Shown here: one piece after another, positions 1-64,000 of the stretch
Numbering within the stretch: position 1 is the stretch's first letter
Layout of the letters: every line of letters begins with the position of its first letter
IMG/VR virus record: IMGVR_UViG_3300042868_005134
Coordinates: 124,001 to 188,000 of that record
Length of the DNA: 64,000 bases
Strand: one strand, 5' to 3'
Position numbers and translations under genes: made by a program
Notes under the pieces: generated by a model
Databases searched by the model: none
The model's input: the letters and a program-made list of their open reading frames with translations, nothing else
What the model was told of the DNA's origin: nothing

Positions 1-321
1 ATTAATAGGTTGGTATTCTATTTTATTTTGTACAACTTTTTTCCTGTTATACTGATTTAGTGTTTCAGTTTGTATAGTAAACTTAGGAAGATCACATTTC
101 TTTACCAGCATATTGATTTCGTTTCTATGCTGATAGGTAAAGTTTAAACTTTTTAATGCGTTGGTATTGATGTTAAACACCACATGAAATAAAAACTTTT
201 GCTTAGGAGCAAGTCTTAAATCACTGTCTACATGGAGCCGTGAAGCATGTTGAAAATCTCCCACATTTCCGCGGGGATTAGTTGCACCACTTACAAATTG
301 ATTCCAGGCTTTGCTTGTCAT
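1..321 (-). CDS. Tail tube-like / baseplate tail-tube initiator protein (partial, runs off window edge; missing from ORF track)
   Basis: Hand translation from ATG at 321 gives MTSKAWNQFVSGATNPRGNVGDFQHASRLHVDSDLRLAPKQKFLFHVVFNIN...EINMLVKKCDLPKFTIQTETLNQYNRKKVVQNKIEYQPIN, open to position 1. The 'VKxxDLPKFxxxTETxNQYNRK' pattern resembles tube-fold proteins, and it lies directly downstream of the tube gene. Confidence 0.65.
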   Translation of the reverse strand, partial: MTSKAWNQFVSGATNPRGNVGDFQHASRLHVDSDLRLAPKQKFLFHVVFNINTNALKSLNFTYQHRNEINMLVKKCDLPKFTIQTETLNQYNRKKVVQNKIEYQPIN

Positions 322-326
322 GTAAT

Positions 327-333
327 TATTTAT
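327..333 (-). promoter_or_regulatory. T4-type late promoter (ATAAATA)
   Basis: ATAAATA on the minus strand, 5 nt before the ATG at 321. Confidence 0.7.
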
Positions 334-369
334 CGACTACAGAAAACTACGTAGTTAATGAAAAGTCGT

Positions 370-395
370 AAAAAAAGGCTGCTGCCAGCCTTTTT
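370..395 (-). terminator. Rho-independent terminator after tail tube gene
   Basis: GGCTG-GCAG-CAGCC stem-loop (377-390) followed by T7 on the minus strand, just after the stop at 403. Confidence 0.8.
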
Positions 396-402
396 ATTTT
401 GA

Positions 403-1041
403 TTAAGTTCGGCCTGGGCCGGTAATCATTGACGATGCTGCTACACTTCGGCCAAGGCCTGTAGTGATACCAACACCTGCGCCGCCACCTACCTGACTTG
501 CGTTATCATACTTGATGGTCATGGTGATAGTAACTGCTTCGTTAGCACTGTAAGCTAAGTTGTTATAGTTAACGTTTTCTAGATAGCAACCGTATAGTTC
601 CCATGTTTCTAACACTGTCGGAGCATTGTTGCCGTTGCCGCCGTCTAAGATTTCGTATTTGGTTGTAAACTTATAGTCGATACCAGCTGCTGCAGAACTC
701 ATTTCTAAGAAGTCGAATTGTTTCTGTAGTTGCTCGCCTACTAGTTTGCTTACGCTACCGTCTACAGAATCGCGAACGTTTAAAGCCACTGCTGTCCAGC
801 TGTGTCTGCCTGCTAGATAGACTCTGCTGTTGTAAGTAGGGACTTCAATTGCTTCGAATGCCACTGTTGGTCTTGCGATATCGATAACTTGTTTAGTTAG
901 TTCAGTTGCTTGTCCTCCTGTAACGCCAAAACCAATCAAAGTAACTCTAAAGCGATACTTTAACTTTGGCATCAACAAGCCCTGTGAACCAGCTCCACTT
1001 TCTAGTGGAACTGTAAAGTTGTTTAATGATGAAATTGCCAT
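403..1041 (-). CDS. gp19: Tail tube protein (gp19-like)
   Basis: 212 aa with 'PKLKYRFRV', 'VYLAGRHSW', 'ETWELYGC' tube-like motifs; immediately downstream of the sheath gene. Confidence 0.85.
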   Translation of the reverse strand: MAISSLNNFTVPLESGAGSQGLLMPKLKYRFRVTLIGFGVTGGQATELTKQVIDIARPTVAFEAIEVPTYNSRVYLAGRHSWTAVALNVRDSVDGSVSKLVGEQLQKQFDFLEMSSAAAGIDYKFTTKYEILDGGNGNNAPTVLETWELYGCYLENVNYNNLAYSANEAVTITMTIKYDNASQVGGGAGVGITTGLGRSVAASSMITGPGRT

Positions 1042-1069
1042 TTTGTATGTTTCCTTTTATAATTTAGGA

Positions 1070-4000
1070 TTAACCTAACGCAGCGATTTCACCAGTATTC
1101 TTCAAGCGTAGTGGAATAAAGATAAATTCCACAGCCTTGACTGGTTCAATAGCAATGTCTAAGTATAATTCATTTCTATCAATTCTTGCTGGCGTATTGT
1201 TACTTTCGTCGCATACAACAATGTAGTCATACAACGCACGTTGTCCTACAAGTTCTAGCATTAAACTTTCTGCTGCAGATTTGATCTGATCTCTAGTGAT
1301 TTTATCATTAGGTTCAAAGATATATGGTTTAGCCAAAGCACTTAGTTGTCTACGTAAGTAAATTACCAAGCGAGCTACGTTGATACGATCCAATGCACTT
1401 GCTGCCTTGGCGCGGGTCTTTTGTCCGTAGTTAACCAAGCCGGTTCCTGTTAGGAATGTGATTGGATTAATCTTAGCTTCGTACAATGTATCACGTTGTC
1501 CGTTGTTTAGAGCAACACTGTCAAATTCACCTTCGCTAGTAACATAACCAACTGCAGTTGCGTTAGTAATACCACCACGTCGCACACCTGCTGGAGCAAA
1601 CCAAGGATAAGCCACTTGGTCATTCAACGCAATAGTACGTAAAATCATGTGACTTGGAGGAACAACAACATTGTTACCAAAGTTATCGCTTGTGAAGCCC
1701 CATGGATAGAACATACCCATGTATTCGTCGTAGCTGACGCCGCCTAGGTCGTTGTCTTCTAGTGCCAAACGTTGATTTGTACCCCATGCTAGCAAACTGG
1801 TTGCGTCAGGTGTTAAACGAGCCGGAGTATCACCTACCACAAATGCTGTCAAGCCTCTGTCGTAGTTTAATGTGACCAATTCGCCAATTAGTTCTGGATA
1901 ACCAGGGCAAGCTAACAAGTTAAACACACGACTTTCTTCATCGCGAATTTCTTGATTGCTGTTCACTGTTGCTTGAATAGCACGTACAACAACTTTACGC
2001 TGTGCCTTACGGCCAAATGTACCAGATCCGTCGTCTTGATTGCTGCTCACTGTTACCCAACGATGTGGATAGTAAAGAGCCATGCTGGCGTCGTTCATAC
2101 GAACATTATCAGCATCAACATCGATATAATTTTGTCTAAATTCTTTTACGTTAAAACCACTTCTACGTGTGTTCCATAGCAACATACCTTTTGGATATAG
2201 TGCTGGATCTGGAGCATCAAAGTCTAAGAAATCGCTCGATAACAATTCTTCGATAGTTGCTGGTTCGTCACTGGTTGCGCCTGCTGTGTTGTAGCGAGCA
2301 TCAGCAAACAACATACCGTCTTCAGTACTTTGGTCTGACTTGTCTACCAAGAACCACTTTAATAAATCTTTATTAAATCGATACACTGTTCCCCAGTTTT
2401 CAGTATCGCTGCTGTCAACCCATAAGTCGCCAGTCTCTAACGGTGAACCGTCAATCTGTGTTTCTGGCTTGGTAGCACTTACAAGCGGTCCAGTTGGGTC
2501 TGTTAGTGGTAATTCATTTAGGTATCCCACCCAATCGTTTCCGTCGTGAATCATAATATCCACTTCGTCAACAACACTGCTATACCATAATGTACCGTTT
2601 GCTGTTAAACTTGTTGGAGGATTACTGTTGGCAGAATAAGTCAATGGTTCCCATAAGCTGGCAACATGATCATGATCCCCATCAGGATCTAAATATAAAT
2701 TAAGAGTACCATTACCTGTGCTTGGCACATATTCTGCAAATCCAAGTGCTGCCAATGGGCCGTTTGTACCATCTAACAAGTGAATATCACCGCCTTCTTC
2801 GTGAACAATTTGTAATCTATTCTGACTGTCAACACTGGCTTCAATAGGAGAACCTGATGGTAATAGTGTATTAATAGCAGTGGCCACAGTTGCGGCATTA
2901 GCCACAGCAGGTGTTGCGATAGTAAAACTGATAGTAGCATCATTAGTTAGTGCGGCTGATCCTTGTTCTGTGTAAGCAATGTCAAAAGTATAACTTGTGC
3001 TTTCTCCGCTTACAACAAATGTTAAGTCATTAGCTGGAGTGGCGCCGCCAAGGGCAGTACCTAAAATCTTCAGCGTATTACCTGATTGATAGCCTGTGCC
3101 GCCAGTTGTTATTGCAACTGTTGTATTTGTACTAGAGTATGTGGTTAATACACCCGTTTTAGTAACAGTGGCTATTGCGCTTGCGCCTGTGCCTGTAACC
3201 GTGGCAACTGCTACTGCTGTGTATGTAGCGGCAGCGGACACACTAGTTCCAGCAAGGGTAGTTACCGCAGTTAATACTCCAGCATCGCCAGCAAATGTGC
3301 TTGCTGTCACTTTGCTAGATTTAATAGCTGTAGGAGCAGCACTTTTTCTACGATAGATAGCAAAGTCTGCTTGTTGCGGACTTGTTTCAGTGGTGTTATA
3401 TTTTACATACAATTGACCAGCTGCTAAGTTTGCGCCGCCGCCTGATTTATCTAGCTTGTACAAAGCTGTTGTTGGGTCCGAATACAATGGAGCATCAATT
3501 TGTTCAAATAGTTGTGTTGTGCTATTGTAACGTTTTGCTCTCCAACGTGCGCCTAAATTAGGTTCTGTTGTTTTAATCCACACACTTCCTGTAGGAGCAT
3601 TTAAATCTCCAGTCTTCCATTGAGGAACGCTGGTGTGAGGCGCCATTGATAATAACACTGTGTTAGTCCAGCTATCGTCCCATGCTGTTGTCCCAACTTG
3701 TACCCATGTACCACTGCTATTTCTATACCATACAGTCATTGGGTGAATTGTGGTTAAATCTGGTTCTGTAACATCGTCGCCTACTGCTACAACAGCATAA
3801 CTGCCATTCTTGCCAACACTGCTAACAGGGCCGCCTGTTAAAGCATTTACTTTGGTTGGATCTGTAATTACTAAAGGTATTTTGTTAGTGAATGTTTGGC
3901 CGCCTGTTACAGTGGCAGCATCTCCGTTCCACTCAAAGATACCCCAATTGGTGTTGTCAACATCTAACCAATAGGTTCCATTATTAGGTTCTGCTGCAGG

Positions 4001-4375
4001 AGCGCTGGCACTAGCATCTAGCTCGGCTAGATCTAAATCAGCACGTACTACATAAGCACGATTGCTAACACCTAATAGACTATATGCTGCCTGTAAGCCA
4101 TATTCATTCTGCTCTCCAGCATGAATTGGATTGTTGCTCGCATCTGTCTTGAATAACGGATCGCCAAAAGTATCTCCAAGATCTTTTTGACTTGTTAGAA
4201 GGTAAACTTTGCCTGCGTTGGCCTTTAGTGTACCTGGAGCAGTGCCGTCTCCTGCACTGTTACTTTTGTCTTGAGGAGAGGCAACCACAATCATTGGGAC
4301 TGTGCCGGGCTCCGCTGGTGTATAAAATGATTCGTCAATTACTTTGACTTCTACGCCTGGTGAACTTAATGCCAT
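1070..4375 (-). CDS. gp18: Contractile tail sheath protein (gp18-like) with large insertions
   Basis: N-terminus 'SPGVEVKVIDES', C-terminus 'YPWFAPAGVRRG...INPI...GQKT...SALDRINVARL...FEPND...YIVVCDESNNTPARIDRNELYLDIAIEPVKAVEFI'; SD AGGAGA upstream. Confidence 0.95.
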   Translation of the reverse strand: MALSSPGVEVKVIDESFYTPAEPGTVPMIVVASPQDKSNSAGDGTAPGTLKANAGKVYLLTSQKDLGDTFGDPLFKTDASNNPIHAGEQNEYGLQAAYSLLGVSNRAYVVRADLDLAELDASASAPAAEPNNGTYWLDVDNTNWGIFEWNGDAATVTGGQTFTNKIPLVITDPTKVNALTGGPVSSVGKNGSYAVVAVGDDVTEPDLTTIHPMTVWYRNSSGTWVQVGTTAWDDSWTNTVLLSMAPHTSVPQWKTGDLNAPTGSVWIKTTEPNLGARWRAKRYNSTTQLFEQIDAPLYSDPTTALYKLDKSGGGANLAAGQLYVKYNTTETSPQQADFAIYRRKSAAPTAIKSSKVTASTFAGDAGVLTAVTTLAGTSVSAAATYTAVAVATVTGTGASAIATVTKTGVLTTYSSTNTTVAITTGGTGYQSGNTLKILGTALGGATPANDLTFVVSGESTSYTFDIAYTEQGSAALTNDATISFTIATPAVANAATVATAINTLLPSGSPIEASVDSQNRLQIVHEEGGDIHLLDGTNGPLAALGFAEYVPSTGNGTLNLYLDPDGDHDHVASLWEPLTYSANSNPPTSLTANGTLWYSSVVDEVDIMIHDGNDWVGYLNELPLTDPTGPLVSATKPETQIDGSPLETGDLWVDSSDTENWGTVYRFNKDLLKWFLVDKSDQSTEDGMLFADARYNTAGATSDEPATIEELLSSDFLDFDAPDPALYPKGMLLWNTRRSGFNVKEFRQNYIDVDADNVRMNDASMALYYPHRWVTVSSNQDDGSGTFGRKAQRKVVVRAIQATVNSNQEIRDEESRVFNLLACPGYPELIGELVTLNYDRGLTAFVVGDTPARLTPDATSLLAWGTNQRLALEDNDLGGVSYDEYMGMFYPWGFTSDNFGNNVVVPPSHMILRTIALNDQVAYPWFAPAGVRRGGITNATAVGYVTSEGEFDSVALNNGQRDTLYEAKINPITFLTGTGLVNYGQKTRAKAASALDRINVARLVIYLRRQLSALAKPYIFEPNDKITRDQIKSAAESLMLELVGQRALYDYIVVCDESNNTPARIDRNELYLDIAIEPVKAVEFIFIPLRLKNTGEIAALG

Positions 4376-4408
4376 ATCAGCTTCTCCTAAGGGTTCTTGT
4401 TCTAAATG

Positions 4409-4415
4409 TATTTAG
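4409..4415 (-). promoter_or_regulatory. Late promoter (CTAAATA) for sheath-tube operon
   Basis: CTAAATA 33 nt upstream of the sheath ATG, within the near-palindrome CTAAATGTATTTAG (4402-4415). Confidence 0.65.
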
Positions 4416-4472
4416 TGTATTTTGGCAAAATCTTACGCTAATACACCACTGAAAAGGGAAAGAAAAGGTGCG

Positions 4473-4480
4473 TATAAATA
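4473..4480 (+). promoter_or_regulatory. Late promoter (TATAAATA)
   Basis: Exact T4 late consensus 4 nt before the ATG at 4485. Confidence 0.7.
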
Positions 4481-4484
4481 CAAT

Positions 4485-4823
4485 ATGTCAAGACCGTTAT
4501 GTATTTGTGGATATAGACCAGCTGCCGTTAACTATGTTAAGAACGGTCGCACTTACTATCGTAAGAAATGCGAAAGCTGTCTAGCGGGCGGAGTAGGGCA
4601 TGGCATCCCTAAATGGTATTTGGATGGCTACCGAATGAAAAATGTCTGCGATAAGTGTGGCTTTAAAAGCAAACACAGTGAACAGTTTAACGTCTTTCAC
4701 GTGGATGGAAATCTCAATAACAGCAGGCCATTGAATCTAAAAACTGTTTGTGCCAACTGTCAGCGTACTCTAGCCAAAGAAGGCGTTAAATGGTCGCAAG
4801 GTGGGCTTCAACCAGATTTTTAA
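4485..4823 (+). CDS. Zn-finger / HNH-like protein (probably degenerate)
   Basis: Start moved from 4422 to the ATG at 4485 (MSRPLCICG), which follows the late promoter. It has CxC, CxxC and CxxC motifs plus 'FHVDGNLNN...NLKTVCANC', an HNH-like motif. Confidence 0.7.
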   Translation: MSRPLCICGYRPAAVNYVKNGRTYYRKKCESCLAGGVGHGIPKWYLDGYRMKNVCDKCGFKSKHSEQFNVFHVDGNLNNSRPLNLKTVCANCQRTLAKEGVKWSQGGLQPDF

Positions 4824-5433
4824 TTTGAGAGAACAAGTCGTCTATTGTTCCGTTGTTATCGATTTCTAAGTCAATGCCACGGCCAATCCAGGCAGTTTCG
4901 CTAGCGTGGATTCCTAATCGTTCCATTCGCACTTTACTAATAGACCAGCTCATATTACTATGACCTTGGTTAACGTTCCACGCATCTTGATACCATTCAG
5001 GATCACTGCCGCGTACTACACGCACCACTTGTCCGCCTGCGTTCTTGATGGCGGTAATTTCATTAGGGAATCTTACATCGCTGATAACAATGTTATCCTT
5101 AGTTTTACGCATCTTATTTTCCAAGCTGGCAATCCAGATGTCATCGTGAAACCCGTTGCGGCAAACTTCTGTGCCCCATTGTTGTAAGATCCATCTAGGA
5201 GTTAGAGTGGGCTTGTTTAAGCGTTCTGCCCACCAAGGGTCAACTTGTTCGCGCCATTCACGAGCTTCTTTGGTACGACCTTCTAGTAGTGTTCTGTCCC
5301 ATCCGAACACTGCAGCAACAGCATCTTTAAGTGTGTTGGCAAAACTATCTCTTCTAAAACCATGAAAGTTTACCAAATAATCTGCGGCAGTATCTTTGCC
5401 CGAACCAATGAATCCCACGAAGCCTATAATCAT
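4786..5433 (-). CDS. Deoxynucleoside monophosphate kinase (T4 gp1-like)
   Basis: P-loop 'GFIGSGKDT', 'SFANTLKD', 'TPRWILQQWGTEVCR', 'VISDVRFPNE'. Confidence 0.9.
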   Translation of the reverse strand: MIIGFVGFIGSGKDTAADYLVNFHGFRRDSFANTLKDAVAAVFGWDRTLLEGRTKEAREWREQVDPWWAERLNKPTLTPRWILQQWGTEVCRNGFHDDIWIASLENKMRKTKDNIVISDVRFPNEITAIKNAGGQVVRVVRGSDPEWYQDAWNVNQGHSNMSWSISKVRMERLGIHASETAWIGRGIDLEIDNNGTIDDLFSQIKNLVEAHLATI

Positions 5434-5456
5434 ACTATCTCCTGCTGATAGTATAT

Positions 5457-5485
5457 ATATTACAGGATTTTTACAATAAGGTCAA
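5457..5485 (-). promoter_or_regulatory. sigma70-like promoter for dNMP kinase
   Basis: TTGACC(5485-5480)-N17-TAATAT(5462-5457). A second candidate, TTGTAA-N17-TACTAT (5476-5448), overlaps it. SD AGGAG precedes the ATG at 5433. Confidence 0.5.
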
Positions 5486-5495
5486 TAGTGATTGA

Positions 5496-5873
5496 TTAAA
5501 CGCCGTACTTATTTCGTTTAGGTTTAGCAACTGTACTGATTTTGTTAACGCTATCTAATTCTAAACTGCGCATGTCTCCGTGATTTACATCATCGTAATC
5601 TGCGCCCACTGCTTTGGCGGCTTTTTTGAACATTTCGTTTTCAATTTCTGTATATGGGTGTACAGTTTTCCTTTTGCCATGCCAGCTTTTGGCATCAATG
5701 TCGGGTACAGTTTTGCCATCAGTAGCAGCCATGGCTTGGCCTAGTTTAAACGACACATAATCACTATTCATTTTTTCAGCATCGCCGTAAGTGCTTATAC
5801 CACGACTAGATTGACTGTGTCGCTTGGTAATTTTAGCCTGTTTAGCTTCTGAAATAATTTCTGTAACTTTCAT
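5496..5873 (-). CDS. Small hypothetical protein with MKVTEIISE N-terminus (putative internal head protein)
   Basis: The ATG at 5873 overlaps the TGA of the upstream gene (ATGA), so it is preferred over the ORF-track start at 5885. Confidence 0.75.
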   Translation of the reverse strand: MKVTEIISEAKQAKITKRHSQSSRGISTYGDAEKMNSDYVSFKLGQAMAATDGKTVPDIDAKSWHGKRKTVHPYTEIENEMFKKAAKAVGADYDDVNHGDMRSLELDSVNKISTVAKPKRNKYGV

Positions 5874-6163
5874 TCGCAATTCCATTTACGCAAAGCAAGT
5901 GCCTTGCGAGTTGGTTCACCATTGGGCTTTTTCATTGGGCCGTCAACTCCGCCCATTCTAGCACAGAATGATTTACGGCGTTTAGCATCCTTACTGCCTG
6001 CTTTTAATTTACTAGGTTTAGTAGTTACTGCTGTTTGTAATTTGCTACCAGGATTTTCACGACGGTAGCTGGCAACGCCTTTGGCATTTAGGCCACCAGC
6101 TTTACTTTTACCTTCTTTTCTACGCCATGCGGCAGATTCTGAAATAATTTCACTAACTTTCAT
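5870..6163 (-). CDS. Small basic protein with MKVSEIISE N-terminus (putative internal head / DNA-binding protein)
   Basis: 97 aa, K/R-rich. 'AAWRRKEGK..GGLNAKG...RRKSFCARM...ALRKWNC' resembles a small-protein family I recall from T4-like aquatic phages (not searched). Confidence 0.75.
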   Translation of the reverse strand: MKVSEIISESAAWRRKEGKSKAGGLNAKGVASYRRENPGSKLQTAVTTKPSKLKAGSKDAKRRKSFCARMGGVDGPMKKPNGEPTRKALALRKWNCE

Positions 6164-6165
6164 AA

Positions 6166-6930
6166 TTATCCAATCACAAATGTCATGGGCGTACCGCCCG
6201 ATACTAGCGTTTCAAGTTCTTTATCCAGTGCCGTAATTTCTTCTTTGCTGGCTGCTTTAAGGTCACTTCCGTTAAGTTGTGTGCCACCGCTTGGTCCAGC
6301 AATTTGAGCAAACTTGCTACGAGCTTCGCCTAGTATACCTTTACAAACTGCTAGACTATAATCTCTAATCCATTGCTTGGCATAAAGATCATTTATAAGG
6401 TTGTAATCAGGTCTGTAGTTGTGGCAACGAAGCATAAGTGTTTCACCGTCAACAAACGGTCTTTGTAATATTCTTAAGATATGACTTTGCTGAATCCACT
6501 GAAACTCAATATAGCTACCAAACATACGGCCAACCATTTCTTGATACTGCGCAAACATATCATAAGTGGCAATGCCGCCCATCATGGTGCTGTTTAACAA
6601 ATATGTGTTGGTATAAGCAAGGTTAAATGGTTCAAAGTTAGTGCCTGTGCCGCCACCTGTTCTAGATCCTAGCGTTCGTCTAAATACACTTTGTACAGCA
6701 ATGACTTCATCGGGTAATCTGTAATCGTTTCTGTCTTTTTCTAGCTCTAAAAACATATAACTTTCTTCAACGGCATTTGGGCTACGTTGTCTAAAGCGGT
6801 TGATAGTTTTTTCCAGGGCTGTTTCAAAGTGAATAGGGTCTAGTTCGACATCGATCATGCCATCAGCCAGCATAGTGCGGCAGTAATCGTATACTTTTTG
6901 TCTTTCAGCTTGTGGATTTGTTTCTGACAT
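6166..6930 (-). CDS. gp13: Neck protein (gp13-like head-tail adaptor)
   Basis: 'MLADGMIDVELDPIHFETALEKTINRFRQ...EESY', 'WIRDYSLAVCKGILGEARSKF..I.GP.GG.QLNG'; divergent from gp14/gp15-like genes. Confidence 0.8.
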   Translation of the reverse strand: MSETNPQAERQKVYDYCRTMLADGMIDVELDPIHFETALEKTINRFRQRSPNAVEESYMFLELEKDRNDYRLPDEVIAVQSVFRRTLGSRTGGGTGTNFEPFNLAYTNTYLLNSTMMGGIATYDMFAQYQEMVGRMFGSYIEFQWIQQSHILRILQRPFVDGETLMLRCHNYRPDYNLINDLYAKQWIRDYSLAVCKGILGEARSKFAQIAGPSGGTQLNGSDLKAASKEEITALDKELETLVSGGTPMTFVIG

Positions 6931-6943
6931 TTGGTTCTCCCAC

Positions 6944-6963
6944 TATATTTATTAATAAATATA
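6944..6963. promoter_or_regulatory. Perfect 20-bp palindrome holding two back-to-back late promoters
   Basis: TATATTTATTAATAAATATA contains ATAAATA on both strands (6946-6952 minus, 6955-6961 plus) between divergent neck genes. Confidence 0.8.
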
Positions 6964-6968
6964 CTACT

Positions 6969-8354
6969 ATGCCACGTTTATCACTATACCGCCCTGAAAA
7001 GGGCAACGATTATAAATTTATAGATCGTTCTGCCAGCGAGATGTTTCAAGTGGGCGGAACGGACGTATATTTACACAAGTACCTAGGACCTGCAAATCCC
7101 AGCGATGCCAATGCCACCGCTGATCAACCTCAATACGATGCTGTGAAAGAAACAAACATTCAAGATTTGTTATTTCTTGAAAACCGTGACAGAAAATATG
7201 ATCCTAGCATATACAGATTACGCGGCGTATACAATGTTCAAGATTTAGATTTTAATTTAAGTCAGTTTGGATTGTTTTTAGACAACGATACAATTTACAT
7301 GACCATGCACATAAACGATTTTATTCGTTCAGTGGGCAGGAAACCCTTGAGTGGTGATGTTGTTGAATTACCGCATATTAAAGATGAATTTGCGCTCAAC
7401 GACATTGATGTCAGCTTGCCTAGATATTTTGTTATCAGTGATGTGGGCCGTGCCGCAGAGGGATTTAGCCCCACATGGTATCCGCACTTATATAGATTAA
7501 AACTTACAAAAATTGTTGACAGTCAACAATATAAAGAAATATTTGATCAAAAGGTCGTTGACCCTATTACAGGCGAAGAGACAAATACCACACTACGCGA
7601 TATTCTAAGTACACACAATAAAGAATTACAAATAAACGATGCCTTAATTGCTCAAGCAGAATCTGATGCTCCTAAGAGTGGCTACGAAACCCAGCAGTTT
7701 TATACACTAGCAGTCGATGCTTCTGGTAGGGCAGCATTACAAGGTGTGGACGATTCTTCTGCCCCTCCAGATGCGTCAACTATGACCATGGACGCAAGTC
7801 GTGTGGCCAAACGTCCTCAACGTAATGGTTATAGCGGTTACTTGACAGGCGACGGTATTGCGCCTAACGGGGTAGATTTTGGACATGGCATACAATTTCC
7901 AAATGGAGCTTTGGACGGTGACTTCTTTTTACGTACTGATTTCTTGCCTAACAGATTGTATAGATTTGACAGTACACGATGGATTAAATTTGAAGACAAT
8001 GTGAGAACTACACTAAGTAACACTGACACTAGAAATACGCTTAAAGGTACATTTATTAATAATAGTAATAAAACAGGTGTGGATATTGTTGCCAATGATT
8101 TTGTTACGCCCGTTGCTGACACTACAACGTTGTTGACTACAATAACTTATACTGCTGGCATGTATGCCACTGCCAGTATAGGAGATGGCATCTTCCCAAC
8201 AGTGACAGTTACTTCGGGTCTTGCTGGCAAAGCCTTGTTGACATTTAGTGAGACAGCGCCTGCCAATAAACAAATTGCTTGGAAATTGTATAGCAGCGCA
8301 CAAGAACAACGAATAGCAGTTAGTAAAGCGTTGAAACCCAAGGCAGATTTATAA
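6969..8354 (+). CDS. gp14: Neck protein (gp14-like) with C-terminal extension
   Basis: Start moved to the ATG at 6969 (MPRLSLYRPEKGNDY), since the ORF-track start at 6912 overlaps gp13. 'FNLSQFGLFLDND..YMTMHIND...KPLSGDVVELP' and synteny with gp13/gp15 support the call. Confidence 0.7.
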   Translation: MPRLSLYRPEKGNDYKFIDRSASEMFQVGGTDVYLHKYLGPANPSDANATADQPQYDAVKETNIQDLLFLENRDRKYDPSIYRLRGVYNVQDLDFNLSQFGLFLDNDTIYMTMHINDFIRSVGRKPLSGDVVELPHIKDEFALNDIDVSLPRYFVISDVGRAAEGFSPTWYPHLYRLKLTKIVDSQQYKEIFDQKVVDPITGEETNTTLRDILSTHNKELQINDALIAQAESDAPKSGYETQQFYTLAVDASGRAALQGVDDSSAPPDASTMTMDASRVAKRPQRNGYSGYLTGDGIAPNGVDFGHGIQFPNGALDGDFFLRTDFLPNRLYRFDSTRWIKFEDNVRTTLSNTDTRNTLKGTFINNSNKTGVDIVANDFVTPVADTTTLLTTITYTAGMYATASIGDGIFPTVTVTSGLAGKALLTFSETAPANKQIAWKLYSSAQEQRIAVSKALKPKADL

Positions 8355-9955
8355 TGCAATATTTTTATGACGGTCAAGTACGTCGCTACCTATTACAGAT
8401 TATTAGGTTACTAAGCAACTTTGTGGTCAAATACGGTGACGGCAGTCTTGTACGTGTGCCTGTAATGTATGGCGATGCCGATAGACAAGCGGCCAATATT
8501 ATTAAACAAAACAGTGAAAATACCATACTGGCTGCGCCACGTATAGCAGTATATATTACTGAACTAGAATTAGACATGAGCAGAATCAGTGATTCTAGTT
8601 TTATTAGTAAGGTACATGTGCGTGAACGAGCAGTAAATGAACTTACCGGCGAGTATACTTCTAGTCAAGGCAACAACTATACTGTTGAACGACTAATGCC
8701 AACGCCATTCAAACTGACAGTTAAGGCAGACATTTGGTCAAGCAGTAACGATCAAAAGTTACAAATACTTGAACAAATTTTAATGTTGTTTAATCCCAGT
8801 TTAGAAATACAAACCACTGACAACTATGTGGACTGGACCAGTTTAAGTGTGGTAGATTTGACACAAGTGGTTTACAGCGGCAGAAGCATACCAGTGGGCA
8901 CTGCCACTGAAATAGACATAGCAACACTGACTCTTCAGACTCCTATATGGATCAGTCCACCTGCTAAAATTAAACGACTTGGCGTCACTACCAGTGTTAT
9001 CACTAATATTTTAAGCTCATTGAATAATTCCAACGGAGATTACGTGGAAGGATTGGGCAGTGACAATAACATTTCAGGATTGACTAATCCGCCTACAGAT
9101 CCATTGTTTGGTCAAACCACAACCATAGGTAATTTTGACATAGAAGTTGTAAATGGGCAAATTAAACTTATCAGTAACGAAGGAACTTACCTAGCATGGA
9201 GCATGTTGATACAACAACACCCTAATGTTTATCATCCTAGCCTAACAAAAATTTATCTTAGACAGCCCGATGGCAGTTATGTAGTAGGTTACATTGCGAT
9301 TAGTTCCTTAGATGACACCATCATGGTAGTCGACTGGGATTCAGACACCTATCCCGGCAATACATTGATTTCATCAAGTTATAGAACAAGCACTGGTACA
9401 TTTGATGCCATTATAGATCCACAGCAAACAGGCCCTGTAAATCTAGTAGTGGGAACTCGCTACTTAATCCTTGAAAATATCGGCGGCGGCCTTAGAGATA
9501 CTTTTGAAGCTGTTAACAGTGTCAAACGCATCAACACCAACACCTTACACAGAAAAGTCAATGATCATAAGGTATGGGTCAATGGTGTTGAAGTGGGTTC
9601 GGGTAGTGCGAGAATTCCTGACAATATTGATACTGGTAATTACTATATTGTACTAGATGCCATGGCGCCCAGCGGTAGTGAAATTGTCTACGAATTGATC
9701 ATGAATGAAGACGGGCCCGATGCTTGGAAAAACACCGACGGTAGCGACACTGTGGCAGCAGCCAATGACATCATAGAGTGGACTGGCACAGACTGGGTGG
9801 TGGTATTCAGTGCCCAGGAAAACATCAACAATTTGGTTTACTTAACAAACATTTACCCTGGCAAACCTGATGTACAATACAAATGGAATGGTGTTGGCTG
9901 GAGCAAGAGTTTTGAAGGTGTGTATCGCAAAGAGGATTGGCGTCTTGAACTCTAA
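8354..9955 (+). CDS. gp15: Tail terminator / sheath stabiliser (gp15-like) with long C-terminal extension
   Basis: N-terminus 'YFYDGQVRRYL...LSNF......RVPVMYG' matches the gp15 pattern; TAATG overlap with gp14. Confidence 0.85.
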   Translation: MQYFYDGQVRRYLLQIIRLLSNFVVKYGDGSLVRVPVMYGDADRQAANIIKQNSENTILAAPRIAVYITELELDMSRISDSSFISKVHVRERAVNELTGEYTSSQGNNYTVERLMPTPFKLTVKADIWSSSNDQKLQILEQILMLFNPSLEIQTTDNYVDWTSLSVVDLTQVVYSGRSIPVGTATEIDIATLTLQTPIWISPPAKIKRLGVTTSVITNILSSLNNSNGDYVEGLGSDNNISGLTNPPTDPLFGQTTTIGNFDIEVVNGQIKLISNEGTYLAWSMLIQQHPNVYHPSLTKIYLRQPDGSYVVGYIAISSLDDTIMVVDWDSDTYPGNTLISSSYRTSTGTFDAIIDPQQTGPVNLVVGTRYLILENIGGGLRDTFEAVNSVKRINTNTLHRKVNDHKVWVNGVEVGSGSARIPDNIDTGNYYIVLDAMAPSGSEIVYELIMNEDGPDAWKNTDGSDTVAAANDIIEWTGTDWVVVFSAQENINNLVYLTNIYPGKPDVQYKWNGVGWSKSFEGVYRKEDWRLEL

Positions 9956-10385
9956 GGAACGTATTGTATGTAGTGGTGCGCTGTTTTACGCAAAAAACAC
10001 CAAACGATTTTTGCTGTTACAAAAAGCCACTGGCAAACATCAAGGCACATGGAGTCTCGTGGGTGGTACTGCTGAAGATCAAGAAACACCATGGCAAGGA
10101 CTTCAACGTGAAATTACTGAAGAAATAGGTAGCATACCTAGCATACTTAAAACTGTGCCTATTGAAACTTTTGTAAGCAACGACACAGTTTTTAATTTTC
10201 ACACTTATCTATGTGTGATAGGAGATGAATTTGTTCCTGTACTTAGCATGGAACACAGTGGGTGGGCATGGACCACTATTGATCATGCTCCTAGACCGTT
10301 ACATCAAGGATTACGTAACAGTCTTAGTAGTCGTATAGTCCGAACAAAATTACAAACTATATTTGATATCATTGACTTAATTTAA
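9945..10385 (+). CDS. NUDIX hydrolase
   Basis: Exact Nudix box G-x5-E-x7-REITEEIG. The probable start is TTG at 9945, with SD GAGGA at 9932-9936, overlapping the gp15 stop. Confidence 0.9.
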   Translation: MNSKERIVCSGALFYAKNTKRFLLLQKATGKHQGTWSLVGGTAEDQETPWQGLQREITEEIGSIPSILKTVPIETFVSNDTVFNFHTYLCVIGDEFVPVLSMEHSGWAWTTIDHAPRPLHQGLRNSLSSRIVRTKLQTIFDIIDLI

Positions 10386-10402
10386 CTGTCATCGCAAAAT
10401 CA

Positions 10403-11008
10403 TTAAGCATATGTTGCATTTAATGTAAACCATAATGTTGAACTAAGTGCAATATATTCTAATCCTGAACTTGCCGCTAAAGTAACACCAGTATTTGTTC
10501 CAGCATTATTAAGTTGGCCTCCATATGATGGATATACTATTATGTCAACTGCTAGATTATTTCGAACAACAATACGTTCGCCGCCCACGGCTAAAGGTAA
10601 TAGTATTCCAGAGCCGGCGCCGCCTGCAGTGACCAAGTTTATTTGACGTGTTAGTAGTGTAGCGCCGGCTTGTGTTGTTCCAGCTGAAGTTACTGCTACA
10701 TTATTACCAAACGCAACAGATCCTGAGTATTGTGCTAGACGAATCAAACCAGTGTCTAATACTTCAATGCTGGGTATGCCCGACACGTCATTTACACTGA
10801 AAATAGTGCCGCTTAAACTATTGGTAATACTGAATAGTTGGCCCGCACTCCCTTCAAAGCTCAATGTGCCGTTGCTGGTGGCATAGGCTTTTAATGTAAT
10901 ATTTTGAGCTGCCAAGCTGGCGTCGGCGCCGCTGAACACTATCTGTGGATCAGCCGTGGAAGAGCTAATGTTTGGGGTTATTACAATATTTTTATCTGAA
11001 TGTGCCAT
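10403..11008 (-). CDS. Tail fibre-associated structural protein
   Basis: 201 aa; 'LSFEGSAGQLFSITNSLSGTIFSVNDVSGIPSIEV' is a fibre-type module; late promoter upstream. Confidence 0.55.
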   Translation of the reverse strand: MAHSDKNIVITPNISSSTADPQIVFSGADASLAAQNITLKAYATSNGTLSFEGSAGQLFSITNSLSGTIFSVNDVSGIPSIEVLDTGLIRLAQYSGSVAFGNNVAVTSAGTTQAGATLLTRQINLVTAGGAGSGILLPLAVGGERIVVRNNLAVDIIVYPSYGGQLNNAGTNTGVTLAASSGLEYIALSSTLWFTLNATYA

Positions 11009-11023
11009 GTGTTATCTCTCTTG

Positions 11024-11030
11024 TATTTAT
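11024..11030 (-). promoter_or_regulatory. Late promoter (ATAAATA) overlapping upstream stop codon
   Basis: AATAAATA spans the TAA of the 11030-12247 gene. Confidence 0.6.
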
Positions 11031-12247
11031 TAGATTCCGTAACGACTGCGGAGTGCGTTAAAATTCTGCTGTACTTCCGCGGCTGATAATGCTCGGTTGT
11101 ATATTTTTGTTGATCCTATATTTCCAGAAAATGCAAAACTACTCAAATCACTTCTAATTCTACCTTGATCTATACTACTTACTCCAGTTCCACTAACTTG
11201 ATAAGTTCCTGCGATTATAGGAGGAGTTCCTAAGTCAACACCATTTTTATATACTTTCCAGGCAGTACCGGTTGATGCAGAAACAACAATGTTGACCCAA
11301 GTGTTTATGGATAATATATTATTATGTTGTATATAATTCCCTGGAGCTAAAGATATTTCCAAATTGGATGCTGATTTTATAAGCATTTCATATTTTTCAG
11401 TTACATTAGAACCCAATAATGCTGCATATGTTTTTGTACTATTAACATTAAACCATATATCTACACTAATAGAATTTTCGACAATACCACTAGAAGATAT
11501 AGATAGGAAATTATTACTACCATTGAAACTAAACGTACCATTACTAGCATACGTTAAACTATTTGCCGTGATTGTACTATTATTTGTAAGATCAAGTATT
11601 GCTTGTGTATTTGATCTGCTAGTGTCTGTATATGGTGTAGGAAATGTACCAAACTCTACCTGAGCACCACCTACTAGGATAAACCCTGCAAAAGAACCAT
11701 CGGTAATCCCGTAGCGTGCCGGATAGGCAATAATAAAGTTTACGTTTCCTGAAGCTGTTCCTTGTAGTCCCTGACGTTGCCATGAACCTTTTTGCGACAT
11801 ATCATATTCTGTTACATATCCTCCAGATAGTGCAGCAACAGACGCTCCTTCAATTGAAGAAAACATTCCATTAATATTACAATTAACGCTCAAGAAGGTA
11901 TATGCAGACATTGCATAACTTTGACCGGCGGTCATCGGTGCTGTTTTAAGTATATAAGCATAAGAGTTGCCAGACCACGATGCTGATAAGGCTCCAGACG
12001 TATACTTGCGAACTTGTCCTAAGTAAGTGCCTGCTGGTCCAGGTACTCCTGGATCAGTATATGTACTGCTAATTGTCCAACTAATACCATTCCAAAAATG
12101 CAGAGTTTGTGTTGGCCAAGTATAATATCCATCTAACGGGTGTAAATTTGTAGTTGGTGCGCCTCGCCAAGACTTCTGCGTATTGGACATGTCTGTGTAT
12201 AACACTAGACCATTAGTGACTACTGAGGGAGAATGATTAAGACTCAT
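11030..12247 (-). CDS. LamG / concanavalin-A-like domain virion protein with inserted passenger domain
   Basis: N-terminal 'GLVLYTD' and C-terminal 'KIYNRALSAAEVQQNFNA.RSRYG' LamG signature; paralogue of 18284-19510. Confidence 0.8.
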   Translation of the reverse strand: MSLNHSPSVVTNGLVLYTDMSNTQKSWRGAPTTNLHPLDGYYTWPTQTLHFWNGISWTISSTYTDPGVPGPAGTYLGQVRKYTSGALSASWSGNSYAYILKTAPMTAGQSYAMSAYTFLSVNCNINGMFSSIEGASVAALSGGYVTEYDMSQKGSWQRQGLQGTASGNVNFIIAYPARYGITDGSFAGFILVGGAQVEFGTFPTPYTDTSRSNTQAILDLTNNSTITANSLTYASNGTFSFNGSNNFLSISSSGIVENSISVDIWFNVNSTKTYAALLGSNVTEKYEMLIKSASNLEISLAPGNYIQHNNILSINTWVNIVVSASTGTAWKVYKNGVDLGTPPIIAGTYQVSGTGVSSIDQGRIRSDLSSFAFSGNIGSTKIYNRALSAAEVQQNFNALRSRYGI

Positions 12248-12984
12248 AGTCCAAACCTACCACGTATCGCGTTAAAATTTTTTTGAATTTCTTGAGTCGA
12301 TAACTCTCTGTTGTATATTCTAATAACTGATCGTCTTCCATAATGCTTCCACCCATATAGCGCACCAAATTGGATGCCGCCACCGTCATATACTGCTTTG
12401 CCAGCAGTATTAGGAGTTGATCCTACACCTTGATACACTCCGTTGATGTATAATGAAACAGTATTACTCATTCTGTTCCATATCATAGTTCTAAGTTTCC
12501 AGTAGTTAAGGTTGCTATAAGGTGCGTTTAATGATATTGTAGGTTGGTCGCTGTACCCACTTGCTGGATTGTTTGATTGTCCAAATACAAACTGAGTGTT
12601 TCCTACTCCGTGATTCCAGTCAAAACCCACACTGCCTGCGCTGTACGCTTGACCCGATGCCACTGTGCCAGCATCCGCTTCTGGATAGTTTACAGAATAT
12701 GTGTATACTGATTCTTCAATAGTCCATGCACCGTTGGTAGATGTTAATACACTACTTAAACTTGTTGAGTCAGCCACAGACACTATAAAAAAATTACTAA
12801 CGTTGCCACTATTTTGTAAATAGCCTGCGCTGACAAATTCACCACTGCTGATTGTTCCGTGATTGCCGTTTCCACTTATGTCATACCAGGTAGATCCTGT
12901 TCCAGGATAACTCTTAACATTGGCAGCATCGTAGTGAAGAACTAAGCCTGTTAACGTGGTAGAAGTATTATAATTTACGCTCAT
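12244..12984 (-). CDS. LamG / concanavalin-A-like domain protein
   Basis: 'GLVLHYDAANVKSYPGTGSTWYDISGNGNHG' and 'RIYNRELSTQEIQKNFNA'. Confidence 0.8.
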   Translation of the reverse strand: MSVNYNTSTTLTGLVLHYDAANVKSYPGTGSTWYDISGNGNHGTISSGEFVSAGYLQNSGNVSNFFIVSVADSTSLSSVLTSTNGAWTIEESVYTYSVNYPEADAGTVASGQAYSAGSVGFDWNHGVGNTQFVFGQSNNPASGYSDQPTISLNAPYSNLNYWKLRTMIWNRMSNTVSLYINGVYQGVGSTPNTAGKAVYDGGGIQFGALYGWKHYGRRSVIRIYNRELSTQEIQKNFNAIRGRFGL

Positions 12985-12998
12985 AATCTATAGTTTGT

Positions 12999-15900
12999 TT
13001 ACACGTATCCCAGGCCATTCCACGACCTACAGCTTACTCTAACATCTTTGAATATTCCAAATGTAGGATCGGTATTATATAAACTACAATCAACATATAC
13101 AGTATTATTTGTTCCATAGCTAGCCTGGTATAATAATTTAGATCCGTTGTAGTGTCTTATAAATCCATCAGTGTCATATACTATATAGAATTTCTGATTT
13201 TCATCCCATGTTGTGCCATGCGCGATTCCGGCGCCATTATTATATGTGTGGTAGTTATTCATGGTATACGGATAAGCACTATGATCAATAGAACTATAAT
13301 TAGCATCAGCTGTTGGATCTGTATTCCAACCTATCATGGCATATGATGCACCATTGTCGCCACCACCAGCAGCGGCTCGTTTACTAAACTCTATGGTACA
13401 AGGAGCACTGAATGCCTGTGTACTGTACGCTTGGCCGTTCCAACTATTGTTGTCTGCGTTTTTGGTAAAAGTCACAGTGTCGGTGCCATTATTCGACAAG
13501 GACATATTGGCGCTAAATGAATATGTAATAGTTTGATAACCAAGAAAACGTTCTTTAACGGCATTAAAGTTTTGCTGTACTTCTGCTGCTGTCAGTGCTC
13601 GACTATACAGAGAAGTGTGCGCCACTGAGCCGTTTAACCAATAATTATCGTTTAATGTTCCAATAGTGAACGGTAAAGTGGCGGCAACACCGATACCGCC
13701 TGTGTTAGAGTGTACAGCAACTCCGTTCTTATAAATTACACGAGAGCCGTCTGAGTTCAAAACAAGTCCTAAGTTGACCCAAGTATTCACAGTCACTGCA
13801 TTTCCAATATTGCCGCCAGTTGCGGCACCTGCATAATAATAAATTCCTCCACCATTTTCTATTCCAATATATGTATAGGCATTACTCTCTTGAGTACCCA
13901 TTAACTGATAACCGCTTGAGTGTGATAACGAATTAAATTTCACCCAGACAAAGAAACTTCTAGCTCCTGCGTCTACTTTGTGTGTAAATGTAATTTTGTC
14001 ATTGACACCATCAAACACAATACTTTTAATATTTTCAGTTGTATTATTGGCTCCATTGGTCAATATGCCGTGATTGTTATTACCACTTATATCAGTCCAC
14101 TGTGGGCCATCATTAAAATTTGAGTTTGGTGTAAATGTTCCACCACTTAAAAATGTATGTACAGTACTAAGTGTTCTAGTTTCTGTACCAACGGAGTAGG
14201 AAATTGTTGTTACGATGCCACCAGTGGCCCGCTGCACGCCTGGATAACGAACAATAACTACACCACTGCCGCCATCTTTAGCATGTGGTAAAGAATTATT
14301 TCCTGATCCACCACCACCTCCTCCACCAGTATTAGCAACTCCTGCAGTGGTACCATTGGCACTGCCAGTACCGTCAGCACCCCTGCCGCCGCCGCCAAAA
14401 TATCCAGTTGCTGACCCAATACTGTTAGTTACAGTAAAAGGCCCGTTGGTATAGACGCCACCGCCGCCACCACCGGCAAACCAACCTGGTGGAGATCCAC
14501 CTACACTGGCAAATTGTGGATAATATCGTCCGATGCCGCCGTTACTTGCAGTTGACGGACCGCCCCCAGTTGCTGTTCCGCCTGCGCCACCCCCGCCTGA
14601 ACCTTCGTGTGGAGCTGAATGATTGAAATCTTCAGCGATAGTTGGTCCGCCTGGCCCTCTGCTGCCGCCAGGAAAACCGTAGCCAGTGCCGCCACCGCTG
14701 TTTGTTTGTGTGGCTAGGCCGCCGCGAGACGCACCTGGATTTGAAACTCCAAAATAGTAGTCGCCCGCGCCGCCGCCGCTGCCGCCATTTTTATACACGC
14801 TGTCCGTGTAGAAGCTTTCATTGCCACCACCACCGCCTTGTGCTATAATATCGCTGAATGAGCTACTGCCACCTTGAAATCCGTGAGAATTATTTGTCGT
14901 GCCGTAGTTGCCTGTAGTTGACCCACCATAATACCTACCGCCCTGGCCTCCAGCACCCACAGTTACACTTATTCCAACTCCATTCTGAACATATTTATTA
15001 GGATGATATACCAAACCTCCGCCGCCGCCACCACCTGCAGCGCCATGACTACCACCTCCACCTCCACCTCCACCCACTACTAGCACTTCCACACCTGGAT
15101 TATTACCAAATGTAAAATAATCACTAGCAGTAAATGTGTGAATAGTATCATTGCCCGAAGTGGTTATTATTCCACCGGTGGCTTGTGGTGCTCCACGATA
15201 GCGAATAATAACTACGCCCGACCCACCAGCGCCGCCAGACTTTGAAGGGGAATAAGAGCCACCGCCGCCTCCGCCGCCAGTATTAGCAAGCCCTGCTGCG
15301 CCATCAGCACTAAAAAATGCTCCGCCGCCTCCACCCAATCCACCTATACCTTGTCTAGTTGGAGATGATGGAGAGTATGTTCCGCCAGCGCCGCCGCCGC
15401 CATAGTATGTTTGCGTTCCAACTGTGAATGTACCGCTTGTTGTGAACGTATGTACAGTGTCACCGTTAACTGAAGTTATAGTGCCTCCTGTTGCTCTTGC
15501 AACACCAGGATAACGAATAATAACTATACCACTACCGCCTTCACCACCCTTGTTATTACTATTATAATGAGATCCACCACCTCCGCCACCGCCGGTGGAT
15601 GCGCCTGCATTGCCGCCTGGTTGATTTGCGCCAGCAATGCCATCGATTGCTGGATTTATTCCTGTTGTGTCTCCAAAACCGCCGGGCCCTTCATAACTTG
15701 ATCCGCCACCACCGCCACCTGCGCCGCCATGCCCTCCTAAACCTGAACTTGGTGGATGTGTTGCTCCACCACCTCCTCCACCAAAATAAAATGGACTTAT
15801 CTGTGGATATTGACGGCCGTTGCCGCCGGTGGGTCGATTTGGTCCGCTTGCTCCGCGTTGACTGGCACCACCTCCACCTCCTGAATAATGGCTGTTGTCG

Positions 15901-17873
15901 CCGGACGCAGGATTTCCAGAATTTCCTCCAGAAAATCCTTGACCGGGTGTTCCATTGTCGACAATTCGACTACCACCGTGAGTATAACCTGAACATCCAC
16001 CGCCCGAAGCGCCAGTACCACCTATGCCACTGTTTGGAAGATATCCATAATATGAACTAGCGCCAAATCCACCGCCAATGGCAGTTATTCCAAAAATACT
16101 ACTGGTGCCGCCGTTGGTTGCTGAAATTGTAAATTGATGACCTCCTGGTTGTGGGCCTGCGCCGTCAGTTCTATAAGTACCGCCACCTGCTGGTGCGCCA
16201 TATCCGCCTGCGCCCACAGTCACTGTATAAGCAGTTCCGGGAATAACACTGATGCTGGGATTATAGAGCACTCCTCCGCCGCCGCCACCACCACCCATGT
16301 CCATTCCACCACCACCACCGCCTCCAACTACCAATGTGCTCACTGTGGTCAGTGTTCCACTAATACTAGTCGCTAGTCCAATTCCACCATTGCCACCACC
16401 ATCGGTGGCACCTGCCGATCCTGCGCCTCCAGCGCCACCGCCACCACCAGAATGATAGTATCCTGATTCTATTGCGGCTCCACCGGCATATCCTTGTCCA
16501 GGTGTGCCTGGCGCTACAGATTGTCCTTCACCTGTGCCGCCGCCTGATCCACCATTTGTTGGCCGGCCGCTGGTTGCTGTTCCGTCATATGTATTAGTAT
16601 TATTGCCGCCAGCACCTCCGGCGATGGCTGTGATACTAACAATTCCTGATCCTCCAATAGAAGAATTTCCAGCATTACTAGTATTGTCACCGTTTGAAGT
16701 GCGGCCGCTGCCGCCTTGTCCCACAGCTATATAATATGTTCTATCACGAAACATATTGTATGCACTATTATAAACTACGCCACCGCCACCACCACCTCCA
16801 CCCATTTCAAAACCGCCACCTCCACCACCTGCTACTACCAGTGCTTCTACTGTGGTAGGTCCAGATGATTTTATGTTGTTAGCGTCTAGAGACAATACTA
16901 AGTTACTGTTGCTGATAACAGTCCCGTTGGTAACAGTGGCAATTCCTTGACTGGTTAAAAAACGAACAATAACTATGCCGCTGCCGCCTTCGCCGCCTTT
17001 ATTTGTTACGTTGTAATGAGATCCACCACCTCCGCCACCGCCGGTATTTGCGCCAGCATTTCCGCCGGACGTTCCGTTTGCTGCGGGCACCGCAGAATTG
17101 GATCCATTATTGTATCCGGTGCCGCCGAGTCCTGCGATTCCGCTGTATGCAGTGCCGCCGCCGCCGCCGCCAAGTCCACCGTTGCTACCATCACCTAACG
17201 AATAGTTAGAGCCTCCACCACCACCAGCCCAATAATAGCCTGTTCCTAAAATACTGTTATAAACTCCGACACCCCCATTTGCCCTATTTGGCCCGTCGGC
17301 ACCTGCACCACCTGCACCACCGCCACCGCCTGAATAATAACTGCCGCCGCCGCCATTGCCGCCTTTATTTCCTTGACCAGCAGTTCCAGATGGCCCTATA
17401 GTAGTTGCTCCTGCTGTGTATCCTGAATTGCCGCCTCCTGATCCTCCTGCTCCACCTATGCCATAGTTTGGAAGATATCCATAATAGGAACTGCCGCCAT
17501 AGCCACCGCCAATGGCAGTCAATGATCCAAACACCGAATTGCCGCCGTTGGTTGCTGAAATTGTAAATTGATGACCTCCTGGTTGTGGGCCTGCGCCGTC
17601 AGTTCTATAAGTACCGCCACCTGCTGGTGCGCCATATCCGCCTGCGCCCACAGTCGCTACGTAAGTTGTGCCGCTTGTTACGGTAAAACTTGAATTACTA
17701 ATGACTCCGCCACCTCCGCCGCCACCACCCATGTCCATTCCACCACCACCGCCTCCAGCAACCACTAGGACTTCAACAGTTCCACTAAATTGAGGGATAA
17801 ATGTGCCCGATGTTTTAAACACCCAAACAGTGTTGCTGGTTCCAACCCGGTTAGTTCCTGAAAATGAAGCCAT
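12999..17873 (-). CDS. Glycine-rich repeat / LamG fibre or adhesin protein (1624 aa)
   Basis: Four 'V(E/S)xLVVxGGGGGG...GGSG(I/V)V(I/V)(V/I)R' modules plus a split LamG domain ending 'LYSRALTAAEVQQNFNA'. Confidence 0.8.
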   Translation of the reverse strand: MASFSGTNRVGTSNTVWVFKTSGTFIPQFSGTVEVLVVAGGGGGGMDMGGGGGGGGVISNSSFTVTSGTTYVATVGAGGYGAPAGGGTYRTDGAGPQPGGHQFTISATNGGNSVFGSLTAIGGGYGGSSYYGYLPNYGIGGAGGSGGGNSGYTAGATTIGPSGTAGQGNKGGNGGGGSYYSGGGGGAGGAGADGPNRANGGVGVYNSILGTGYYWAGGGGGSNYSLGDGSNGGLGGGGGGTAYSGIAGLGGTGYNNGSNSAVPAANGTSGGNAGANTGGGGGGGSHYNVTNKGGEGGSGIVIVRFLTSQGIATVTNGTVISNSNLVLSLDANNIKSSGPTTVEALVVAGGGGGGFEMGGGGGGGGVVYNSAYNMFRDRTYYIAVGQGGSGRTSNGDNTSNAGNSSIGGSGIVSITAIAGGAGGNNTNTYDGTATSGRPTNGGSGGGTGEGQSVAPGTPGQGYAGGAAIESGYYHSGGGGGAGGAGSAGATDGGGNGGIGLATSISGTLTTVSTLVVGGGGGGGMDMGGGGGGGGVLYNPSISVIPGTAYTVTVGAGGYGAPAGGGTYRTDGAGPQPGGHQFTISATNGGTSSIFGITAIGGGFGASSYYGYLPNSGIGGTGASGGGCSGYTHGGSRIVDNGTPGQGFSGGNSGNPASGDNSHYSGGGGGASQRGASGPNRPTGGNGRQYPQISPFYFGGGGGGATHPPSSGLGGHGGAGGGGGGSSYEGPGGFGDTTGINPAIDGIAGANQPGGNAGASTGGGGGGGSHYNSNNKGGEGGSGIVIIRYPGVARATGGTITSVNGDTVHTFTTSGTFTVGTQTYYGGGGAGGTYSPSSPTRQGIGGLGGGGGAFFSADGAAGLANTGGGGGGGSYSPSKSGGAGGSGVVIIRYRGAPQATGGIITTSGNDTIHTFTASDYFTFGNNPGVEVLVVGGGGGGGGSHGAAGGGGGGGLVYHPNKYVQNGVGISVTVGAGGQGGRYYGGSTTGNYGTTNNSHGFQGGSSSFSDIIAQGGGGGNESFYTDSVYKNGGSGGGAGDYYFGVSNPGASRGGLATQTNSGGGTGYGFPGGSRGPGGPTIAEDFNHSAPHEGSGGGGAGGTATGGGPSTASNGGIGRYYPQFASVGGSPPGWFAGGGGGGVYTNGPFTVTNSIGSATGYFGGGGRGADGTGSANGTTAGVANTGGGGGGGSGNNSLPHAKDGGSGVVIVRYPGVQRATGGIVTTISYSVGTETRTLSTVHTFLSGGTFTPNSNFNDGPQWTDISGNNNHGILTNGANNTTENIKSIVFDGVNDKITFTHKVDAGARSFFVWVKFNSLSHSSGYQLMGTQESNAYTYIGIENGGGIYYYAGAATGGNIGNAVTVNTWVNLGLVLNSDGSRVIYKNGVAVHSNTGGIGVAATLPFTIGTLNDNYWLNGSVAHTSLYSRALTAAEVQQNFNAVKERFLGYQTITYSFSANMSLSNNGTDTVTFTKNADNNSWNGQAYSTQAFSAPCTIEFSKRAAAGGGDNGASYAMIGWNTDPTADANYSSIDHSAYPYTMNNYHTYNNGAGIAHGTTWDENQKFYIVYDTDGFIRHYNGSKLLYQASYGTNNTVYVDCSLYNTDPTFGIFKDVRVSCRSWNGLGYV
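16106..16221. repeat. 116-bp exact direct repeat, copy 2 (copy 1 at 17540-17655)
   Basis: Base-by-base comparison shows identity over 116 bp at an offset of 1434 bp. Confidence 0.9.
17540..17655. repeat. 116-bp exact direct repeat, copy 1
   Basis: Identical to 16106-16221; encodes TVGAGGYGAPAGGGTYRTDGAGPQPGGHQFTISATNGG. Confidence 0.9.
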
Positions 17874-18205
17874 TATGATATGTCCGGTAATACAGAAGGT
17901 ATTTCATTCCAAGATTTTGTTTTTTCATGCCATATGTAATGTTTGTTATCTTGTGGCATATCAACAGGAGCTGTCCAAACTGTGCCAACTAGAGTCCAAC
18001 TATCAAACGGTCTTGGGGCAATAAATGCAGCTAAATCTACATTGTAAGTATATCCAATACCTACATGATGATGGGCCACACCGTTGTTATCCAGAACTTG
18101 TATAAAGTTTACTGGATCGCCTAAGGCTCCCGATTCGATAAATTCTTGTTCAGCAACAATGATATTTACTACTTGATTGTTTTCTATTTTTGCGTAATGT
18201 GCCAT
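17873..18205 (-). CDS. Small Trp-rich protein preceding the glycine-rich fibre (possible fibre assembly factor)
   Basis: The ATG at 18205 (MAHYAKIENNQVVNIIVA) has SD GGAG at 18218-18215; TAATG coupling to the 1624-aa gene. Confidence 0.65.
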   Translation of the reverse strand: MAHYAKIENNQVVNIIVAEQEFIESGALGDPVNFIQVLDNNGVAHHHVGIGYTYNVDLAAFIAPRPFDSWTLVGTVWTAPVDMPQDNKHYIWHEKTKSWNEIPSVLPDIS

Positions 18206-18247
18206 TATTCTATACTCCATTTGTTTAAAGGGCATGTTCTAAACTTA

Positions 18248-18254
18248 TATTTAA
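18248..18254 (-). promoter_or_regulatory. Possible late promoter (TTAAATA)
   Basis: TAAATA core in the 48-bp intergenic gap; AT-rich context lowers confidence. Confidence 0.4.
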
Positions 18255-18283
18255 TCATATAATGATCCTACTATATGCTACAC

Positions 18284-19510
18284 TCATAATCCGTACTTTC
18301 CTTTTACTGCGTTAAAATTCTGTTTGACTTCTGCGGCTGATAATGGACTGTTATATATTTTAACTGAGGGGACCTGTCCAATAAACCAGCGTTCCCCGGA
18401 ATCTTGAAAACCTCTTCCAATATTGACATTATTAAAATTTCCAGGCCAGGTATACGAAGCAGCAGCACTCTGTACAACTGATCCATTGTAAAATGATGTA
18501 AAGGTATTTCCATTTTTTGTTAGGCAGGCACAGTGATATACCGACGAATTTAGTCCAGACGACACAACAGTCCAAAATTCGTAGTTACCTGACAGGTCTC
18601 CAGTAATCCAAACTAAATTTCCTGAACTATTTTGTTCTAATCTAGGTCCGACATTACTGTATGATCCAGGGTATCTAAGCCAATTACAATCTATAGGATT
18701 CCTATAATTAGCTACACTATCAGATTTAAACCATATCTCTACAGTAAAATTTGATATACCTGTAATTGCGTTAACTGAAGCGTAGTTACTACCGTTGAAA
18801 CTAAACGTACTATTACTAGCATAAGTCAAACTCGCGGCTGTAATTGTACTATTATTTGTTAAATCTAATAGGGCTTGCGTGGTAGATCGTGTGTTATTCG
18901 TGTACGGTGAAACAAATGTTGAGTCGTTGCGATCTTCTTTAAATGGTGCAGCCCAATATACGGTAATTGGCACATTGAGAGTAGCGCCTGCTGGATTTAT
19001 TGCCCAATATTTTCCATCGCTGCCGCCGCCTGCACTGTAGAATATAACATGTGCTCTGTACCAACCGTCGCCCATGTCATCGTAGTTTCCTGTACTTTGC
19101 CAGCCGCCGATATTGGAATAGTGTGTGTAAATAGGAGTTGATGAATTTAATCCGGATCTGCCCACAGCTGGTTTAAAAAATATACTATGTCCTGTGTATC
19201 TTGCTGCTGCACCGCCGCCTGCTCCTGTTACAACACCAATACCTGGATTGCCAGCATTGGTCAAATAGCTGACTCCAGTGGCTGTAACAGGAGTGAGTAC
19301 TTGTTTATAAACAGGTTGGCCTCTATACGATTCTGTTGTCACAGTTAAAGATGAAGTTACATCCGATGGTGTATTTAAATAGGTGCCTATGCCTATGCCA
19401 GCAGAAATATTTGTAGTGGGCGCACCTTGGAAAGACTTCTGAGTATTTGACATATCATAGTAAAATACCAATCCATCTGTGACTACTTTAGGTGAATGAA
19501 ATAATGACAT
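18284..19510 (-). CDS. LamG domain virion protein with inserted passenger domain
   Basis: Paralogue of 11030-12247, sharing 'MSL.HSP.VVT.GLV.Y.DMSNTQKS..GAPTTN' and 'RS.TQA.LDLTNNSTITA.SLTYASN.TFSFNGSN'. Confidence 0.8.
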   Translation of the reverse strand: MSLFHSPKVVTDGLVFYYDMSNTQKSFQGAPTTNISAGIGIGTYLNTPSDVTSSLTVTTESYRGQPVYKQVLTPVTATGVSYLTNAGNPGIGVVTGAGGGAAARYTGHSIFFKPAVGRSGLNSSTPIYTHYSNIGGWQSTGNYDDMGDGWYRAHVIFYSAGGGSDGKYWAINPAGATLNVPITVYWAAPFKEDRNDSTFVSPYTNNTRSTTQALLDLTNNSTITAASLTYASNSTFSFNGSNYASVNAITGISNFTVEIWFKSDSVANYRNPIDCNWLRYPGSYSNVGPRLEQNSSGNLVWITGDLSGNYEFWTVVSSGLNSSVYHCACLTKNGNTFTSFYNGSVVQSAAASYTWPGNFNNVNIGRGFQDSGERWFIGQVPSVKIYNSPLSAAEVKQNFNAVKGKYGL

Positions 19511-20214
19511 TATGTTCCGTATCGTTTTCTATGTGATGTTTGGTATTGTTGAATAACTTGTGAAGCTGAGTGTGCGGCGTTGTAAACCTGCATGGCTCCA
19601 AAATCTCCTAGCCAATGTCCCCAGCCCCAAAAAATTCCAATACTGCCCATGTTGCCGCCACCAAGTGAACGAGGCGAAACTACATTCAATACATAATCTT
19701 GTACACCATTTATGTACATGACCATATTGGTACCACTGGTTCTAACAAACGCAAGATGTACCCAGGCGCCTGTATTGGCCGATGCTCCAGTGCTGGTATA
19801 ATAATTCCATTGACTGTCGTACTGAACGTAATATAGTTTTCCGTCATTTAATCCGTAACCTACATTAACAGGGCCGCCGCTCCAGTGTGAAAATAATGCT
19901 CGCTGACCAGTGGCTGTTGTGCGTACAGAAAAATATACAGTGCAGACAGTTGGTAATGTAAAATCGGTGTGAGCAATATAGTCATTCGATCCGTCAAATG
20001 ATAGATATTTGATATTGTTAACATTGTCGAATGTGGGGCCGTTAAGCAGCGTTCCTACCCTAGTACCTTGCAAATCATTTAGTGTGGTTCCTGAGTATGA
20101 CAGTGTTCTGTTGAGATCTACTGCAAAATCTAAATTTGCAGATATGAGACCGGCTCGTGAATTTTCCTTTGACGAATTTATCAAAGAGTCAGCAACTCCG
20201 TAGGTGGTTGACAT
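19510..20214 (-). CDS. LamG domain protein
   Basis: 'SFDGSNDYI', 'WVHLAFVR', 'MQVYNAAHSASQVIQQY'. Confidence 0.75.
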   Translation of the reverse strand: MSTTYGVADSLINSSKENSRAGLISANLDFAVDLNRTLSYSGTTLNDLQGTRVGTLLNGPTFDNVNNIKYLSFDGSNDYIAHTDFTLPTVCTVYFSVRTTATGQRALFSHWSGGPVNVGYGLNDGKLYYVQYDSQWNYYTSTGASANTGAWVHLAFVRTSGTNMVMYINGVQDYVLNVVSPRSLGGGNMGSIGIFWGWGHWLGDFGAMQVYNAAHSASQVIQQYQTSHRKRYGT

Positions 20215-23200
20215 TACTCAATCTCCACCACAAGTTTTTCAACGTCGACTCGCTCCCCATATACTGTGTAGAAACAATCAATCTTAGATGGAAACAACCC
20301 ACTATTTTCAACATGAACAACATTGTCTTTAATACATAGAACATACAAATTTTGATGTTTACCAATTGGTGTTAAGTTTACTGTGATGGAGTCAGGATCT
20401 ACAAGTTTGGTCCAGTATTCTGGAAGTTCAATCGTATTACCTTTTAATCTACCTCTTACATAAACACCGTTTTCAGGTCCTTCTAAACTACCATATCGTA
20501 ATTTCATTCCAGCTCTAGTTGGGTGATCAATTACAAAAGATTTAGTAGTTGCTGCGAATGAACCAACGACTTGAAGTGTGTACACTGGAGCACTAGTACC
20601 GACACCAACATTGCCGCCATCTCTGTTCAATAATAAACTTGCTGGAGATGAATTGCTATCATTGTTATATGCTCCGATAACACTACCATTGGTTGTGCTT
20701 CCACCTATCCTTAGTTGCTTTCCGCCACTAGTTCCAAACTGACAATGCCATACGTCCGCAGCAGTATTGACGCTAAGTTTATATCCTGGACTTGATGTGC
20801 CTACTCCAAAATATCCACTAGTATTAAATACGCCTACTTGTAAAGCATTAACCATGAATGATAATGGATAACTATTATATGTTCCAACGAATCCACCAGG
20901 TGTTACGCCACTAACAGCTTGCCATGCATCATGAGCATACATACCCATACTAACAGTGCCGGTCTTTACATGTATTCTAGCATTGCCGCTGCCGTGAACA
21001 TTCAATTGTCTGTCCCACCCATTGTAATTAGTAGGCGATTCACCAATAGATAATCCACCAAAGGTTTCGCCGATCATGTAACTATTGTGATAAGCAGTAA
21101 ATGTCCCGGCACTATTAACCTCAAAGCGAACTGTGTTGTTTGTTGCAAATTGTAATGCTCTGGCCGAATCTGTTCCCAAAACAGTTGCGTAGTTATAAGA
21201 TCCTGAAAATGTTGAGGCAACTGAACCTTGATTACCAAATATGGTGTTTCCAGCAGTGTTTTTTATAACAAACAAAGCGGCGTTTGCACCTGTTGTTGAC
21301 TCCATTCTCGTTAACACCGAGGCATTTTGAATGTCTAACGAATATCCATTAGCAACTGTGGTGGTGCCAATGCCAACTCCGCCAGTTGAGGTCGAAGTAC
21401 CAACTAGCACCATGGTAGGAACATCGCCCACATAACTTGCGCCCACTGTATAAAAATGCAACTCTCCCCTATTCCAATTAGGGTCGGTGCCGCTAGCGCC
21501 ACCGATGCCCGTCTTTTTGCCCATAATGGCAGCATACATCGAGTTGTAACTACCGGAGTTAGAAAGAGCTGAGAATGTTATTGCTGGAGAATAAGAATTA
21601 GTTGTATTATTTTCATTATGAAGTGTAAGACCAATACTTTGGCCTCTAGTAGTTCCAGAGCTGCTTCTTGTGATGGCTATAACTGCATCTTTACCATCCG
21701 CAGCCCAATTAGTGCCATTAGATGTTAATAGTCGATTATTTCTTGAAGTATAGTGAGTTGAATCTGAATCCACGTTAGTAAAACTAAAAAACTCATCGTT
21801 GGGCGCAAGGAATCTGCCTCCGCCATTGAAGCTTGACATTGTAGTTGTAGTTGAGCCTCGGCCAGTTACTGTGGCCAGAGTATCGGCTTCAGCAGTTAGT
21901 GGAGTAATGTTTCCTTCATGCCACACTCTATGAGCAACTGCGCCCATGCTCCAACCACCAACTTTTAAGTCAGTACCATCTAATCCTAGTTTTATAGCAT
22001 ATGATCCAGGTCTATGGAAAGTCATGTAAGCAGGGTTAGTACTGCCAGTTCCATATATTTCCAATCCTGGAGTACCTTGAGAACCATCAGCAAATGTTCC
22101 AGAACTGCCCCTTGTAATAAACCCGCGGTTTGTCACGGTGGCCAGTGTATCGGCTTCTGCTGTAAGATACGTGCTAGTGTCTGCACTAAGTACGCCGCCA
22201 ACGCCAAGTTTAACGAATCCAGATGTTCCAAGGTCTGGAAGTTTGACAGAGCCGTTTGCTGTTAGACCACCTGAGAAAGTTGATAGAGTACTGGTAGTGG
22301 CGCCTCGGCTAGTAACAGTTGACAGTGTATCAGCTTCAGCAAATGATGTTAAAATAGTAGCACCGTTAATAGTAGCACTTGAAGCACTGGTAAGTTCAGG
22401 TACGCTATCTGGAGTAAAGGCAGCAATATTGGTGCCAGCGCCAGGGCTGCTAATGATAAACATTGTGTCCATTGGCGGTGGATTTGTCCCTGTTTGATTC
22501 CAATTGGTTGTTAGCCGAACATCGCACTGTGCGTAAGCGGTAGTTTCGACGTAGATGGGTATCCATCGTTGATCACCTGTGCCTGTCACTGATGCGCCCA
22601 CAGTTACTCTAAAATTGTTTGGGCCAATGCCTATATATTCAACTAGTCTAAGTGTTGATGTTGGACCGCTGCCATAAGATACAGTGTATTTTTTCTTAAG
22701 ACCAGAACCGTAATATTTTTCCAACAATTCAATTTCAATAACACCAATGCTATTCCAGTCGTTGAAATCCACAGCAACTCTTGCTATTTCAAATTGTTTT
22801 GCCTGGTTACCGCTTTGTGGTATTGCCCAATAAAACGTTTTAACTGCCGACACAGGACCTTGATATGCTGTAGAATCGTATCCATCTAACAGTTCAGAGT
22901 CTGCAGCTTTTGCAGTTTTACCTAGATATCTTAAATCTAGATCTACAGATGCTAACCCAGTTACGTGTCCATAAGTATCAAGTGTTACATCTTGAATTAC
23001 TGTTCCGTTAGAATTATCAACACTTGCTTGACTGCTAGTATCGGCATGATTAACTGTGACCGCACCTGTGGCACCAGATATCGTGATTGCATTACCTGCA
23101 ACTAAACTAGTAACACCTGTATTGGTAATTACCGGAGTTGATCCTTCACCTGTGGCTGTTCCCACGGTAATGCCAGTGCCTGCTGTCATTGAAGCAACAT

Positions 23201-25598
23201 AGTTACCTGTAGTGTCTGTTCCCAATGCCACGCTGTCGGCAGCAATTGTTGTGGCAAAGCTAGCGGTGCCGCTGGCTAAGTCTGTTAGCGTGGCAGTACC
23301 AGTTCCTGTAACGTCACCTGTTAATGTAATAGTGACAACTGGGTCGGGCTTGTTTGTTATATTAGTCCAATCGTTATAGTAACTACCGTTTTGTCCATCT
23401 AATAAATCTGCGTTTAAGTTAGTGACTACTGTTGTGCTGGTTACTGTCAACGGTGCTGTGCCTACAGCCACTGTTGAAATTAATTCTGTTCCTGATAATT
23501 TTGTGTTAGCAGAAAATGCGTTAGTAGTTTTAACCCATGTAAATGTTTTATCAGTATCACCTTTAAGTGTGATTCCGCCACCGTCTGCAGTAAAATCAGT
23601 TGCTGCTCCAACTGTAAATGTCACATTGCCTGCGACTGAGTGATTAATGCTAGCTGTAAATTGAGTTAAACTGTTAACAGTTAAGATTAATGCGGCTGCG
23701 CCGAAAGCTCCGGGTCCTGTATTAACAGTCAATGACATTCCAGGAATCAAACTTTTAGTATCGCCTGTTGTTAAATTTACAATAGCAGTTACCAATGTTA
23801 GTGTGGCCTGTAACCCTGATTTGGCAACAATACTACCTAATTCTATATTTTTATCATCAACAGATACTATGGTAGAATTAACAGTAGTGGTTGTTCCATT
23901 AACTATCAAGTCTCCAGATACAGTCATTGTCCCAACTATATCAATTGCTCCGCTTGGCCTAATATAAAATCTATCAGCCATAGTGTTAGAGGTTGCTCCG
24001 CTGGTTCCAACCTGAGCAGTTCTAAATACAATATCTCCGCTGCCGCCCGTGCCAGTGCCATTACCTGCTTCAATTATTGTATTAACGCCTACTTGATTCG
24101 TACCTACAGAGATTCCAGAGCGGAAAGTTGCTATTCCTCCTAGGCCTAAAGTTGAGGCATCGCCCGCGCCTATTGTCGCGGCTCCGCCATTTCCACTGGT
24201 TGCACCACCAGGGCCCGCTTTTAATGTTAAACTAGTACCATTACTAGTCACTCCAGTCGCACCAGGAAGGATGGTTAAATTACTGCTTGTTTGTGTTGTG
24301 ATTGTGGTTGATGTTGAACCTGCACCTACTGTCAGTGTATTATTATTAACCGACATTGCTTGGGCAGCAGTGCCGCCAGCTGTCATCGTTTTAAATACTA
24401 GATTGAATGCTTCGGCGCCAGCAGTTACGTTGGTCGATACTGATTCAATGTAAGAACCGGCAATACCTGTACCAGCAGCGTTTTCTGTAATGAACTGTAC
24501 ACCAGTGCCAATACCTGCAGCGGCAGTGCCTGTGGTTGTATGACTAAATTTAATTGGATAAGTGGTATTGTTAGCAACAGCATCATCTAGCGTAAATGTA
24601 TAAGTGTTTGGAACGTACGAAGTATTAGCATTATAAGTGACTGTGTCGCCACTTGCATTGCCAAGTGTTGTATTGCCATCGACTAATAAATTACCTCTTA
24701 CAGTGGTATTCAAAGTGGTGGCACCCATGCTGATTGCGGCAGCTTGACCAAAGTTAATTGCAGTAATGTTAGCGTTGAATAAACTTGCTGTACCTGTATT
24801 GCTACTTGCAATACTTGGATTGGTGCCGTTCATATTGAATGTGTGGGCGTTGGTTCCTGTAATCGTTTGATTGCCAATGGTCAATGTGCCAGTGGCAGCG
24901 CCTATATCAATAGTTGTGGCTGCACCAAATGCGTTAACTGTTGTACTTGTTGTATTCCACAAGGTAACAGTTGCTTGTGTTCCTACTACAGTTGGATTAC
25001 TTAGTGTAATAGTTCCGCTAGTTGTACCTACCGAAATAGTAGTCGCTGCGCCAAATAAATTACCAGTTGTTGACACTGTATTGAATACGTTGGCTGTTGT
25101 AACACCTGTATTAGTTCTAATAGTGGCAGTACCAGTTGTGGCATCTCCACGAACTTCAAGTATGCTGTTACCAGTTGTAGTGCCAATGTTTAATACAGCG
25201 GCCGTGCCACCGATATTGAATGTACCGGCGCCAGCACCGGTACCAATATTCATTGTACCAGTAGTCAAACTAGTAAACGCATTTATAATACCAGTTGTTA
25301 CGTCTGTTGATAAATTGATTGTACCTGCTGCTGTGCCAGACACTTTCAATATATTGCCAGTAATTGCTCCGCCTAACGTAGTTGTTGTTAATGCTGCAGC
25401 ACTAGTGCCTAAATTAATTGTTGTGCCGCCTGCTTGAAAATCAGTACCTACGTACAGTTTCTTAGCAATTGCGCTGCCGCCAGCAGTATTTAAAGAAGCA
25501 TTTGTATCAGATGAGCTTGATGCATCTGTCGTGCTTTGTATTGTAGTCTTTTCTGTGACAGTCAGGCCGTTCTTAACGACGAAGTCTATTGTTGCCAT
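20214..25598 (-). CDS. Long tail fibre protein (1794 aa) with conserved C-terminal chaperone-like domain
   Basis: T/G/A-rich repeats, 'NADLLDG', 'VGVGTSSP' repeats and C-terminal 'KSFVIDHP....LRYGSLEGPENGVYVRG...LPEYW..LVD..SITVNLTPIG'. Confidence 0.8.
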   Translation of the reverse strand: MATIDFVVKNGLTVTEKTTIQSTTDASSSSDTNASLNTAGGSAIAKKLYVGTDFQAGGTTINLGTSAAALTTTTLGGAITGNILKVSGTAAGTINLSTDVTTGIINAFTSLTTGTMNIGTGAGAGTFNIGGTAAVLNIGTTTGNSILEVRGDATTGTATIRTNTGVTTANVFNTVSTTGNLFGAATTISVGTTSGTITLSNPTVVGTQATVTLWNTTSTTVNAFGAATTIDIGAATGTLTIGNQTITGTNAHTFNMNGTNPSIASSNTGTASLFNANITAINFGQAAAISMGATTLNTTVRGNLLVDGNTTLGNASGDTVTYNANTSYVPNTYTFTLDDAVANNTTYPIKFSHTTTGTAAAGIGTGVQFITENAAGTGIAGSYIESVSTNVTAGAEAFNLVFKTMTAGGTAAQAMSVNNNTLTVGAGSTSTTITTQTSSNLTILPGATGVTSNGTSLTLKAGPGGATSGNGGAATIGAGDASTLGLGGIATFRSGISVGTNQVGVNTIIEAGNGTGTGGSGDIVFRTAQVGTSGATSNTMADRFYIRPSGAIDIVGTMTVSGDLIVNGTTTTVNSTIVSVDDKNIELGSIVAKSGLQATLTLVTAIVNLTTGDTKSLIPGMSLTVNTGPGAFGAAALILTVNSLTQFTASINHSVAGNVTFTVGAATDFTADGGGITLKGDTDKTFTWVKTTNAFSANTKLSGTELISTVAVGTAPLTVTSTTVVTNLNADLLDGQNGSYYNDWTNITNKPDPVVTITLTGDVTGTGTATLTDLASGTASFATTIAADSVALGTDTTGNYVASMTAGTGITVGTATGEGSTPVITNTGVTSLVAGNAITISGATGAVTVNHADTSSQASVDNSNGTVIQDVTLDTYGHVTGLASVDLDLRYLGKTAKAADSELLDGYDSTAYQGPVSAVKTFYWAIPQSGNQAKQFEIARVAVDFNDWNSIGVIEIELLEKYYGSGLKKKYTVSYGSGPTSTLRLVEYIGIGPNNFRVTVGASVTGTGDQRWIPIYVETTAYAQCDVRLTTNWNQTGTNPPPMDTMFIISSPGAGTNIAAFTPDSVPELTSASSATINGATILTSFAEADTLSTVTSRGATTSTLSTFSGGLTANGSVKLPDLGTSGFVKLGVGGVLSADTSTYLTAEADTLATVTNRGFITRGSSGTFADGSQGTPGLEIYGTGSTNPAYMTFHRPGSYAIKLGLDGTDLKVGGWSMGAVAHRVWHEGNITPLTAEADTLATVTGRGSTTTTMSSFNGGGRFLAPNDEFFSFTNVDSDSTHYTSRNNRLLTSNGTNWAADGKDAVIAITRSSSGTTRGQSIGLTLHNENNTTNSYSPAITFSALSNSGSYNSMYAAIMGKKTGIGGASGTDPNWNRGELHFYTVGASYVGDVPTMVLVGTSTSTGGVGIGTTTVANGYSLDIQNASVLTRMESTTGANAALFVIKNTAGNTIFGNQGSVASTFSGSYNYATVLGTDSARALQFATNNTVRFEVNSAGTFTAYHNSYMIGETFGGLSIGESPTNYNGWDRQLNVHGSGNARIHVKTGTVSMGMYAHDAWQAVSGVTPGGFVGTYNSYPLSFMVNALQVGVFNTSGYFGVGTSSPGYKLSVNTAADVWHCQFGTSGGKQLRIGGSTTNGSVIGAYNNDSNSSPASLLLNRDGGNVGVGTSAPVYTLQVVGSFAATTKSFVIDHPTRAGMKLRYGSLEGPENGVYVRGRLKGNTIELPEYWTKLVDPDSITVNLTPIGKHQNLYVLCIKDNVVHVENSGLFPSKIDCFYTVYGERVDVEKLVVEIE

Positions 25599-25625
25599 TT
25601 GGTTTCACTCTCCACCAGTATGTTG

Positions 25626-25632
25626 TATTTAT
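25626..25632 (-). promoter_or_regulatory. Late promoter (ATAAATA) overlapping upstream stop codon
   Basis: AATAAATA spans the TAA at 25634-25632; SD GGAGAG lies downstream. Confidence 0.6.
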
Positions 25633-28600
25633 TAGATAGTGTTTAACGTTCTCACTACCCTCACTTTGATTGTATTACCTGCTGTCGATTGGGCAGAAAG
25701 TTCTAAATTAGCACCGTTCACAGCGGCTGTAAACACTACTAAACTATTGCCAGTTTTAACTACACCGTAGTCTGTCATTTGTGCTGTTGTGCCGTTATGA
25801 ATTGTTAAAATTTCACTAACTTGATAGTTGCCACTGTCAGTACCTGCTGTACAAGTTACTTGTAAAATGTACTTGGCACTGCGGTATGTAGCTATTGGAA
25901 ATGTACTTACTACTGTAGGAGCGCTAGCGACAATGCTAGCTGTTTCGCTTGAACTTTCGTATGCTTGACCGTTTAATGATAGTGTTCCTATAGCAAGTGT
26001 ACTTGTTGTGCTACCAATATTAATTGTGCCGGTAGTTACACCGGTATAGATATTGACTGTGCCAGTAGTCACATCACTGGTCAAGTTAACTGTGCCTGCT
26101 GTAGTGCTTTTAATTTTAACAATATTACCAGTTACAGCACCGCCAAATGTTAGTGTACTTGCTCCACCCGTAGCATTTGTAGCAATATTGATGGCTGTGG
26201 CACTAGATGATGAGTTGGCTAGTGCCAGTGTGGTTGCCGAGCCAGCAAAGTTAACTGTGCCAACAATCTGATTAAACACATTAGCAGTGGACATTGAAGT
26301 TTCTAAATCTAATTGATTCGAAACCCCCGACTGGTCAATACGCATACGCTCAGTCATCACTTGTTGCTCGTCTCCCGAACTTCCCTGTGACGGTGTCTTA
26401 AACTTTATTGAGCCGCCCGCCATACTGTTGCCAGTGTTGGCGCCACTTTGAATAATAATGTTGGCGCCGGCTATGTTTGTACCTACTGCGTTTTCGCCTT
26501 TTAACGTTGAAGTTACTGGTGCAACACTGGCTTCGCTTGAGCCTAGCGTTATGTTTCTATTTCTCAAAACAATAGTACTTTCTCTTACTATTGTACCAAC
26601 ACGAGCCAAGTTAGATTGTGTAGTAGCTGTAGTAATTTTAAAACTAAATGTAGTACTTGTTGCGCTGGCCGACGTTACAGGCCATGTGCCGTTGATGTTA
26701 GTATCGCCTGAACTAGCGACAGTAACTTGATCTCCTGTTCTAATACCTAAACTTGTGTTAGTGTCAGTGAACGCTATTGGGGTTGTTACTGTGATAATTC
26801 CTGTTACTGCTGAACTCAAGTACACACGGGCAGCGTCAACACCTGATACTGTTGTACCTGCTGGAATAAATGCGTTACCTTGTACAAGCATACCTGTTCG
26901 TACACCCGCAGCAATTGGACTAGATCCAAACATTAAGAATGTGTCTGCATTAGTTGATGCTGTGCCTAAACTCATGCCAGTTGCGCCAATGAACACACTG
27001 CCTGTTCCTGCTGTTGACACCACAGTAGCACCAGTATTTGCGTAGGTAAATGTAGTCAAACTGGTTACTGTAACAACGGCGTTAACAGTATTAAATCCAG
27101 CGTCACCGCAAACAATAGTCACTGTATCAGTTGAGATTAATCCGTGATTGGTAGTTGTGGCAATTGTTGCCACGTTTGAGCCGTTTCGTGCTACTGTGCT
27201 GATAACACCTGTTAGTCCAACGTTGGCTGTTACAGTTACTATAGCACTGCCGCCGGTTGTGTAACTCTTAACATTGGTTGTAAATGCTTCACTGGCTGTA
27301 TTTGATCCAATAACTACACTGCTTGCAGCACTGCCAATAGATACTGCTTTGGTGTTGGCGTCAAATACAAATGCTTGTGCTGTACTACTGGTTGTAATTG
27401 CAGCACCTGTAGCATCATATGATTTAGCAATTGTTAAACCTGGACTCCACTGTGGCGCGGTGCCACTACTAGTCATTACGGTATTAGCAACACCAATATT
27501 TAATTTGTTTAGTGTAGCAGATGCACTAGCATATAGTGTATCACCTTGTGTATACGTTACTAAACCAGTTCCTCCCACGCTAACTGGTTGAGTTGTGTGA
27601 TTGGCAGAATCTAGTACGTAAGCTAAATTTTTAGTTTGTAATGTTCCAGCATCAATAACATTGTCTTTTATCAACACTTGACCTTCACCTAAACTAGATC
27701 CAAGTCCTACACTAAATTGTACAGTGTTAAAACTAGCTACGCCTGGGCTTGTATAGTTGCCCACAGCACCAGTACTGTTTACTTTAGTAACATCAAATGT
27801 TAGTGCGCCGTAGTACGGGCTTGATCCGCTGCCTGTTAATGTTAAAGCACTGCTAGCTGCAAGAGCTGCACTTTGTACCACAGTTGACCAAATACTATCA
27901 CCTCGCAAAAACGTACTGCTACTAGCTGAACCAGTGGCTAATCGTGATGTTGCAATAATACCAGATACAATATTACTAGCATCAATTGTGGTAGCAACTA
28001 AACTATTCCAGTTGCCCCGTGTTTGACTACTTGTATTCACTACTCCAGTAATTTTAATGCTATTCTTAATAAATGTTATAGTTCCTGAACCTGTAGCAGT
28101 TAAATCAACAGCACCGATAGTTACACCAGCAGTACTATCTAACGCATCGCTTCGCAATTCATGAATACTAAAACTATTTGTAGTTATGCTGCCAACAAAG
28201 AAGTGCCTTCCTGAAGTAATTTGTACACTACTCTGCTCTGGTAAACTTGATCCTATTATCTGAAAAGCGTCGCCTGTAGTAAATCCATGAGCAGGTACAG
28301 TAATAGTATTGTTAACAATATCTACCGTCTTACGTGTAAATGTATGGCCGGTGCCTGTACTAGAACTTAGTACTTGAATTGTTCCCAATGAATAGTTATT
28401 ATACAATTCAATTGTGCTTGTGGTAATAACTTTAGCATAATAAACGTTACCAGATATTAGGCCACCTACTGCTGGGTCTGTACCGGGACTGTATATTACA
28501 GGGTCGCCGTTAGTGAATCCGTGGAGTGCCAGTGTGGTAATTCTATTTAATACAGTGTCAACGCCGCCGCCACTGCCTGTTGAAGCAGCATTGAATGTTG

Positions 28601-31600
28601 CCGTTACGGTTGTAGTGGCAGTGACAGTTAGTTGTGTTGCGGCATTATCTTCAACAAAGTCAGGCGCACCGTTAGTAGCAACAAAGGTCTCGCCGCCAAA
28701 TAAGTTTGTATAAATGCGTTTTTCAATAGCATTAACTAATATTTGAAAGCCTGATCCAGTGCCGTTACCAAATCCGCCTGCTACCGATACAGCAGATAGA
28801 GCATTACCTACAGCATAATTTGCTCCGCCAAATACAATGTCAACACCTGTTACTGCTCCAGCGGCCACTGTGATGTCTGCCAGGGCGCCAACACCAGTGC
28901 CTGAAACGTTGGTTAATGGAACACTGTAATATACTCCGTTGGTATATAATGTTCCGCCTGTTAGACCTGACAAATTGTTAACACTGGTAATTATGCCAGC
29001 ACGTAGTTCAATAAATTCCGCCTGTGCTTGATTATCAGCTGCAGTTAATACTGTACGTATTGAGCCTGTTTCTACAGCGGGAGTAAAGAATTTTAAAGTA
29101 GCTGTAGTTGTACTTGCCACTGTACTAGTTGCTGGAAACGTAACTGTAAAAGTTCGTGGGTTAACTCCCATATTGACTACAGTAATCTTTGAACCTAATG
29201 GTATAGTTCCAGCTGTATCAAATACAAAGTCGCCTACCGTGATGGTTCCGGTTAAGCTGGCTGATGCCACACTACCAGTCATTGTTAATGCACTAGATGC
29301 GCCTGCTAGTGTGGCTGTTGCTGTGGTGCTAGCACTAGTTGAGCTGTCGGCAGCAGTATTTGTGTAATAAAATTCAGTAGTACTTGTTACGGTAATAGTC
29401 GCAGTTGCTGAAAAACTTGAAGTTGTTGCACTAATTTTAACTTCATTGTTTGTTATAAAATTATGAACTAGTGCGCTTGTGATGTAAGCATTGTTGTTAT
29501 ATCTAAATGCCGCACTGATAGTTCCATTAGTAAATATTGGACTTGCTGTATTTTCAGTGATTAAATATTGTCCAGTTGTTGAAATACGTAGAAAATAGTT
29601 ATTAGTTGATGAAGCAGCGGCTGTTACCGCACTTGGATTTACTGCTGTGTTAGTAGTACTAGGAGTTCTATCAGTGCCTATAATCAATGTATTGGCCGAA
29701 GCGGTAAATGGTGTGTTGAAGTTTGCTCCAACGCTGCCCACAATAATTGCACTGGCAGCAGTGTAGTCTGCTTTGGTAATACCACTAGCACCACCGTAAT
29801 AAATTGTACCTTGTACTGTGGCAGTGCCAGGATTAATATTTGTGAATACTGTGAATGTACCTGCGGCTGCTCTATTAATTTTCCAAACACCGTTATAGGC
29901 AGCAGGAGTAACACCTTCAATTAACACATAAGTATTTGCTGTCAATGTGACAGCTCCGCTGTGTGTCACAGTAAATGTGTTGATGCCCGATGTAATTGCA
30001 GTGGTGGCTGTATTAGCTGTAGTTTGTATAACAACAGATCCAATAGGAGCTGTAACAACTCCGCCTGTCAATGTTAATTCTTGTTGATAGAAATTTTCTG
30101 TAGCAATGTCACCTGATAATATGTCGCTTGCTGGAATGTTGTCAACTTGTATCAAACGGCTGTCGATACCATTTGAACTCCAACTGGTAAAACTACGGCT
30201 AGTTGGAATCAAATCGCTATTAATTTGTCCGTTACTGTTTAGTTGTACCAGCGAACCTGGGATTGCGTTAGTGCTTACGCTCTTATCTAATACATTACCC
30301 AAGTGAGTTTGAAAATATGTATAGGTTGCTAGTTGTGTACTGAGCCTAGAGTGTTTTGGTCCACCAGGTTCATCATTGCCAAGCTCAGGATCAACACTAA
30401 TACTTTCAACAGTTACGCCGCCAACTCCGAGACGCAACACATCTAGTGTGTCAACTGTGATTTTGTTTGTGAATGTTACGTTACCAGTTCTGTTAAAGGC
30501 TGTAATAAAAGTGCCAACTTTAAAGTCGCCTAGTTCGTTAGTACCCGATGTATAAACTCGACCAGCAGCTTCACTTACCTGTTCGTATGCTGATACAGTT
30601 TTACCACCGTTTTGCGGTAACGCATTGTAATCTGTGCCGCTGCCTGCATATTCCCAAGTATGGCTTGAGCTGTTGGTAATACTGGGTCTATGGAACCAAA
30701 TTTCTTTACCCGGTAATGTTACAACATTGGTATATGATCCGCCAATTAGTGAAGGGGCAATTTCAAAATCAGCACCGTATAAATCTGTTCTAGCAGTTGC
30801 TGTACTCACGGTGTAGGTTACACTTACACCTGCAACTTGTGTAATTGAGCTTGCTGCTGTAAACACATTACGAGTTTCAGTAAGTCCAATAGTTACTTTA
30901 TTAATGTTTAACGTTAATGTTCGTGTTCCGCTGACATAACTGTAGACGTAGCCTTTGCTGGGGAATCCGCCAGTAGTACCTTCAACTAAGTCTCCTATAA
31001 CAAACGTGTAGCCGCTTGGGCTTCCTGCTGCTAGAACAAGGGTTTGAAATGTATTATGTGTGTCTGTAACAGCATTAACAAACATATCATAATCTTGTCT
31101 AATAAAATTTTGTGTGCCAACACCCGCAAAGGTAATGTCGACTAATTTTGTTAAACTATTATCGTAGTATAATTGAAACGTGTCATTTGTTAATTTCTTA
31201 ACATAAAAAATGTCGCCGTCAAATATATTTCCCAATTGTGTAGTGCCGTTAGACTCATAAGATATCTGATCTTGATTTAATAAACCGTGAGCTACTATGG
31301 TAAATGTATCAGTGCCTATATCGATAGCTGTGGCAGAATTAAAACTAACACTTAGATAATTTCCCAATGCTGTTTTATAACTATTTGTCAAGTTGGCATT
31401 TGTTGTTGGATCATAAATTTGAATAACAAACTCTTCAACAGGACCATTAATGCGAGTCCAACCGAACGCTGTAATTGTTTGTATACTACCGGTTGTTCCC
31501 GTAGTGCCAATGTATCCTTTGTCAAAGGCAAAAGCGTTAGGACTAAATCCGCTGGCACGTAAAGCATATAATCCAAAGTTAGTAGCTGAGTTGGTAATAG

Positions 31601-32810
31601 AACAGTAGCCGCCAGACTGCGTGTACGTTCCGTTCAACATGAAAATCTGGAAACATGATACTAATTGTACATAAGCATCGTTAATAACTCGCCAGCCGGT
31701 GCCTCCAAAGCTCAACATGGTAAAGGCGTTGGCCACCATAGATTTACCTTGTTCAGGTGCTGCTCCGCTTATTGGATTTTCTGATTCAATCTGATTAGTT
31801 GGTGTGTTGGGTGTAACCACTAAACTACCGTCAACTAGTACACCACTGGCTCCTAAAAATGATAATAGTGTACAGTTTTGAATATATGGTGACTGACTAA
31901 TTATAGGTTTAGTGCTTGGTAGGTAAGTGTAACCTACTCGACTGGTTGTAGTATCCAGTGGATTATCAAATGACACAGCATACGCAAATGAGTAGGCAGG
32001 AATACCAGAGCTTAATCCATCTTTAAAAGTTACTTCACCAAAATAGCAACCGTTGCGCACACGTAACAAATCTCTGTTAGCATTCAACGGACGAATGCTA
32101 ACTGAACGTAAGCTATCGCCTTTAACTGTTACGTTGTCTGGAACAATAATAGGATTATTTTCAACATAGTCGCCTGCTGATACTATAACGTTAATTCTAA
32201 CACCATTAACAGCACTGCCTGATGTATAAACTAAGCCCGATGCTATTTGTAATCCTCGTTTAATTGTCAATACAGGTGCGCTTATACCGTCATTGAGGTC
32301 ATTACCTTTAGTGGCACTAACGTAAACTCGGTTACTGCCGAATGTATCTGAATCTATCCAGCCTAGTTGTCCACTGCCATCTGTCTTTAATATTTGATTT
32401 AGTAGTCCTGTAGCAGTTGGCAATGTAAGAGTGTAAGACGATGCTAAATTATCTGCGGCCTTTATACCTGTGTAGTTTACACCGTTGACCGTTAATTCTT
32501 TTAATTGTAATGTACTAGCATTGTCAAGACTAGTATTTTGTGTTAAACTAATCTGAGTACTAGTTGCTGTAAGTACTGTTGTGCCATCAGCTACGGCTGT
32601 AACAGTACCGTCAGTGCCTGTATCACTTACTGTTACGTTTGTATTTTTTTTGTATATGCTTGCTGTAACGTCGACCACTGTGCCGGCGTCATTCTTCATA
32701 TAAATCTTAGCGTCTGCTGTGTTTAGACCTAATTCGCCTGCTGATAAATCACCCGCTAAAGGTACTTTGTCAGCCACGCTGCTGCGTTTGTGTATAATCT
32801 TTGTTGCCAT
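25632..32810 (-). CDS. Very large fibre / tail structural protein (2392 aa) with beta-helix-like domain
   Basis: N-terminal 'KRSSVADKVP...L.AGELGLNTAD.KIY' fibre-attachment motif; 'YVSATKGND.NDG...GDY.ENNPI.VP..V.V.GDSLRSVSIRP' (pectin-lyase-like); several 'HG(F/L)xxGD' repeats. Confidence 0.75.
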   Translation of the reverse strand: MATKIIHKRSSVADKVPLAGDLSAGELGLNTADAKIYMKNDAGTVVDVTASIYKKNTNVTVSDTGTDGTVTAVADGTTVLTATSTQISLTQNTSLDNASTLQLKELTVNGVNYTGIKAADNLASSYTLTLPTATGLLNQILKTDGSGQLGWIDSDTFGSNRVYVSATKGNDLNDGISAPVLTIKRGLQIASGLVYTSGSAVNGVRINVIVSAGDYVENNPIIVPDNVTVKGDSLRSVSIRPLNANRDLLRVRNGCYFGEVTFKDGLSSGIPAYSFAYAVSFDNPLDTTTSRVGYTYLPSTKPIISQSPYIQNCTLLSFLGASGVLVDGSLVVTPNTPTNQIESENPISGAAPEQGKSMVANAFTMLSFGGTGWRVINDAYVQLVSCFQIFMLNGTYTQSGGYCSITNSATNFGLYALRASGFSPNAFAFDKGYIGTTGTTGSIQTITAFGWTRINGPVEEFVIQIYDPTTNANLTNSYKTALGNYLSVSFNSATAIDIGTDTFTIVAHGLLNQDQISYESNGTTQLGNIFDGDIFYVKKLTNDTFQLYYDNSLTKLVDITFAGVGTQNFIRQDYDMFVNAVTDTHNTFQTLVLAAGSPSGYTFVIGDLVEGTTGGFPSKGYVYSYVSGTRTLTLNINKVTIGLTETRNVFTAASSITQVAGVSVTYTVSTATARTDLYGADFEIAPSLIGGSYTNVVTLPGKEIWFHRPSITNSSSHTWEYAGSGTDYNALPQNGGKTVSAYEQVSEAAGRVYTSGTNELGDFKVGTFITAFNRTGNVTFTNKITVDTLDVLRLGVGGVTVESISVDPELGNDEPGGPKHSRLSTQLATYTYFQTHLGNVLDKSVSTNAIPGSLVQLNSNGQINSDLIPTSRSFTSWSSNGIDSRLIQVDNIPASDILSGDIATENFYQQELTLTGGVVTAPIGSVVIQTTANTATTAITSGINTFTVTHSGAVTLTANTYVLIEGVTPAAYNGVWKINRAAAGTFTVFTNINPGTATVQGTIYYGGASGITKADYTAASAIIVGSVGANFNTPFTASANTLIIGTDRTPSTTNTAVNPSAVTAAASSTNNYFLRISTTGQYLITENTASPIFTNGTISAAFRYNNNAYITSALVHNFITNNEVKISATTSSFSATATITVTSTTEFYYTNTAADSSTSASTTATATLAGASSALTMTGSVASASLTGTITVGDFVFDTAGTIPLGSKITVVNMGVNPRTFTVTFPATSTVASTTTATLKFFTPAVETGSIRTVLTAADNQAQAEFIELRAGIITSVNNLSGLTGGTLYTNGVYYSVPLTNVSGTGVGALADITVAAGAVTGVDIVFGGANYAVGNALSAVSVAGGFGNGTGSGFQILVNAIEKRIYTNLFGGETFVATNGAPDFVEDNAATQLTVTATTTVTATFNAASTGSGGGVDTVLNRITTLALHGFTNGDPVIYSPGTDPAVGGLISGNVYYAKVITTSTIELYNNYSLGTIQVLSSSTGTGHTFTRKTVDIVNNTITVPAHGFTTGDAFQIIGSSLPEQSSVQITSGRHFFVGSITTNSFSIHELRSDALDSTAGVTIGAVDLTATGSGTITFIKNSIKITGVVNTSSQTRGNWNSLVATTIDASNIVSGIIATSRLATGSASSSTFLRGDSIWSTVVQSAALAASSALTLTGSGSSPYYGALTFDVTKVNSTGAVGNYTSPGVASFNTVQFSVGLGSSLGEGQVLIKDNVIDAGTLQTKNLAYVLDSANHTTQPVSVGGTGLVTYTQGDTLYASASATLNKLNIGVANTVMTSSGTAPQWSPGLTIAKSYDATGAAITTSSTAQAFVFDANTKAVSIGSAASSVVIGSNTASEAFTTNVKSYTTGGSAIVTVTANVGLTGVISTVARNGSNVATIATTTNHGLISTDTVTIVCGDAGFNTVNAVVTVTSLTTFTYANTGATVVSTAGTGSVFIGATGMSLGTASTNADTFLMFGSSPIAAGVRTGMLVQGNAFIPAGTTVSGVDAARVYLSSAVTGIITVTTPIAFTDTNTSLGIRTGDQVTVASSGDTNINGTWPVTSASATSTTFSFKITTATTQSNLARVGTIVRESTIVLRNRNITLGSSEASVAPVTSTLKGENAVGTNIAGANIIIQSGANTGNSMAGGSIKFKTPSQGSSGDEQQVMTERMRIDQSGVSNQLDLETSMSTANVFNQIVGTVNFAGSATTLALANSSSSATAINIATNATGGASTLTFGGAVTGNIVKIKSTTAGTVNLTSDVTTGTVNIYTGVTTGTINIGSTTSTLAIGTLSLNGQAYESSSETASIVASAPTVVSTFPIATYRSAKYILQVTCTAGTDSGNYQVSEILTIHNGTTAQMTDYGVVKTGNSLVVFTAAVNGANLELSAQSTAGNTIKVRVVRTLNTI

Positions 32811-32831
32811 TCTGCTATTCCTAAAAAGGTT

Positions 32832-32883
32832 GGGTCAGGTCTTTCGACGCCCTGCGGGTCAGGTCTAGTTTCCTAGACGCCCT
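32832..32883 (-). ncRNA. Tandem structured RNA motif in the intergenic leader of the 2392-aa gene (candidate cis-regulatory element)
   Basis: Two units of AGGG-C-GUC(UAG)-GAAA-(CUA)GAC-CUGA-CCC at 32883-32856 and 32853-32832. Confidence 0.55.
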
Positions 32884-35800
32884 TTAATAACTACCACCAT
32901 CTATCGTATCTGTCCATACTGGAACGTTACTCACGTCCGTTGTTAAAATTCCATAACTTGTTGTCGCGTTACTTCCTGGAACACTTGCGGCTGTTACTGC
33001 TAGTCCGCTAGCATTCTGTCCGTAAATTACACCGTTGGTTGTAAAACTACTTTGTCCTGTTCCACCATACTGTACTGCTAAATCAGTTGTTAATGTTAGT
33101 ACACCAATATTTACCGTGCTGGTTGCACTGCCTAGATTGATTGTGCTTGCGCCAGCGCCTGCTACGTTTAATGTACCAGTAGTAATGTTATTGAATAAGT
33201 TAACTGATCCAGTTGTAACATCGCTGTTCAATGTAACAGCGCCTGCTGCTGTTCCGGCAATCTTTAAACTGTTACCAGTAAATGCTCCGCCAACTACTGC
33301 ACCAGTAGTAGCTGTAGTACTGTTACCTAAATTAATAGTACCGCTATTAGCAATATTAACTGTGCCAGTTACACTTTGCCAAGCATTAACTGTGCCGCTG
33401 GTAACATCGGTTGTTAAATTAATTGTACCTGCTGCAGTCGAACCAATTTTAAATATGTTACCAGTAATAGCTGGACCAATTGTTATTGTACTCAATGCCG
33501 CTGCACTTGTTCCAATATTAACCGTTGTCGACACACCGAATAGATTGCCTGTTAAAATATTTGTGTTGAAAACACTAGCTGTGCCAGTATTTGAACTTAC
33601 AATACTTGGATTGGTGCCGTTCATATTAAATGTTGCGGCATTAGTACCTGTAATCGTTTGATTGCCAATGGTCAATGTGCCAGTAGCAGCGCCCATGGCA
33701 ATAGTTGTGGCTGCGCCAGCAAAATTAACAGTAGTGGCAGTACTATTTAAAATATTAAATGTAGTGGCAGATGTGGTTAGGTCGCCACCGTCAATGTTGG
33801 CGTCACCGTCTACATCAAGATTGCTAATTACAGTTAAGTTATCTCCAACTGTCAAATTCTTAGCAATGCCAACACCGCCTGTAAATTGTGCTGAACCCGA
33901 AGCCGCTGTACCTAATGTGTTGTCGGTTGTGTTCTTAACTAATAGTTTTGGTGTTGCTTCAATTGTAACACTTTCGCTTGTATTAGTTGTTACAGCCGTG
34001 ATATATGTTTGTGTGTTTTCTTTAATTTGAAAAGCAACGGCTGTATTGTCTGGAACGTCCACTGTTGTACTGCCACTAATAGTGTGTGTATCAGCTGTCC
34101 TATCGTCACCTAATGTTGTATTTCCTGCAACGTTTAAGTTTTGTCCAACAAACAAACTTTTAGCAATACCCACGCCACCTGCAAAAGTTGTGCTAGCAAC
34201 ACTAATACTAGACGAGTCTACAGTATTTAAGAATTCATATTTAGGTATAGTTCCAAACGTTATTAATTCTATACTATTACTAGTATTAATCTTAATATAA
34301 TTATTGGTATTTTCTTTTATAGTGAAGATATCAGCAACATTATCTTTTAAATCTACAGTTAATTTGCCATTGATAGTGTTTACACTATCAGTATTAAGCC
34401 CTAATCTAGAATTGATATCAACTTCAAAATTATTGAGAACAGATGTTGTACCAGTATTAGATCCAAATTTGATTATTGTTGCTGCACCGAATGCGTTAAT
34501 AGTAGTGGCCGATGTATTAGCAAGATTAAATGTTGCTGAACTTACCGTTAGGTCGCCGCCATCGATGTTGATATCCCCGTCCACATCAAGGTTGTGATTG
34601 ATGTTAGTAGTTCCGGTTGACGACCCAATTTCAATAACGGTTGCCGAGCTAGCAAAATTAACAGTTGTAACGGTATCATTTATCAAATTAAAAGTAGTTT
34701 GATTAGTGGTTAAATCTCCTCCTTTAATTTGTAAATCACCATCTAATACTACGTTATCATTTTTAATTGTTACTGTGCCAGCGGCGCCTGCTGCTCCAAT
34801 AGCTATGGTAGTTGCTGCACCGAATGTGTTAACAGTTGTAACGGTATCATTTATCAAATTAAAAGTAGTTTGATTAGTGGTTAAATCTCCTCCTTTAACT
34901 TGTAAATCACCGTCTAATACTACATTATCATTTTTGATTGTTATTGTGCCACTGGCACCGGCCGCTCCAATAGCTATGGTAGTTGCTGCACCAAATAGAT
35001 TGCCTGTTAAAATATTTGTGTTGAAAACACTAGCTGTGCCAGTTGAACTAGTAACAATACTTGGACTTACTCCGTTCATGTTGAATGAAGTAGCGTTGGT
35101 CCCTGTAATGGTTGTATTGCCAATGGTCAATGTGCCAGTAGCAGCACCTATACCGATAGTTGTGGCCGCACCGGCAAAATTAACAGTAGTGGCGGTACTA
35201 TTTAAAATATTAAATGTAGTAGCAGTCGTGGTTAGGTCGCCGCCGTTTACTTCGACGTCTAATGAAAATGTTACTGGTCCTACAATAGTTTGAGCAGCAC
35301 TCTGTACTTTGTTTAGATAATTGTTTTGAACATAGACCGCAACAGCATGTTGAGTTGGCGCTGTGTTGACATCTTGTAAACCGTTACTGGCCAATAAACT
35401 TGTATTATCACTAACTTCTCTAAGTTGTACACCAACTGGAATACCATTACGTTTAAATGGACCAATTGCTGCCAATCCTTGTAGGTTAATGTTTTCTGCA
35501 TCAATTGTTACTTCACCAGTGATAGCGTTAACACTGAAGAATTCACCAATGCGATAATTTCCAATTTGGTCGCTGGTTACAGTAAAACATTTTCCGTTGT
35601 TGATTTCAATACGTTCGTTCGATGGAACAGGTTCACCGCCAAAGAACGGTAACGCATTATAAGTAACGCCAGCGCCTACGTATTCCATAGCTGTACTAGC
35701 TGTGGACACAGTGGATACGTTATGGAATCTTACATCCGTCAAGGCCAGCGCATTCTGAATAGGAGGAAACATAGTTACTTCCACTGAGCCGCCGTATGCA

Positions 35801-38292
35801 TCATTTAAAAAGTCAATAACACTTTCTTGAATAGTTGAAATTGTCGGGAATACAGTATTTGAAATACCGTACATTGTAGCATCACCGTAGCTGTAATTAG
35901 GCAATACTATAAGTTCGGGAACATAGCCAGTTCCATGATCTACAACATTTATAATATATTCTAGTAAATCTTCAGCTGTACTTGCTGGTCCATTAGGGTC
36001 TACGGGAGATCCTACAGATCCAAAACTTTGTGGCGTAGTGTTTCCTACACTAGGAGTTACAGTTTGATTTTTGACAATCCTACCAATTATAGTCTGCCAG
36101 TACTCGTATGCTGCCTGCGTTTCTTCAATTTGACCGGCAATGACGCTACCTTCAGCATAAGCCAGTGCAGCATTTCTAGTTTGTCCATTGCCTTCATAGG
36201 TTAAATCATATGCTATAGCGTCAATAATATATTCTATATCCCGTTTACAAGTGGCAACATCATAGGTGAATACTGGAAAATTAACGGTAATCCATGCTTC
36301 AATTTCATCTTTAATAAAGTTTTTGTTAGCTACTAATAGTGTAGCAGCTTCAGTAAATCCTGGCAATCGTGTGGCAGTAAATGGAATATTGATACTAGGT
36401 GCTGCCGAAGCACCAAGATTAATAATGTTAACAATGGTGTTGAACAAACTAGTAACTCTCGACGTTGCAGTTGCGTTGGCAACCACGCTGGCATTTGCTA
36501 GTACATCTGTTTTTGCTTGTTGTATACCAGCAATAGTTTGTGCTTTTTGTAAGCTAGTTACTTTGCTAGAATAGCTTCTTAAATATGATAGGCCTGCGTA
36601 AACACTTTGATGATTACTGTTAAAAACCATATCGCCTAATACTGCGCTGATGATATAACCCACGTCACGTCGACATTTTTGTTCGTCGTATCTAAAAGTA
36701 AATGTAGGAGAACCAGTTGCTGAAATATAATAAGCTGTAGGATCGTTTCCTAAAAACATTATGCTACCAATTTGAGGTTTATTAGAAATTTCATAAACAT
36801 CGATGGTTAAATTTTTAGCTAGATTTATAATAGCACCAGCTGTCACCGTGGGTGATCCGCCGCCACTAAATGATATGGTTGGCTGAAAGTCATAACCCGA
36901 GCCAGCATTATCTACTTGTATCGAAACTACTTTTTGTAAAATTGGATCAATAACTGCTGTGGCTGTGGCTGTAATGCCGCCTGGTGTTGTTGGTGACTGT
37001 ATAGTAACGCTAGGTGCCACAGTATAGCCAGCGCCTTCTTCGCTTATGGTGATAGAACCAACTGTTGAGTAATAATCGCTGTTTAATACTCCGGTAGCAT
37101 ACGGAGTAGGATAATAACCGTCAGCTACGAATGCTTTCTCTCCAAAGTCGCACACGCTGTTTGAAATACTTAGATAACCGCCTTTTGTGGTATAAAATGC
37201 TTTACTACAAAATACCGCAAAACAACTAACTAACTGCATGTAACCAAAATTAGTGATATGGAATCCTATGCCGCCTTGACTAACTTGGGTAAACGCATCG
37301 CCTACCATAGATTTGATTGGACTTTGACTATTATATTTGTCGCCGTCAATCAGCATACCACCACCACCGCCCTCAACATTAATACCATAGCTGTTTACTT
37401 GTGTTGGATCAATTTCGTTATCCAACAATGGTCGAGGGCCAGTAACCATAGTTCCGTTTGTGTCAGGTTGTTCTGTTTGGAATGGTAGCCATTCAACGCC
37501 ATTACGCATCCAGGGACCATTGATGTTACTACAGTTTTGTACATACGGGCTAGTGTCGACTATAGCATCGCTGTCTATGGCAAATGCATACGCAGGGGCC
37601 TGAAGACCTTTAATTACAAGTTGTGCTACGTAGTCAGCACTGTTGAGATGAAATAAATCAAAACCTTTTTTAACCGTGCCTGTGGCAGACGCACTGGCAA
37701 TATTTGTTCCAAAATCTCTGTACCTAAAAGTTGTTAAAGTTGGTGTGTCTATAACATTTGCTGCGGTATCATCGATACTGGGGAAAGTCGCACAGTCAAC
37801 TCTAACTCTATCTGCCGAAGTTAATCCGTGATTGGTCAGTGTAGTGACTGTGACATACCCGTCTGTTCTATCAACATTAGTAATTGTATAAGTTATTGGG
37901 CCGTTAAGTGGTCTAATAATTGTTGTGCGTAGTGTGTCGCCTACAATAGAAACTTTAGGAGGTACACGTATAGGATTGTCTTCTTCATATTCGCCGCTGC
38001 GTACATAGATAGTTGTACCTTGTTGTGCCACGGCACATGCGGCCTTCAGTGTTCGTTTAGCTTGATTAGGGCCTTCACCTAGGCCGTCGTTGGCGTCGTT
38101 ACCATCTAGGGTAACATACATCACATTTGAGACTGTGGGTCCTGGAATACCAAATCCTGCTCCAAAAACAAGATTACCGTTGATCAATACGTCACTGGTA
38201 GGATTAAACTCTATATTACCATCAGCTTTTTGAAGAATGGTATCGTCTAAAAAACTTTGGGGATTTACATTATGTCTGCGTAAATATTTCAT
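32884..38292 (-). CDS. Large fibre / tail structural protein (1802 aa) with beta-helix-like domain and 57-aa repeats
   Basis: Shares 'YV..DGND.NDG...SGEY.E.NPI.VP..VSIVGD.LR' and 'SPY.QNC' with the 2392-aa protein; 'DGDLQVKGGDLTT' repeats; ends 'IDGGSY'. Confidence 0.75.
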   Translation of the reverse strand: MKYLRRHNVNPQSFLDDTILQKADGNIEFNPTSDVLINGNLVFGAGFGIPGPTVSNVMYVTLDGNDANDGLGEGPNQAKRTLKAACAVAQQGTTIYVRSGEYEEDNPIRVPPKVSIVGDTLRTTIIRPLNGPITYTITNVDRTDGYVTVTTLTNHGLTSADRVRVDCATFPSIDDTAANVIDTPTLTTFRYRDFGTNIASASATGTVKKGFDLFHLNSADYVAQLVIKGLQAPAYAFAIDSDAIVDTSPYVQNCSNINGPWMRNGVEWLPFQTEQPDTNGTMVTGPRPLLDNEIDPTQVNSYGINVEGGGGGMLIDGDKYNSQSPIKSMVGDAFTQVSQGGIGFHITNFGYMQLVSCFAVFCSKAFYTTKGGYLSISNSVCDFGEKAFVADGYYPTPYATGVLNSDYYSTVGSITISEEGAGYTVAPSVTIQSPTTPGGITATATAVIDPILQKVVSIQVDNAGSGYDFQPTISFSGGGSPTVTAGAIINLAKNLTIDVYEISNKPQIGSIMFLGNDPTAYYISATGSPTFTFRYDEQKCRRDVGYIISAVLGDMVFNSNHQSVYAGLSYLRSYSSKVTSLQKAQTIAGIQQAKTDVLANASVVANATATSRVTSLFNTIVNIINLGASAAPSINIPFTATRLPGFTEAATLLVANKNFIKDEIEAWITVNFPVFTYDVATCKRDIEYIIDAIAYDLTYEGNGQTRNAALAYAEGSVIAGQIEETQAAYEYWQTIIGRIVKNQTVTPSVGNTTPQSFGSVGSPVDPNGPASTAEDLLEYIINVVDHGTGYVPELIVLPNYSYGDATMYGISNTVFPTISTIQESVIDFLNDAYGGSVEVTMFPPIQNALALTDVRFHNVSTVSTASTAMEYVGAGVTYNALPFFGGEPVPSNERIEINNGKCFTVTSDQIGNYRIGEFFSVNAITGEVTIDAENINLQGLAAIGPFKRNGIPVGVQLREVSDNTSLLASNGLQDVNTAPTQHAVAVYVQNNYLNKVQSAAQTIVGPVTFSLDVEVNGGDLTTTATTFNILNSTATTVNFAGAATTIGIGAATGTLTIGNTTITGTNATSFNMNGVSPSIVTSSTGTASVFNTNILTGNLFGAATTIAIGAAGASGTITIKNDNVVLDGDLQVKGGDLTTNQTTFNLINDTVTTVNTFGAATTIAIGAAGAAGTVTIKNDNVVLDGDLQIKGGDLTTNQTTFNLINDTVTTVNFASSATVIEIGSSTGTTNINHNLDVDGDINIDGGDLTVSSATFNLANTSATTINAFGAATIIKFGSNTGTTSVLNNFEVDINSRLGLNTDSVNTINGKLTVDLKDNVADIFTIKENTNNYIKINTSNSIELITFGTIPKYEFLNTVDSSSISVASTTFAGGVGIAKSLFVGQNLNVAGNTTLGDDRTADTHTISGSTTVDVPDNTAVAFQIKENTQTYITAVTTNTSESVTIEATPKLLVKNTTDNTLGTAASGSAQFTGGVGIAKNLTVGDNLTVISNLDVDGDANIDGGDLTTSATTFNILNSTATTVNFAGAATTIAMGAATGTLTIGNQTITGTNAATFNMNGTNPSIVSSNTGTASVFNTNILTGNLFGVSTTVNIGTSAAALSTITIGPAITGNIFKIGSTAAGTINLTTDVTSGTVNAWQSVTGTVNIANSGTINLGNSTTATTGAVVGGAFTGNSLKIAGTAAGAVTLNSDVTTGSVNLFNNITTGTLNVAGAGASTINLGSATSTVNIGVLTLTTDLAVQYGGTGQSSFTTNGVIYGQNASGLAVTAASVPGSNATTSYGILTTDVSNVPVWTDTIDGGSY
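34658..34898. repeat. 171-bp period tandem repeat with 70-bp identical core
   Basis: 34658-34727 is identical to 34829-34898; additionally 33539-33588 is identical to 34994-35043. Confidence 0.85.
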
Positions 38293-38294
38293 AA

Positions 38295-38606
38295 TTAGAT
38301 AACCACATAACTTGCTGTTACACTGACCATGTTAAGAGTTGTTGTTAGAGCATAAATTCTATCACCTGGGCTTAACACCAATCGTTCAGTACTGAAAATA
38401 AATGTATCACTTGGATCAACTGGAGCTTGGTCTACAATTTTATTTGTGTTTGTTGGGGTTCCACCACTGGCTACTACATGCACATCAATATTTTCTATTG
38501 AGGTGTTTAAATTACAAAACATTATTACAGTTATTGCCGAATCTGTAGTAAGATTAGGTGTAATAGCTATTGCTGAAGTTCCGAGTAGTGTGCTTAAAAT
38601 TGCCAT
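38295..38606 (-). CDS. Small virion structural protein (beta-sandwich-like)
   Basis: 103 aa within the structural operon; 'IMFCN', 'ERLVLSPGDRI'. Confidence 0.6.
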   Translation of the reverse strand: MAILSTLLGTSAIAITPNLTTDSAITVIMFCNLNTSIENIDVHVVASGGTPTNTNKIVDQAPVDPSDTFIFSTERLVLSPGDRIYALTTTLNMVSVTASYVVI

Positions 38607-38615
38607 TTCGTATCC

Positions 38616-39869
38616 TTAAAGTATTAACGAGTACAGAAATGCTTTAGTTTTACTGATTAATTCATCGCCGGTTCCTAAAGTATTTACAAAATATAATCCT
38701 GTGCCGCCAGTGCCTACCACATCACGAGAATACAATTTTACGTATCCTAATGGAGTAGACGGTGTAGAAAGTAAAGACCTATTGGCAATGTTTAACACTC
38801 CGCCTCTTGGATCAGCACCGTCTCCTAATAACACATTTTCTGTCGATATATTAAAAATATTATTATTTTGAATTCTGATATTGTTTACTGTTAGTCCGCT
38901 TGAATTAATTACCGCTCGCTCAGTCCCATCAACTTCAAAAGTTATTTCACTAACTCCGCTAGTGTCGAAATCGTAGGCTTGTACTTTGGTATCGTTTTCT
39001 AAAATTCTGTTAATCGTTGCTAAAGAAGCAACATTGGCAGCATAATCTGCCACTGCTTTCATGTTTGGAATATTGTCGTCGTCGAGTATGGCATCCGGTC
39101 TTACCGTTCCAGTTGCCACAGTTGTGGGTAAATTGATACCAGTGTTGGCATAAGTGAAGCTTGAACCTACCGCAGAAATAATTGTGATAAAAGAACCGTT
39201 AAATGTTGCATTGGTGCCACAAGTGACAAATACTCGTTGCCCTGCCGTAAATGCTGGACTAGGCGCACTAGTTAACGTAACTGTTGCTACGTTGGTTGTT
39301 CGTGACACACTGGCAATATTATAACTAGTAACTAAGGCTGTGTAATCAAGAATCTGATTCTCGTAGCTACTTGTTCCTGATACAGTTATAACACCGTTAC
39401 CTTGAGTAATCAACGCAAGGTCACCGCCTAGAGTATTAACAGTGTTTGTAACAATGGCTCTTAGATTTTCGTTAGCATCTTTAAAAATAAAACTACCGTG
39501 AAAATTATTATCTGGTTCGCCAATCAATACGCCTGTCGGATCATAACTGTCTACGCTTTCATCCCAAATGGCAAACGCATTTGGTCTAATTCCTCTATCA
39601 ATTTCTATACCAGCTCGAGTACCTGCTGTTGCCACACCTGGATTTAGTTCTCCTTGGTTTACAACAATTACTGGATCGACAACAGTTAAAGTCTCCGAAG
39701 ACACAGTTGTGGTATTACCCATGACCAATAGGTCACCTGTAATAGTAACCTTGCCCTGGAATCCAGTTATTCCGTTAGGGTTTGTATCTAGATAGATATA
39801 CCCTTCACTGGATTCGGATCCTACAACTATCTTGTAGTCACCGTCTTGGACTCTAACTATTTTTGACAT
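38616..39869 (-). CDS. Virion structural / fibre-related protein
   Basis: 417 aa. 'GDLLVMGNTTTVSSETLTVVDPVIVVN...AGIEIDRG' resembles the 1794-aa fibre segment 'GDLIVNGTTTTVNSTIVSVDDKNIEL'. Confidence 0.6.
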   Translation of the reverse strand: MSKIVRVQDGDYKIVVGSESSEGYIYLDTNPNGITGFQGKVTITGDLLVMGNTTTVSSETLTVVDPVIVVNQGELNPGVATAGTRAGIEIDRGIRPNAFAIWDESVDSYDPTGVLIGEPDNNFHGSFIFKDANENLRAIVTNTVNTLGGDLALITQGNGVITVSGTSSYENQILDYTALVTSYNIASVSRTTNVATVTLTSAPSPAFTAGQRVFVTCGTNATFNGSFITIISAVGSSFTYANTGINLPTTVATGTVRPDAILDDDNIPNMKAVADYAANVASLATINRILENDTKVQAYDFDTSGVSEITFEVDGTERAVINSSGLTVNNIRIQNNNIFNISTENVLLGDGADPRGGVLNIANRSLLSTPSTPLGYVKLYSRDVVGTGGTGLYFVNTLGTGDELISKTKAFLYSLIL

Positions 39870-39891
39870 TATCTATTTTTCCAATATACTA

Positions 39892-40584
39892 TTAAGCGTT
39901 AGGAATCTTAGCCACTGTGGCAGTAGCAGAACCTAATGTCCAAGCATGTGAAGTATTGTTAGCATACACTGTGCCAGTGCCTTGAGTCAGTCTGGCTCTG
40001 TGTGATGTCAGTTTGGTCACAAAATATGTGCCTGCTGCTGCATCTGTGGCCTGTATATCCATTTCACCTGCGGCTGATGCGGCTGATGCTTTTAATTTAC
40101 AAATCATAGTGCCGTCTGCTGTTCTAACTTTGTAGCGTGTGCCGGATACTTGTTTGATGATGTCTCCAACTTTGCGACTGCCGCCTGTGACAAAAGCAAA
40201 CACTGTGATGGCATTTTCTTGATTGGTTGCTGTACTTACTGCACCTGTGTCCACTTGAAACACGGCTGTGAGAGTGGTTGTGCCAATTGTACCTGTGCCT
40301 GCTGTTACTGTAGGAACTGATGTGTAACCCGAACCTGCTTCCACTATTGTGATGCTGACAATAGCACCTGCAGTGGCTACCACTGTGCCGGTAGCTTGAA
40401 CGCCGCCTGGTAGTTGTGGTTGCGTGAATGTAACTGCGCCGCCAGTGGTATAACCTGTAGAGTTGTTGACACCACCCACAGTAACACTGCCTACTCGACT
40501 GCCACCGATGCCATCATCAGTGGTTACGCTTGCGGAACCGATGTTTCGGTTACCAAAGAATTTTTTATGTAAAGGACGTCCCAT
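39892..40584 (-). CDS. Structural protein downstream of major capsid gene (possible head decoration / fibre)
   Basis: 230 aa, T/G/A-rich, with its own late promoter and SD AAGGAG. Confidence 0.55.
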   Translation of the reverse strand: MGRPLHKKFFGNRNIGSASVTTDDGIGGSRVGSVTVGGVNNSTGYTTGGAVTFTQPQLPGGVQATGTVVATAGAIVSITIVEAGSGYTSVPTVTAGTGTIGTTTLTAVFQVDTGAVSTATNQENAITVFAFVTGGSRKVGDIIKQVSGTRYKVRTADGTMICKLKASAASAAGEMDIQATDAAAGTYFVTKLTSHRARLTQGTGTVYANNTSHAWTLGSATATVAKIPNA

Positions 40585-40673
40585 TTTATTTTCTCCTTAA
40601 GAAATAACAGCGTTCTAGGCTGTACGCGGTTGGATTTCCGCATAAAACTCACACTATGTGAATCATTACTATG

Positions 40674-40680
40674 TATTTAG
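40674..40680 (-). promoter_or_regulatory. Late promoter (CTAAATA)
   Basis: Located just after the capsid-gene terminator, 89 nt before the ATG at 40584. Confidence 0.65.
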
Positions 40681-40687
40681 CAGATAT

Positions 40688-40708
40688 AAAAAAAGGCTCC
40701 GAAGAGCC
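40688..40708 (-). terminator. Rho-independent terminator after major capsid gene
   Basis: GGCTC-TTCG-GAGCC followed by T7 on the minus strand (cUUCGg tetraloop). Confidence 0.9.
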
Positions 40709-40739
40709 TTTTGAATCATACCACCTTGCGGTGTATTGA

Positions 40740-41924
40740 TTAACTGAACTTGACAGCGGCAGCAGTGATAGCAACCTTGCCTAAGTAGTCAGCAGCGTTA
40801 CCAAGAGATGACGCTGTGTTTGTTAACTCAACATAACCATAACGTGTCATGAATGAAACGACTGGTTCGAATGTTGATGGATCTAATACAACACCACTGC
40901 TCATCAACGGAACATATGGGCAATAAAATGCTGCCGCATCTGCTTCGCTAGAACCTTTGTAGCCGATTAGAACGTTGTCAAATCCGCCGCTTTCTAAAGC
41001 GTATGTGTTAACATAAATCTTCATAGCGTTGTTCAATGTACCAACAAACTTGGTGTTTGTAGGTGCTTCGAATGTGCCTTCTGTAGTACGAGCAAACGCA
41101 CTAGTTGTAGCACTTTGAAGAATTGTCAATGCCATTGGACTGATAACAGCCCAGTTACCTGCGCCACGACGTGTACGTTGAGCAATCAAGTTAGCAACAC
41201 GGTTGATTTGAACTGCCAATGCGGCATGTTCGTCACCAACGAATGTAGCAACACCAGATACTGAGCTCTGATCGTATGTCTGTGTAGCTGCACCAGCTAA
41301 AGTGCTTAAAGAAGCAAGAACTTCTTGGTCGATTTCAGCTGTGATCTCTTGAGCAAGAGCAGCCATGATTTCTGCTTCGATGTCAATACCTTGTTGGGCT
41401 TGTGCATCTTGAGCAGCTTCAAATGTCCAGCGAGCTGATAGCTTACGTGTCTTAGCTTCAACTGTTTGTTTCAAGATTTGAATGCTCATTCTGTTACCAG
41501 CAGCACCTTCTAAGTTGGCTGTAGTAGCTGCCTTAGGAGTTCCTGAAACTTGGTTACCAGAATAAGATTCAGCAATCTTGAATGGGCTGAATGCTTCTTC
41601 ACCAGCAACAACTCCAGCACCTGTAGATGAATCGCTATAGCGAACACGTAAAGTGTGGATTTGTCCAACTGGACCGGTCATTGGCTGAACGCCAACCAAC
41701 TCGTTAGCAATAACGGTTGGCATAACACGACGGATCACTGGAAGGATCACGCGGTTAAGTGTAGCAACGTTACCTGCTGAAGTTGCGCCTGCTGACGCAC
41801 TTTCTGCTAGATACTTGCGAGTGTTTTCTAATGTTACAGCCATCGATGTTTTACGATTGCCTTGTAGGCCTTCTAATAGGGCTTCCTTGGTTTCGTTCCA
41901 ACGGCTTGATAGTAGTTCTGACAT
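40740..41924 (-). CDS. gp23: Major capsid protein (gp23-like)
   Basis: 'VRRVMPTVIANELVGVQPMTGPVGQIHTLR', 'TVEAKTRKL.ARWTFEAAQD', 'EITAEIDQE', 'FYCPYVPL', 'FMTRYG'. Confidence 0.95.
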   Translation of the reverse strand: MSELLSSRWNETKEALLEGLQGNRKTSMAVTLENTRKYLAESASAGATSAGNVATLNRVILPVIRRVMPTVIANELVGVQPMTGPVGQIHTLRVRYSDSSTGAGVVAGEEAFSPFKIAESYSGNQVSGTPKAATTANLEGAAGNRMSIQILKQTVEAKTRKLSARWTFEAAQDAQAQQGIDIEAEIMAALAQEITAEIDQEVLASLSTLAGAATQTYDQSSVSGVATFVGDEHAALAVQINRVANLIAQRTRRGAGNWAVISPMALTILQSATTSAFARTTEGTFEAPTNTKFVGTLNNAMKIYVNTYALESGGFDNVLIGYKGSSEADAAAFYCPYVPLMSSGVVLDPSTFEPVVSFMTRYGYVELTNTASSLGNAADYLGKVAITAAAVKFS

Positions 41925-41935
41925 TTATTGTCTCC

Positions 41936-43030
41936 TTAAATTTTTAATCCAGCGAGTCGACGAATATCAACAATATTGTTGTCATTCTCGCTGCTACTTG
42001 CGCTGTTAGGAATTTTATTTCCTGTTACTTCCTTTGCCTCTACTAGTGCCTTACGTTTTTGTGGAGCTTCTCCAGCGATTACAGCCGGAAGGTACTTGTC
42101 AAAACTATTTTGTAATTTTGATGTCTGTACACTTTCAAGAAGCTCTGTCATAATAGCTTTTTGTCCGTTGGACAAAGGTGCTACTAATTCCGTCATAACT
42201 TCTTGACGTTCTTTGCTCTCCACTAGAGCCTTAATTTTGTGTTCTTTGCTTTCTGCGAGTTGTCTAGCTTGTGCTGCATCATTTTTAGCTGTTGCAACTT
42301 CCAACTCTTTTTGGTTTATAACCTTGAGCAATTTTGCTGTTTCAGATTTCTCTGAAAGGTAGCTTGTTTGATATTCATTACTAAATGCTTCAAACAATTT
42401 GCGACCGAAGTCGTTTCTACGTGCTGTTTCAATATCTTCTTTTAGTTGACCAATCTCTTGGGTAAGAGTTTTTTCAACTGCAGATTCTACCAAACTAGCT
42501 GCACGCTTAACAAATTGTTCTTTGACCTTAGTGAATGCCTCTCGGCCGTCACGGATCAATCGCACTTTTGTTTCTGCAAGATCTTGTTTGTCTGTATGGA
42601 ATTCTGCGATTTCCTGTGCTAGAGCTTCTACAACGAACTGTTCAAGTTTAATAAACTTGTCAGCCATTTGTTTTTGATCTTCATGTAAATCTTTAACTTC
42701 CGTAGCTAGCTGACGCACAACAAATTCTTTAATTTTTTCTGCGTCTTTCTTGGCTTTCACCACTACTTTTGCTTTTGCTTCGGCTAATTGATTACGATCT
42801 TCAACAAATTGAGCGATTTCTTCGCGTAGTTGGTCACCCAACATGCGATCAACAGCTTCTACCATGACAGACTTGTCATGCTCGTAGCGTTGTGCGAATT
42901 CTTCTCTTAGTTGTTGAGTAACTTGTGTACGATTTTCGTTGATACGAGAATCCCAAGCTTTCTCAATTTCTGCTCTTACATCTTCAGAAACCACATTGTT
43001 TTCGAATAGACTTTTTAGTGCTTCCAACAT
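41936..43030 (-). CDS. gp22: Prohead scaffold / core protein (gp22-like)
   Basis: 364 aa, E/K-rich coiled coil, located between protease and capsid genes. Confidence 0.8.
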   Translation of the reverse strand: MLEALKSLFENNVVSEDVRAEIEKAWDSRINENRTQVTQQLREEFAQRYEHDKSVMVEAVDRMLGDQLREEIAQFVEDRNQLAEAKAKVVVKAKKDAEKIKEFVVRQLATEVKDLHEDQKQMADKFIKLEQFVVEALAQEIAEFHTDKQDLAETKVRLIRDGREAFTKVKEQFVKRAASLVESAVEKTLTQEIGQLKEDIETARRNDFGRKLFEAFSNEYQTSYLSEKSETAKLLKVINQKELEVATAKNDAAQARQLAESKEHKIKALVESKERQEVMTELVAPLSNGQKAIMTELLESVQTSKLQNSFDKYLPAVIAGEAPQKRKALVEAKEVTGNKIPNSASSSENDNNIVDIRRLAGLKI

Positions 43031-43043
43031 GTGTTTCTCCTCT

Positions 43044-43670
43044 TTATTGGAGTCCGCTTATTAATCTTAATAAGCTCTCTTTGAGATATTTCTGCGCCTT
43101 AGGGTCGCCCTGCACTTCCTTCGCTATACGAAGGCTACTATAACCTCCCTTATTATTCATAAGGTGTTCATAGATTGGTGTTGGGTACGCTCCCGGAGCA
43201 CTTGGTTGAGCTACCACATCTACTGTGATAATCTCAAAATCTGACACTTCACCGGATCCGTCTTCTTTGACGTTACCGGATCCGCGACTGCTTACTCCTA
43301 ACTTAACTCCGCTTTCCAACATAGTTTTCACTAAGTTGCCCATTGGAGTCGGTAGGATTTTTAATTTTCCATAACCGTTTGGGCCATCCATCCACATATT
43401 TGTAATCATGTGGCTCACACGGTCAAGGTTAATTTTTAGGTCATCTGGATGATCCACTTCGCCGAGTACTGAGTATCCACCTTCAAGTTGATCGTTCAGG
43501 GTCTTGACAGCCCTGTCGATTTCATTAACAGGATAAACACGCTGATTTTGATTCCTAACGCCGCCTTGGATACAAATACCTTTCATATAAAGGTTCTTGC
43601 CTCCTTCGCCGTCGGATTCAACGACCATTTTTGCTTGGTCGAAACTCAGGTTTTCACGAAGATAATTCAT
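43044..43670 (-). CDS. gp21: Prohead protease (gp21-like)
   Basis: 'NQNQRVYP', 'LGEVDHP', 'INLDRVSH', 'GKLKILPTPMG', 'LGVSSRGSG', 'FEIITVDVVAQPSAPGAY'. Confidence 0.95.
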   Translation of the reverse strand: MNYLRENLSFDQAKMVVESDGEGGKNLYMKGICIQGGVRNQNQRVYPVNEIDRAVKTLNDQLEGGYSVLGEVDHPDDLKINLDRVSHMITNMWMDGPNGYGKLKILPTPMGNLVKTMLESGVKLGVSSRGSGNVKEDGSGEVSDFEIITVDVVAQPSAPGAYPTPIYEHLMNNKGGYSSLRIAKEVQGDPKAQKYLKESLLRLISGLQ

Positions 43671-43680
43671 CTACTTAACC

Positions 43681-44577
43681 TTATTTGGCTCTGGTTTTGA
43701 CGCCGTTGATTGGAGAGCCTGCGCCCTTGTCACCGTTGTCGCCGTTGCCTTTCTTTTCAGCGCCGTGGCCTGAACCGTTCTTTTTATAGAACTGTTTAGC
43801 ATTAGTGCCGCCTGGTACATTTACATTACCAAAGTTTTCTTCTTTAGTGTTTGGCTTTAGTAAACCGCTTTGTACGCCTTTGCCGCCTTCAGTACCGCCT
43901 TTTGTCATATTAGCAGTTGTACCGCCCATATCGTTCTTACCTGCTACGATTGACTTGTTGTTAACACCGTCATCACCGTGCTTTGGGTTTGCTACTTTTT
44001 CGATGTACTCGCGCATGAAGTTGTCGCCTATGCTGAAGCTATCTTTAACTTCTTCTTCGTCGCCCATGTCGCCCATGTCATCGCCGCCCATGTCGCCCAT
44101 GTCATCGCCGCCCATGTCGCCCATGTCATCGCCTTCACCGCCCATCATCTTTTCGAATTCCATTTTTAGGTCATCTAAAGCATCTTCTAGGTCAACTACA
44201 CGATCTTCAATGTCGCCATCGCCGCCCATGTCATCGCCTTCTTCGTCATCACCTGCTTCGATGTCGCCCATGAAGTCATCAGTAGCATCGCCACCAATTT
44301 CGTCACCGTTCATTTCATCGTCGCCCATGTCGTCAGCTTCAAAGCCGAAACCCTCTTCAACATCATCTTCGTCTGCACGATTTTCGTCTGTACGATCTTC
44401 GTCGTCTTCGTCGTCTTTACCTTCTTCAACATCTTCTTCGAAGTCTTCAGAAAGAATTTCTTCGTAGATTTGTCTAGATTTTTCAACTACCAGTTGATGG
44501 AAAAGCTCTTTGGCTTTGTCTTGTTCTTCAGAAATTAGATACTCGAGCATCTGCTCGAACTTTGATCGATCAGTCAT
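43681..44577 (-). CDS. Highly acidic prohead core protein
   Basis: 298 aa D/E-rich protein between portal and protease, where T4 has gp67/gp68. Confidence 0.65.
   Translation of the reverse strand: MTDRSKFEQMLEYLISEEQDKAKELFHQLVVEKSRQIYEEILSEDFEEDVEEGKDDEDDEDRTDENRADEDDVEEGFGFEADDMGDDEMNGDEIGGDATDDFMGDIEAGDDEEGDDMGGDGDIEDRVVDLEDALDDLKMEFEKMMGGEGDDMGDMGGDDMGDMGGDDMGDMGDEEEVKDSFSIGDNFMREYIEKVANPKHGDDGVNNKSIVAGKNDMGGTTANMTKGGTEGGKGVQSGLLKPNTKEENFGNVNVPGGTNAKQFYKKNGSGHGAEKKGNGDNGDKGAGSPINGVKTRAK
44062..44133. repeat. Perfect 3 x 24-bp tandem repeat (encodes GDDMGDMG x3)
   Basis: Unit GCCCATGTCGCCCATGTCATCGCC at 44062, 44086 and 44110. Confidence 0.9.
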
Positions 44578-44614
44578 GTTTGTCTCCTATGTGTTTATTG
44601 CAAGGCTGTCGATA

Positions 44615-44621
44615 TATTTAC
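44615..44621 (-). promoter_or_regulatory. Late promoter (GTAAATA)
   Basis: 37 nt upstream of the ATG at 44577; SD AGGAGA follows. Confidence 0.6.
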
Positions 44622-44670
44622 ATATAACTGTAAAATATACGCTTAAATGGTAAGTTTTCGGGGATTTTTG

Positions 44671-44910
44671 TTAAGCAACAGGCTGTGCTGGTGCTTTATA
44701 CATCTGTTCAACAAATTCTAGTTCTTTTTCTTGTTCTAAAATATGCTGTTCACTGGCTTTACGCAGTTCGTTTATCTGCTTTAAAGTCAATCTAGTTTTA
44801 CGTGTGTCACCTTTTCGCACAGAGGTGTCGTCACGGCCAGCATCATAACGACTGTCAGATGTCACGGCCCTAATATCTTTATCAACGTAAAACAATTCTC
44901 GTAGTATCAT
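44671..44910 (-). CDS. Small prohead core-associated protein
   Basis: 79 aa directly after the portal gene, with its own late promoter. Confidence 0.65.
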   Translation of the reverse strand: MILRELFYVDKDIRAVTSDSRYDAGRDDTSVRKGDTRKTRLTLKQINELRKASEQHILEQEKELEFVEQMYKAPAQPVA

Positions 44911-44916
44911 ATACGT

Positions 44917-44923
44917 TATTTAT
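44917..44923 (-). promoter_or_regulatory. Late promoter (ATAAATA) overlapping portal stop codon
   Basis: 6 nt before the ATG at 44910; no SD. Confidence 0.65.
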
Positions 44924-46650
44924 GCTGCCGGTGCTGTAGGAACCGGCCCAGGTGCTGCTGGTGCTGTTCCCGGTGGTGCGCCAGGCATTTCCATTCCTGG
45001 TGGCGCTTCGGTGTCGGCGGCAGCGCCAGCATCAGATTCTATACCTGCTTGACTAACTCCAACGCCGCGTAATTCTCCACTACTGTCAGTGGGTGTTGGC
45101 TTGCCTTTGCCGTTTTCTTCAGCCCACAAGCGTTCGTTTTCTGCAACTTCTTCTTCGCTTAGTCCTAGATAACGTTTCAAAGCAAAACGTTTTGAGATAT
45201 AAGTCTGTTGACTAATAGTACCGTATGTGTTGATACGCTGATTATCTAACTCTGCTTGACGATAAGTGGCAAAGTTTTGCGGCGGTTGGAACTTTAATTC
45301 AAACAGAGCACTGTCAATATTGATGCCTCTTTCATACAAATACAGTTTAAATTCTTGATCAAATACATCTTGCATCAAGCTCTGTAGTCGCATACAGTAG
45401 TTGTTAAATCGCAATTCTTGAATATATGCTGTGCCAACTCTTCCGTCGTTATACTGTGATTGGCTGTCTTCTGCACCAGTTGGCAGATAGCTACTTGGGA
45501 TTCTTAAACCGCGAAATAATTTGTTTGTAAAGTATCTTAAGTCGTCAATTTCACCTAGGTTTGTACCGCCTGGCAGTGTTTCAACTTTACTTCCGCGACC
45601 TTCTGCTGTGGTTGGAAAGAAGTAATCTTCGTTAATGCTTAATGGATTGTAAGCACTATCGATAACGTTGGTACCACCGCCAGTTGCGCTGGGGATACGT
45701 CTTTGATGAATTTCATTTTTAACACGTTCCACAAAGCCCATGGCCAAGTGGCTGGGCATGTTACCCACATCAATGTAAAAAATACGTCTTTCAGGAGCAC
45801 GTTGTATGCGATAGATTAAAATAGCATCTTCTAGTAATTCTTTTTGTTTGAATACTTTAAAAACATTTTCTAATAAACTGTTTCCAAACGGAAAGTTATT
45901 GTCTAGACCTTCGCTTAAACTTAAATGTATCACATGCTTGGCATCTACTGCTAGTTCGTTTTGTTGTGTATCAAAGCGTGTGCCCACAGTGCCACCTTGC
46001 GGATATGAACCAGTCATGCCTCTTGCGGGGCCGCTGCCGTTGGGCCCAGCGTAATTAGTTCCGCGATTGTTGGTGTTAAGATTGTTGGGCTGAATAGTGG
46101 TTGTGACCAAGTCCATAAAATTAGGATTTAAATCACGAATAATGTATTGTTCAGGTTCTTTGCCTTCACTTTCGTTCACAATAATTTTAACTATTTTACT
46201 AGAATCTATGTAAACCCATTTTTTATTTTCAGGATCTCTTACAAAGAATGCATCGCCGTATTTGAATACGTTGCGTACAATTCTAAAAATTCTAGTTTCG
46301 AACTTTTGTAATTTTGTCCATTGCTGTAGATATTCTCTCAAGATGGCAATTTCACTATTAGTAGCTTTGCTCTTGAAAAATAAATGGAATGGTGTTTGAT
46401 TTTCTCTATTCTTTTGACTACAAAATTCAGCAATGATGTCCAAGGCCGCATTGACTTCACTGTCCATGTCCATGGTATCATATTGCAAATAGCGTTCAAT
46501 ACGATTAGGGGCGCCGGAATAAACATCCGGTAAAAAGCTAGAATAGTTTTTTCTAGCTGGGCCTACACCGTTGCCGCTATTAGTTAACGGACTGCTGTTT
46601 GAGCCCGATGATCTTACATTAACAGGGGTGAAATATTTTTTCCAGCTCAT
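44920..46650 (-). CDS. gp20: Portal protein (gp20-like)
   Basis: 'YDTMDMDSEVNAALDII', 'LEDAILIYRIQRAPERRIFYIDVGNMP', 'EDYFFP..AEGRGSKVETLPGG.NLGEIDD..YF..KL...L.IP.S'. Confidence 0.95.
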   Translation of the reverse strand: MSWKKYFTPVNVRSSGSNSSPLTNSGNGVGPARKNYSSFLPDVYSGAPNRIERYLQYDTMDMDSEVNAALDIIAEFCSQKNRENQTPFHLFFKSKATNSEIAILREYLQQWTKLQKFETRIFRIVRNVFKYGDAFFVRDPENKKWVYIDSSKIVKIIVNESEGKEPEQYIIRDLNPNFMDLVTTTIQPNNLNTNNRGTNYAGPNGSGPARGMTGSYPQGGTVGTRFDTQQNELAVDAKHVIHLSLSEGLDNNFPFGNSLLENVFKVFKQKELLEDAILIYRIQRAPERRIFYIDVGNMPSHLAMGFVERVKNEIHQRRIPSATGGGTNVIDSAYNPLSINEDYFFPTTAEGRGSKVETLPGGTNLGEIDDLRYFTNKLFRGLRIPSSYLPTGAEDSQSQYNDGRVGTAYIQELRFNNYCMRLQSLMQDVFDQEFKLYLYERGINIDSALFELKFQPPQNFATYRQAELDNQRINTYGTISQQTYISKRFALKRYLGLSEEEVAENERLWAEENGKGKPTPTDSSGELRGVGVSQAGIESDAGAAADTEAPPGMEMPGAPPGTAPAAPGPVPTAPAA

Positions 46651-46652
46651 AA

Positions 46653-49502
46653 TTAACTATACATGTTCTTTGGATTTTTCTCGAGCGCCGTGATTTGTTT
46701 TCTTCCCAAATCATCGCTCTGTGAAAGTAGCTTGTTCATAGTTATATTTAACATATCTAAACCCTTTACTACGTCTTCTAGAGCAGCGGTCTTGCCGCCT
46801 CGCTGTGCTGGTTTATCGTCAGCTTGAGATTTGGCAGCTGGTGCCTTGGCAGCTTGTTCTTTCGCGTCTGCTTGGGCTTTGGCTTCTTCTGCAGGTTTAT
46901 TTACTGCAGCAGGCACACTGGCAGCATTGGCTTTCATTTGGGCTCCAAAGCCGGGCAAATTAATGGCATTCAAATCTATAGCAGGAGTGGCTGCTATGGG
47001 TGCTGAGTACTTGCCGGCACCCATAGAGGCTTCTGGTTCTTCTGCGCCAATAGCAGCCATGTTTAATAATGAAGTATCTTTTTGATACTTTTCTCTAGCT
47101 GCTTTTTCTGCTTCGGCACCTTGTTCGATACCAATTAATTTTAACGCTTCTTCTTTTTCTATTTCAGATAATCTGGCTTCTTGTCCTTGTAAAGTTACTG
47201 CTAGTTGTTCTGTAACAAGTTTTTTAGTCTCTTCAACTGATTCTTGTTTTTTACTGGTTTCCCATGTGATACCGTCAGCAATTTTCTTTTGTAGCTCTTC
47301 CTGTTTTTTTGAAAATTCTTCTTTTATCTTTATTGCTTCGTCGTCTGCCTTCATAACAGCTTGGACTTTGGAAAATTTTCTATCTTCAACAGCCATTCCT
47401 TCAATCAGAATGTTTTTTCTTGCGGCCATGTCTTCATTAAACTTTGATTTTAATTCTGACATTTCTTTTTCAGCACTCTTACTGTCATCACTTTGAACAC
47501 GTTTAGTAGTTGACTCGCCGCCAGTCATGGAACTGATTGATGTGCTAATAGTCTTAGACATTTCTGTCATATTGATATTAGGTTCTGTCTTAGCAGGCAT
47601 ACTGATAGCTTTGGCAATGCCAGCCATATCAACGGCAGGTGCTTTGGCTGGCATACTAATAGCTTTGGATATACTGCTCAAGTCAAATCCGTCCATGCCA
47701 CCTGTAGGATTTCCCCTTGGCGGAGCCATACCTTTCATTGATTCGTATGCTGCTTTAAATTTGTCTTCTTTAGTGTCCAAGTCTGGAGGAGGAAGTTTTC
47801 CAAGTATATTCTTAACACCACTCATGCCAGCAGCAGCAATAGTGTCCTTCATCTGTCCTTGGTTTAATACAAACTCAGGACCTTCTTCTGCTAAAGTTGA
47901 CAGTGTTGGTTGGCTAACATATCCGCCATCTGCATGTCGTGTTAAACCTGTAACCTTACCAGTAATATTTAGAGTGTCGGCTCCAATGTTTGATAAATTA
48001 CTCAGAGCTTTTGTAATTTCACCAACTACACCGCCACTTTCGTTTTCTTTTCTTGCTTCTGCTTCGTATTTGCCTTCGCCTGGCTTGGGCACAAACGGTT
48101 GTGGGTTTTGACCTTTCCTGGCGGCATCTTCCATATTGACTGCGGCATTCTTACCCGGACCTGCTAGATTGTTAGCAGTTTGTTCTCCAATTTCACCTAT
48201 ACGACGGGCGCCACCGGCAATGCTTTCGCCGGTCGCTTTATTCTTAACTTCCGATGCGGCAGCAACACCTGCTCCAAGATTTTGTCCAGCTATTTGTGTT
48301 GCTATAACTCCTTGAGTTGCTCCGCTAACACGTTCTCCGCCAGGTTTTAATCGACCTTCTTGACTTGCTATAATATCAGTTCTAATTTTGCTAAGGGCAG
48401 TAGCATAATCAGTTTGACTTTTTAATAAGTTTGTATTTCCTTTTACTACACTCATTACACTATCGTGTAATGCCATGTTGTCTTCTGTACTCTTCTTTAA
48501 AATTGTACCTACGCTGCCTGCAGCATCTCCCATGGCGGCCATTCGTAAAAGTGTTGGATCTCTTTGATTACGAGCGTTGGCTGCTTCTGCTTCCTTGTTG
48601 GCTGCTTCTGCTGCAACAATGTTACCTTTGGCCAAGTGGCCCATTTGCTCGCCAGTTTTCTGTGCGGCCTCGCCTAGTAATGCGTATTGAGTGGCAGCTT
48701 CTTCGCTAGTAACTGTTCCAGTGGCAAACATTTCTTTTGCCATTTGTCCCATACCGCGAGCTTCTGCTTGAGCAAATTGTTTTTGGAATCCTTCTCTTGC
48801 TGCCGCTTCTGCGGCGGCACCTTGTTCAATTCCAATTAATCTTAACTTTGCTTCAATTTGTCCGTCGGTGCTGCGTTTCTTAGCAGCTTCCATTTGTTCT
48901 TCTTTACTTTTGCCTGTGAGTTTGGCAATGGCATCCATCTCTTTAGCTAATGAAGCTGCAGCTTCTCTTGATTTTACACCTGCGGCACCTTCAATACCCA
49001 TAGTGTAACGTTGTGTACTGGCTTGTAACGCAAGAACTTCGTTAAGTTCTTTAGCATTGTATCCCATCTGCTGTAGTTCGTCGCCAGCGTTACTATCAAA
49101 GAAACTCTTGCTTAATTTGCCAAATGCTTCAGCACCGCGAGTGACACTGCCACCAAGGCCGGCCATTTGTTTTCCGTTATTAGCAATAACGTTAGCGAAA
49201 TCATTTAGGCTCAATCTACTGCCAGCGGCAGCAACATTCATGCCAATTAGGTCATTGCTAAAATTAGCGCCATGTTTGCTAAGTCCTTGGAACGTATCAG
49301 CACTTGACTTAGCAGCATGTAGGAAAGACTCTGCGCCATCTTTCAAGCCTTCTTTAACTTTACTTGTGTCAAACCCTTGATTGCCACCACCGCTTGGTGG
49401 CGCACCTCCGCCACCTACAGTTACAGGGCCGCGGCCACTAGATTTCAAAGCGTTTTCAAACGCTTGTTGCATCATTAACTGATCATTTCTATCTAAAGCC
49501 AT
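46653..49502 (-). CDS. Tape measure-like protein
   Basis: 949 aa, A/E/K-rich helical sequence with the 'ADGGYV..PT...LAEEGPEFVL' motif typical of tape measure proteins; adjacent to the gp26-like chaperone. Confidence 0.7.
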   Translation of the reverse strand: MALDRNDQLMMQQAFENALKSSGRGPVTVGGGGAPPSGGGNQGFDTSKVKEGLKDGAESFLHAAKSSADTFQGLSKHGANFSNDLIGMNVAAAGSRLSLNDFANVIANNGKQMAGLGGSVTRGAEAFGKLSKSFFDSNAGDELQQMGYNAKELNEVLALQASTQRYTMGIEGAAGVKSREAAASLAKEMDAIAKLTGKSKEEQMEAAKKRSTDGQIEAKLRLIGIEQGAAAEAAAREGFQKQFAQAEARGMGQMAKEMFATGTVTSEEAATQYALLGEAAQKTGEQMGHLAKGNIVAAEAANKEAEAANARNQRDPTLLRMAAMGDAAGSVGTILKKSTEDNMALHDSVMSVVKGNTNLLKSQTDYATALSKIRTDIIASQEGRLKPGGERVSGATQGVIATQIAGQNLGAGVAAASEVKNKATGESIAGGARRIGEIGEQTANNLAGPGKNAAVNMEDAARKGQNPQPFVPKPGEGKYEAEARKENESGGVVGEITKALSNLSNIGADTLNITGKVTGLTRHADGGYVSQPTLSTLAEEGPEFVLNQGQMKDTIAAAGMSGVKNILGKLPPPDLDTKEDKFKAAYESMKGMAPPRGNPTGGMDGFDLSSISKAISMPAKAPAVDMAGIAKAISMPAKTEPNINMTEMSKTISTSISSMTGGESTTKRVQSDDSKSAEKEMSELKSKFNEDMAARKNILIEGMAVEDRKFSKVQAVMKADDEAIKIKEEFSKKQEELQKKIADGITWETSKKQESVEETKKLVTEQLAVTLQGQEARLSEIEKEEALKLIGIEQGAEAEKAAREKYQKDTSLLNMAAIGAEEPEASMGAGKYSAPIAATPAIDLNAINLPGFGAQMKANAASVPAAVNKPAEEAKAQADAKEQAAKAPAAKSQADDKPAQRGGKTAALEDVVKGLDMLNITMNKLLSQSDDLGRKQITALEKNPKNMYS

Positions 49503-49528
49503 ATTAAAATTTCCAAAAAACTACGCAC

Positions 49529-49553
49529 ATAAATAATCGTATAATATATTTAT
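49529..49553. promoter_or_regulatory. Overlapping divergent late promoters (plus 49529-49535, minus 49553-49547)
   Basis: ATAAATA on each strand in the 66-bp gap between the tape measure and gp26-like genes. Confidence 0.65.
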
Positions 49554-49568
49554 CGGGATAAAAAAGCT

Positions 49569-50384
49569 ATGAATCCATTACAAAAATACTTTAGACAACC
49601 CAAGTTGTTTATCAGTTTGCCCAGCAAAGGGCTGTACTACGAGGAAGGTACTCTACAAGGAGATGTTAGTAAAGTGCCAATTTTTGCCATGACTGGCATG
49701 GATGAACTCATAATGAAAACACCTGACAGCTTGTTTAACGGTGAAGCCACAGTAAAATTAATAGAAAGTTGTTGTCCATATATTACAGACGCACATAAAG
49801 TGCCCAGTATTGATCTAGATGTATTATTAGTTTCCATTAGAATGGCAACATACGGTAAAGAAATGAGTATTGGACATACCTGTACTAACTGTGGTACTGA
49901 AAACGACTTTGCCATTGATTTAACTAGTGTCATGGATCACTATGCTGATAAGAATTTTGACAATAGACTAGTAGTTGACGAAGAAATTACCATTAACTTT
50001 AAGCCGTTAAGCTACGAAGAAATGACAATAGTAAACTTGGAAAATTTTAAATTACAAAAAATGCTTGGTCAGATTGCTGATATAGATATCGACCGTAGGC
50101 AACAAGTCATGGATGATATCTATGCTAAACTAGCTGAAATACAAGTACATGTATTTTTAACTGCCATTGAGTCAGTTCAAATTCCCAATGTATTAGTAAC
50201 TGAGAAAGATCATATTCGAGAGTGGTTGTCTAACACTAACCGAGAACATTATACTCTTATCAAGAGTAAACTTGAAAAGAATAAAGAACTTTGGGAGATG
50301 CCAAAACAAAAAGTCATTTGCGGCAATTGTGGCACTGAAAACGCTATTGAAGTTGTAATGGACCAATCAAGTTTTTTCGTATAA
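49569..50384 (+). CDS. Baseplate hub assembly / tail assembly chaperone (gp26-like)
   Basis: 'MNPLQKYFRQPK.FI.LPS.G.YY', 'AMTGMDE...KTPD.L.NGEA', two CxxC motifs, ends 'SSFFV*'. Confidence 0.8.
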   Translation: MNPLQKYFRQPKLFISLPSKGLYYEEGTLQGDVSKVPIFAMTGMDELIMKTPDSLFNGEATVKLIESCCPYITDAHKVPSIDLDVLLVSIRMATYGKEMSIGHTCTNCGTENDFAIDLTSVMDHYADKNFDNRLVVDEEITINFKPLSYEEMTIVNLENFKLQKMLGQIADIDIDRRQQVMDDIYAKLAEIQVHVFLTAIESVQIPNVLVTEKDHIREWLSNTNREHYTLIKSKLEKNKELWEMPKQKVICGNCGTENAIEVVMDQSSFFV

Positions 50385-50611
50385 AACTGTTACCCTTGTC
50401 TAGATCTGACATCGAAGAGTTGGTTAACAGTTTAGAATTAGATACAAAACAAATAAAAGATGAAATCTTTCGCATAAGTTGGTACATGCGAGGCGGAGTA
50501 AGCAGTCAGGATCTAATGCACGTTTACGGCTACGAGGATAGGCAGATCATGAATGAGATTATAAAAGAAAATATTGAAATTACCAAAAATAGCCGTATGG
50601 CTATTATTTAA
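50372..50611 (+). CDS. Downstream ORF lacking a canonical start; predicted -1 frameshift extension of the gp26-like protein
   Basis: The -1 frame is open from 50351 to the stop at 50611, with no ATG or SD near its start; slippery heptamer T TTT TTC at 50372-50378. Confidence 0.65.
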   Translation, partial: FFRIKLLPLSRSDIEELVNSLELDTKQIKDEIFRISWYMRGGVSSQDLMHVYGYEDRQIMNEIIKENIEITKNSRMAII

Positions 50612-51926
50612 TTTCGTCGTAACCATAGACGCCGTATTTTTTCTTAGGGTCGTCCTGTATTTTTAAAGTAGGATCAGGAATGCCGGCAACACCAACCCTA
50701 GCTTTTATGTCATTAAGTTTGTCGTTGCCTACTAGACGATATCCATTTTCATCACTAATTTGTTGATTATTAATGTAAAGTTTCTTGCCAACCCATTGAA
50801 TATTCATACCATTTGTAGCTTGTCTTGCGCCATCGGCAGCATCACCAGTTGGTGGTTTTACTGCGGTCTTACCAGGTAGTGGACCATCTAGTAGTCCAGC
50901 TTCCTGTAATCCTTTTTCTAGTAAATCAATAGCGGCTGCTGTCAATGCCCCTGTTGGTTCAGTAATTGCTCTTACCAAAGAACTATTTAAAAATTCTTTA
51001 CCAGCACTGGTACGCATGAATATCAAGAAAGCTGGGGCCGCAGGCCCCATTTCAATTAATTTAGAAATACCTTTTGCCACGTTAGTAGGCAAGCTAACAA
51101 ACATACCTAAATATTTTGTTGTTGTAATGCTGGCGCCGCCCAGTGTAGCTGCACCTGTGGCAATACCTTTAAACATGCCTGACATTGCGCCAAAGAATTT
51201 GCTGGCCACTCCAGTATTTAAGGCAACACCAATGGCCAATTCTCCTAACAGTTTCTTTCTTAACTGTTGATACTTGTTATAGGCTTCTTGCTCTGACATT
51301 TTTCCAAAAGGAGAATCTTTGCCAGCTTTATAATCTTGGTAGTCTTCCTCTAACACGGACAAATCCACGTAGTATTCTCTTACAAATTCTAAACCCACAA
51401 CAGTTTTTATCACAGTCATGGCTACATCGGGTATAAATCCCATCCTTGCCTGGGCTGCTGCCTTCATGGAAGCATTGGCACCACGCATTTTTAAGTAGGC
51501 TTTAATTTTTTCAAACCCTACTTTACTGTCAGGGTCAAATTTTCTCAAGTTTATTTTTTCTGTTTTAGCTACTGTTTTTTCTAATTGGGCAAGACGCTCA
51601 GTAACTTTCTTTTTTAACCACTTGCCGCCTTTACTTTGCCATGACTTAGGAATAAGTTTAAGTATTCCTGCTTTACCCAGCTTGGCAAAGCCAGGTGTAA
51701 ACAATAGTACAGCATCTATGAATAGATCATTCCATTCGTCGTCAGTAATTGATTCAGGATCTTGGTTGTATTTGCCAATGAATTTGTATATTTCGTAGGC
51801 ACTCCAAGCACTCATGCCTACAGAGATTGCGGTAATTATTGTACCTATTCCAATACCTGCTATTACAAGAGGTACGGCTTCATTCAATGATTCAGTTCTT
51901 TCAGAGACTATTTGATGGACTTTCAT
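50604..51926 (-). CDS. Hypothetical protein with MKVHQIVSE...LNE leader and hydrophobic segments (putative internal head / ejection protein)
   Basis: 440 aa; late promoter 6 nt upstream; TM-like stretch AVPLVIAGIGIGTIITAISVGMSAW. Confidence 0.6.
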   Translation of the reverse strand: MKVHQIVSERTESLNEAVPLVIAGIGIGTIITAISVGMSAWSAYEIYKFIGKYNQDPESITDDEWNDLFIDAVLLFTPGFAKLGKAGILKLIPKSWQSKGGKWLKKKVTERLAQLEKTVAKTEKINLRKFDPDSKVGFEKIKAYLKMRGANASMKAAAQARMGFIPDVAMTVIKTVVGLEFVREYYVDLSVLEEDYQDYKAGKDSPFGKMSEQEAYNKYQQLRKKLLGELAIGVALNTGVASKFFGAMSGMFKGIATGAATLGGASITTTKYLGMFVSLPTNVAKGISKLIEMGPAAPAFLIFMRTSAGKEFLNSSLVRAITEPTGALTAAAIDLLEKGLQEAGLLDGPLPGKTAVKPPTGDAADGARQATNGMNIQWVGKKLYINNQQISDENGYRLVGNDKLNDIKARVGVAGIPDPTLKIQDDPKKKYGVYGYDEIK

Positions 51927-51932
51927 AATATA

Positions 51933-51939
51933 TATTTAT
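51933..51939 (-). promoter_or_regulatory. Late promoter (ATAAATA)
   Basis: 6 nt before the ATG at 51926; no SD. Confidence 0.7.
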
Positions 51940-52020
51940 TTAAAGTTGAACTACGTTCAACTGTTCTTCGCTCACGCTCGAACTATTTTCTTTATTATTA
52001 ATGCGAAGCATTTAAGTATT

Positions 52021-52373
52021 ATCTAGATTGTTCAGTCACACTTTGCCCTTGCGGGCAAAGAAAATTGAACATTATCTGAGTTGCACAATCCACTTAGCGT
52101 TACAGCAGTTACAGAGGCGGTCATCCGGTACCTCGAGCTGTGTCTTTATTATGACGGCGGTCCACTAACATACGCTAACATGCTAGCAAACGTGGGTATT
52201 TCTCCCTCTTTTTGCCTTTGAAATCCTTGAAACAATCAAACCGCGGCAGCTTTGCGATCCTGGTCCTGTAAAGGATACTGATTGAGTGCTCTTAACGGCA
52301 AGAGTCTACGGATCCCTGCGACACTGGGTCCAGGTTTCTTCTGTTCGCCACCCGAGATTAGCCGGTGGAAGCC
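52021..52373 (-). ncRNA. Large structured non-coding RNA candidate (family unassigned)
   Basis: ORF-free region, visibly more GC-rich than other intergenic gaps, with about 10 identifiable helices, G-U pairs on the minus strand, a GCAA tetraloop and long-range pairings. May extend to about 51945. Confidence 0.7.
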
Positions 52374-52811
52374 TTAACCGTTTAGTTGTTTGCCTTTGAT
52401 GTGTGAGCCGTGTACACGAACAGCGATTTGTCCGTTGTAGTAGTCATCTGATTCTAATACCCGCCTGGAGAATTGTTCTCTTGCCTCGATATAACTACAT
52501 TCAGCCTTTGATGTGCAGTAATAAATTATTTCTCTATGGAAATTTTCTCTGCCTTGTTGTTCTACGTCTTTGTTTAGTTGGTCGTTTGAGCCATAGTATT
52601 CACGCCAGTCAGAATCAATTTTGGATTTAATCCGCTTTTTCTTCTTGGTGCCGTTCTTGAGTTTTACTGTTTTATAAGTTGTTTTAGAAAATTTTGATAA
52701 TTTCTTGCCTATATATTTTCGACCAGTGATGTTATTAGTGATACAATAGACAAATCCAATACATACTTCAGGTAAGGTTTCGACTATTGTGTTTTGATAA
52801 TACCATGACAT
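52374..52811 (-). CDS. Stand-alone GIY-YIG endonuclease
   Basis: 'GFVYCITNNITGRKYIGKK', 'WREYYGS', 'FHREII', 'SYIEAREQF', 'YYNG'; ATG at 52811; single catalytic domain with no obvious C-terminal DNA-binding repeats. Confidence 0.85.
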   Translation of the reverse strand: MSWYYQNTIVETLPEVCIGFVYCITNNITGRKYIGKKLSKFSKTTYKTVKLKNGTKKKKRIKSKIDSDWREYYGSNDQLNKDVEQQGRENFHREIIYYCTSKAECSYIEAREQFSRRVLESDDYYNGQIAVRVHGSHIKGKQLNG

Positions 52812-52818
52812 CAACTAG

Positions 52819-53061
52819 TTAGTTCTTATTGGCCTCTTGATCTTTTAAAAGTGATTCTTTGTACTTGGGACTTTTAACTTTTGGTTTAGTTGCCCTAATT
52901 GCCTGTATTTCTTCGCGCCTAGTGATTGTTAAGTCTCTTATTTCAGCCAAGAGCCGTCGTAGCTCGATACCAGCCACATGAGTTTGTCTAGCTTGCCATC
53001 TCTGGTGTAGCTTGTAGTACTCATGTACTTTTCTCATTAGACTGGTATGTGCGTCTTCCAT
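52819..53061 (-). CDS. Small helical hypothetical protein
   Basis: ATG at 53061 overlaps the TGA of gp46 (TGATG). Confidence 0.65.
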   Translation of the reverse strand: MEDAHTSLMRKVHEYYKLHQRWQARQTHVAGIELRRLLAEIRDLTITRREEIQAIRATKPKVKSPKYKESLLKDQEANKN

Positions 53062-54842
53062 CAATTTTCAATTTCTAAGTCATTAGCATAGCTAGTGAAT
53101 CCATTTTCTTTAATCACTTTGAGTACATTGTTCACTCGTCCGATTAATTCGTCCTTGTGACTGATCAAATAAATGTTTTTCTTACGTTCCCTAGCCATCT
53201 TCTTTAAGACACTTAAGGCATTTTCTACGCCTGCGGCATCTAGTCCGTTGTCAATAAGTTCATCAATGAATAACAAGTTGATACTTTGATACAAACTTTC
53301 CCACACATCTCTAAAACTCCAGCTTAATCCTAAAATTAACCTATTGCGTTCTCCACGTGACAAATTGTCAAAGTCTAGATCCTGCCCAAGTTGTGTAATT
53401 TCCACAGTTAAATCATTTTGAAATACCACTGTGTGGGGTAATCCCATTTTATCCAAATAGTAGGTAAGCCTATTATTAAGGTAGGCAAGATTTTGATCTA
53501 TGATCTTTTTACGGATAAAACTATCTTTGCTGGTCAGCAACTTGAGCAAAAACTCTTGATGGCCCTTAAGTACATTGAGATTGTTTATGCTATCCCATGT
53601 GATTTCTTGAAGCGCAGTATTACGCAAATCATCTATTTGTTCTTGATAAGGATCTGTTTCTTGCTGTCTAGCACCCAACGCAGTTTCTAAACTGGTTAAA
53701 TTGTTTTGATGTTTAAGAGCTTCTTCTAGTGTATCGTAATAAGTTGTTGGCCTACCGTTGATATCGCCGATACCTTCAAGCTCAGTCACAATAATAGCAT
53801 AGCTATCACTGAGGCTTTGAAGATATGTGTAAGCATCTGCTAGATTCTTTTCAGCAAGCACGGACATTTCTTCATGCTTGTGGGTGTGTAGCTCTTGCTC
53901 ACAAGCTGGACAAGTGTTATTTTTTAGTTGCTCTATTTCTTTTGTGTATTTGGTTACACTTTTATCAGCTTGAATTAACGCAGTTTCAATTGTGGCCTTT
54001 TCTTTGTTAAGGCTTTTTATTTTAGCTGCTTGCTCATTGTATGTTTTTAACTTAGCGTGAGCTGTGAGTTCTCGTTCGATGTCTACTGCTTGTAGTTCTT
54101 CTATGGACTTGGTAATTCTATCGCAATCTGTTCGTTGCTGAGCATACCAAGCACTCAGTCTTGTCTCCAAACCAGTAATACTCAATTGAATTTTTTCATT
54201 AGACTTCTTTACAGCTTCGATATCTGCGTTCTCTTGATAAATTTGATCTTTAGTTACTCTCACTTGCTCTTTAAGAGCCTCTGCCTTTTCACTTAGTAAG
54301 GTAATGCCTAACAGTTGTTCAATGATAGCACGTTGTTCGTTGGCTTTCATGCTTAAGAACGGTTCGGTATAGGTATTCAAAGCCAAGATATGCTTAAACA
54401 TATCGTGACTCATACCCATTAAGTCATCAAGGTCCTTTTGCGTTTCCCGCATGTCACCTTGACTGTCATCAGCAGAGTCAACAGAGTGTTCTTGATCGTT
54501 CACATAGAACTTCATGATAGCAGGTTTGCGACCCCGTTCAATCTTGTACTTGTTACCGTCTTTTTCAAAACTCAGTGTAACCAACATGTTTTTGCCATTG
54601 ATCTTGTTGATCAAGTTATCTTTCTTGATATTGGTCAATGCTGTGCCGTATAACGCATAGGTTAAGGCATTGATAATGGTAGTCTTACCGGTACCGTTAC
54701 GGCTTCCACTGTCATCTCCACCTTGATCTAGGTTTTCACCTAGTACAAGGGTAAGTTGTTCTTTACAGAAGTCTACCGCTTGGGTTTGATTACCCACACT
54801 CATGAAATTTTTAACAGTTAGTTCTTTAATTTTAATTGTCAT
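53061..54842 (-). CDS. gp46: Recombination endonuclease ATPase subunit (gp46 / Rad50-SbcC-like)
   Basis: Walker A GTGKTT, coiled coil with CPAC hook, signature LSRGE, Walker B LLFIDE, H-loop ISHK. Confidence 0.95.
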   Translation of the reverse strand: MTIKIKELTVKNFMSVGNQTQAVDFCKEQLTLVLGENLDQGGDDSGSRNGTGKTTIINALTYALYGTALTNIKKDNLINKINGKNMLVTLSFEKDGNKYKIERGRKPAIMKFYVNDQEHSVDSADDSQGDMRETQKDLDDLMGMSHDMFKHILALNTYTEPFLSMKANEQRAIIEQLLGITLLSEKAEALKEQVRVTKDQIYQENADIEAVKKSNEKIQLSITGLETRLSAWYAQQRTDCDRITKSIEELQAVDIERELTAHAKLKTYNEQAAKIKSLNKEKATIETALIQADKSVTKYTKEIEQLKNNTCPACEQELHTHKHEEMSVLAEKNLADAYTYLQSLSDSYAIIVTELEGIGDINGRPTTYYDTLEEALKHQNNLTSLETALGARQQETDPYQEQIDDLRNTALQEITWDSINNLNVLKGHQEFLLKLLTSKDSFIRKKIIDQNLAYLNNRLTYYLDKMGLPHTVVFQNDLTVEITQLGQDLDFDNLSRGERNRLILGLSWSFRDVWESLYQSINLLFIDELIDNGLDAAGVENALSVLKKMARERKKNIYLISHKDELIGRVNNVLKVIKENGFTSYANDLEIEN

Positions 54843-55852
54843 AGGCTATTATAGATACTCAATAATACTTTACTATCGAAAGTGTCACTTTCGATATTGA
54901 CCAACTGATTGCTCACAATTTGATCCACACTTTCAAATGCTTGTATATTGATATCAGTATTGATTTCAACTTCTTTCTTTTCAGATATCAGTGTTAGTTC
55001 TCTAATATCATAATCACTAATAAATTTTTCCTTGATAAAGCTAGCTTCTTCGTAGCTGATGTCAATGTCGAGACTTACTCGCAGATGCATCTTGCTGGTA
55101 ATCAGCGTATCTGCTTCGTCAATCAACTGACTTAATTTAATAGTTCTAAATTTAGGACACTCTGTCCAGTTAATATACTGGGGCACACCATCCCACTCTA
55201 AAATCATCATGCCGCGTTCGTCGTCCCACGTATCAGCATAGTTGTGCGGAAACGCATTACCAATGTAATGCATATTTTGACGTTGTTGTCGTTTATGAAA
55301 GTGTCCGCTAAACCCAAGTTCGTAGTTTTTAAAACTATCCAACTGAATTTCACCATGATCCGGCATCTGAACCATGGCATTCATGAAGAAACTGGGCAAT
55401 TCAAAGTGACCAAAGATATATTTGCCACCTTTCTTGCCTATGGTTTTCCATTCGTCTCCGACAAGCCACGGACATAAGGTGACGTCGCCAATAGTAGTAG
55501 GTTCGTGTACCACAGTAATTCCAGGAATATACTTTCCGAATTCGACGCTGTGAATATCCCGCTTGTCTTTGTAATAAAGATCATGATTACCAGGAAAGAA
55601 ATAAAACTTATCAAAAGCCTGTCCCAGTTTCTCAAGGGCTCTAAGGCTGTAGTCCATAGTTGTAATATTAAGACTATTGCGGTTGTGATGCCAATCGCCC
55701 ATAAAAATACCTGTATCACATCCGTTCTCCTTGGCCTTTGCAATATACCAATCAACAAAATCTTCACAGTCTTGATTGTGTGTTTGACTGTTTGATTTTA
55801 ATCCAAAATGTATGTCTGTAAAGCAAGCAACTTTTTTAAATAAATTACTCAC
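54839..55852 (-). CDS. gp47: Recombination endonuclease nuclease subunit (gp47 / Mre11-SbcD-like)
   Basis: Metallophosphoesterase motifs DIHFG, GDWHHNR, GNHD, GHFE, SGHFH; probable GTG start at 55852 (ORF track gives 55861). Confidence 0.95.
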   Translation of the reverse strand: MSNLFKKVACFTDIHFGLKSNSQTHNQDCEDFVDWYIAKAKENGCDTGIFMGDWHHNRNSLNITTMDYSLRALEKLGQAFDKFYFFPGNHDLYYKDKRDIHSVEFGKYIPGITVVHEPTTIGDVTLCPWLVGDEWKTIGKKGGKYIFGHFELPSFFMNAMVQMPDHGEIQLDSFKNYELGFSGHFHKRQQRQNMHYIGNAFPHNYADTWDDERGMMILEWDGVPQYINWTECPKFRTIKLSQLIDEADTLITSKMHLRVSLDIDISYEEASFIKEKFISDYDIRELTLISEKKEVEINTDINIQAFESVDQIVSNQLVNIESDTFDSKVLLSIYNSL

Positions 55853-56669
55853 CTGATTCACCTTCGAAACGTTTTATAGCATTTGCATGTTCACCAGCGC
55901 CAGTTCTGCTGTAGCTAGGATTCATGCCATTCATCTCCAATAGGTCGTCACGAATATTTTGATTACGTTTTTCTAAATTAATAATGCGAACAAAACTGTT
56001 AGTCACCGCTGCCGTAAAGTAGGCAAATGGGTTATCACTTTTGCTTTCATCAAATTGTAAACCAATTTGTGTTAGTTGTAAAATAGCCTGTCCTTTCATT
56101 TCGTCGTTGTAAGTATAACCTCGTACATTGCCTCTTGTGGCATATCGTTCACATAATTTAATGTACATACGGGCAAGTGTATTTGTAATCTGCCCGTGAT
56201 CTTTGTTAAATTTACCAGTTTCTAAATCACCCTTCCAGTGACTTTTTCCAACACATACTAAAATATCTTTATCGTCGAACTTCCAGTGTTGAAATGGAGG
56301 AAAATTAACTTTATCTCTATGATCCGCTATGGTCTTTGGATTTTTTTTACGGGTACCGTTTAACGGAATGTGCTCAAACGACATAATTCTAAACACAATG
56401 TCTGTTTTAGCAATCTTTTTATAGTCCACTTCGCAGTCTGCTTGTTTGACTTTTTCCCCGGCAGCTTTACGTCGAGCATACGCCTCTTGACTCATTCGTT
56501 TGGCCTGTGCCCGTTTAGCTTCAGCAACAGTTCGAATGTTAATTTTATCAACAGTGGGCAATATCAAATCATAACGATGATATTCTGGTTGGGTAAATGA
56601 GCAGAATGTATTTTTGCTTTTGTGTATTTCTTCTAATAAATCTTTGTTGTTTAAGTAATTAACTTTCAT
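55845..56669 (-). CDS. gp55: Late-transcription sigma factor (gp55-like) with large insertion
   Basis: 'YLNNKDLL', 'N.RGYTYNDEM', 'FD..KSDNPFAYFT....NSF.R....EK'; directly upstream of gp47/gp46. Confidence 0.85.
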   Translation of the reverse strand: MKVNYLNNKDLLEEIHKSKNTFCSFTQPEYHRYDLILPTVDKINIRTVAEAKRAQAKRMSQEAYARRKAAGEKVKQADCEVDYKKIAKTDIVFRIMSFEHIPLNGTRKKNPKTIADHRDKVNFPPFQHWKFDDKDILVCVGKSHWKGDLETGKFNKDHGQITNTLARMYIKLCERYATRGNVRGYTYNDEMKGQAILQLTQIGLQFDESKSDNPFAYFTAAVTNSFVRIINLEKRNQNIRDDLLEMNGMNPSYSRTGAGEHANAIKRFEGESGE

Positions 56670-56691
56670 GCGAGTCCTAGGTTCTAGTACT

Positions 56692-56720
56692 ATTATAAAC
56701 TACCCAGATTATTTTGTCAA
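56692..56720 (-). promoter_or_regulatory. Perfect consensus sigma70 promoter for the gp55-47-46 operon
   Basis: TTGACA(56720-56715)-N17-TATAAT(56697-56692). Confidence 0.9.
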
Positions 56721-56727
56721 CTAAATA
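56721..56727 (+). promoter_or_regulatory. Late promoter (CTAAATA) for baseplate operon
   Basis: Abuts the -35 box of the divergent sigma70 promoter; SD AGGAG and ATG at 56748 follow. Confidence 0.65.
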
Positions 56728-56747
56728 GAAGACAAAAGGAGAAATCA

Positions 56748-57755
56748 ATGGCAGATTTTGGATCAATATTGAATACAGCAGCCAGTACTGTTGGCGGCGC
56801 ATTGTCGACTGCAGGTAGATTAGCCGGTGCGCTTAATAATTTATCTAACCCAGCTGCCTTGATCTCGTCATTACGGAGCATCAACCTACCGAAAGGTGGC
56901 GAATCAGGATCATCCAGCGCAGCCGGTGTTTCGTTTGGCGGAGCCGATGCCAGCAGCGATTGGCGTGTACGTTTGGCAATTCCGCCTGCATTTTCCAGTA
57001 GTCCAATGTTAAGCCCGTTAGTACAAGCAGGTGGACTAGTTTTTCCTTATACGCCCAGCATTGCCATTTCAAGTACTGCCAGTTACGGCGAAGAAAATTT
57101 TACGCATAGCAATTACGGATTTGTCTATTATCAAAACAGTAGAGCAAACACAATTTCAATAAATGGTGCGTTCAACGTTGAAGATGGAGAGCAGGCAATG
57201 TATTGGCTTGCCGCTGTACACTGTCTAAGAAGTGCCACAAAGATGTTTACCGGCGAAGGTGACCTTCAAGGCAATCCTCCTCCTATTTTTAAATTAAACG
57301 GCTACGGTGATTATGTTTTTAAAAACATTCCGGTAGTGATTGAAAGTTTTTCTATCAATTTGCCTGCTGACACAAACTATATTAATACAAGTACAGCATT
57401 CGCAGGTAGTGAGGTAACTGGCGGCCTCGGTGGCGCACTTAGTTCTGTAGCTGGCATAGCAGGCGTATCAGCTGGTCTAGCAGGACTAGCAGGCGCTTTG
57501 GGAGCAAATAAAATAGCCAATGCTCTAGGAACAATTGGTGCAATAGGTGGAGCCGTAGCAGGCGTTGGCAAATTAATTTCAGGTGTAACTGCTCTTGCAG
57601 GTGGTGGCAGTTTTGCCACATCTGGTAACAGTTGGGTGCCAGTCAAAAGTGAATTACAAATAACAGTGCGTCCTATCTATAGTAGAGAAGCTGTTCGTAG
57701 ATTTAGTTTACAGAAATTTGTTAAAGGTGATTATGTTAACGGAGGTTATGTATAA
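56748..57755 (+). CDS. Baseplate / tail-tube initiator-like protein
   Basis: 'DWRVRL', 'GLVFPYTPSI', 'THSNY.F..YQNS', 'GNPPPIFKLNGYGDYVFKNIPVVI'; first gene of the baseplate operon. Confidence 0.65.
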   Translation: MADFGSILNTAASTVGGALSTAGRLAGALNNLSNPAALISSLRSINLPKGGESGSSSAAGVSFGGADASSDWRVRLAIPPAFSSSPMLSPLVQAGGLVFPYTPSIAISSTASYGEENFTHSNYGFVYYQNSRANTISINGAFNVEDGEQAMYWLAAVHCLRSATKMFTGEGDLQGNPPPIFKLNGYGDYVFKNIPVVIESFSINLPADTNYINTSTAFAGSEVTGGLGGALSSVAGIAGVSAGLAGLAGALGANKIANALGTIGAIGGAVAGVGKLISGVTALAGGGSFATSGNSWVPVKSELQITVRPIYSREAVRRFSLQKFVKGDYVNGGYV

Positions 57756-58057
57756 TGGCCGCTACTTACACAAGTTCGAGTCCTTGGTTTAATACTTCGG
57801 TGATTCAAAATTATCTTGGAATCTTGTCTATTAGACCAGTTAGCTCGGAGCCAGATGATTTTCTTTATACTATCGAACCTCAGTATTCTCACAGGCCTGA
57901 TCTATTGGCCTATGACCTATATGGCACATCTAAACTGTGGTGGGTATTCATACAACGTAATCTTGACGTACTTCAAGATCCAATATATGATTTTATTCCA
58001 GGAGTAGAAATCTATATTCCTAAACGCTCAGGACTTTCGAAAGTGTTAGGAGTCTAA
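57755..58057 (+). CDS. gp53: Baseplate wedge protein (gp53-like, LysM-like)
   Basis: 'RPDLLAYDLYGTSKLWWVF..RN...L.DPIYDF.PG..I.IP'. Confidence 0.8.
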   Translation: MAATYTSSSPWFNTSVIQNYLGILSIRPVSSEPDDFLYTIEPQYSHRPDLLAYDLYGTSKLWWVFIQRNLDVLQDPIYDFIPGVEIYIPKRSGLSKVLGV

Positions 58058-58058
58058 T

Positions 58059-60515
58059 ATGCCATCTTTTGATCTTGCCAGTGCTGCCACCACTGCTTCT
58101 AACACAGTTAATAAAGTTTTATCGGATACAGGTGTTGCTAAAGGTCTTTCAGCTGCCAGTAATAGTATCACCAGTGCTGCAAATGCTATTAAATCAGGAT
58201 TAAGCGTCAACATAAGTAACATCACTTCTAGTTTGCCAGGGGTTGCCGAATTAGAAAACGCCATACAACAAGCTAAAAGTAACATAAACAAGTTAGGTAA
58301 TCTTACTGAAAACGCTACCAAGGCCCAGACGCAAGTGGCGTTAGAAGCTAAACCGCCGTTTCCTAACATACTTCATCAATATGCCAGTTACAATTATATT
58401 TTCACATTAAGTGTATTAGATGATGCCAGTTTAAATTTTCCAAATGAGACTTATCGTAAAGGTCTATTAGGCCCAATAATTTTAAAAAGCGGCAACGGCA
58501 ACCCTTCAGACAGGGTACCTACCGCAAACAAAACAAAATCAAACCCTGACGGCAGTTTTGATTTTTATATTGAAGATGTACAGATCAATAGTTCCGTAGG
58601 TTTTGATCAAAGTACTGGTAATACCAATGCCACGGGCCTTAAATTTAAATTGATCGAACCTTACAGTATGGGAATGTTTTTTCAAACATTACAAGTTGCT
58701 GCAAAAAATGTGGGTCATGTGAATTATTTGGAAATGCCCCTGTTACTAAGTATGGAATTCAAAGGACATATTGATGCCGATTTACAAAACGTACAAATAG
58801 ATAAAACAACAAAATATTTTCCTATTAAACTTTATAAATTTTCCATGAGAGCCACAGGCAAAGGTGCCGAGTATGACATTTCTGCATACCCAGTTAACGA
58901 AAAAGCCTATAGTAAAGTATATTCTGAATTAAAAACAGATGTGTCGATAACAGGAAAAAATGTGGGAGAAATGTTACAAACTGGAGAGAAAAGTTTACAA
59001 GCAGTTTTGAATACACGTTTAAATGAAGCAGTCAAACGTAAAGATGTTGTTGTGGCTGATCAAATATTAATTAGTTTTCCTAAAGATTTAAAAACAGGTG
59101 ATGCTAATCCTCCCAGTAATGATTCTACTTCTAGTGCTGGTGCAACCATAAACCCTAATAGTTCATCTGGTGGGGACATGAACTTGTTTAAAAAACTAGG
59201 AGTCACCACCAGCAGCATTAACAAAACACAAGTACAAGATGAATCTGAAATGAATGATGTTGGTAAAAGTACAATGGGATTCAACTTGTATAATAAAGGT
59301 GCTACTCCGTTTGCTAAAGATAATCTTGCCTACGATGAAAAATCTGGAACTTACAAGCGTGGCGCTATTTCTATCAATCCTGAATCTAGTGAATTTAAAT
59401 TTACCCAAGGCAGCGATGTTGTTAACGCTATCAATCAAGTGATCTTGATGAGCGAATACGGAAGAACCGCTCTAAGTCAAATAACTCCTGAAGGTACAGT
59501 ACAGTGGTGGAGAGTTGAAACACACTTGTACTATATTCCTTCAGATGAAAATATTAAAAAAACAGGGGTTAAGCCTAAATTAATTGTTTATAGAATTGTT
59601 CCTTACGATGCTTCTGCCAGCGCATTTTTACCTCCGAACACTCCAAACCCTGGAACAGAAAAAGCCAAAGAACAAGTTATTAAAGAATACAATTATATCT
59701 ATACAGGCAAAAATTTAGATGTAATGGATTTTGATATAGAATTTAATGCCAGCTTTTTTACACAGATGAGCGCCGACGCCGGCAAGAATAGCGGAGATAA
59801 AGAGCAAAAAGCAAATGCTGGCTCTGGAGTAGAAGGCGATCCAGATAATAAAACACCAGACGGTGAAAAACCTAAAGAAGGACAAATTCCCACTACTGTA
59901 TTAAAAGACGGAATTATGACCATGACTGGCGGCAAAGGAGGTGGCGGCCTTGACGATAATGCCAGTATTGCCGCTAGACAATTCCACGACAGCATTACTA
60001 GCAATACTAGCATGATCAATTTGAATTTAACAATTCTAGGAGATCCTTATTTCCTAGGAGACAGTGGTATGGGCAACTATAGCGCAGTGGCTACAGATAA
60101 TAAATTTATCAATGCTGACGGAGCAATGAATTATCAAAGCGGCAGAGTATTAATTACTGTTAATTTTAGAACTCCAATTGATATTAACCTAGAAGATGGT
60201 GTGTATGATTTTAGTACAACCGCTGGAGTTCCACAGTTTAGTGGACTTTATCTTGTCACGCTTGTTACGTCTAATTTTAGGAGAGGTAAATTTACACAAA
60301 CTTTAAAATTAAGTAGATTACCAGGTCAAGAAGTTAAGAGCACTAAGCCTCCACAGACAGCTTCAGCGCCTACAGAAAATGAATATGCTGCAGAAGACGA
60401 TGAAGCTACTCAGGCAAGAATAACAGAGTGGGCTGCAGAAGGACCACAAACAGCTCCACTGACAGATGATCAAATATCAGCTAACAACGCAGCCCTAGGC
60501 GATTTCGCAGGATAA
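58059..60515 (+). CDS. Baseplate hub protein (gp27 / gpD-like)
   Basis: 818 aa between gp53-like and gp5-like genes; ends with 'LTILGDPYFL...V.V.FRTP.D...FSGLY.V..V.S.F..GKFTQ.L...R'. Confidence 0.65.
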   Translation: MPSFDLASAATTASNTVNKVLSDTGVAKGLSAASNSITSAANAIKSGLSVNISNITSSLPGVAELENAIQQAKSNINKLGNLTENATKAQTQVALEAKPPFPNILHQYASYNYIFTLSVLDDASLNFPNETYRKGLLGPIILKSGNGNPSDRVPTANKTKSNPDGSFDFYIEDVQINSSVGFDQSTGNTNATGLKFKLIEPYSMGMFFQTLQVAAKNVGHVNYLEMPLLLSMEFKGHIDADLQNVQIDKTTKYFPIKLYKFSMRATGKGAEYDISAYPVNEKAYSKVYSELKTDVSITGKNVGEMLQTGEKSLQAVLNTRLNEAVKRKDVVVADQILISFPKDLKTGDANPPSNDSTSSAGATINPNSSSGGDMNLFKKLGVTTSSINKTQVQDESEMNDVGKSTMGFNLYNKGATPFAKDNLAYDEKSGTYKRGAISINPESSEFKFTQGSDVVNAINQVILMSEYGRTALSQITPEGTVQWWRVETHLYYIPSDENIKKTGVKPKLIVYRIVPYDASASAFLPPNTPNPGTEKAKEQVIKEYNYIYTGKNLDVMDFDIEFNASFFTQMSADAGKNSGDKEQKANAGSGVEGDPDNKTPDGEKPKEGQIPTTVLKDGIMTMTGGKGGGGLDDNASIAARQFHDSITSNTSMINLNLTILGDPYFLGDSGMGNYSAVATDNKFINADGAMNYQSGRVLITVNFRTPIDINLEDGVYDFSTTAGVPQFSGLYLVTLVTSNFRRGKFTQTLKLSRLPGQEVKSTKPPQTASAPTENEYAAEDDEATQARITEWAAEGPQTAPLTDDQISANNAALGDFAG

Positions 60516-60518
60516 CAA

Positions 60519-62087
60519 ATGGCAGAAGATACACGACAACCCACAGGCAGTGCTGAACAAAAGCCGGGCCCATTCTTAGCAAAAGTTATCAGTCACTTGG
60601 ATCCTACCTACATGGGTACGCTACAGGTACAGCTATTAAGAGAAGTAGGTAATGACGAAGCTAAAGAAGGCCAGCTACACCAAGTAAAATATCTAACACC
60701 GTTTGGCGGACAAACTAATGTAGAGTTTATCACGGAAGAAGATGACTATAATGCCACGCAAAAAAGTTACGGCATGTGGTTCATTCCTCCTGATGTTGGT
60801 ACTATTGTCATGGTTATCTTTATTGATGGTGATCCACGTAAAGGTTATTGGATAGGATGTGTACCTGATGAAAATATGAATTTTCAAGTTCCTGGACATG
60901 CTGCCACAAAATATAATATAGACGGTACATATGAACGTGTGCCCGTTGCTGAATATAATAAAAAAGCAAGAGAAGCAGCCACAGATCCTACTAAAATTCT
61001 TAAACCTGCCAGCCCACTGCAGGATATCTTAGACGAACAAGGCCTGATAGAAGACGATATTAGGGGTATCACAACCAGCAGTGCCAGGAGAGAGATACCC
61101 AGTATGGTATTTGGCATCAGCACTCCTGGCCCAATTGATAAACGAAGCGGCGCTCCTAAAGGCAAGTTTGGTAAAGACGAGCACAAGATTGCCGCCGGAT
61201 TTATCAGCAGACTGGGCGGCAGCAGTGTGGTTATGGATGATGGAGATGATAAATTCCTTCGTCGTACTACTGCTAGTGACGGTCCTCCTGACTATGCCGC
61301 CGTTGAACAAGACGAAGATGATGGGCTTCCAGAAATTCCACACAATGAATTAATACGATTTAGAACTAGAACTGGCCATCAAATTTTGATGCACAACAGC
61401 GAAGACTTAATTTACATAGGTAACGCCCGCGGCACAACCTGGATAGAAATGTCTAGCGATGGTAAAATTGATATTTTTGCCGAAGACAGTATAAGCATAC
61501 GTACTAAACAAGATTTTAATTTTTACGCTGATAGAGATTTTAACATAGAAGTTGGTAGAAATTTTAATTTAAAAGTAGGCGCCCGCCATCAAACAGAAAT
61601 TGGCACAGACAAAATTCTAATTGTTGATTCTAACAATTTTATACAAGTTGGCGGCACACACGATGAAACCGTTGCGGATCAAACCAATATCACAGTTGGT
61701 GGCGGATTTGACCTTAACACCAGCGGCGCAAACAAATTAACATCTGGCGGAAATATGGAAATTGCCGCTGCCAACACTACAATTTCCGGTGGCAATATTA
61801 ATCTAAACGGCCCAGCTGCAGCTAGTGCAGTCGCTGCTACAGCCCCTGAACCATTGACTACTTTTGCTAATCCAGACGAAACTGAAAGTACAACAGACAG
61901 TATTATGTTACGTATTCCAAGCCACGAACCTTGGCCACATCACGAAAATTTAGATCCTGCTAGTTTTAAACCTGACTTGACTGATAGGGAAGCAGGCAGT
62001 GATATTCCTGTACCGGAGTATTGGAAAAAATATTCTACAATAACCGACACATTCTCCAAGGAAATGCCACCCGAGAACGAGGAGTAA
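60519..62087 (+). CDS. gp5: Baseplate central spike protein (gp5-like OB-fold plus beta-helix; no lysozyme domain seen)
   Basis: 'SYGMWFIPPDVG..V.V.F..G....GYWIGC', 'RTRTGHQILMHNSEDLIYIGNARGT.WIEM..DGKIDI', 'P.HEPWP.HEN'. Confidence 0.8.
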   Translation: MAEDTRQPTGSAEQKPGPFLAKVISHLDPTYMGTLQVQLLREVGNDEAKEGQLHQVKYLTPFGGQTNVEFITEEDDYNATQKSYGMWFIPPDVGTIVMVIFIDGDPRKGYWIGCVPDENMNFQVPGHAATKYNIDGTYERVPVAEYNKKAREAATDPTKILKPASPLQDILDEQGLIEDDIRGITTSSARREIPSMVFGISTPGPIDKRSGAPKGKFGKDEHKIAAGFISRLGGSSVVMDDGDDKFLRRTTASDGPPDYAAVEQDEDDGLPEIPHNELIRFRTRTGHQILMHNSEDLIYIGNARGTTWIEMSSDGKIDIFAEDSISIRTKQDFNFYADRDFNIEVGRNFNLKVGARHQTEIGTDKILIVDSNNFIQVGGTHDETVADQTNITVGGGFDLNTSGANKLTSGGNMEIAAANTTISGGNINLNGPAAASAVAATAPEPLTTFANPDETESTTDSIMLRIPSHEPWPHHENLDPASFKPDLTDREAGSDIPVPEYWKKYSTITDTFSKEMPPENEE

Positions 62088-62090
62088 ATA
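62084..62090 (+). promoter_or_regulatory. Late promoter (GTAAATA) overlapping gp5 stop codon
   Basis: 5 nt before the ATG at 62096. Confidence 0.6.
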
Positions 62091-62095
62091 CTACT

Positions 62096-62539
62096 ATGAC
62101 AGCCAATCAGAAATTATTTAACAAGGTAGTACTAAAAGGCCCTGCCGGCAGAGCAACTGTGCCTGGATCTAAAACCTACAAAGGTTTTAGCAGTGTCAGC
62201 GGCGACAGCAAGAGCTATAGCCTGTATGATCTAGCCTTAATTAAACAAGATATTATCAATCACTTTCATATTCGTCAAGGCGAACGGTTAGAAAATCCTA
62301 CGTTCGGCACTATCATATGGGATGTATTATTTGAACCGTTGACGGAAGATCTAAAACAACTTATTGTAAAAAACGTTGAACAGATTATCAATTACGATCC
62401 TCGGGTCAATGCCAACAATGTAATTGTTACAACCTACGAAAGCGGCCTACAAATAGAATGTACGCTGACTTATCTTCCTTATAACATACAAGAATCTCTC
62501 CAATTTAAATTTGACCAAGCAAATGGTCTAATCGGCTAA
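62096..62539 (+). CDS. gp25: Baseplate wedge / sheath initiator (gp25-like)
   Basis: Start moved to the ATG at 62096 (MTANQKL); 'LIKQDIINHF.IRQGER...P.FGT.IWD.LFEP', 'I.YDPRV'. Confidence 0.9.
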   Translation: MTANQKLFNKVVLKGPAGRATVPGSKTYKGFSSVSGDSKSYSLYDLALIKQDIINHFHIRQGERLENPTFGTIIWDVLFEPLTEDLKQLIVKNVEQIINYDPRVNANNVIVTTYESGLQIECTLTYLPYNIQESLQFKFDQANGLIG

Positions 62540-62563
62540 TTAAAATAGCATATAATAAAACCG

Positions 62564-62570
62564 ATAAATA
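62564..62570 (+). promoter_or_regulatory. Late promoter (ATAAATA)
   Basis: 20 nt before the ATG at 62591. Confidence 0.6.
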
Positions 62571-62590
62571 TCTGTATATGGGAAGCAGAT

Positions 62591-64000
62591 ATGTCAGCAA
62601 CAGATAGACAAAATAGATTACTAGTAGCAGAAGACTGGAAACGTATATACCAGAGCTTCCGTAATGCCGATTTCCAAAGCTACGACTTTGAAAATCTACG
62701 CCGCGTGATGATTAGTTATATCCGCGAGAATTATCCAGAAGATTTCAACGACTATATTGAATCAAGCGAATACCTTGCCCTAATCGACATGATTGCGTTC
62801 TTGGGCCAAAGCATAGCTTTCCGTGTTGATTTAAATGCCCGTGAAAACTTCCTAGAGCTAGCAGAACGACGCGAAAGTGTGTTGCGTCTAGCACGTTTAT
62901 TAAGTTATAAAACAAAACGTAATATTGCTGCATCGGGCTTGTTGAAATTTAATACTGTAAGTACTACTCAGTCAGTGTATGACAGCAACGGCAGAAATCT
63001 AGCCAATCAGGTTGTTGCGTGGAATGATCCAGCTAACACCAATTGGTACGACCAGTTTATTAAAGTTATCAATGCGGCCTTGCCGGCAACTAGACAGTAT
63101 GGAAATCCAGACGCAAAACAAGAAATTTATGGTATTCCCACTGAACAATATAGATTTCAAACAGTGAGCACTTCTATACCGGTATACTCTTTTAACAAAC
63201 CAGTAGATGGCCGCAGTATGAATTTTGAAATTGTAAGTACAACGTTTGCTGGTAAAACTGAAATATATGAAGAACCTCCTAGCATAGGAAACAGTTTGTC
63301 ATTCTTGTACAGAGACAGCGGCCGCGGCAACGGCAGTAGCAATACAGGATTCTTTTTAAGATTTACTCAAGGTACATTGAATCAAGGCAGCTTTACACTG
63401 AGCCAGCCAGCCACAGACGAATCAGTTGACCTAGACGCAGTTAACATTAACAACAGTGATGTGTGGTTATATAGACTAGATAACAACGGAACGGAAAGTG
63501 AGTATTGGGCACAAGTCCCTAGTTTCGAAGGCAATAATGTTATCTATAATAGTCTTAACAAAAGCATCCGAAACATATATGGTGTAGTAACTAGAGCCAG
63601 TGACAGAGTTAGTTTAGTGTTCAGTGACGGTGTGTTTGGTAATTTACCACAAGGCACATTTAGAACATACTACAGAACCAGCAACGGACTAAACTATACT
63701 GTTAATCCTAAAGATATTAAGAATGTTAGCATAGATATTCCTTATATTAGTCAAGTTGGCCAAGTTGAAACATTGAGTGTGACATTAAGTTTACAATCAA
63801 GCGTGTCTAATAGTGGCCCAACCGAAACTAACGACAGTATTAAGACTAATGCTCCTGCCACGTACTATACACAAAATAGAATGATTACAGGAGAAGATTA
63901 CAATATTAGTCCTCTAAGTGTTAATCAGCAAGTTGTAAAAGTAAAAGCAGTTAACCGCAGTTCAAGCGGTATCAGTCGATATTTTGACCTAGTAGACCCA
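62591..64000 (+). CDS. gp6: Baseplate wedge protein (gp6-like), partial; missing from ORF track because it runs off the window
   Basis: Hand translation gives MSATDRQNRLLVAEDWKRIYQSFRNADFQSYDFENLRRVMISYIRENYPEDFNDYIESSEYLALIDMIAFLGQS.AFRVDLNARENFLELAERRESVLRLA..LSY, and near the end QNRMITGEDY, both gp6 hallmarks. Confidence 0.9.
   Translation, partial: MSATDRQNRLLVAEDWKRIYQSFRNADFQSYDFENLRRVMISYIRENYPEDFNDYIESSEYLALIDMIAFLGQSIAFRVDLNARENFLELAERRESVLRLARLLSYKTKRNIAASGLLKFNTVSTTQSVYDSNGRNLANQVVAWNDPANTNWYDQFIKVINAALPATRQYGNPDAKQEIYGIPTEQYRFQTVSTSIPVYSFNKPVDGRSMNFEIVSTTFAGKTEIYEEPPSIGNSLSFLYRDSGRGNGSSNTGFFLRFTQGTLNQGSFTLSQPATDESVDLDAVNINNSDVWLYRLDNNGTESEYWAQVPSFEGNNVIYNSLNKSIRNIYGVVTRASDRVSLVFSDGVFGNLPQGTFRTYYRTSNGLNYTVNPKDIKNVSIDIPYISQVGQVETLSVTLSLQSSVSNSGPTETNDSIKTNAPATYYTQNRMITGEDYNISPLSVNQQVVKVKAVNRSSSGISRYFDLVDP

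What the first reader, a model, noticed from the sequence alone, without database searches (positions are those of the whole stretch)
11030..20214. Five LamG paralogues use one fixed loop as a slot for different passenger domains
Seen: in the 246-aa and 234-aa proteins the LamG start (LVLxxDxxNxKS) runs straight into W/L-x-D-x-S/Q-G. In the 405-aa and 408-aa proteins the same two motifs are separated by unrelated ~170-aa inserts (about 11625-12145 and 18895-19408), bracketed by conserved 'GAPTTN' and 'RSxTQAxLDLTNN' adaptors. In the 1624-aa protein they are separated by ~915 aa of glycine-rich modules. Inference: a plug-in display system in which a common LamG scaffold docks on the virion and a variable insert, perhaps carbohydrate-binding, sets host or surface specificity; the conserved adaptors would allow swapping by recombination.
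Basis: partly seen in the sequence, partly recalled or inferred. Interest (0 to 1): 0.6.

Follow-up and report, generated by a model that had tools for sequence, protein, structure and literature searches.

The report
Phage lectin genes with swappable inserts
A giant freshwater phage carries five lectin-like (LamG) genes next to its tail-fibre genes; three of them have a foreign domain plugged into the same loop, and related phages have swapped both the plugged-in domain and the rest of the lectin, which is probably how these phages change what they stick to.

Summary
All five minus-strand ORFs (405, 246, 1624, 408 and 234 aa) contain a Laminin_G_3 fold. The first LamG strand is separated from the second by 174 aa in the 405-aa protein, by 171 aa in the 408-aa protein and by 923 aa in the 1624-aa protein.

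An AlphaFold2 model of the 405-aa protein, a model of a 546-aa relative with a glycine-rich insert, and a strand-docking test on the 1624-aa protein (ipSAE 0.62, best control 0.00) all place the N-terminal strand inside the LamG sandwich. The LamG domain is therefore discontinuous and closes around the insert.

Four syntenic relatives with 88-98% identical backbones hold different cassettes in the same slots. Crossover points lie at the conserved adaptors. There are insert-only swaps on one core and core-only swaps on one insert.

The LamG core is not a constant scaffold. Insert B (at least 58% identical) occurs with 60 different core clusters. Only the frame is conserved: strands 1-3, the last strand and the C-terminal helix.

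Insert A belongs to a CBM4/9-like (BppA-like) family, on weak evidence. The fold of insert B is unknown. Attachment to the virion and sugar binding are inferred, not shown.

The closest analogues are the CBM insertions in 'evolved Dit' proteins and the motif-guided shuffling of gp38 adhesins. I rate it a new variant of a known kind.

The parts
11030..12247 (-). P0001, 405 aa: LamG with a CBM-like insert A nested between strand 1 and strand 2
   Evidence: ORF. Pfam Laminin_G_3 covers aa 243-393 only. AF2 model: pLDDT 85.9, pTM 0.73. Lectin jelly-roll matches with Z 18-19.7 span model residues 10-404 with about 190 residues aligned. A 247-aa LamG-only cluster aligns 208 residues at rmsd 2.2 over residues 5-405.
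12146..12247 (-). N-adaptor of P0001 (aa 1-34): LamG strand 1 (aa 14-19) plus KSW-x-GAPTTN
   Evidence: Direct repeat with 19409-19499, 75% nt and 79% aa, with 14 synonymous-only codons. Positions D19, S26, G29 and N34 are invariant in 73 homologues.
11624..12145 (-). Insert A (aa 35-208), an all-beta passenger domain of the CBM4/9-like (BppA-like) family
   Evidence: Strands at 47-199 with pLDDT about 90-97. The family profile matches CBM4/CBM22 xylanase modules and Tuc2009 BppA (E 1e-4 to 5e-2). Pfam CBM_4_9 matches 4 of 71 family members. Insert A itself has no Pfam or PHROG match.
11510..11623 (-). Post-insert adaptor of P0001 (aa 209-246: SRSNTQAILDLTNN...TFSFNGS), comprising LamG strands 2-3
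   Evidence: Direct repeat with 18786-18919, 82% aa. Crossover points lie at its two ends: window 11617 against L054, and 11508 against L045 and L048.
11117..11509 (-). Variable LamG core of P0001 (aa 247-377)
   Evidence: No DNA match in relatives A and B. It is 91% nt identical in relative D, where it sits behind a different insert. Cores 75-96% identical occur in metagenome proteins with no insert, with Gly_rich_2 inserts or with other CBM-like inserts.
11030..11116 (-). C-terminal frame of P0001: last strand, helix (IYNRALSAAEVQQNFNA...) and stop codon
   Evidence: A 54-nt repeat at 11054-11107, 12268-12321, 13560-13613 and 18308-18361. Helix at aa 389-402.
12244..12984 (-). P0002, 246 aa: LamG without insert
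   Evidence: Translation. Laminin_G_3 scores 26.5 and 29.6 bits. It is 93% identical in relative A and is replaced by a fibrinogen-C-like gene in relatives B and C.
12999..17873 (-). P0003, 1624 aa: Gly-rich module, LamG strand 1, four Gly-rich modules, rest of LamG, then a C-terminal domain
   Evidence: Gly_rich_2 scores 137 bits in 6 stretches. It is 89-90% identical in relatives A, B and C.
16866..16919 (-). P0003 aa 319-336: the displaced LamG strand 1
   Evidence: In the docking test aa 319-334 pair antiparallel with the last LamG strand (aa 1417-1425) and touch strand 2 (aa 1258-1269). ipSAE is 0.62 against a best control of 0.00.
14103..16865 (-). P0003 aa 337-1257: glycine-rich passenger array inserted in the strand 1-strand 2 loop
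   Evidence: Pfam Gly_rich_2. The last module is 54% identical overall to P0077 (long stretches are nearly identical), and in P0077 a single module sits in the same loop.
13545..14102 (-). P0003 aa 1258-1443: LamG strands 2 to last, plus the helix
   Evidence: Laminin_G_3 scores 54.1 bits.
12999..13544 (-). P0003 aa 1444-1624 and stop codon: extra C-terminal domain of unknown fold
   Evidence: No significant Pfam, PHROG or PDB match. The same domain follows the LamG in the metagenome protein P0104.
17873..18235 (-). P0006, 120 aa: conserved small gene inside the cluster (phrog_7759, function unknown)
   Evidence: It is 96% identical in the relatives.
18284..19510 (-). P0004, 408 aa: LamG with insert B nested in the same loop
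   Evidence: Laminin_G_3 covers aa 240-396. Its adaptors are homologous to those of P0001. It was not modelled itself.
18896..19408 (-). Insert B (aa 35-205), a passenger domain of unidentified fold
   Evidence: No similarity to the insert-A family apart from the last strand. No PDB sequence match. 374 homologues, nearly all about 400-aa LamG proteins. Language-model features point to a CBM_4_9 cluster, but that is a lead only.
19510..20214 (-). P0005, 234 aa: LamG without insert
   Evidence: Laminin_G_3 scores 53.8 bits. It is 88-93% identical in relatives B, C and D. In relative A it is replaced by a fibrinogen-C-domain gene plus a 71-aa gene.

Best explanation
The five genes form a cassette locus of lectin-like accessory adhesins in the tail-fibre module of a 383-kb freshwater jumbo myophage.

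Each protein is built on a Laminin_G_3 jelly roll. Its frame is conserved: strand 1, strands 2-3, the last strand and a C-terminal helix. The loop between strand 1 and strand 2 is a permissive insertion site. It is empty in P0002 and P0005. It holds a roughly 170-aa beta domain in P0001 (CBM4/9- and BppA-like) and in P0004 (fold unknown). In P0003 it holds 923 aa of Gly_rich_2 modules. The chain leaves the LamG after strand 1, builds the passenger domain, returns, and completes the sandwich.

Three conserved pieces bracket two variable segments, the insert and the central LamG core. The pieces are the N-adaptor, the post-insert adaptor and the C-terminal motif. Homologous recombination at these pieces exchanges either segment independently among related and unrelated phages. 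The result is combinatorial pairs of two putative binding surfaces.

Shown: the sequence architecture, the predicted nested fold, and the cassette exchange with its crossover points. Inferred: that the proteins sit on the virion, that they bind host-surface glycans, and that exchange changes host or surface specificity.
For: Context:
- The window lies in a 383-kb IMG/VR phage record with a T4-type capsid protein.
- The cluster lies directly after three 1794-2392-aa ORFs that match tail-fibre PHROGs. It precedes the gp15 and gp13 tail and neck genes.
- The nearest cultured homologue of the LamG part is the S-PM2 'virion structural protein' p176.

Nested fold:
- The AF2 model of P0001 has pLDDT 85.9.
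- Contiguous 200-aa lectin jelly rolls (for example AbnA domain 4, 5hon_A) superpose with Z 18.9-19.7 and rmsd 2.4-3.0. About 190 residues are aligned, and the first aligned residue is 10-12.
- A 247-aa LamG-only viral cluster aligns 208 residues at rmsd 2.2 over residues 5-405. That is more than the 190 residues available after the insert.
- The P0077 model (a Gly-rich insert in the same loop) gives Z 21-21.8 over model residues 8-540.
- In the docking test, P0003 aa 306-342 bind P0003 aa 1225-1445 at the canonical strand-1 position. ipSAE is 0.62 in three runs and the best control is 0.00. The runs agree in at least 66% of their contacts and the partner's pLDDT is 48-49. The mark was reached by 51 of 78 solved complexes and 2 of 108 mismatched pairs.
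- About 80 distinct roughly 500-aa Gly_rich_2+LamG proteins all begin with the strand GLVLxLDA, followed directly by VEVLVVAGGGGGG.

Exchange:
- Four syntenic relatives have 88-98% identical backbones but different cassettes in the same slots.
- Core-only swaps: P0001 against the slot-2 gene of relatives A and B has a head 85-88% identical and a core 23-24% identical. P0004 against the slot-6 gene of relative B has a head 94% and a core 26% identical.
- Insert-only swaps: window 11617-11053 matches relative D at 91% nt behind a different 280-aa insert. Relatives A and C share everything downstream of the post-insert adaptor at 98% nt, with different inserts.
- In the wider family, insert A occurs with 16 core clusters. 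The P0001 core occurs with no insert, with Gly-rich inserts and with several CBM-like inserts. Insert B occurs with 60 core clusters.
- Whole LamG genes are replaced by fibrinogen-C-domain genes, another lectin-type fold, in relatives.
Against: - No experiment or virion proteome covers this phage, so virion location is inferred.
- The structures are predictions. I could see only the first and last aligned residues and the secondary structure, not the coordinates of the AF2 models.
- P0004 and full-length P0003 were not modelled.
- The docking test used fragments in trans. The partner's own fold was uncertain (pLDDT 48-49), and close relatives of a true partner can also pass this test.
- The CBM assignment of insert A is weak: it has no Pfam match of its own, and the family profile reaches E 1e-4 at best.
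- Insert B has no assignable fold.
- The cross-tables of inserts and cores come from hit lists selected by similarity to one segment. They show that combinations exist, not how frequent they are.
- The proteins have no obvious virion-attachment domain.
Confidence: 0.72

Rival explanations
1. These are linear three-part proteins. The conserved N-terminal 34 residues would be a virion-docking peptide rather than a LamG strand, the so-called insert would be an ordinary middle domain, and the LamG would be complete without the N-terminus.
For: The first 6-10 residues are modelled with low confidence. The N-terminal sequence M-x-x-x-x-S/G-P-x-I/V-V-T-x-G is conserved across all classes. Pfam's Laminin_G_3 model starts only after strands 1-2. 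I could not inspect the model coordinates.
Against: Insert-free 225-aa relatives carry the same strand 8-10 residues before strand 2. A LamG-only cluster aligns 208 residues across residues 5-405 of the P0001 model, which is more than the post-insert part can supply. The P0003 strand docks antiparallel on the last LamG strand with ipSAE 0.62 against 0.00, even though chain 1 kept the competing HTF-type strand just upstream. The two roles are not exclusive, since residues 1-12 could still be a docking tag.
Confidence: 0.1
2. The mosaic pattern is an artefact. Metagenome assemblers would have joined paralogous cassettes at the shared adaptors, so the swaps between slots would not be real.
For: The adaptors are repeated within one genome. 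All relatives are metagenome contigs. Short Logan contigs break at the repeat borders.
Against: The intragenomic repeats are only 75% identical over 91-134 nt, and their exact shared runs are far shorter than assembly k-mers. The alternative cores and inserts are sequences absent from the window genome, so they cannot arise from rearranging it. Each arrangement was recovered from two or three independent samples or assemblers: L045/L046/L047, L048/L049 and L052/L053. The window's arrangement is held at 93% or more of sampled words in 15 lake runs.
Confidence: 0.03
3. The proteins are not adhesins on the virion. They would be soluble or intracellular lectin-like proteins made during infection, for example to mask receptors or to modify or bind host envelope polymers. 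Their variability would then reflect an arms race other than adsorption.
For: No attachment domain was recognised and no proteome exists. The genes are small and stand alone. Contigs from a freshwater RNA library overlap the neighbouring genes, but DNA carry-over in that library is not excluded.
Against: The cluster lies inside the structural block, between the tail-fibre ORFs and the neck and tail genes, on the same strand as the fibres. The LamG parts match PHROG 8510, 'virion structural protein', and S-PM2 p176. The CBM family matched is the one that decorates virions of lactococcal phages (BppA, PMC7291167).
Confidence: 0.12
4. The variability comes from targeted hypermutation by a diversity-generating retroelement acting on lectin folds, not from cassette exchange.
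For: DGR targets can include Laminin_G_3-containing proteins, according to a survey retrieved (PMC5758913). I read only the search-result line, not the paper.
Against: The 383-kb genome has no reverse transcriptase. The differences are whole-segment replacements at 23-26% identity with sharp crossover points, not adenine-directed substitutions.
Confidence: 0.01

Closest known systems
[quoted passage not shown]
   Same: In both, a carbohydrate-binding beta-sandwich is nested in a loop of a lectin-like beta-sandwich scaffold of a phage adhesion device. In phage p2 Dit the long insertion lies in the loop right after the first strand of the galectin domain, and the inserted CBMs share the BppA fold, which resembles PDB 1GUI (PMC7291167). 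The insert-A family profile here matches both 1gui and BppA 5e7t_B.
   Different: The scaffold here is a free-standing Laminin_G_3 protein, not the galectin domain of a hexameric Dit hub. No Dit, PHROG or Pfam hub domain is present. The phage is a jumbo myophage from lake water. The genes occur as arrays of paralogues with universal adaptors. Glycine-rich modules are an alternative passenger. The scaffold core itself is exchanged.
gp38 adhesins of T-even phages (conserved glycine-rich motifs flanking hypervariable segments)
   Same: Both are small accessory adhesins in the tail-fibre locus. In both, conserved motifs form the structural frame, variable segments lie between them, and recombination within or near the conserved motifs yields chimeras with new specificity (PMC3157838).
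   Different: There is no sequence relationship, and gp38 has a different fold (I recall it as a polyglycine sandwich; not checked here). The gp38 variable segments are short loops, whereas here whole 100-900-aa domains and a 130-aa half-domain are exchanged. Attachment of gp38 to the fibre tip is demonstrated, while attachment here is not.
LamG-containing virion structural proteins of T4-like cyanophages (for example S-PM2 p176, 1058 aa; PHROG 8510)
   Same: These are the closest cultured-phage homologues of the LamG core and the C-terminal motif (31-40% identity over the last 100-195 aa). They are annotated as virion proteins.
   Different: In them the LamG is the C-terminal domain of a long protein. 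No nested CBM-like or Gly-rich insert with these adaptors was found in any of 50,697 GenBank phage records.
Lectin-like jelly-roll domains in solved structures (AbnA domain 4, CBM40, trans-sialidase lectin domain, and the N-terminal half of clostridial neurotoxin and NTNH binding domains)
   Same: The fold is the same: Z 18-22, rmsd 2.3-3.0 and about 190 aligned residues.
   Different: Identity is 11-20%. This is a generic fold resemblance only, and nothing toxin-like is encoded here. None of the matched domains is interrupted between strands 1 and 2.

Membership tests
Laminin_G_3 (PF13385, ConA-like lectin/glucanase superfamily) | Profile score above Pfam's gathering cut-off (27.6 bits) | tested here: met
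   P0001 scores 50.5, P0004 54.8, P0005 53.8 and P0003 54.1 bits. P0002 scores 26.5 in hmmscan and 29.6 in the genome search, so it is borderline.
Laminin_G_3 (PF13385, ConA-like lectin/glucanase superfamily) | Two-sheet jelly-roll fold with the N- and C-terminal strands paired | tested here: met
   Predicted models give Z 18-22 to solved lectin jelly rolls. A LamG-only cluster has TM 0.76. P0003 strand 319-334 pairs with the last strand 1417-1425. These are predictions, not solved structures.
CBM_4_9 (PF02018) / BppA-type CBM, for the inserts | Profile score above the cut-off (25.9 bits) | tested here: inconclusive
   Inserts A and B have no match. A sibling insert (P0020) scores 27.9 bits, and 4 of 71 family inserts match. 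The family profile against PDB gives CBM4/22 and BppA at E 1e-4 to 5e-2. Insert B's profile has no match.
CBM_4_9 (PF02018) / BppA-type CBM, for the inserts | Sugar-binding cleft residues and measured glycan binding | not testable with these tools
   This needs a structure or glycan-array and binding assays.
Gly_rich_2 (PF21722), for the P0003 passenger | Profile score above the cut-off (24.3 bits) | tested here: met
   137 bits in six stretches. The three parts score 45-102 bits each. No solved homologue was found by sequence.
Evolved Dit (distal tail protein with CBM insertions) | N-terminal Dit hub (ring) domain and a galectin-type C-terminal domain | tested here: not met
   No Dit-related Pfam or PHROG match. 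The proteins start directly with LamG strand 1. The design is analogous, but these proteins are not members.
gp38-type tail-fibre adhesin | N-terminal fibre-tip attachment domain and a GRM/HVS specificity domain | tested here: not met
   No PHROG or Pfam match to gp38 families. The glycine-rich part belongs to Gly_rich_2.
DGR variable protein | Cognate reverse transcriptase and template repeat in the genome | tested here: not met
   No RVT_1 match in the 383-kb record. A template repeat was not searched for.

The most novel reading that the evidence does not exclude
The conserved LamG frame (strands 1-3, the last strand and the helix) would be a universal socket shared by many unrelated freshwater phages. 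It would allow two independent binding surfaces to be mixed and matched from a community-wide gene pool: the passenger in the strand 1-2 loop and the central LamG core. That would make it a natural two-slot combinatorial lectin display system. Passengers would range from about 100-aa CBMs to about 900-aa polyglycine arrays, and the adaptors would serve both as the structural junction and as recombination linkers.
Probability: 0.35. Interest if true: 0.75.

Novelty: new variant of a known kind. Interest (0 to 1): 0.6.

Why it matters
Host recognition proteins of uncultured freshwater and jumbo phages are almost uncharacterised.

This locus gives a defined rule for reading them. There is a conserved LamG frame with one permissive loop. 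Three linker motifs mark where cassettes are exchanged. Two variable segments are the candidates for specificity.

The rule applies to many metagenomic proteins: 1492 homologues of P0001, 630 of a Gly-rich relative and 374 of insert B.

If binding is confirmed, the frame would be a natural scaffold that tolerates passengers from about 100 to 900 residues. That is useful for understanding how nested domains evolve and for designing binders. The inserts and cores could also serve as probes to find the hosts of uncultured lake phages.

Tried and rejected
- Megablast of the 9.2-kb region against 50,697 phage records found nothing. tblastn found only the LamG C-terminal parts of cyanophage proteins.
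- Pfam and PHROG scans of inserts A and B and of the P0003 C-terminal domain found nothing significant.
- PDB sequence searches of the Gly-rich module, the C-terminal domain and the insert-B profile gave only spurious or no hits.
- hhalign of insert B against the insert-A family matched only the last strand and linker, so I do not claim that the two inserts are homologous.
- The atlas feature search for insert B gave a CBM_4_9 cluster at 0.94 but with a low shared-feature count. I keep it as a lead only.
- A DGR was rejected because the genome has no reverse transcriptase.
- Assembly chimerism was rejected (see the rival explanations).
- Read laying on window 10300-13100 (2801 letters, within the operators' 6000-letter limit) with three lake DNA runs and one RNA run returned only short, low-depth contigs. 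Loose ends cluster at 11054/11107, 11514/11617 and 12210, which are the repeat borders. Most are explained by cross-mapping of the paralogue P0004. I draw no conclusion from this call about variation within a population or about transcription.
- Literature searches for Laminin_G_3 or LamG with phage, for PF21722, and for domain insertion found no description of this architecture.
- The large representative-protein search was not used, because the word search was sufficient.
- No alternative genetic code was needed.

Full report
**Setting**

The window is positions 124001-188000 of a 383-kb IMG/VR phage record judged complete. It encodes the following:
- a T4-type major capsid protein about 70% identical to those of jumbo phages such as PA5oct and Phosso
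- a portal protein
- a tail sheath, and three ORFs of 1794, 2392 and 1802 aa that match tail-fibre PHROGs
- a gp15-type tail protein

The DNA is held almost word for word in more than fifteen lake-water metagenome runs. No GenBank phage resembles the region at the DNA level.

The five ORFs of the finding lie on the minus strand directly downstream of the 1794-aa fibre ORF. In gene order they are P0005 (234 aa), P0004 (408 aa), a 120-aa ORF, P0003 (1624 aa), P0002 (246 aa) and P0001 (405 aa). A conserved 201-aa ORF follows.

All five proteins carry Laminin_G_3.

In P0002 the first strand (GLVLHYDAANVKS) runs almost directly into the second (WYDISGNGNHG). P0005 has a degenerate form of the same arrangement.

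P0001 and P0004 share three conserved pieces:
- 34 N-terminal residues (79% identical)
- a 38-residue piece after the insert (82% identical)
- the C-terminal IYNxxLSAAEVxQNFNA motif

The 174- and 171-aa segments between the first two pieces are unrelated in sequence. At the DNA level the three conserved pieces are direct repeats, 75-85% identical between P0001 and P0004. In each adaptor, twice as many codons differ only synonymously as change the residue. The pieces are therefore kept by selection on the protein and are not recent copies.

In P0003 the strand-1 motif is at aa 324-336 and strand 2 is at aa 1259. They are 923 aa apart, and the gap is filled with Gly_rich_2 modules. One more module precedes the strand.

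**Is the LamG really discontinuous?**

An AlphaFold2 model of P0001, built from 73 homologues, is confident (pLDDT 85.9, pTM 0.73). It has a strand at aa 14-19, an all-beta insert at aa 47-199, LamG strands at aa 226-383 and a helix at aa 389-402.

Three results place the N-terminal strand inside the LamG fold:
- Solved lectin jelly rolls of about 200 contiguous residues superpose with Z 18.9-19.7 and rmsd 2.4-3.0. About 190 residues are aligned, starting at model residue 10-12 and ending near residue 400.
- In the ESM Atlas search, a 247-aa LamG-only viral cluster aligns 208 residues at rmsd 2.2 over residues 5-405. Only 190 residues follow the insert, so some aligned residues must come from the N-terminus.
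- A 413-aa viral cluster reproduces the whole two-domain shape (TM 0.70).

For the glycine-rich case I modelled P0077. This is a 546-aa metagenome relative whose single Gly-rich module closely resembles the last module of P0003. The model has pLDDT 75.6 and pTM 0.79. The same jelly rolls match with Z 21-21.8 over residues 8-540.

For P0003 itself I used the complex tool as a strand-complementation test. The partner chain was aa 306-342 and the other chain was aa 1225-1445. That second chain still contained the neighbouring HTF-type strand, which could have competed for the same position.
- The score was 0.62 in three runs and the best control scored 0.00.
- The runs agreed in at least 66% of their contacts, and the partner's pLDDT was 48-49.
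- The pass mark was reached by 51 of 78 solved complexes and by 2 of 108 mismatched pairs.
- Residues 319-334 lie antiparallel on the last LamG strand (aa 1417-1425) and touch strand 2.

These are predictions, and I could not inspect the AF2 coordinates. They agree with one another and with the sequence evidence. About 80 distinct Gly_rich_2+LamG proteins all begin with the LamG strand, followed at once by the first strand of the glycine-rich domain.

**What the passengers are**

The insert-A family is a set of 71 inserts of 125-185 aa taken from proteins with the same adaptors.
- Its profile matches CBM4 and CBM22 modules of xylanases and a laminarinase.
- It also matches BppA of lactococcal phage Tuc2009 (E 1e-4 to 5e-2).
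- Four members reach Pfam CBM_4_9.

I therefore treat insert A as a divergent CBM4/9- or BppA-like sandwich, with moderate confidence.

Insert B has 374 homologues but no detectable relative outside its own family. A language-model look-alike points to CBM_4_9 but is only a lead.

The P0003 passenger is Gly_rich_2, which has no solved homologue by sequence.

**Exchange between relatives**

Four syntenic relatives were recovered from independent assemblies. I call them A (L045-L047), B (L048-L049), C (L052-L053) and D (L054). Their backbone genes are 88-100% identical to the window. The slot contents differ as follows.

| Slot | Window | A | B | C | D |
|---|---|---|---|---|---|
| After the fibre gene | LamG-234 | fibrinogen-C gene + 71-aa gene | LamG-234 | LamG-234 | LamG-234 |
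| Second | insert B | insert A | insert A | insert B | insert B |
| Before the last LamG gene | LamG-246 | LamG-246 | fibrinogen-C-like gene | 61-aa ORF + fibrinogen-C-like gene | not comparable (see below) |
| Last | insert A on core a1 | 280-aa insert C on core c | insert B on another core | about 105-aa insert on core c | insert C on core a1 |

In relative D the 1624-aa gene is not at this position. A 186-aa ORF and a 54-aa ORF lie there instead, and a further 400-aa LamG gene follows its last-slot gene.

DNA comparison places the crossovers at the conserved pieces.
- Window 12248-11508 (P0001 aa 1-246) matches the second-slot gene of relatives A and B at 84-87%.
- Window 19499-18792 (P0004 aa 1-239) matches the last-slot gene of relative B at 92%.
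- The cores that follow these heads have no DNA match and are 23-26% identical as protein.
- Conversely, window 11617-11053 (post-insert adaptor, core and tail) matches relative D at 91% behind a different insert.
- Relatives A and C are 98% identical from the post-insert adaptor onward, with different inserts.

So the close relatives show both insert-only and core-only replacements.

The wider family shows the same pattern.
- Insert A (at least 60% identical) occurs with 16 core clusters.
- The P0001 core (at least 60% identical) occurs with no insert, with three kinds of Gly-rich insert and with several CBM-like inserts.
- Insert B (at least 58% identical) occurs with 60 core clusters among 108 proteins.

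Tandem arrays that mix empty, CBM-type and Gly-type LamG genes occur on many other viral contigs.

The nested topology, the fixed loop and the adaptor-guided swapping are supported. The idea of a constant LamG scaffold is not. The central half of the LamG is the most changeable segment of all, and only the frame is conserved.

I therefore read these proteins as carrying two exchangeable surfaces. In LamG and ConA-like folds the termini lie at one end of the sandwich. By established knowledge of the fold (not tested here), ligand sites usually lie on the opposite rim or the concave face. That would put the variable core loops, and not only the insert, in a position to bind.

**Function**

The adhesin role is inferred from several observations:
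- The cluster lies in the tail-fibre block.
- The LamG parts match PHROG 8510, 'virion structural protein', and S-PM2 p176.
- The insert-A family matches a CBM family known to decorate phage adhesion devices (PMC7291167).
- Whole cassettes are replaced by fibrinogen-C-domain genes, another lectin-type fold.

How the proteins are held on the virion is unknown. The conserved first dozen residues and the C-terminal helix are candidates for that role.

**Comparison with known systems**

The nearest design is the 'evolved Dit'. In it, BppA-type CBMs are inserted in loops of the Dit galectin domain. In phage p2 the insertion follows the first strand (PMC7291167). The nearest evolutionary logic is that of gp38, where recombination at conserved motifs shuffles variable segments (PMC3157838).

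This locus is a member of neither family (see the membership table). It differs in five ways:
- the scaffold family is different
- the paralogues form free-standing arrays
- the adaptors are universal
- a glycine-rich passenger class exists
- the scaffold's own core is exchanged

Literature searches found no description of this architecture. UniProt and BFVD list similar proteins only as 'Concanavalin A-like lectin/glucanases superfamily' from uncultured phages.

**Other points**

The structural matches to the binding domains of clostridial neurotoxins and NTNH are generic lectin jelly-roll resemblances at 11-20% identity. No toxin gene is present, and nothing was done with those sequences beyond reading the hit tables.

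Noticed in passing
L045:9073-9792 and L048:9265-9999 (also L052:16727-17461): In close relatives, two of the insert-free LamG genes (the counterparts of P0005 and P0002) are replaced by 239-244-aa genes with a Fibrinogen_C domain (PF00147, E 4e-10 and 3e-6). This lectin-type fold is unusual in phages, and the genes lack the LamG N-terminal strand.
   Followed up: partly
window 12999-13544 (P0003 aa 1444-1624): An extra C-terminal domain of about 180 aa follows the LamG helix. It has no Pfam, PHROG or PDB match. The same domain ends the 550-aa metagenome protein P0104, so it is a third kind of movable module.
   Followed up: partly
G000:C1:45181-45630 (outside the window): A sixth Laminin_G_3 domain (72 bits) lies in a 1147-aa open frame elsewhere in the same phage genome.
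   Followed up: no
window 14001-18000: GC content rises to 51% against about 40% elsewhere, and GC skew is strongly negative. This is explained by the GGN glycine codons of P0003 on the minus strand and is not a sign of foreign DNA.
   Followed up: yes
window 20214-38292: Three consecutive giant ORFs (1794, 2392 and 1802 aa) match tail-fibre PHROGs (5342, 9851, 17885). The 1794-aa ORF is 92% identical in relative A. Relatives C and D have an 1812-aa version that is only 67-72% identical at the DNA level in its first half.
   Followed up: partly
window 10403-11008 and 17873-18235: Two small ORFs inside the cluster (201 aa with no family; 120 aa, phrog_7759) are 96-100% conserved in relatives A, B and C (the 201-aa ORF's counterpart in D is only 66% identical) while their neighbours are swapped. 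They could be assembly factors or attachment partners. In relative D the 201-aa ORF's N-terminus is fused to a longer protein.
   Followed up: no
L054:9288-12729: In relative D the 1624-aa glycine-rich gene is absent from its usual position. A 186-aa ORF, a 54-aa ORF, the 509-aa LamG gene and a 400-aa LamG gene lie there instead.
   Followed up: partly
P0038, P0048, P0070 (metagenome relatives of the P0001 core): Some insert-free relatives carry a 40-aa N-terminal extension (FRIDQITNQAGTAGPDIAG...) before LamG strand 1. This may be an attachment tag that the window's genes lack.
   Followed up: no
window 9870-10385 and 8354-9955: A NUDIX hydrolase ORF on the plus strand overlaps the end of the gp15-like ORF by 86 nt. 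The NUDIX gene is shorter (124-146 aa) in the relatives, so the annotated start here may be too far upstream.
   Followed up: no
window 10546-11065 and 12228-12972, run X24: Contigs from a freshwater metatranscriptome library lie on the 201-aa ORF and on a roughly 90% identical relative of P0002. They do not lie on the insert or core of P0001. DNA carry-over cannot be excluded.
   Followed up: partly

What the first reader, a model, noticed from the sequence alone, without database searches (positions are those of the whole stretch)
14110..16860. Nested architecture: a glycine-rich module inside another, inside a split LamG domain
Seen: module 2 stops at GGIGLATSISGT (codon ending 16353) and its natural continuation QTYYGGGGAGG resumes at 15413. 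Module 1 has the equivalent uninterrupted run GGVGVYNSILGTGYYWAGGGGG. The intervening 939 bp (15414-16352, 313 codons, in frame) is a complete module 3 with TGGAAC at both junctions. Modules 2-4 in turn separate LVLSLDANNIKSS (16903-16862) from WTDISGNNNHG (14099 downward). Inference: successive in-frame microhomology-mediated insertions built a branched or telescoping adhesin, and precise excision variants may coexist in the population.
Basis: partly seen in the sequence, partly recalled or inferred. Interest (0 to 1): 0.6.

Follow-up and report, generated by a model that had tools for sequence, protein, structure and literature searches.

The report
Nested glycine-rich domains in phage fibre protein
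One 1624-residue structural protein of a 383-kb T4-like jumbo phage is built like a Russian doll (a glycine-rich receptor-binding module sits inside another, and both sit inside a loop of a lectin-like LamG domain); the layout is real, old and conserved, not a variable insertion.

Summary
The gene at window 12999-17873 (minus strand, 1624 aa) has four Gly_rich_2 (PF21722) modules. Module 2 is split after T507 and resumes at Q821. The 313 codons between (15414-16352) are a complete module 3. A profile of modules 1, 3 and 4 matches the two halves at complementary positions (13-197 and 198-320). An intact module-2 homologue in another phage (L017) joins them directly (ISGT|PTWY). The halves are predicted to assemble (ipSAE 0.91, best control 0.00). 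Module 3 alone folds confidently (pLDDT 93) like the Pam3 and Bxb1 tail-fibre tips.

The LamG split is also real, but it is not special to this gene. More than 100 proteins of about 530 aa, and the syntenic orthologues, carry one such module in the same LamG loop. Only this lineage holds three.

In-frame domain insertion is well supported. The TGGAAC microhomology is weak evidence. No excision variant appears in any assembly, and four strains at dS about 0.4-0.6 keep the layout under purifying selection (dN/dS about 0.15). Reads could not be tested.

This is a new variant of a known kind, nested domain insertion, of moderate interest.

The parts
12999..17873 (-). Whole gene, 1624 aa (P0001), a multi-domain virion fibre or adhesin-like protein
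   Evidence: Single open frame. PF21722 scores 137 bits against a cut-off of 24.3. An identical gene occurs in another sample (L005).
16902..17822 (-). Module 1 (residues 18-324): an intact glycine-rich (TNF-like plus polyglycine) domain with its first strand at the N-terminal side
   Evidence: Own HMM positions 1-311, E 2e-128.
16863..16901 (-). LamG strand 1 (residues 325-337, LVLSLDANNIKSS), separated from the rest of the LamG domain
   Evidence: Unique match to the first strand of the unsplit paralogue. pLDDT about 80 in the AF2 model. Matches to LamG structures start at model residues 1-4.
16353..16862 (-). Module 2, N-terminal part (residues 338-507), the host domain
   Evidence: HMM positions 13-197. 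76% identical to L017 residues 64-224.
15414..16352 (-). Module 3 (residues 508-820): a complete glycine-rich cassette, from the VSTLVV strand to the HTFTTSGTFTV tail, inserted in module 2
   Evidence: HMM positions 9-327, E 2e-147. AF2 pLDDT 93.4, pTM 0.92. Fold matches to Bxb1 tail tip (Z 13.9) and Pam3 fibre (Z 12.3).
15096..15413 (-). Module 2, C-terminal part plus tail strand (residues 821-926)
   Evidence: HMM positions 198-320. 69% identical to L017 residues 226-301. Predicted to assemble with residues 338-507: ipSAE 0.91, best control 0.00.
14100..15095 (-). Module 4 plus tail (residues 927-1258): an intact cassette in tandem after module 2, still inside the LamG loop
   Evidence: HMM positions 1-327, E 3e-104.
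13539..14099 (-). LamG body (residues 1259-1445), starting at WTDISGNNNHG
   Evidence: AF2 pLDDT 75-90. Fold matches at Z 15-17 to LamG-like jelly rolls. Pfam itself gives no Laminin_G_3 hit here.
13002..13538 (-). C-terminal domain (residues 1446-1624), conserved, fold not determined here; SPRY-like is only a lead
   Evidence: Shared with P0002-P0009 and with the L006 572-aa protein. Atlas lead.
16354..16359 (-). TGGAAC at the upstream junction (codons of S505-G506-T507)
   Evidence: Reads TGGGAC in strain L011.
15415..15420 (-). TGGAAC at the downstream junction (codons of V818-G819-T820)
12244..12984 (-). Neighbouring paralogue with an unsplit LamG (LVLHYDAANVKSYPGTGSTWYDISGNGNHG), used as comparator

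Best explanation
The gene encodes a structural fibre or adhesin-type protein of a T4-like jumbo phage. Its domains are nested by in-frame domain insertion. The order is: module 1, LamG strand 1, then {module 2 N-part, [module 3], module 2 C-part, module 4}, then the LamG body, then the C-terminal domain.

The unit that moves is a glycine-rich cassette. It starts at the VEVLVV-type strand and ends with an extra HTFTxSGTFT strand. Its two ends are therefore expected to lie side by side, so it can sit in a hairpin turn of a host domain (inferred).

One such cassette in the LamG loop between strands 1 and 2 is the ancestral, family-wide state (shown). In this lineage the loop came to hold two tandem cassettes, modules 2 and 4. 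A third cassette, module 3, of the same type as module 1, was inserted into a hairpin of module 2 between T507 and Q821 (shown).

The event predates the split of the known strains and is kept by purifying selection (shown).

Functionally, each module is expected to be a receptor-binding head like the Pam3 gp24 fibre tip. The protein would then be a branched, multivalent adhesin on a LamG hub (inferred).
For: Nesting of module 3 in module 2:
- The two halves of module 2 match complementary profile positions around a full module 3.
- An intact module-2 homologue in L017 matches the halves at 76% and 69% identity, and they abut at ISGT|PTWY. All other modules are 46-56% identical.
- Split-domain test of residues 338-507 with 821-926: ipSAE 0.91, best of 3 controls 0.00. 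That mark was reached by 58 of 80 solved complexes and 2 of 110 mismatched pairs; the counts hold only roughly because my own alignments were used. The three runs share at least 96% of contacts and the partner's pLDDT is at least 90. Strand ALVVAGG (344-350) pairs with GVVIIR (886-891), and the broken ends 491-507 and 821-833 touch.
- Module 3 alone gives pLDDT 93.4 and pTM 0.92, with its tail strands confident.
- Its fold matches phage fibre tips: Bxb1 9d93_Qb (Z 13.9, rmsd 3.3, 175 aa), Pam3 7ypx_A (Z 12.3, rmsd 2.7, 168 aa), and ALK/LTK at Z about 5.

Split LamG:
- There is an unsplit paralogue next door.
- AF2 strand 1 has pLDDT about 80.
- LamG-like structures match at Z 15-17, rmsd 2.7-2.9, with 172-186 aligned residues spanning model 1..1124.
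- The family-wide layout is shown.
- The syntenic orthologues carry one intact cassette.

Conservation and context:
- Strains P0024, P0025 and P0026 keep the layout.
- dS is 0.38-0.62 and dN/dS about 0.15 in every module part.
- GC3 is 0.31, like the neighbouring genes, so the GC rise comes from glycine codons.
- Structural context: tail sheath, gp15 and gp23 lie in the window. The neighbours match 'virion structural protein' families.
Against: - No experimental structure or binding data exist for this protein.
- AF2 could not model module 2 or the core of module 4 within the whole chain (pLDDT about 25, thin alignment).
- The claim that the cassette ends are adjacent rests on contact lists and confidence values, not on coordinates.
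- Pfam does not call Laminin_G_3 in this protein.
- The profile search of PDB sequences did not reach ALK or Pam3.
- The order of the events, and whether module 2 or module 4 was the first occupant of the loop, is unknown.
- A role in the virion is inferred only from gene context and homology.
Confidence: 0.8

Rival explanations
1. The insert is a currently mobile or unstable segment. Precise excision between the TGGAAC copies yields a mixed population of long and short forms, a kind of phase or host-range variation.
For: A 6-bp direct repeat lies exactly at both junctions. Excision would be in frame and would restore a module like the intact one in L017.
Against: - No short form exists among the 11 cluster members, the strain variants or the fetched loci. 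Every sequence that covers a junction keeps it.
- The upstream repeat reads TGGGAC in strain L011, yet the layout is the same.
- dN/dS of module 3 is 0.15.
- Six bases 939 nt apart are a poor substrate for deletion, and the repeat is not clearly above chance.
- Assemblies drop rare variants, and reads were not testable.
Confidence: 0.05
2. There was no insertion. A linear array of three modules lost the C-part of the first and the N-part of the third, so modules 2a and 2b come from different ancestral modules.
For: A linear tandem array is the common arrangement in relatives such as P0006 and P0254. Module 2b is slightly closer to the C-part of module 3 than to the other modules.
Against: - One intact module in L017 is the closest relative of both halves, at 76% and 69% identity against 46-56% for all other modules. 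The halves abut there without a gap.
- Two deletions with exactly complementary end points would be needed.
Confidence: 0.03
3. Two successive partial tandem duplications (N-part doubled, then C-part doubled) produced the 1-1-2-2 order. Divergence or gene conversion followed.
For: Tandem duplication is easy in repetitive glycine-codon DNA. The order N, N, C, C fits formally.
Against: Module 2a is only 47% identical to the N-part of module 3, while module 3 is 72-74% identical to module 1 and to module 1 of P0002. Module 3 also carries its own complete tail strand and start strand, that is, the same cassette boundaries as the units found in LamG loops.
Confidence: 0.05
4. Assembly artefact: repeats between modules caused a chimeric contig order.
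For: Modules 1 and 3 share stretches of 81-83% nucleotide identity. Some assemblies break exactly there: P0020 and P0021 both start at the shared stretch.
Against: The same order occurs in independently assembled strains that differ by about 13% in nucleotides (L011, P0025, P0026). It also occurs in identical form in other samples (L005, L016), always as one open frame.
Confidence: 0.02

Closest known systems
Cyanophage Pam3 tail fibre gp24 (PDB 7YPX/7YFW) and the Bxb1 tail-tip protein (9D93 chain Qb): TNF-like plus glycine-rich domain
   Same: The module 3 model superposes at Z 12-14 over 168-175 residues with 30-33% identity. In Pam3 the glycine-rich loops form a lattice whose variable distal tips are proposed to bind the receptor (PMC9608196).
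   Different: Pam3 gp24 has one such domain at the end of a trimeric helical shaft, and it needs a chaperone. Here four modules sit in one chain, one inside another and three inside a LamG loop, with an extra tail strand. Trimerisation and chaperone dependence were not tested.
ALK/LTK extracellular TG (TNF-like/glycine-rich) domain, PF12810
   Same: The same general fold class: matches at Z about 5 over 115-125 residues. PF12810 is recorded on several relatives, such as P0009 and P0198.
   Different: The structural score is weak, and there is no sequence-profile link in PDB. ALK is a metazoan receptor, and no nesting is described for it.
The roughly 530-aa phage protein family carrying PF21722 and PF13385 (P0034-P0153)
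   Same: The same building block: LamG strand 1, one glycine-rich cassette with a tail strand, then the LamG body. The modules are up to 72% identical to module 3.
   Different: These proteins have a single cassette. None of 120 has a split module. They lack the N-terminal extra module and the C-terminal domain.
Nested domain insertions in general (A1-B1-C-B2-A2), e.g. ndhH and cyanobacterial RNA polymerase (PMC13114784). From my own knowledge, not checked here: the split PH1(N)-PH2-PH1(C) of myosin X
   Same: A host domain is interrupted by an insert that is itself a host, and each domain still folds. According to that survey, insertions occur in about 20% of multidomain proteins.
   Different: In that survey inserts are consistently smaller than their hosts. 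Here the LamG host (about 200 aa) carries 921 aa, and module 2 (about 276 aa) carries 313 aa of its own family.
P0154, a 2111-aa glycine-rich protein from a bacterial metagenome bin (named Candidatus Ozemobacteraceae by its source)
   Same: A second case of a glycine-rich module inside a glycine-rich module: outer part 1248-1459, inner module 1487-1749, outer part 1756-1845.
   Different: The host loop is different (profile position about 225, against about 197 here). The inner module is in the ordinary phase, with its first strand at the N-terminal side and no tail. It is therefore an independent event.

Membership tests
Gly_rich_2 (PF21722): TNF-like/glycine-rich fibre-tip domain | Pfam profile match above the curated cut-off | tested here: met
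   137.2 bits against a cut-off of 24.3, in 7 stretches.
Gly_rich_2 (PF21722): TNF-like/glycine-rich fibre-tip domain | Fold: beta-sandwich from which glycine-run loops emerge, similar to solved fibre tips | tested here: met
   Module 3 model has pLDDT 93.4. Matches: Bxb1 Z 13.9, Pam3 gp24 Z 12.3, ALK/LTK Z about 5.
Gly_rich_2 (PF21722): TNF-like/glycine-rich fibre-tip domain | Receptor binding by the distal loops, and a place at the tip of a virion fibre | not testable with these tools
   Only gene context and analogy to Pam3.
LamG / concanavalin A-like jelly roll (PF13385) | Pfam profile match | tested here: not met
   No Laminin_G_3 hit at E <= 0.1 for residues 1252-1624. Four neighbouring genes, and relatives such as P0003, do carry it.
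LamG / concanavalin A-like jelly roll (PF13385) | Jelly-roll fold that includes the N-terminal edge strand | tested here: met
   Z 15-17, rmsd 2.7-2.9, 172-186 residues aligned, model range 1..1124. Strand 1 has pLDDT about 80.
Domain insertion (A1-B-A2), module 3 in module 2 | The host halves are colinear and complementary on one profile, and the insert is a complete domain | tested here: met
   Profile positions 13-197, 9-327 and 198-320.
Domain insertion (A1-B-A2), module 3 in module 2 | An uninterrupted homologue of the host exists | tested here: met
   L017 ORF 3740-6094: 76% and 69% identity to the halves, which abut at residues 224/225.
Domain insertion (A1-B-A2), module 3 in module 2 | The host halves fold together, and the insert folds alone | tested here: met
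   Prediction only. ipSAE 0.91 against a best control of 0.00. Module 3 pTM 0.92.
Microhomology-mediated (illegitimate) recombination junction | A short direct repeat at both junctions, more than chance would give | tested here: inconclusive
   The 6-bp repeat is present. However, 1.4% of comparable position pairs show 6 or more bases, the junction has some slack, and GGAAC codes the common dipeptide GT. GGAAC is also at the intact site in L017.
Variable or excisable cassette (population heterogeneity) | Forms with and without the insert coexist | tested here: not met
   Tested in assemblies only. All sequences that cover a junction keep it. Reads were not testable.

The most novel reading that the evidence does not exclude
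The glycine-rich module with its tail strand is a general, insertion-ready cassette. Phages, and some bacteria, drop it into hairpin turns of lectin-like domains and of each other. Its own loops in turn accept other binding domains such as fibrinogen-C-like and jelly-roll domains. Recursive insertion, rather than end-to-end fusion, would then be a main route by which these giant phages build branched, multivalent receptor-binding heads and change host range.
Probability: 0.35. Interest if true: 0.6.

Novelty: new variant of a known kind. Interest (0 to 1): 0.42.

Why it matters
Phage host range is set by receptor-binding proteins, and their modular evolution is usually pictured as swapping of end-to-end modules. 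This gene shows a different building rule. A fibre-tip domain, known from Pam3 and Bxb1, is used as a cassette placed inside loops, up to three levels deep, and the layout is kept by selection.

Two practical points follow. First, domain annotation by linear profile hits misses the split LamG and the split module, so such proteins are mis-described in databases. Second, the cassette boundaries and the two permissive hairpins give concrete, natural insertion sites for engineering multivalent phage adhesins.

It is not a new principle of protein architecture. Nested insertions are well documented.

Tried and rejected
- Megablast of 9 kb against GenBank phages found no match.
- phmmer and a 68-sequence profile of the module against PDB sequences gave no significant hit. 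ALK and Pam3 were reached only by fold comparison.
- A free-gap pairwise alignment of the unsplit paralogue to P0001 gave a meaningless multi-gap path. I replaced it with an ungapped scan plus shuffles.
- AF2 of the whole insert-bearing region (residues 320-1450) left modules 2a and 4 unmodelled, because family rows align only to module 3. I therefore tested the two halves of module 2 as two chains, each with its own alignment.
- I did not send any joined sequence (module 2a plus 2b, or the hypothetical excision junction) to a search or fold tool. The halves were handled separately by reference. The only check for an excised form was a local 8-residue pattern match on sequences already fetched, which found none.
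- Paper searches for PF21722 or Gly_rich_2, and for 'glycine-rich domain' with LamG and phage, returned nothing.
- P0254 came up as a nested candidate in the scan, but it is an ordinary tandem array.
- I considered foreign origin of the GC-rich stretch and rejected it: GC3 equals that of the neighbouring genes.
Full report
**Observation**

The region lies in one open frame on the minus strand, window 12999-17873, 1624 aa (P0001).
- GGIGLATSISGT ends at 16353.
- QTYYGGGGAGG starts at 15413.
- The 939 bp between them are in frame.
- TGGAAC lies at 16354-16359 and at 15415-15420.
- LVLSLDANNIKSS lies at 16863-16901.
- WTDISGNNNHG lies at 14067-14099.

**Context**

The window is part of a 383,411-bp virus record that CheckV rates complete. 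It carries T4-type structural genes: a tail sheath at 1070-4375, a gp15-like gene at 8354-9955 and a gp23 major capsid gene at 40740-41924. The gene sits in a run of genes with LamG domains (10403-20214), whose products match PHROG 'virion structural protein' families. Its LamG part resembles S-PM2 p176, which is annotated as a virion structural protein. P0001 itself falls in phrog_2295, of unknown function. The GC rise to 0.52 is caused by glycine codons: glycine is 34% of residues, GC1 and GC2 are high, and GC3 is 0.31 as in the neighbours.

**The modules**

Pfam finds Gly_rich_2 (PF21722), 137 bits. I built an HMM from modules 1, 3 and 4 only. It hits module 1 at residues 18-324, module 2a at 339-504 (profile positions 13-197), module 3 at 504-820 (9-327), module 2b at 818-917 (198-320) and module 4 at 913-1251 (1-327). 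The two pieces of module 2 are therefore exactly complementary around a complete module 3.

**Is it a real insertion?**

Four lines of evidence agree.
- An IMG/VR contig (L017, ORF 3740-6094) has an uninterrupted module of the module-2 type. Module 2a aligns to its residues 64-224 at 76% identity, and module 2b to residues 226-301 at 69%. All other modules of P0001 reach only 46-56%. The join in L017 reads ISGT|PTWY, against ISGT|[module 3]|QTYY here.
- I folded residues 338-507 and 821-926 as two chains, each with its own 64-row alignment. They are placed together with ipSAE 0.91, against 0.00 for the best of 3 controls. That mark was reached by 58 of 80 solved complexes and 2 of 110 mismatched pairs, and the counts hold only roughly because my own alignments were used. 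The runs agree in at least 96% of contacts and the partner's pLDDT is at least 90. Strand ALVVAGG (344-350) pairs with GVVIIR (886-891). The tail TFTASDYFTF touches IAV (382-384). The two broken ends (491-507 and 821-833) touch. This supports one domain but does not prove it.
- Module 3 alone, with a 68-row alignment, gives pLDDT 93.4 and pTM 0.92, including its first residues and its tail strands. In that model the site equivalent to the insertion point is a short hairpin (RQY...FYF).
- The module 3 model matches the Bxb1 tail tip (Z 13.9, rmsd 3.3, 175 aa, 33% identity), the Pam3 fibre gp24 (Z 12.3, rmsd 2.7, 168 aa) and, weakly, ALK/LTK (Z about 5).

**The split LamG**

- The neighbouring gene at 12244-12984 has the unsplit form LVLHYDAANVKSYPGTGSTWYDISGNGNHG.
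- Its first-strand segment has one outstanding match in P0001 residues 1-1258, at 321-335. It scores 31, the next best is 8, and 4 of 2000 shuffles reach 31.
- AF2 of residues 320-1450 was poor overall (mean pLDDT 55). It was confident for strand 1 (about 80), module 3 and the LamG body (75-90).
- Structural alignment to LamG-like jelly rolls gave Z 17.2 for AbnA domain 4 (rmsd 2.7, 174 aa), Z 16.7 for the trans-sialidase lectin domain (rmsd 2.9, 181 aa) and Z 15.7 for the cyanopodophage Pan3 tailspike (rmsd 2.9, 186 aa). The model ranges run from residues 1-4 to about 1124. With only 172-186 residues aligned across that span, strand 1 is being counted as part of the sandwich across the 921-residue insert.

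**The split LamG is the family norm**

A search with module 3 returned 675 proteins. The best 120 are about 500-545 aa and are mostly annotated PF21722 plus PF13385. They read: N-terminal L.L.LDA strand at about residue 14 (110 of 120), one module starting at the VEVLVV strand and ending ...HTFTSSGTFTP, then W.D.SGN and the LamG body. None has a split module.

The positional orthologues P0002, P0030 and P0032 (1043 aa) and P0003 (1009 aa) lie in the same gene neighbourhood, with a small ORF upstream and a 201-aa ORF, NUDIX, gp15 and gp13 downstream. Their layout is module 1, ILSLDAANIKS, one intact module, then VWTDL... and the LamG body. One cassette in the LamG loop is therefore ancestral. 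Three cassettes, one of them nested, are specific to the P0001 lineage.

All three cassettes here have the same phase: start strand through last strand, plus tail strand. This is also the phase of the family cassette. It suggests that module 3 came from a LamG-loop-type cassette. By sequence, module 3 groups with module 1, module 1 of P0002 and module 2 of P0003 (72-74% identity in the N-part). Modules 2 and 4 are divergent types.

**Age and selection**

Strains P0024, P0025 and P0026 (1624-1625 aa, about 90% identical) keep both junctions. Against L011 (P0024), dS is 0.38-0.62 and dN/dS is 0.15-0.17 in modules 1, 2a, 3, 2b and 4, and 0.08 in LamG. The architecture is old and functional.

**Microhomology and excision**

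- The 6-bp repeat is real but weak evidence. The hexamer occurs 10 times in the gene. GGAAC encodes the frequent dipeptide GT. 1.4% of in-frame pairs 939 nt apart share 6 or more bases, and a few codons of slack raise that several-fold.
- GGAAC is already present at the intact site in L017, which is what a microhomology junction would predict. It is also what chance would allow.
- In L011 the upstream copy reads TGGGAC.
- No sequence in hand shows an excised form.
Low-frequency excision is therefore untested, not excluded.

**Wider pattern**

Among 121 large proteins with these modules, P0154 has an independent module-in-module insertion at another loop and in the other phase. Eleven others have a module split near profile position 95 by inserts of 108-254 aa. 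Several of these proteins carry fibrinogen-C annotation, and in P0006 the insert is the same C-terminal domain that ends P0001.

The two in-window genes at 11030-12247 and 18284-19510 show the LamG first-strand motif at residues 13-27, followed by about 185 non-glycine residues before the LamG body. This suggests the same loop takes other inserts, but I did not model it.

**Mechanism (inference)**

In Pam3 gp24 the strands of the TNF-like sandwich extend into a glycine lattice whose variable distal tips are proposed to bind the receptor (PMC9608196). By analogy, P0001 would display four such heads. One is N-terminal and three hang from one hairpin of the LamG hub, one of them on the side of another. 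LamG and the C-terminal domain would be further lectin-like units.

**Comparison with known cases**

Nested insertions (A1-B1-C-B2-A2) are documented, and insertions occur in about 20% of multidomain proteins. In that survey, however, inserts are as a rule smaller than their hosts (PMC13114784). Here they are larger, and one is of the host's own family.

I found no paper describing the glycine-rich-module-in-LamG layout. Those searches cover open-access texts only.

**Verdict**

This is a new variant of a known kind, of moderate interest.

Noticed in passing
window 11030-12247 (-) and 18284-19510 (-): Both products begin with a LamG first-strand motif (GLVLYTDMSNTQKSW and GLVFYYDMSNTQKSF, residues 13-27). 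About 185 non-glycine residues follow before ...LDLTNNSTI... and the Pfam Laminin_G_3 hit (about 240-396). The same LamG loop seems to hold a different, unidentified insert.
   Followed up: partly
L006 9233-11701 (+), 823-aa product: A glycine-rich module is interrupted near profile position 95 by about 150 residues of a non-glycine domain. A LamG first strand (MILGLDAGNRKSW) follows, and then another roughly 170-residue insert before the LamG body.
   Followed up: partly
P0006 residues 392-869; also P0182, P0191, P0203, P0207, P0183, P0161, P0193, P0211, P0177, P0179: Modules are split near profile position 95 by inserts of 108-254 aa. In P0006 the insert is the same conserved domain that forms the C-terminus of P0001. 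Several of the others carry fibrinogen-C (PF00147) annotation.
   Followed up: partly
P0154 residues 1248-1845: A second, independent module-in-module case, in a protein that its source names as from a Candidatus Ozemobacteraceae bin. The host loop and the cassette phase both differ from those in the window gene.
   Followed up: partly
P0002 versus P0003 (orthologues of the window gene): The two module types have swapped places. Module 1 of P0003 resembles module 2 of P0002 (75-89% identity), and module 2 of P0003 resembles module 1 of P0002 and of the window gene. This points to module shuffling between the N-terminal position and the LamG-loop position.
   Followed up: partly
window 17211-17822 versus 15414-16352: Modules 1 and 3 share stretches of 81-83% nucleotide identity (355 bp and 107 bp). 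Two truncated database members (P0020, P0021) start exactly at the shared stretch, so short-read assemblies tend to break there.
   Followed up: yes
window 15599-16060 (+) and 16134-16376 (+): Antisense open frames of 153 and 80 aa lie inside the gene. They most likely arise from the glycine-codon periodicity on the other strand. I did not examine them further.
   Followed up: no
window 20214-38292 (-): Three consecutive giant ORFs (1794, 2392 and 1802 aa) have no Pfam domain. The first matches PHROG families of unknown function and one 'virion structural protein' family.
   Followed up: no
G000:C1:46078-46824 (L002), outside the window: The same genome has a second PF21722 protein, in an open frame of 1147 aa.
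   Followed up: no
window 13002-13538 (-), residues 1446-1624: The conserved C-terminal domain has only weak Pfam hints (Muc_B2, DUF2207). Its feature-based look-alikes include SPRY-domain clusters. It recurs at a chain end (P0001, P0002, the L006 572-aa protein) or inserted within glycine-rich modules (P0006-P0009).
   Followed up: partly

What the first reader, a model, noticed from the sequence alone, without database searches (positions are those of the whole stretch)
32811..32883. Tandem GAAA-capped hairpins with an identical asymmetric internal loop ahead of the largest fibre gene
Seen (mRNA strand): UAA-AGGG-C-GUCUAG-GAAA-CUAGAC-CUGA-CCC-GC-AGGG-C-GUC-GAAA-GAC-CUGA-CCC-AACCUUUUU-AGGAAUAGCAGA-AUG. 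The two units fill almost the whole gap from the upstream stop to the SD. They keep the GGG/CCC stem, the C versus CUGA loop and the GNRA tetraloop, while the upper stem changes from 6 to 3 bp with pairing preserved, a within-genome sign of selection on structure. There is no U-tract directly after the stems and no TAAATA in this gap. Inference: a two-site protein-binding operator (the 1x4 loop is C-loop-like), an RNase processing or stability element, or a ligand-sensing motif controlling fibre stoichiometry. An alternative CCC-GCA-GGG pairing between units could act as a switch.
Basis: partly seen in the sequence, partly recalled or inferred. Interest (0 to 1): 0.65.

Follow-up and report, generated by a model that had tools for sequence, protein, structure and literature searches.

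The report
Conserved hairpin array before tail-fibre gene
The two small hairpins are real and belong to an apparently undescribed RNA motif: one to three copies of a roughly 21-37-base hairpin with an unchanging internal loop sit just before the start of one long tail-fibre gene in many uncultured T4-like water phages, and probably tune how much fibre protein is made.

Summary
On the minus strand, the 73-nt gap between a 1802-aa and a 2392-aa tail-fibre gene holds two tandem units of the form GGG-C-stem-GAAA-stem'-CUGA-CCC, then a 3-bp mini-hairpin overlapping the Shine-Dalgarno sequence.

This is not a local oddity. Homologous fibre genes in IMG/VR contigs carry one (63 loci), two (10) or three (5) such units at the same place; 8 loci carry none.

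Across 44 distinct units:
- The 5' C and the 3' YUGA of the internal loop never change.
- The upper stem varies from 3 to 10 bp with many compensatory changes.
- The lower GGG/CCC helix becomes GAG/CUC in three units.
- Loops are free, often GNRA or UUCG.

The motif occurs once per phage genome, always in the leader of this gene and 16-24 nt before its AUG. It matches no Rfam family, and no description was found in the paper library searched. Cultured relatives and GC-rich relatives lack it.

Best reading, by inference only: a cis-acting mRNA-leader operator whose invariant loop is bound by a trans-acting factor to set fibre translation. Processing or stability, ligand sensing and pure spacing remain open. 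The proposed inter-unit CCC/GGG switch is not supported.

The parts
32884..38292 (-). Upstream tail-fibre gene (P0002, 1802 aa), ending ..WTDTIDGGSY-TAA. Its C-terminus is conserved in the gene that precedes the motif in relatives.
   Evidence: PHROG tail fibre families phrog_5342 and phrog_17885.
32856..32882 (-). Unit 1: GGG (32882-32880), C (32879), 6-bp upper stem GUCUAG/CUAGAC (32878-32873 / 32868-32863), GAAA loop (32872-32869), CUGA (32862-32859), CCC (32858-32856).
   Evidence: In close relatives the upper stem is replaced by other complementary sequences (L124, L125, L126, L130).
32853..32855 (-). 3-nt linker GCA between the units. The linker is 3 nt in every multi-unit array seen.
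32832..32852 (-). Unit 2: GGG (32852-32850), C (32849), 3-bp stem GUC/GAC (32848-32846 / 32841-32839), GAAA loop (32845-32842), CUGA (32838-32835), CCC (32834-32832).
   Evidence: The covariance model R1 scores it at 32.3 bits, E 1.4e-5, the only hit in the 383-kb genome.
32820..32829 (-). Mini-hairpin CCU-UUUU-AGG. Its 3' arm is the start of the Shine-Dalgarno AGGA (32822-32819).
   Evidence: The third pair changes U-A to A-U in L157 and L159, and L328 has UCC-GAAA-GGA. It is absent in some arrays (L329, L334).
25632..32810 (-). Downstream tail-fibre gene (P0001, 2392 aa). Its N-terminus MATKIIHKRS.. defines the gene family that carries the motif.

Best explanation
The two hairpins are copies of a conserved cis-acting RNA module in the untranslated leader of one particular long tail-fibre mRNA of T4-like aquatic phages.

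Each unit is a short hairpin. Its lower GGG/CCC helix and its asymmetric internal loop (5' C opposite 3' YUGA) are fixed in sequence. The upper stem and the loop are free.

One to three units, spaced by exactly 3 nt, end 16-24 nt before the AUG, directly next to the ribosome-binding site.

The most likely mechanism is a translational operator. A trans-acting factor would recognise the invariant loop of each unit and so set how often 30S subunits start on the fibre message. That factor could be a phage protein such as an unassembled fibre or assembly component, or a conserved host protein. This would match fibre output to that of the gene upstream.

Shown: the structure, its conservation, its single-locus position and its sense-strand polarity. 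Inferred: that it acts on translation and through a bound factor.
For: Structure and selection:
- In 30 distinct units from loci chosen by protein homology, the upper-helix pair 8-21 is UA 19, CG 4, GC 4, AU 3. There are 18 double-change cells against 4.7 in shuffles (0 of 500), and 95.5% of cells pair against at most 58% when the partner is slid.
- In 44 distinct units the 5' C is 44/44 and YUGA 44/44. Helix-1 pair 2 is GC 40, AU 3, GU 1, and the upper stem is 3-10 bp.
- The fibre N-termini share only 34-43% identity with the window's between groups, so the RNA core is better conserved than the protein.

RNA sense strand: G-U pairs and both GNRA and UUCG loops lie on the mRNA strand.

Position: the motif is always directly 5' of the SD and AUG of this gene. 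This holds whether the gap has its own ATAAATA late-promoter box plus a 5' hairpin (one-unit loci) or no promoter (two- and three-unit loci).

Single locus: R1 finds it once in the 383-kb genome, and once each (at E < 1e-4) in related records G001, G002, G004 and G005, the strongest match lying at this fibre gene in each. G005 also gives a weak 14.8-bit match (E 0.26) elsewhere. Record G003 has no motif.

Marginal stability: minimal units fold at only -4.3 to -4.8 kcal/mol. That fits a recognition site better than a nuclease barrier.

Precedent: T4 gp43, gp32 and RegA operators sit at or just 5' of the ribosome-binding site (PMC3014915).
Against: - No binding partner is identified.
- Own-genome searches for RegA (PF01818; its control search was silent, so uninformative) and a NusG paralogue (PF02357) found nothing.
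- Predicted occlusion of the SD is only partial (mean unpaired probability 0.41).
- The mini-hairpin at the SD is missing in some arrays.
- The invariant loop could equally be a nuclease site, a ligand pocket or a ribosome contact.
- The only expression data are metatranscriptome contigs without ends or strand.
Confidence: 0.4

Rival explanations
1. mRNA processing or stability element. An endoribonuclease recognises the invariant loop or the linkers, or the hairpins protect the newly made 5' end of the fibre message. This would uncouple the fibre message's lifetime from that of the upstream gene.
For: In promoter-less loci the array starts 0-11 nt after the upstream stop codon, in an A/U-rich context. 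One-unit loci instead have a long 5'-terminal hairpin right after the ATAAATA box, so extra units could replace that hairpin. T4-type phages are known for intercistronic UUCG hairpins and RNase E processing (own knowledge; review PMC3014915).
Against: Minimal units are weak (-4.3 to -4.8 kcal/mol), which is poor for a decay barrier. One-unit loci already have a protective 5' hairpin yet keep the unit. The constant feature is the distance to the ribosome-binding site, not to a stop codon or a transcript start.
Confidence: 0.2
2. Passive architectural spacer. The hairpins compact the gap so that ribosomes ending on the upstream fibre gene restart on the next one, or they insulate the ribosome-binding site from neighbouring sequence. 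No trans factor is involved.
For: GC-rich and some other relatives have no gap at all: the ATG overlaps or abuts the upstream stop, giving direct coupling. Arrays fill the gap almost completely, leaving only 2-4-nt linkers.
Against: A spacer does not need an invariant C/YUGA loop and GGG/CCC helix across deeply diverged phages. One-unit loci have a promoter, and sometimes a terminator, between the two genes, so coupling cannot be the shared function.
Confidence: 0.12
3. Tandem mini-aptamer (riboswitch-like). Each unit's internal loop binds a small molecule or ion, and copy number sharpens the response.
For: There is a small invariant pocket with free stems and loops, copy number varies, and the position is directly before the SD. 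This is reminiscent of guanidine-II tandem hairpins (own knowledge).
Against: The motif is found only before a structural fibre gene and once per genome. No Rfam riboswitch matches even at E 10. No expression platform is evident. Twenty-one nucleotides is very small for a selective pocket.
Confidence: 0.08
4. An element acting on RNA polymerase (put-like or ops/LoaP-like processive antitermination), so that 5-10-kb fibre genes are transcribed to the end.
For: The downstream genes are very long (1514 to 3567 aa). Leader hairpins serve this role in HK022 put and LoaP systems (own knowledge).
Against: No NusG paralogue is present in the genome. Position is fixed relative to the ribosome-binding site, not to a promoter. 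Other equally long fibre genes of the same cluster lack the motif.
Confidence: 0.05
5. A DNA-level element: the target hairpin of a diversity-generating retroelement, a recombination or cassette boundary, or a hairpin promoter.
For: It lies at the 3' end of one fibre gene and the 5' end of the next, where fibre modules are exchanged. The GAAA-capped hairpin after a gene end recalls the hairpin downstream of the variable region of the Bordetella phage DGR (own knowledge).
Against: No reverse transcriptase is present in the genome. Loops in relatives are not GRNA. G-U pairs and RNA-specific tetraloops point to RNA. In one-unit loci a promoter separates the unit from the upstream gene.
Confidence: 0.03

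Closest known systems
T4 autogenous and RegA translational operators (gene 43 hairpin, gene 32 leader pseudoknot, RegA sites)
   Same: They are phage-encoded, lie in the mRNA leader at or just 5' of the ribosome-binding site, and are short structured or sequence-specific sites bound by a protein to repress initiation (PMC3014915).
   Different: Those operators control replication and early genes and are recognised through loop or single-strand sequence. Here the gene is a late fibre gene, the apical loop is free, the fixed part is an internal loop, and the site is repeated 1-3 times. No binding protein is known.
T4 gene 25 and gene 38 initiation-region hairpins
   Same: They are RNA hairpins in the initiation regions of late baseplate and fibre genes of T4-type phages that affect translation (PMC3014915).
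   Different: Those hairpins lie between the SD and the AUG and work by shortening the spacing. The units here lie upstream of the SD and carry an invariant loop.
E. coli thrS operator / ThrRS (two hairpin domains bound by a dimer)
   Same: Two similar hairpins 5' of the ribosome-binding site act as a two-site operator that competes with the 30S subunit (own knowledge).
   Different: The thrS domains mimic tRNA anticodon arms and recognition is in the apical loop. There is no such mimicry here and copy number varies.
Guanidine-II riboswitch (mini-ykkC)
   Same: Tandem very small hairpins with covarying stems lie just before an SD (own knowledge; the family is in Rfam).
   Different: Guanidine-II is defined by conserved ACGR tetraloops that kiss. 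Here the loops are free and the conserved part is an internal loop. There was no Rfam hit.
Intercistronic C(UUCG)G hairpins of T4
   Same: They are short stable-tetraloop hairpins between late genes of T4-type phages (own knowledge). One group of relatives has exactly C-UUCG-G at the apex.
   Different: Those are generic stability or termination hairpins without a conserved internal loop or fixed flanks.
C-loop RNA 3D motif
   Same: Both are asymmetric internal loops with one long strand.
   Different: It could not be tested. Thermodynamic folding prefers the C paired to the G of YUGA, which gives a 1-nt A bulge and a 2-nt YU bulge.

Membership tests
Any Rfam 15 family | Covariance-model score at or above the family's gathering threshold | tested here: not met
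   No hit overlaps 32811-32883 at gathering thresholds. At E up to 10 only three chance-level matches appear. Five relatives' loci give nothing relevant at E up to 1.
Guanidine-II riboswitch | Two hairpins, each capped by a conserved ACGR tetraloop | tested here: not met
   Loops are GAAA, GCAA, GUAA, UUCG, UUAG, AUAU and others, and none is ACGR.
Intrinsic (Rho-independent) terminator | A GC-rich hairpin followed directly by a U tract | tested here: not met
   No terminator-like site was called in the gap. The U5 run starts 4 nt after unit 2 and is replaced by AUAU, AAAU and similar in relatives.
DGR target-recognition hairpin | A reverse transcriptase and template repeat in the genome, with the hairpin just after a variable region | tested here: not met
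   No RVT_1 match in the 383-kb genome, while the control genomes gave matches. In one-unit loci a promoter lies between the upstream gene and the unit.
T4-type late promoter | A TATAAATA or NATAAATA box | tested here: not met
   No TAAATA lies in 32811-32883. In one-unit relatives the box is a separate invariant element upstream of the unit.
Structured cis-regulatory mRNA leader element (generic kind) | A conserved secondary structure supported by compensatory changes, on the sense strand, at a fixed position before a homologous gene | tested here: met
Protein-binding translational operator | Specific binding of a repressor or activator that changes initiation | not testable with these tools
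   No partner is identified. Position and sequence invariance are consistent with it but are not proof.
RNase III processing site (T7 R1.1 type) | An irregular duplex of about two helical turns with an internal loop | tested here: not met
   Most units have only 6-7 bp in total (3 + 3-4).
Kink-turn | A 3-nt bulge followed by tandem sheared G-A pairs | tested here: not met
   The 5' strand offers only one unpaired C and has no GA after it, so tandem G-A pairs cannot form (sequence).
C-loop 3D motif | Specific non-Watson-Crick triples between long-strand bases and the flanking pairs | not testable with these tools
   This needs a 3D structure or chemical probing.

The most novel reading that the evidence does not exclude
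The unit is a new, modular RNA recognition module and would be the first dedicated post-transcriptional control element described for a phage tail-fibre gene. A roughly 20-nt hairpin with an invariant C/YUGA loop is read by a still unknown phage or host factor, or binds a small ligand or the ribosome directly. It is dosed by copy number (1-3) to set fibre stoichiometry in a large clade of uncultured T4-like aquatic phages.
Probability: 0.3. Interest if true: 0.7.

Novelty: new variant of a known kind. Interest (0 to 1): 0.55.

Why it matters
Tail fibres decide host range, and their long multi-subunit assembly needs balanced synthesis. Yet no dedicated RNA control element for a fibre gene has been described, as far as the searches here show.

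This motif is small, sharply defined and supported by covariation. It is repeated in a dose-like manner and is widespread in uncultured freshwater and marine T4-like phages, including a 383-kb jumbo genome. That makes it a tractable handle for asking how late structural gene expression is tuned in phages that cannot yet be grown.

If a specific binder exists, the 21-nt unit would also be a compact RNA tag.

Tried and rejected
- **Rfam:** searched at gathering and at permissive thresholds on the window and on relatives. Nothing relevant.
- **Other copies in the genome:** exact pattern, loose script and covariance model all found none.
- **DGR hairpin:** no reverse transcriptase.
- **RegA and NusG paralogues:** not found. 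The RegA control search was silent, so that result is uninformative.
- **Cultured phages:**
  - blastn of a one-unit leader found no match.
  - The nearest cultured carriers of the N-terminal domain (Kyanoviridae: S-CAM7, Marine virus AG-345-F15) lack the motif.
  - Klebsiella and Escherichia T4-like fibres share only the protein domain.
- **Bacterial genomes and MAGs carrying the domain:** no motif.
- **Inter-unit CCC-GCA-GGG switch:** 7 kcal/mol worse than the two-hairpin fold.
- **SD occlusion by folding:** only partial, so not decisive.
- **Metatranscriptome run X1:** held as contigs only. They cover the region but give no ends, strand or level.
- **Neighbouring small proteins:** no RNA-binding domain. 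They carry Laminin_G_3 domains or match no Pfam family.
- **Literature:** three targeted searches found no prior description. A fourth, on the two Rfam motif names, returned nothing relevant.

Full report
**1. What is in the window**

The window is bases 124001-188000 of a 383,411-bp IMG/VR virus record (40.7% G+C, CheckV 100% complete).

The region is a minus-strand cluster of T4-type morphogenesis genes. It includes a major head protein (phrog_138) and a prohead protease (PF03420). It also has a run of very long fibre genes of 1101, 1624, 1794, 2392 and 1802 aa.

The finding lies in the 73-nt gap between the 1802-aa gene (32884..38292, P0002) and the 2392-aa gene (25632..32810, P0001). Both match PHROG tail-fibre families.

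- the stop codon, then an A;
- unit 1, with a 6-bp upper stem;
- GCA;
- unit 2, with a 3-bp upper stem;
- AA;
- a CCU-UUUU-AGG mini-hairpin whose 3' arm starts the AGGA Shine-Dalgarno sequence;
- 8 nt, then the AUG.

Both units share GGG, an unpaired C, a GAAA loop, CUGA and CCC.

The exact pattern occurs nowhere else in the window (0 of 100 shuffles give any match) or in the genome. The gap has no TAAATA box, whereas neighbouring gaps have TAATAAATA overlapping the previous stop codon. P0001 is therefore most likely read through from an upstream promoter.

**2. It is a family, not a local repeat**

*How the family was collected.*
- A pattern scan of IMG/VR gave many chance hits inside GC-rich coding DNA. 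It also gave about 19 loci in which a short-looped version sits just before a gene starting MAT(T/K)I.HKRS, the same N-terminus as P0001.
- To avoid selecting on the motif, I then collected loci by protein homology to the N-terminal 110 aa (alignment A1; loci L123-L202). I did the same for a second subgroup (L328-L407).

*Copy number.* Of 86 loci examined, 63 have one unit, 10 have two, 5 have three and 8 have none.

*Synteny.* The preceding gene ends ..W(T/S)D.IDGG.(F/Y) like P0002.

*Variation across 44 distinct units.*
- The unpaired 5' C is invariant.
- The 3' strand of the loop is CUGA (28) or UUGA (16).
- The lower helix is GGG/CCC in 40 units, GAG/CUC in 3 (the first unit of three-unit arrays) and has one G-U.
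- The upper stem is 3-10 bp and changes freely while staying paired. Pair 2 is UA 24, AU 8, CG 5, GC 5, GU 1. Pair 3 is CG 34, UA 7, AU 2.
- Loops include GAAA, GCAA, GUAA, AAAA, UUCG, UUAG, UUUG, AUAU and longer ones.

*Covariation statistics.*
- On the MAFFT alignment of the first 30 units, 95.5% of cells pair. There are 18 double-change cells against 4.7 in shuffles (0 of 500), and pairing collapses when partners are slid by one column.
- A second count on 35 whole leaders gives the same picture: 99.8% paired and 14 double changes against 1.2.
- These counts are per sequence, not per evolutionary event. But the changes occur in several separate subgroups.
- The fibre N-termini of those subgroups share only 34-43% identity with the window's protein. 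The invariant RNA core is thus more conserved than the adjacent protein.

*Polarity.* G-U pairs, and the use of both GNRA and UUCG tetraloops on the same strand, show that the element works as RNA of mRNA polarity.

**3. Two architectures**

*One-unit loci (the majority).* The order is:
- the stop codon of the upstream gene;
- sometimes a canonical terminator;
- an invariant ATAAATA box of the T4/cyanophage late-promoter type;
- a few nucleotides later, a different hairpin with a conserved CGAU-UUCU-AUCG apex and a covarying lower stem;
- the unit;
- a 2-4-nt linker ending in A;
- CCU-NNNN-AGG overlapping AGGAGG;
- the AUG.

*Two- and three-unit loci.* This group includes the window. There is no promoter box, and the array starts 0-11 nt after the stop codon and fills the gap. 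Units are always 3 nt apart.

*What is constant.* The last unit ends 16-24 nt before the AUG in every case.

*The SD mini-hairpin.* It covaries (U-A to A-U in L157 and L159; UCC-GAAA-GGA in L328) but is missing in some arrays (L329, L334). It is therefore an accessory.

*Loci without the motif.* Relatives with no gap (ATG overlapping or abutting the stop), GC-rich relatives, bacterial-MAG contigs and the nearest cultured Kyanoviridae carriers of the N-terminal domain all lack it.

**4. One locus per genome**

- The covariance model R1 finds one site in the 383-kb genome.
- It finds one strong match each in related records G001, G002, G004 and G005, in each record at this fibre gene. G005 also gives a weak 14.8-bit match (E 0.26) elsewhere. 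Record G003, whose fibre gene overlaps the upstream stop, has no match.
- It hits all 50 non-redundant motif loci and none of 8 control loci in 178 kb.

This is not a regulon-wide operator or a generic intergenic hairpin. It belongs to this one gene.

**5. What it is not**

- It matches no Rfam 15 family, in the window or in relatives.
- It is not a terminator (there is no U tract in relatives).
- It is not a late promoter.
- It is not a DGR hairpin, because the genome has no reverse transcriptase.
- It is too short for RNase III.
- It cannot form a kink-turn.
It is also impossible in one-unit loci.

**6. How it most likely works**

*Shown.* This is a sense-strand RNA structure under strong selection. 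It has a sequence-invariant lower helix and internal loop, a free apex and variable copy number. It keeps a fixed place at the 5' edge of the ribosome-binding site of one late fibre gene.

*Inferred.*
- The only constant neighbour is the ribosome-binding site. Promoters, terminators and the 5' hairpin come and go. The function therefore concerns initiation on this message.
- The minimal unit is thermodynamically weak (about -4.5 kcal/mol), yet its loop sequence never changes. It therefore looks like a recognition site rather than a barrier.

The best fit is a translational operator read by a trans-acting factor, with copy number setting the strength. T4 offers precedents for leader operators (gp43, gp32, RegA) and for initiation-region hairpins in late genes 25 and 38 (PMC3014915).

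I put this at about 0.4. The rivals and their tests are in the report sections: processing or stability (0.2), passive compaction or coupling (0.12), mini-aptamer (0.08), action on RNA polymerase (0.05) and a DNA-level element (0.03).

*Limits.*
- Folding alone predicts only partial SD occlusion.
- The one public metatranscriptome that holds the region is kept as contigs. They show that RNA-library contigs span the AUG and both units, including one from a relative with a changed unit 2. They say nothing about ends, strand or level.

**7. Novelty**

Three targeted literature searches found no description, and Rfam has no such family. The kind of element, a structured leader element, is known. 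The specific module is new: an invariant C/YUGA loop, one to three tandem copies at 3-nt spacing, tied to a fibre gene.

Noticed in passing
window 40582-40663 (-): A full-length freshwater-2 RNA (RF02980, 74.3 bits). It lies in the leader of the 230-aa structural gene 39892..40584, just after a terminator and a CTAAATA late-promoter-like box downstream of the major head gene. That places this Rfam 'cis-reg' motif in a late phage 5' UTR.
   Followed up: partly
window 52230-52373 (-): A full-length Polynucleobacter-1 RNA (RF01718, 80.7 bits). It abuts the end of ORF 52374..52814 and lies upstream of ORF 50604..51926, so this motif is phage-borne here.
   Followed up: no
L141:1424-1450 and the same place in about 35 one-unit loci (alignment A3 columns 10-40): A second conserved hairpin starts a few nucleotides after the ATAAATA box. 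Its apex is CGAU-UUCU-AUCG and its lower stem is long and covarying (for example GCAAU/AUUGC, GUGAU/AUCAC). It is probably the 5'-terminal hairpin of the late transcript, and it is absent from the window.
   Followed up: partly
L176:1440-1460 and L178 (MASKIKH.. subgroup): Just before the single unit lies UUUUGACCACC, which looks like the 3' half (UUGACC) of a lost upstream unit. This suggests units are gained and lost.
   Followed up: no
window 32838 and 32840 (metatranscriptome contig spanning 32784-32877): An RNA-library contig from a related strain carries C-to-U in CUGA and A-to-U in the 3' arm of unit 2, as in relative L124. The partner position 32847 lay too near the contig end to be listed.
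   Followed up: partly
L132, L193, L195, L363-L391, L410, L414: Relatives of the fibre gene without the motif have the ATG overlapping or within a few bases of the upstream stop. That would couple translation of the two fibre genes directly.
   Followed up: partly
window 10403-20214 (-): Between the giant fibre genes there are two repeated pairs of small genes with Laminin_G_3 (concanavalin-like lectin) domains: 234+408 aa and 246+405 aa. They may be fibre tips or adhesins.
   Followed up: no
L408:1436-1503 (Marine virus AG-345-F15): A cultured-clade relative has GAATAAATA followed by a 5' hairpin before its fibre gene, but no C/YUGA unit. The promoter-plus-5'-hairpin layout is therefore older than the unit.
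   Followed up: no
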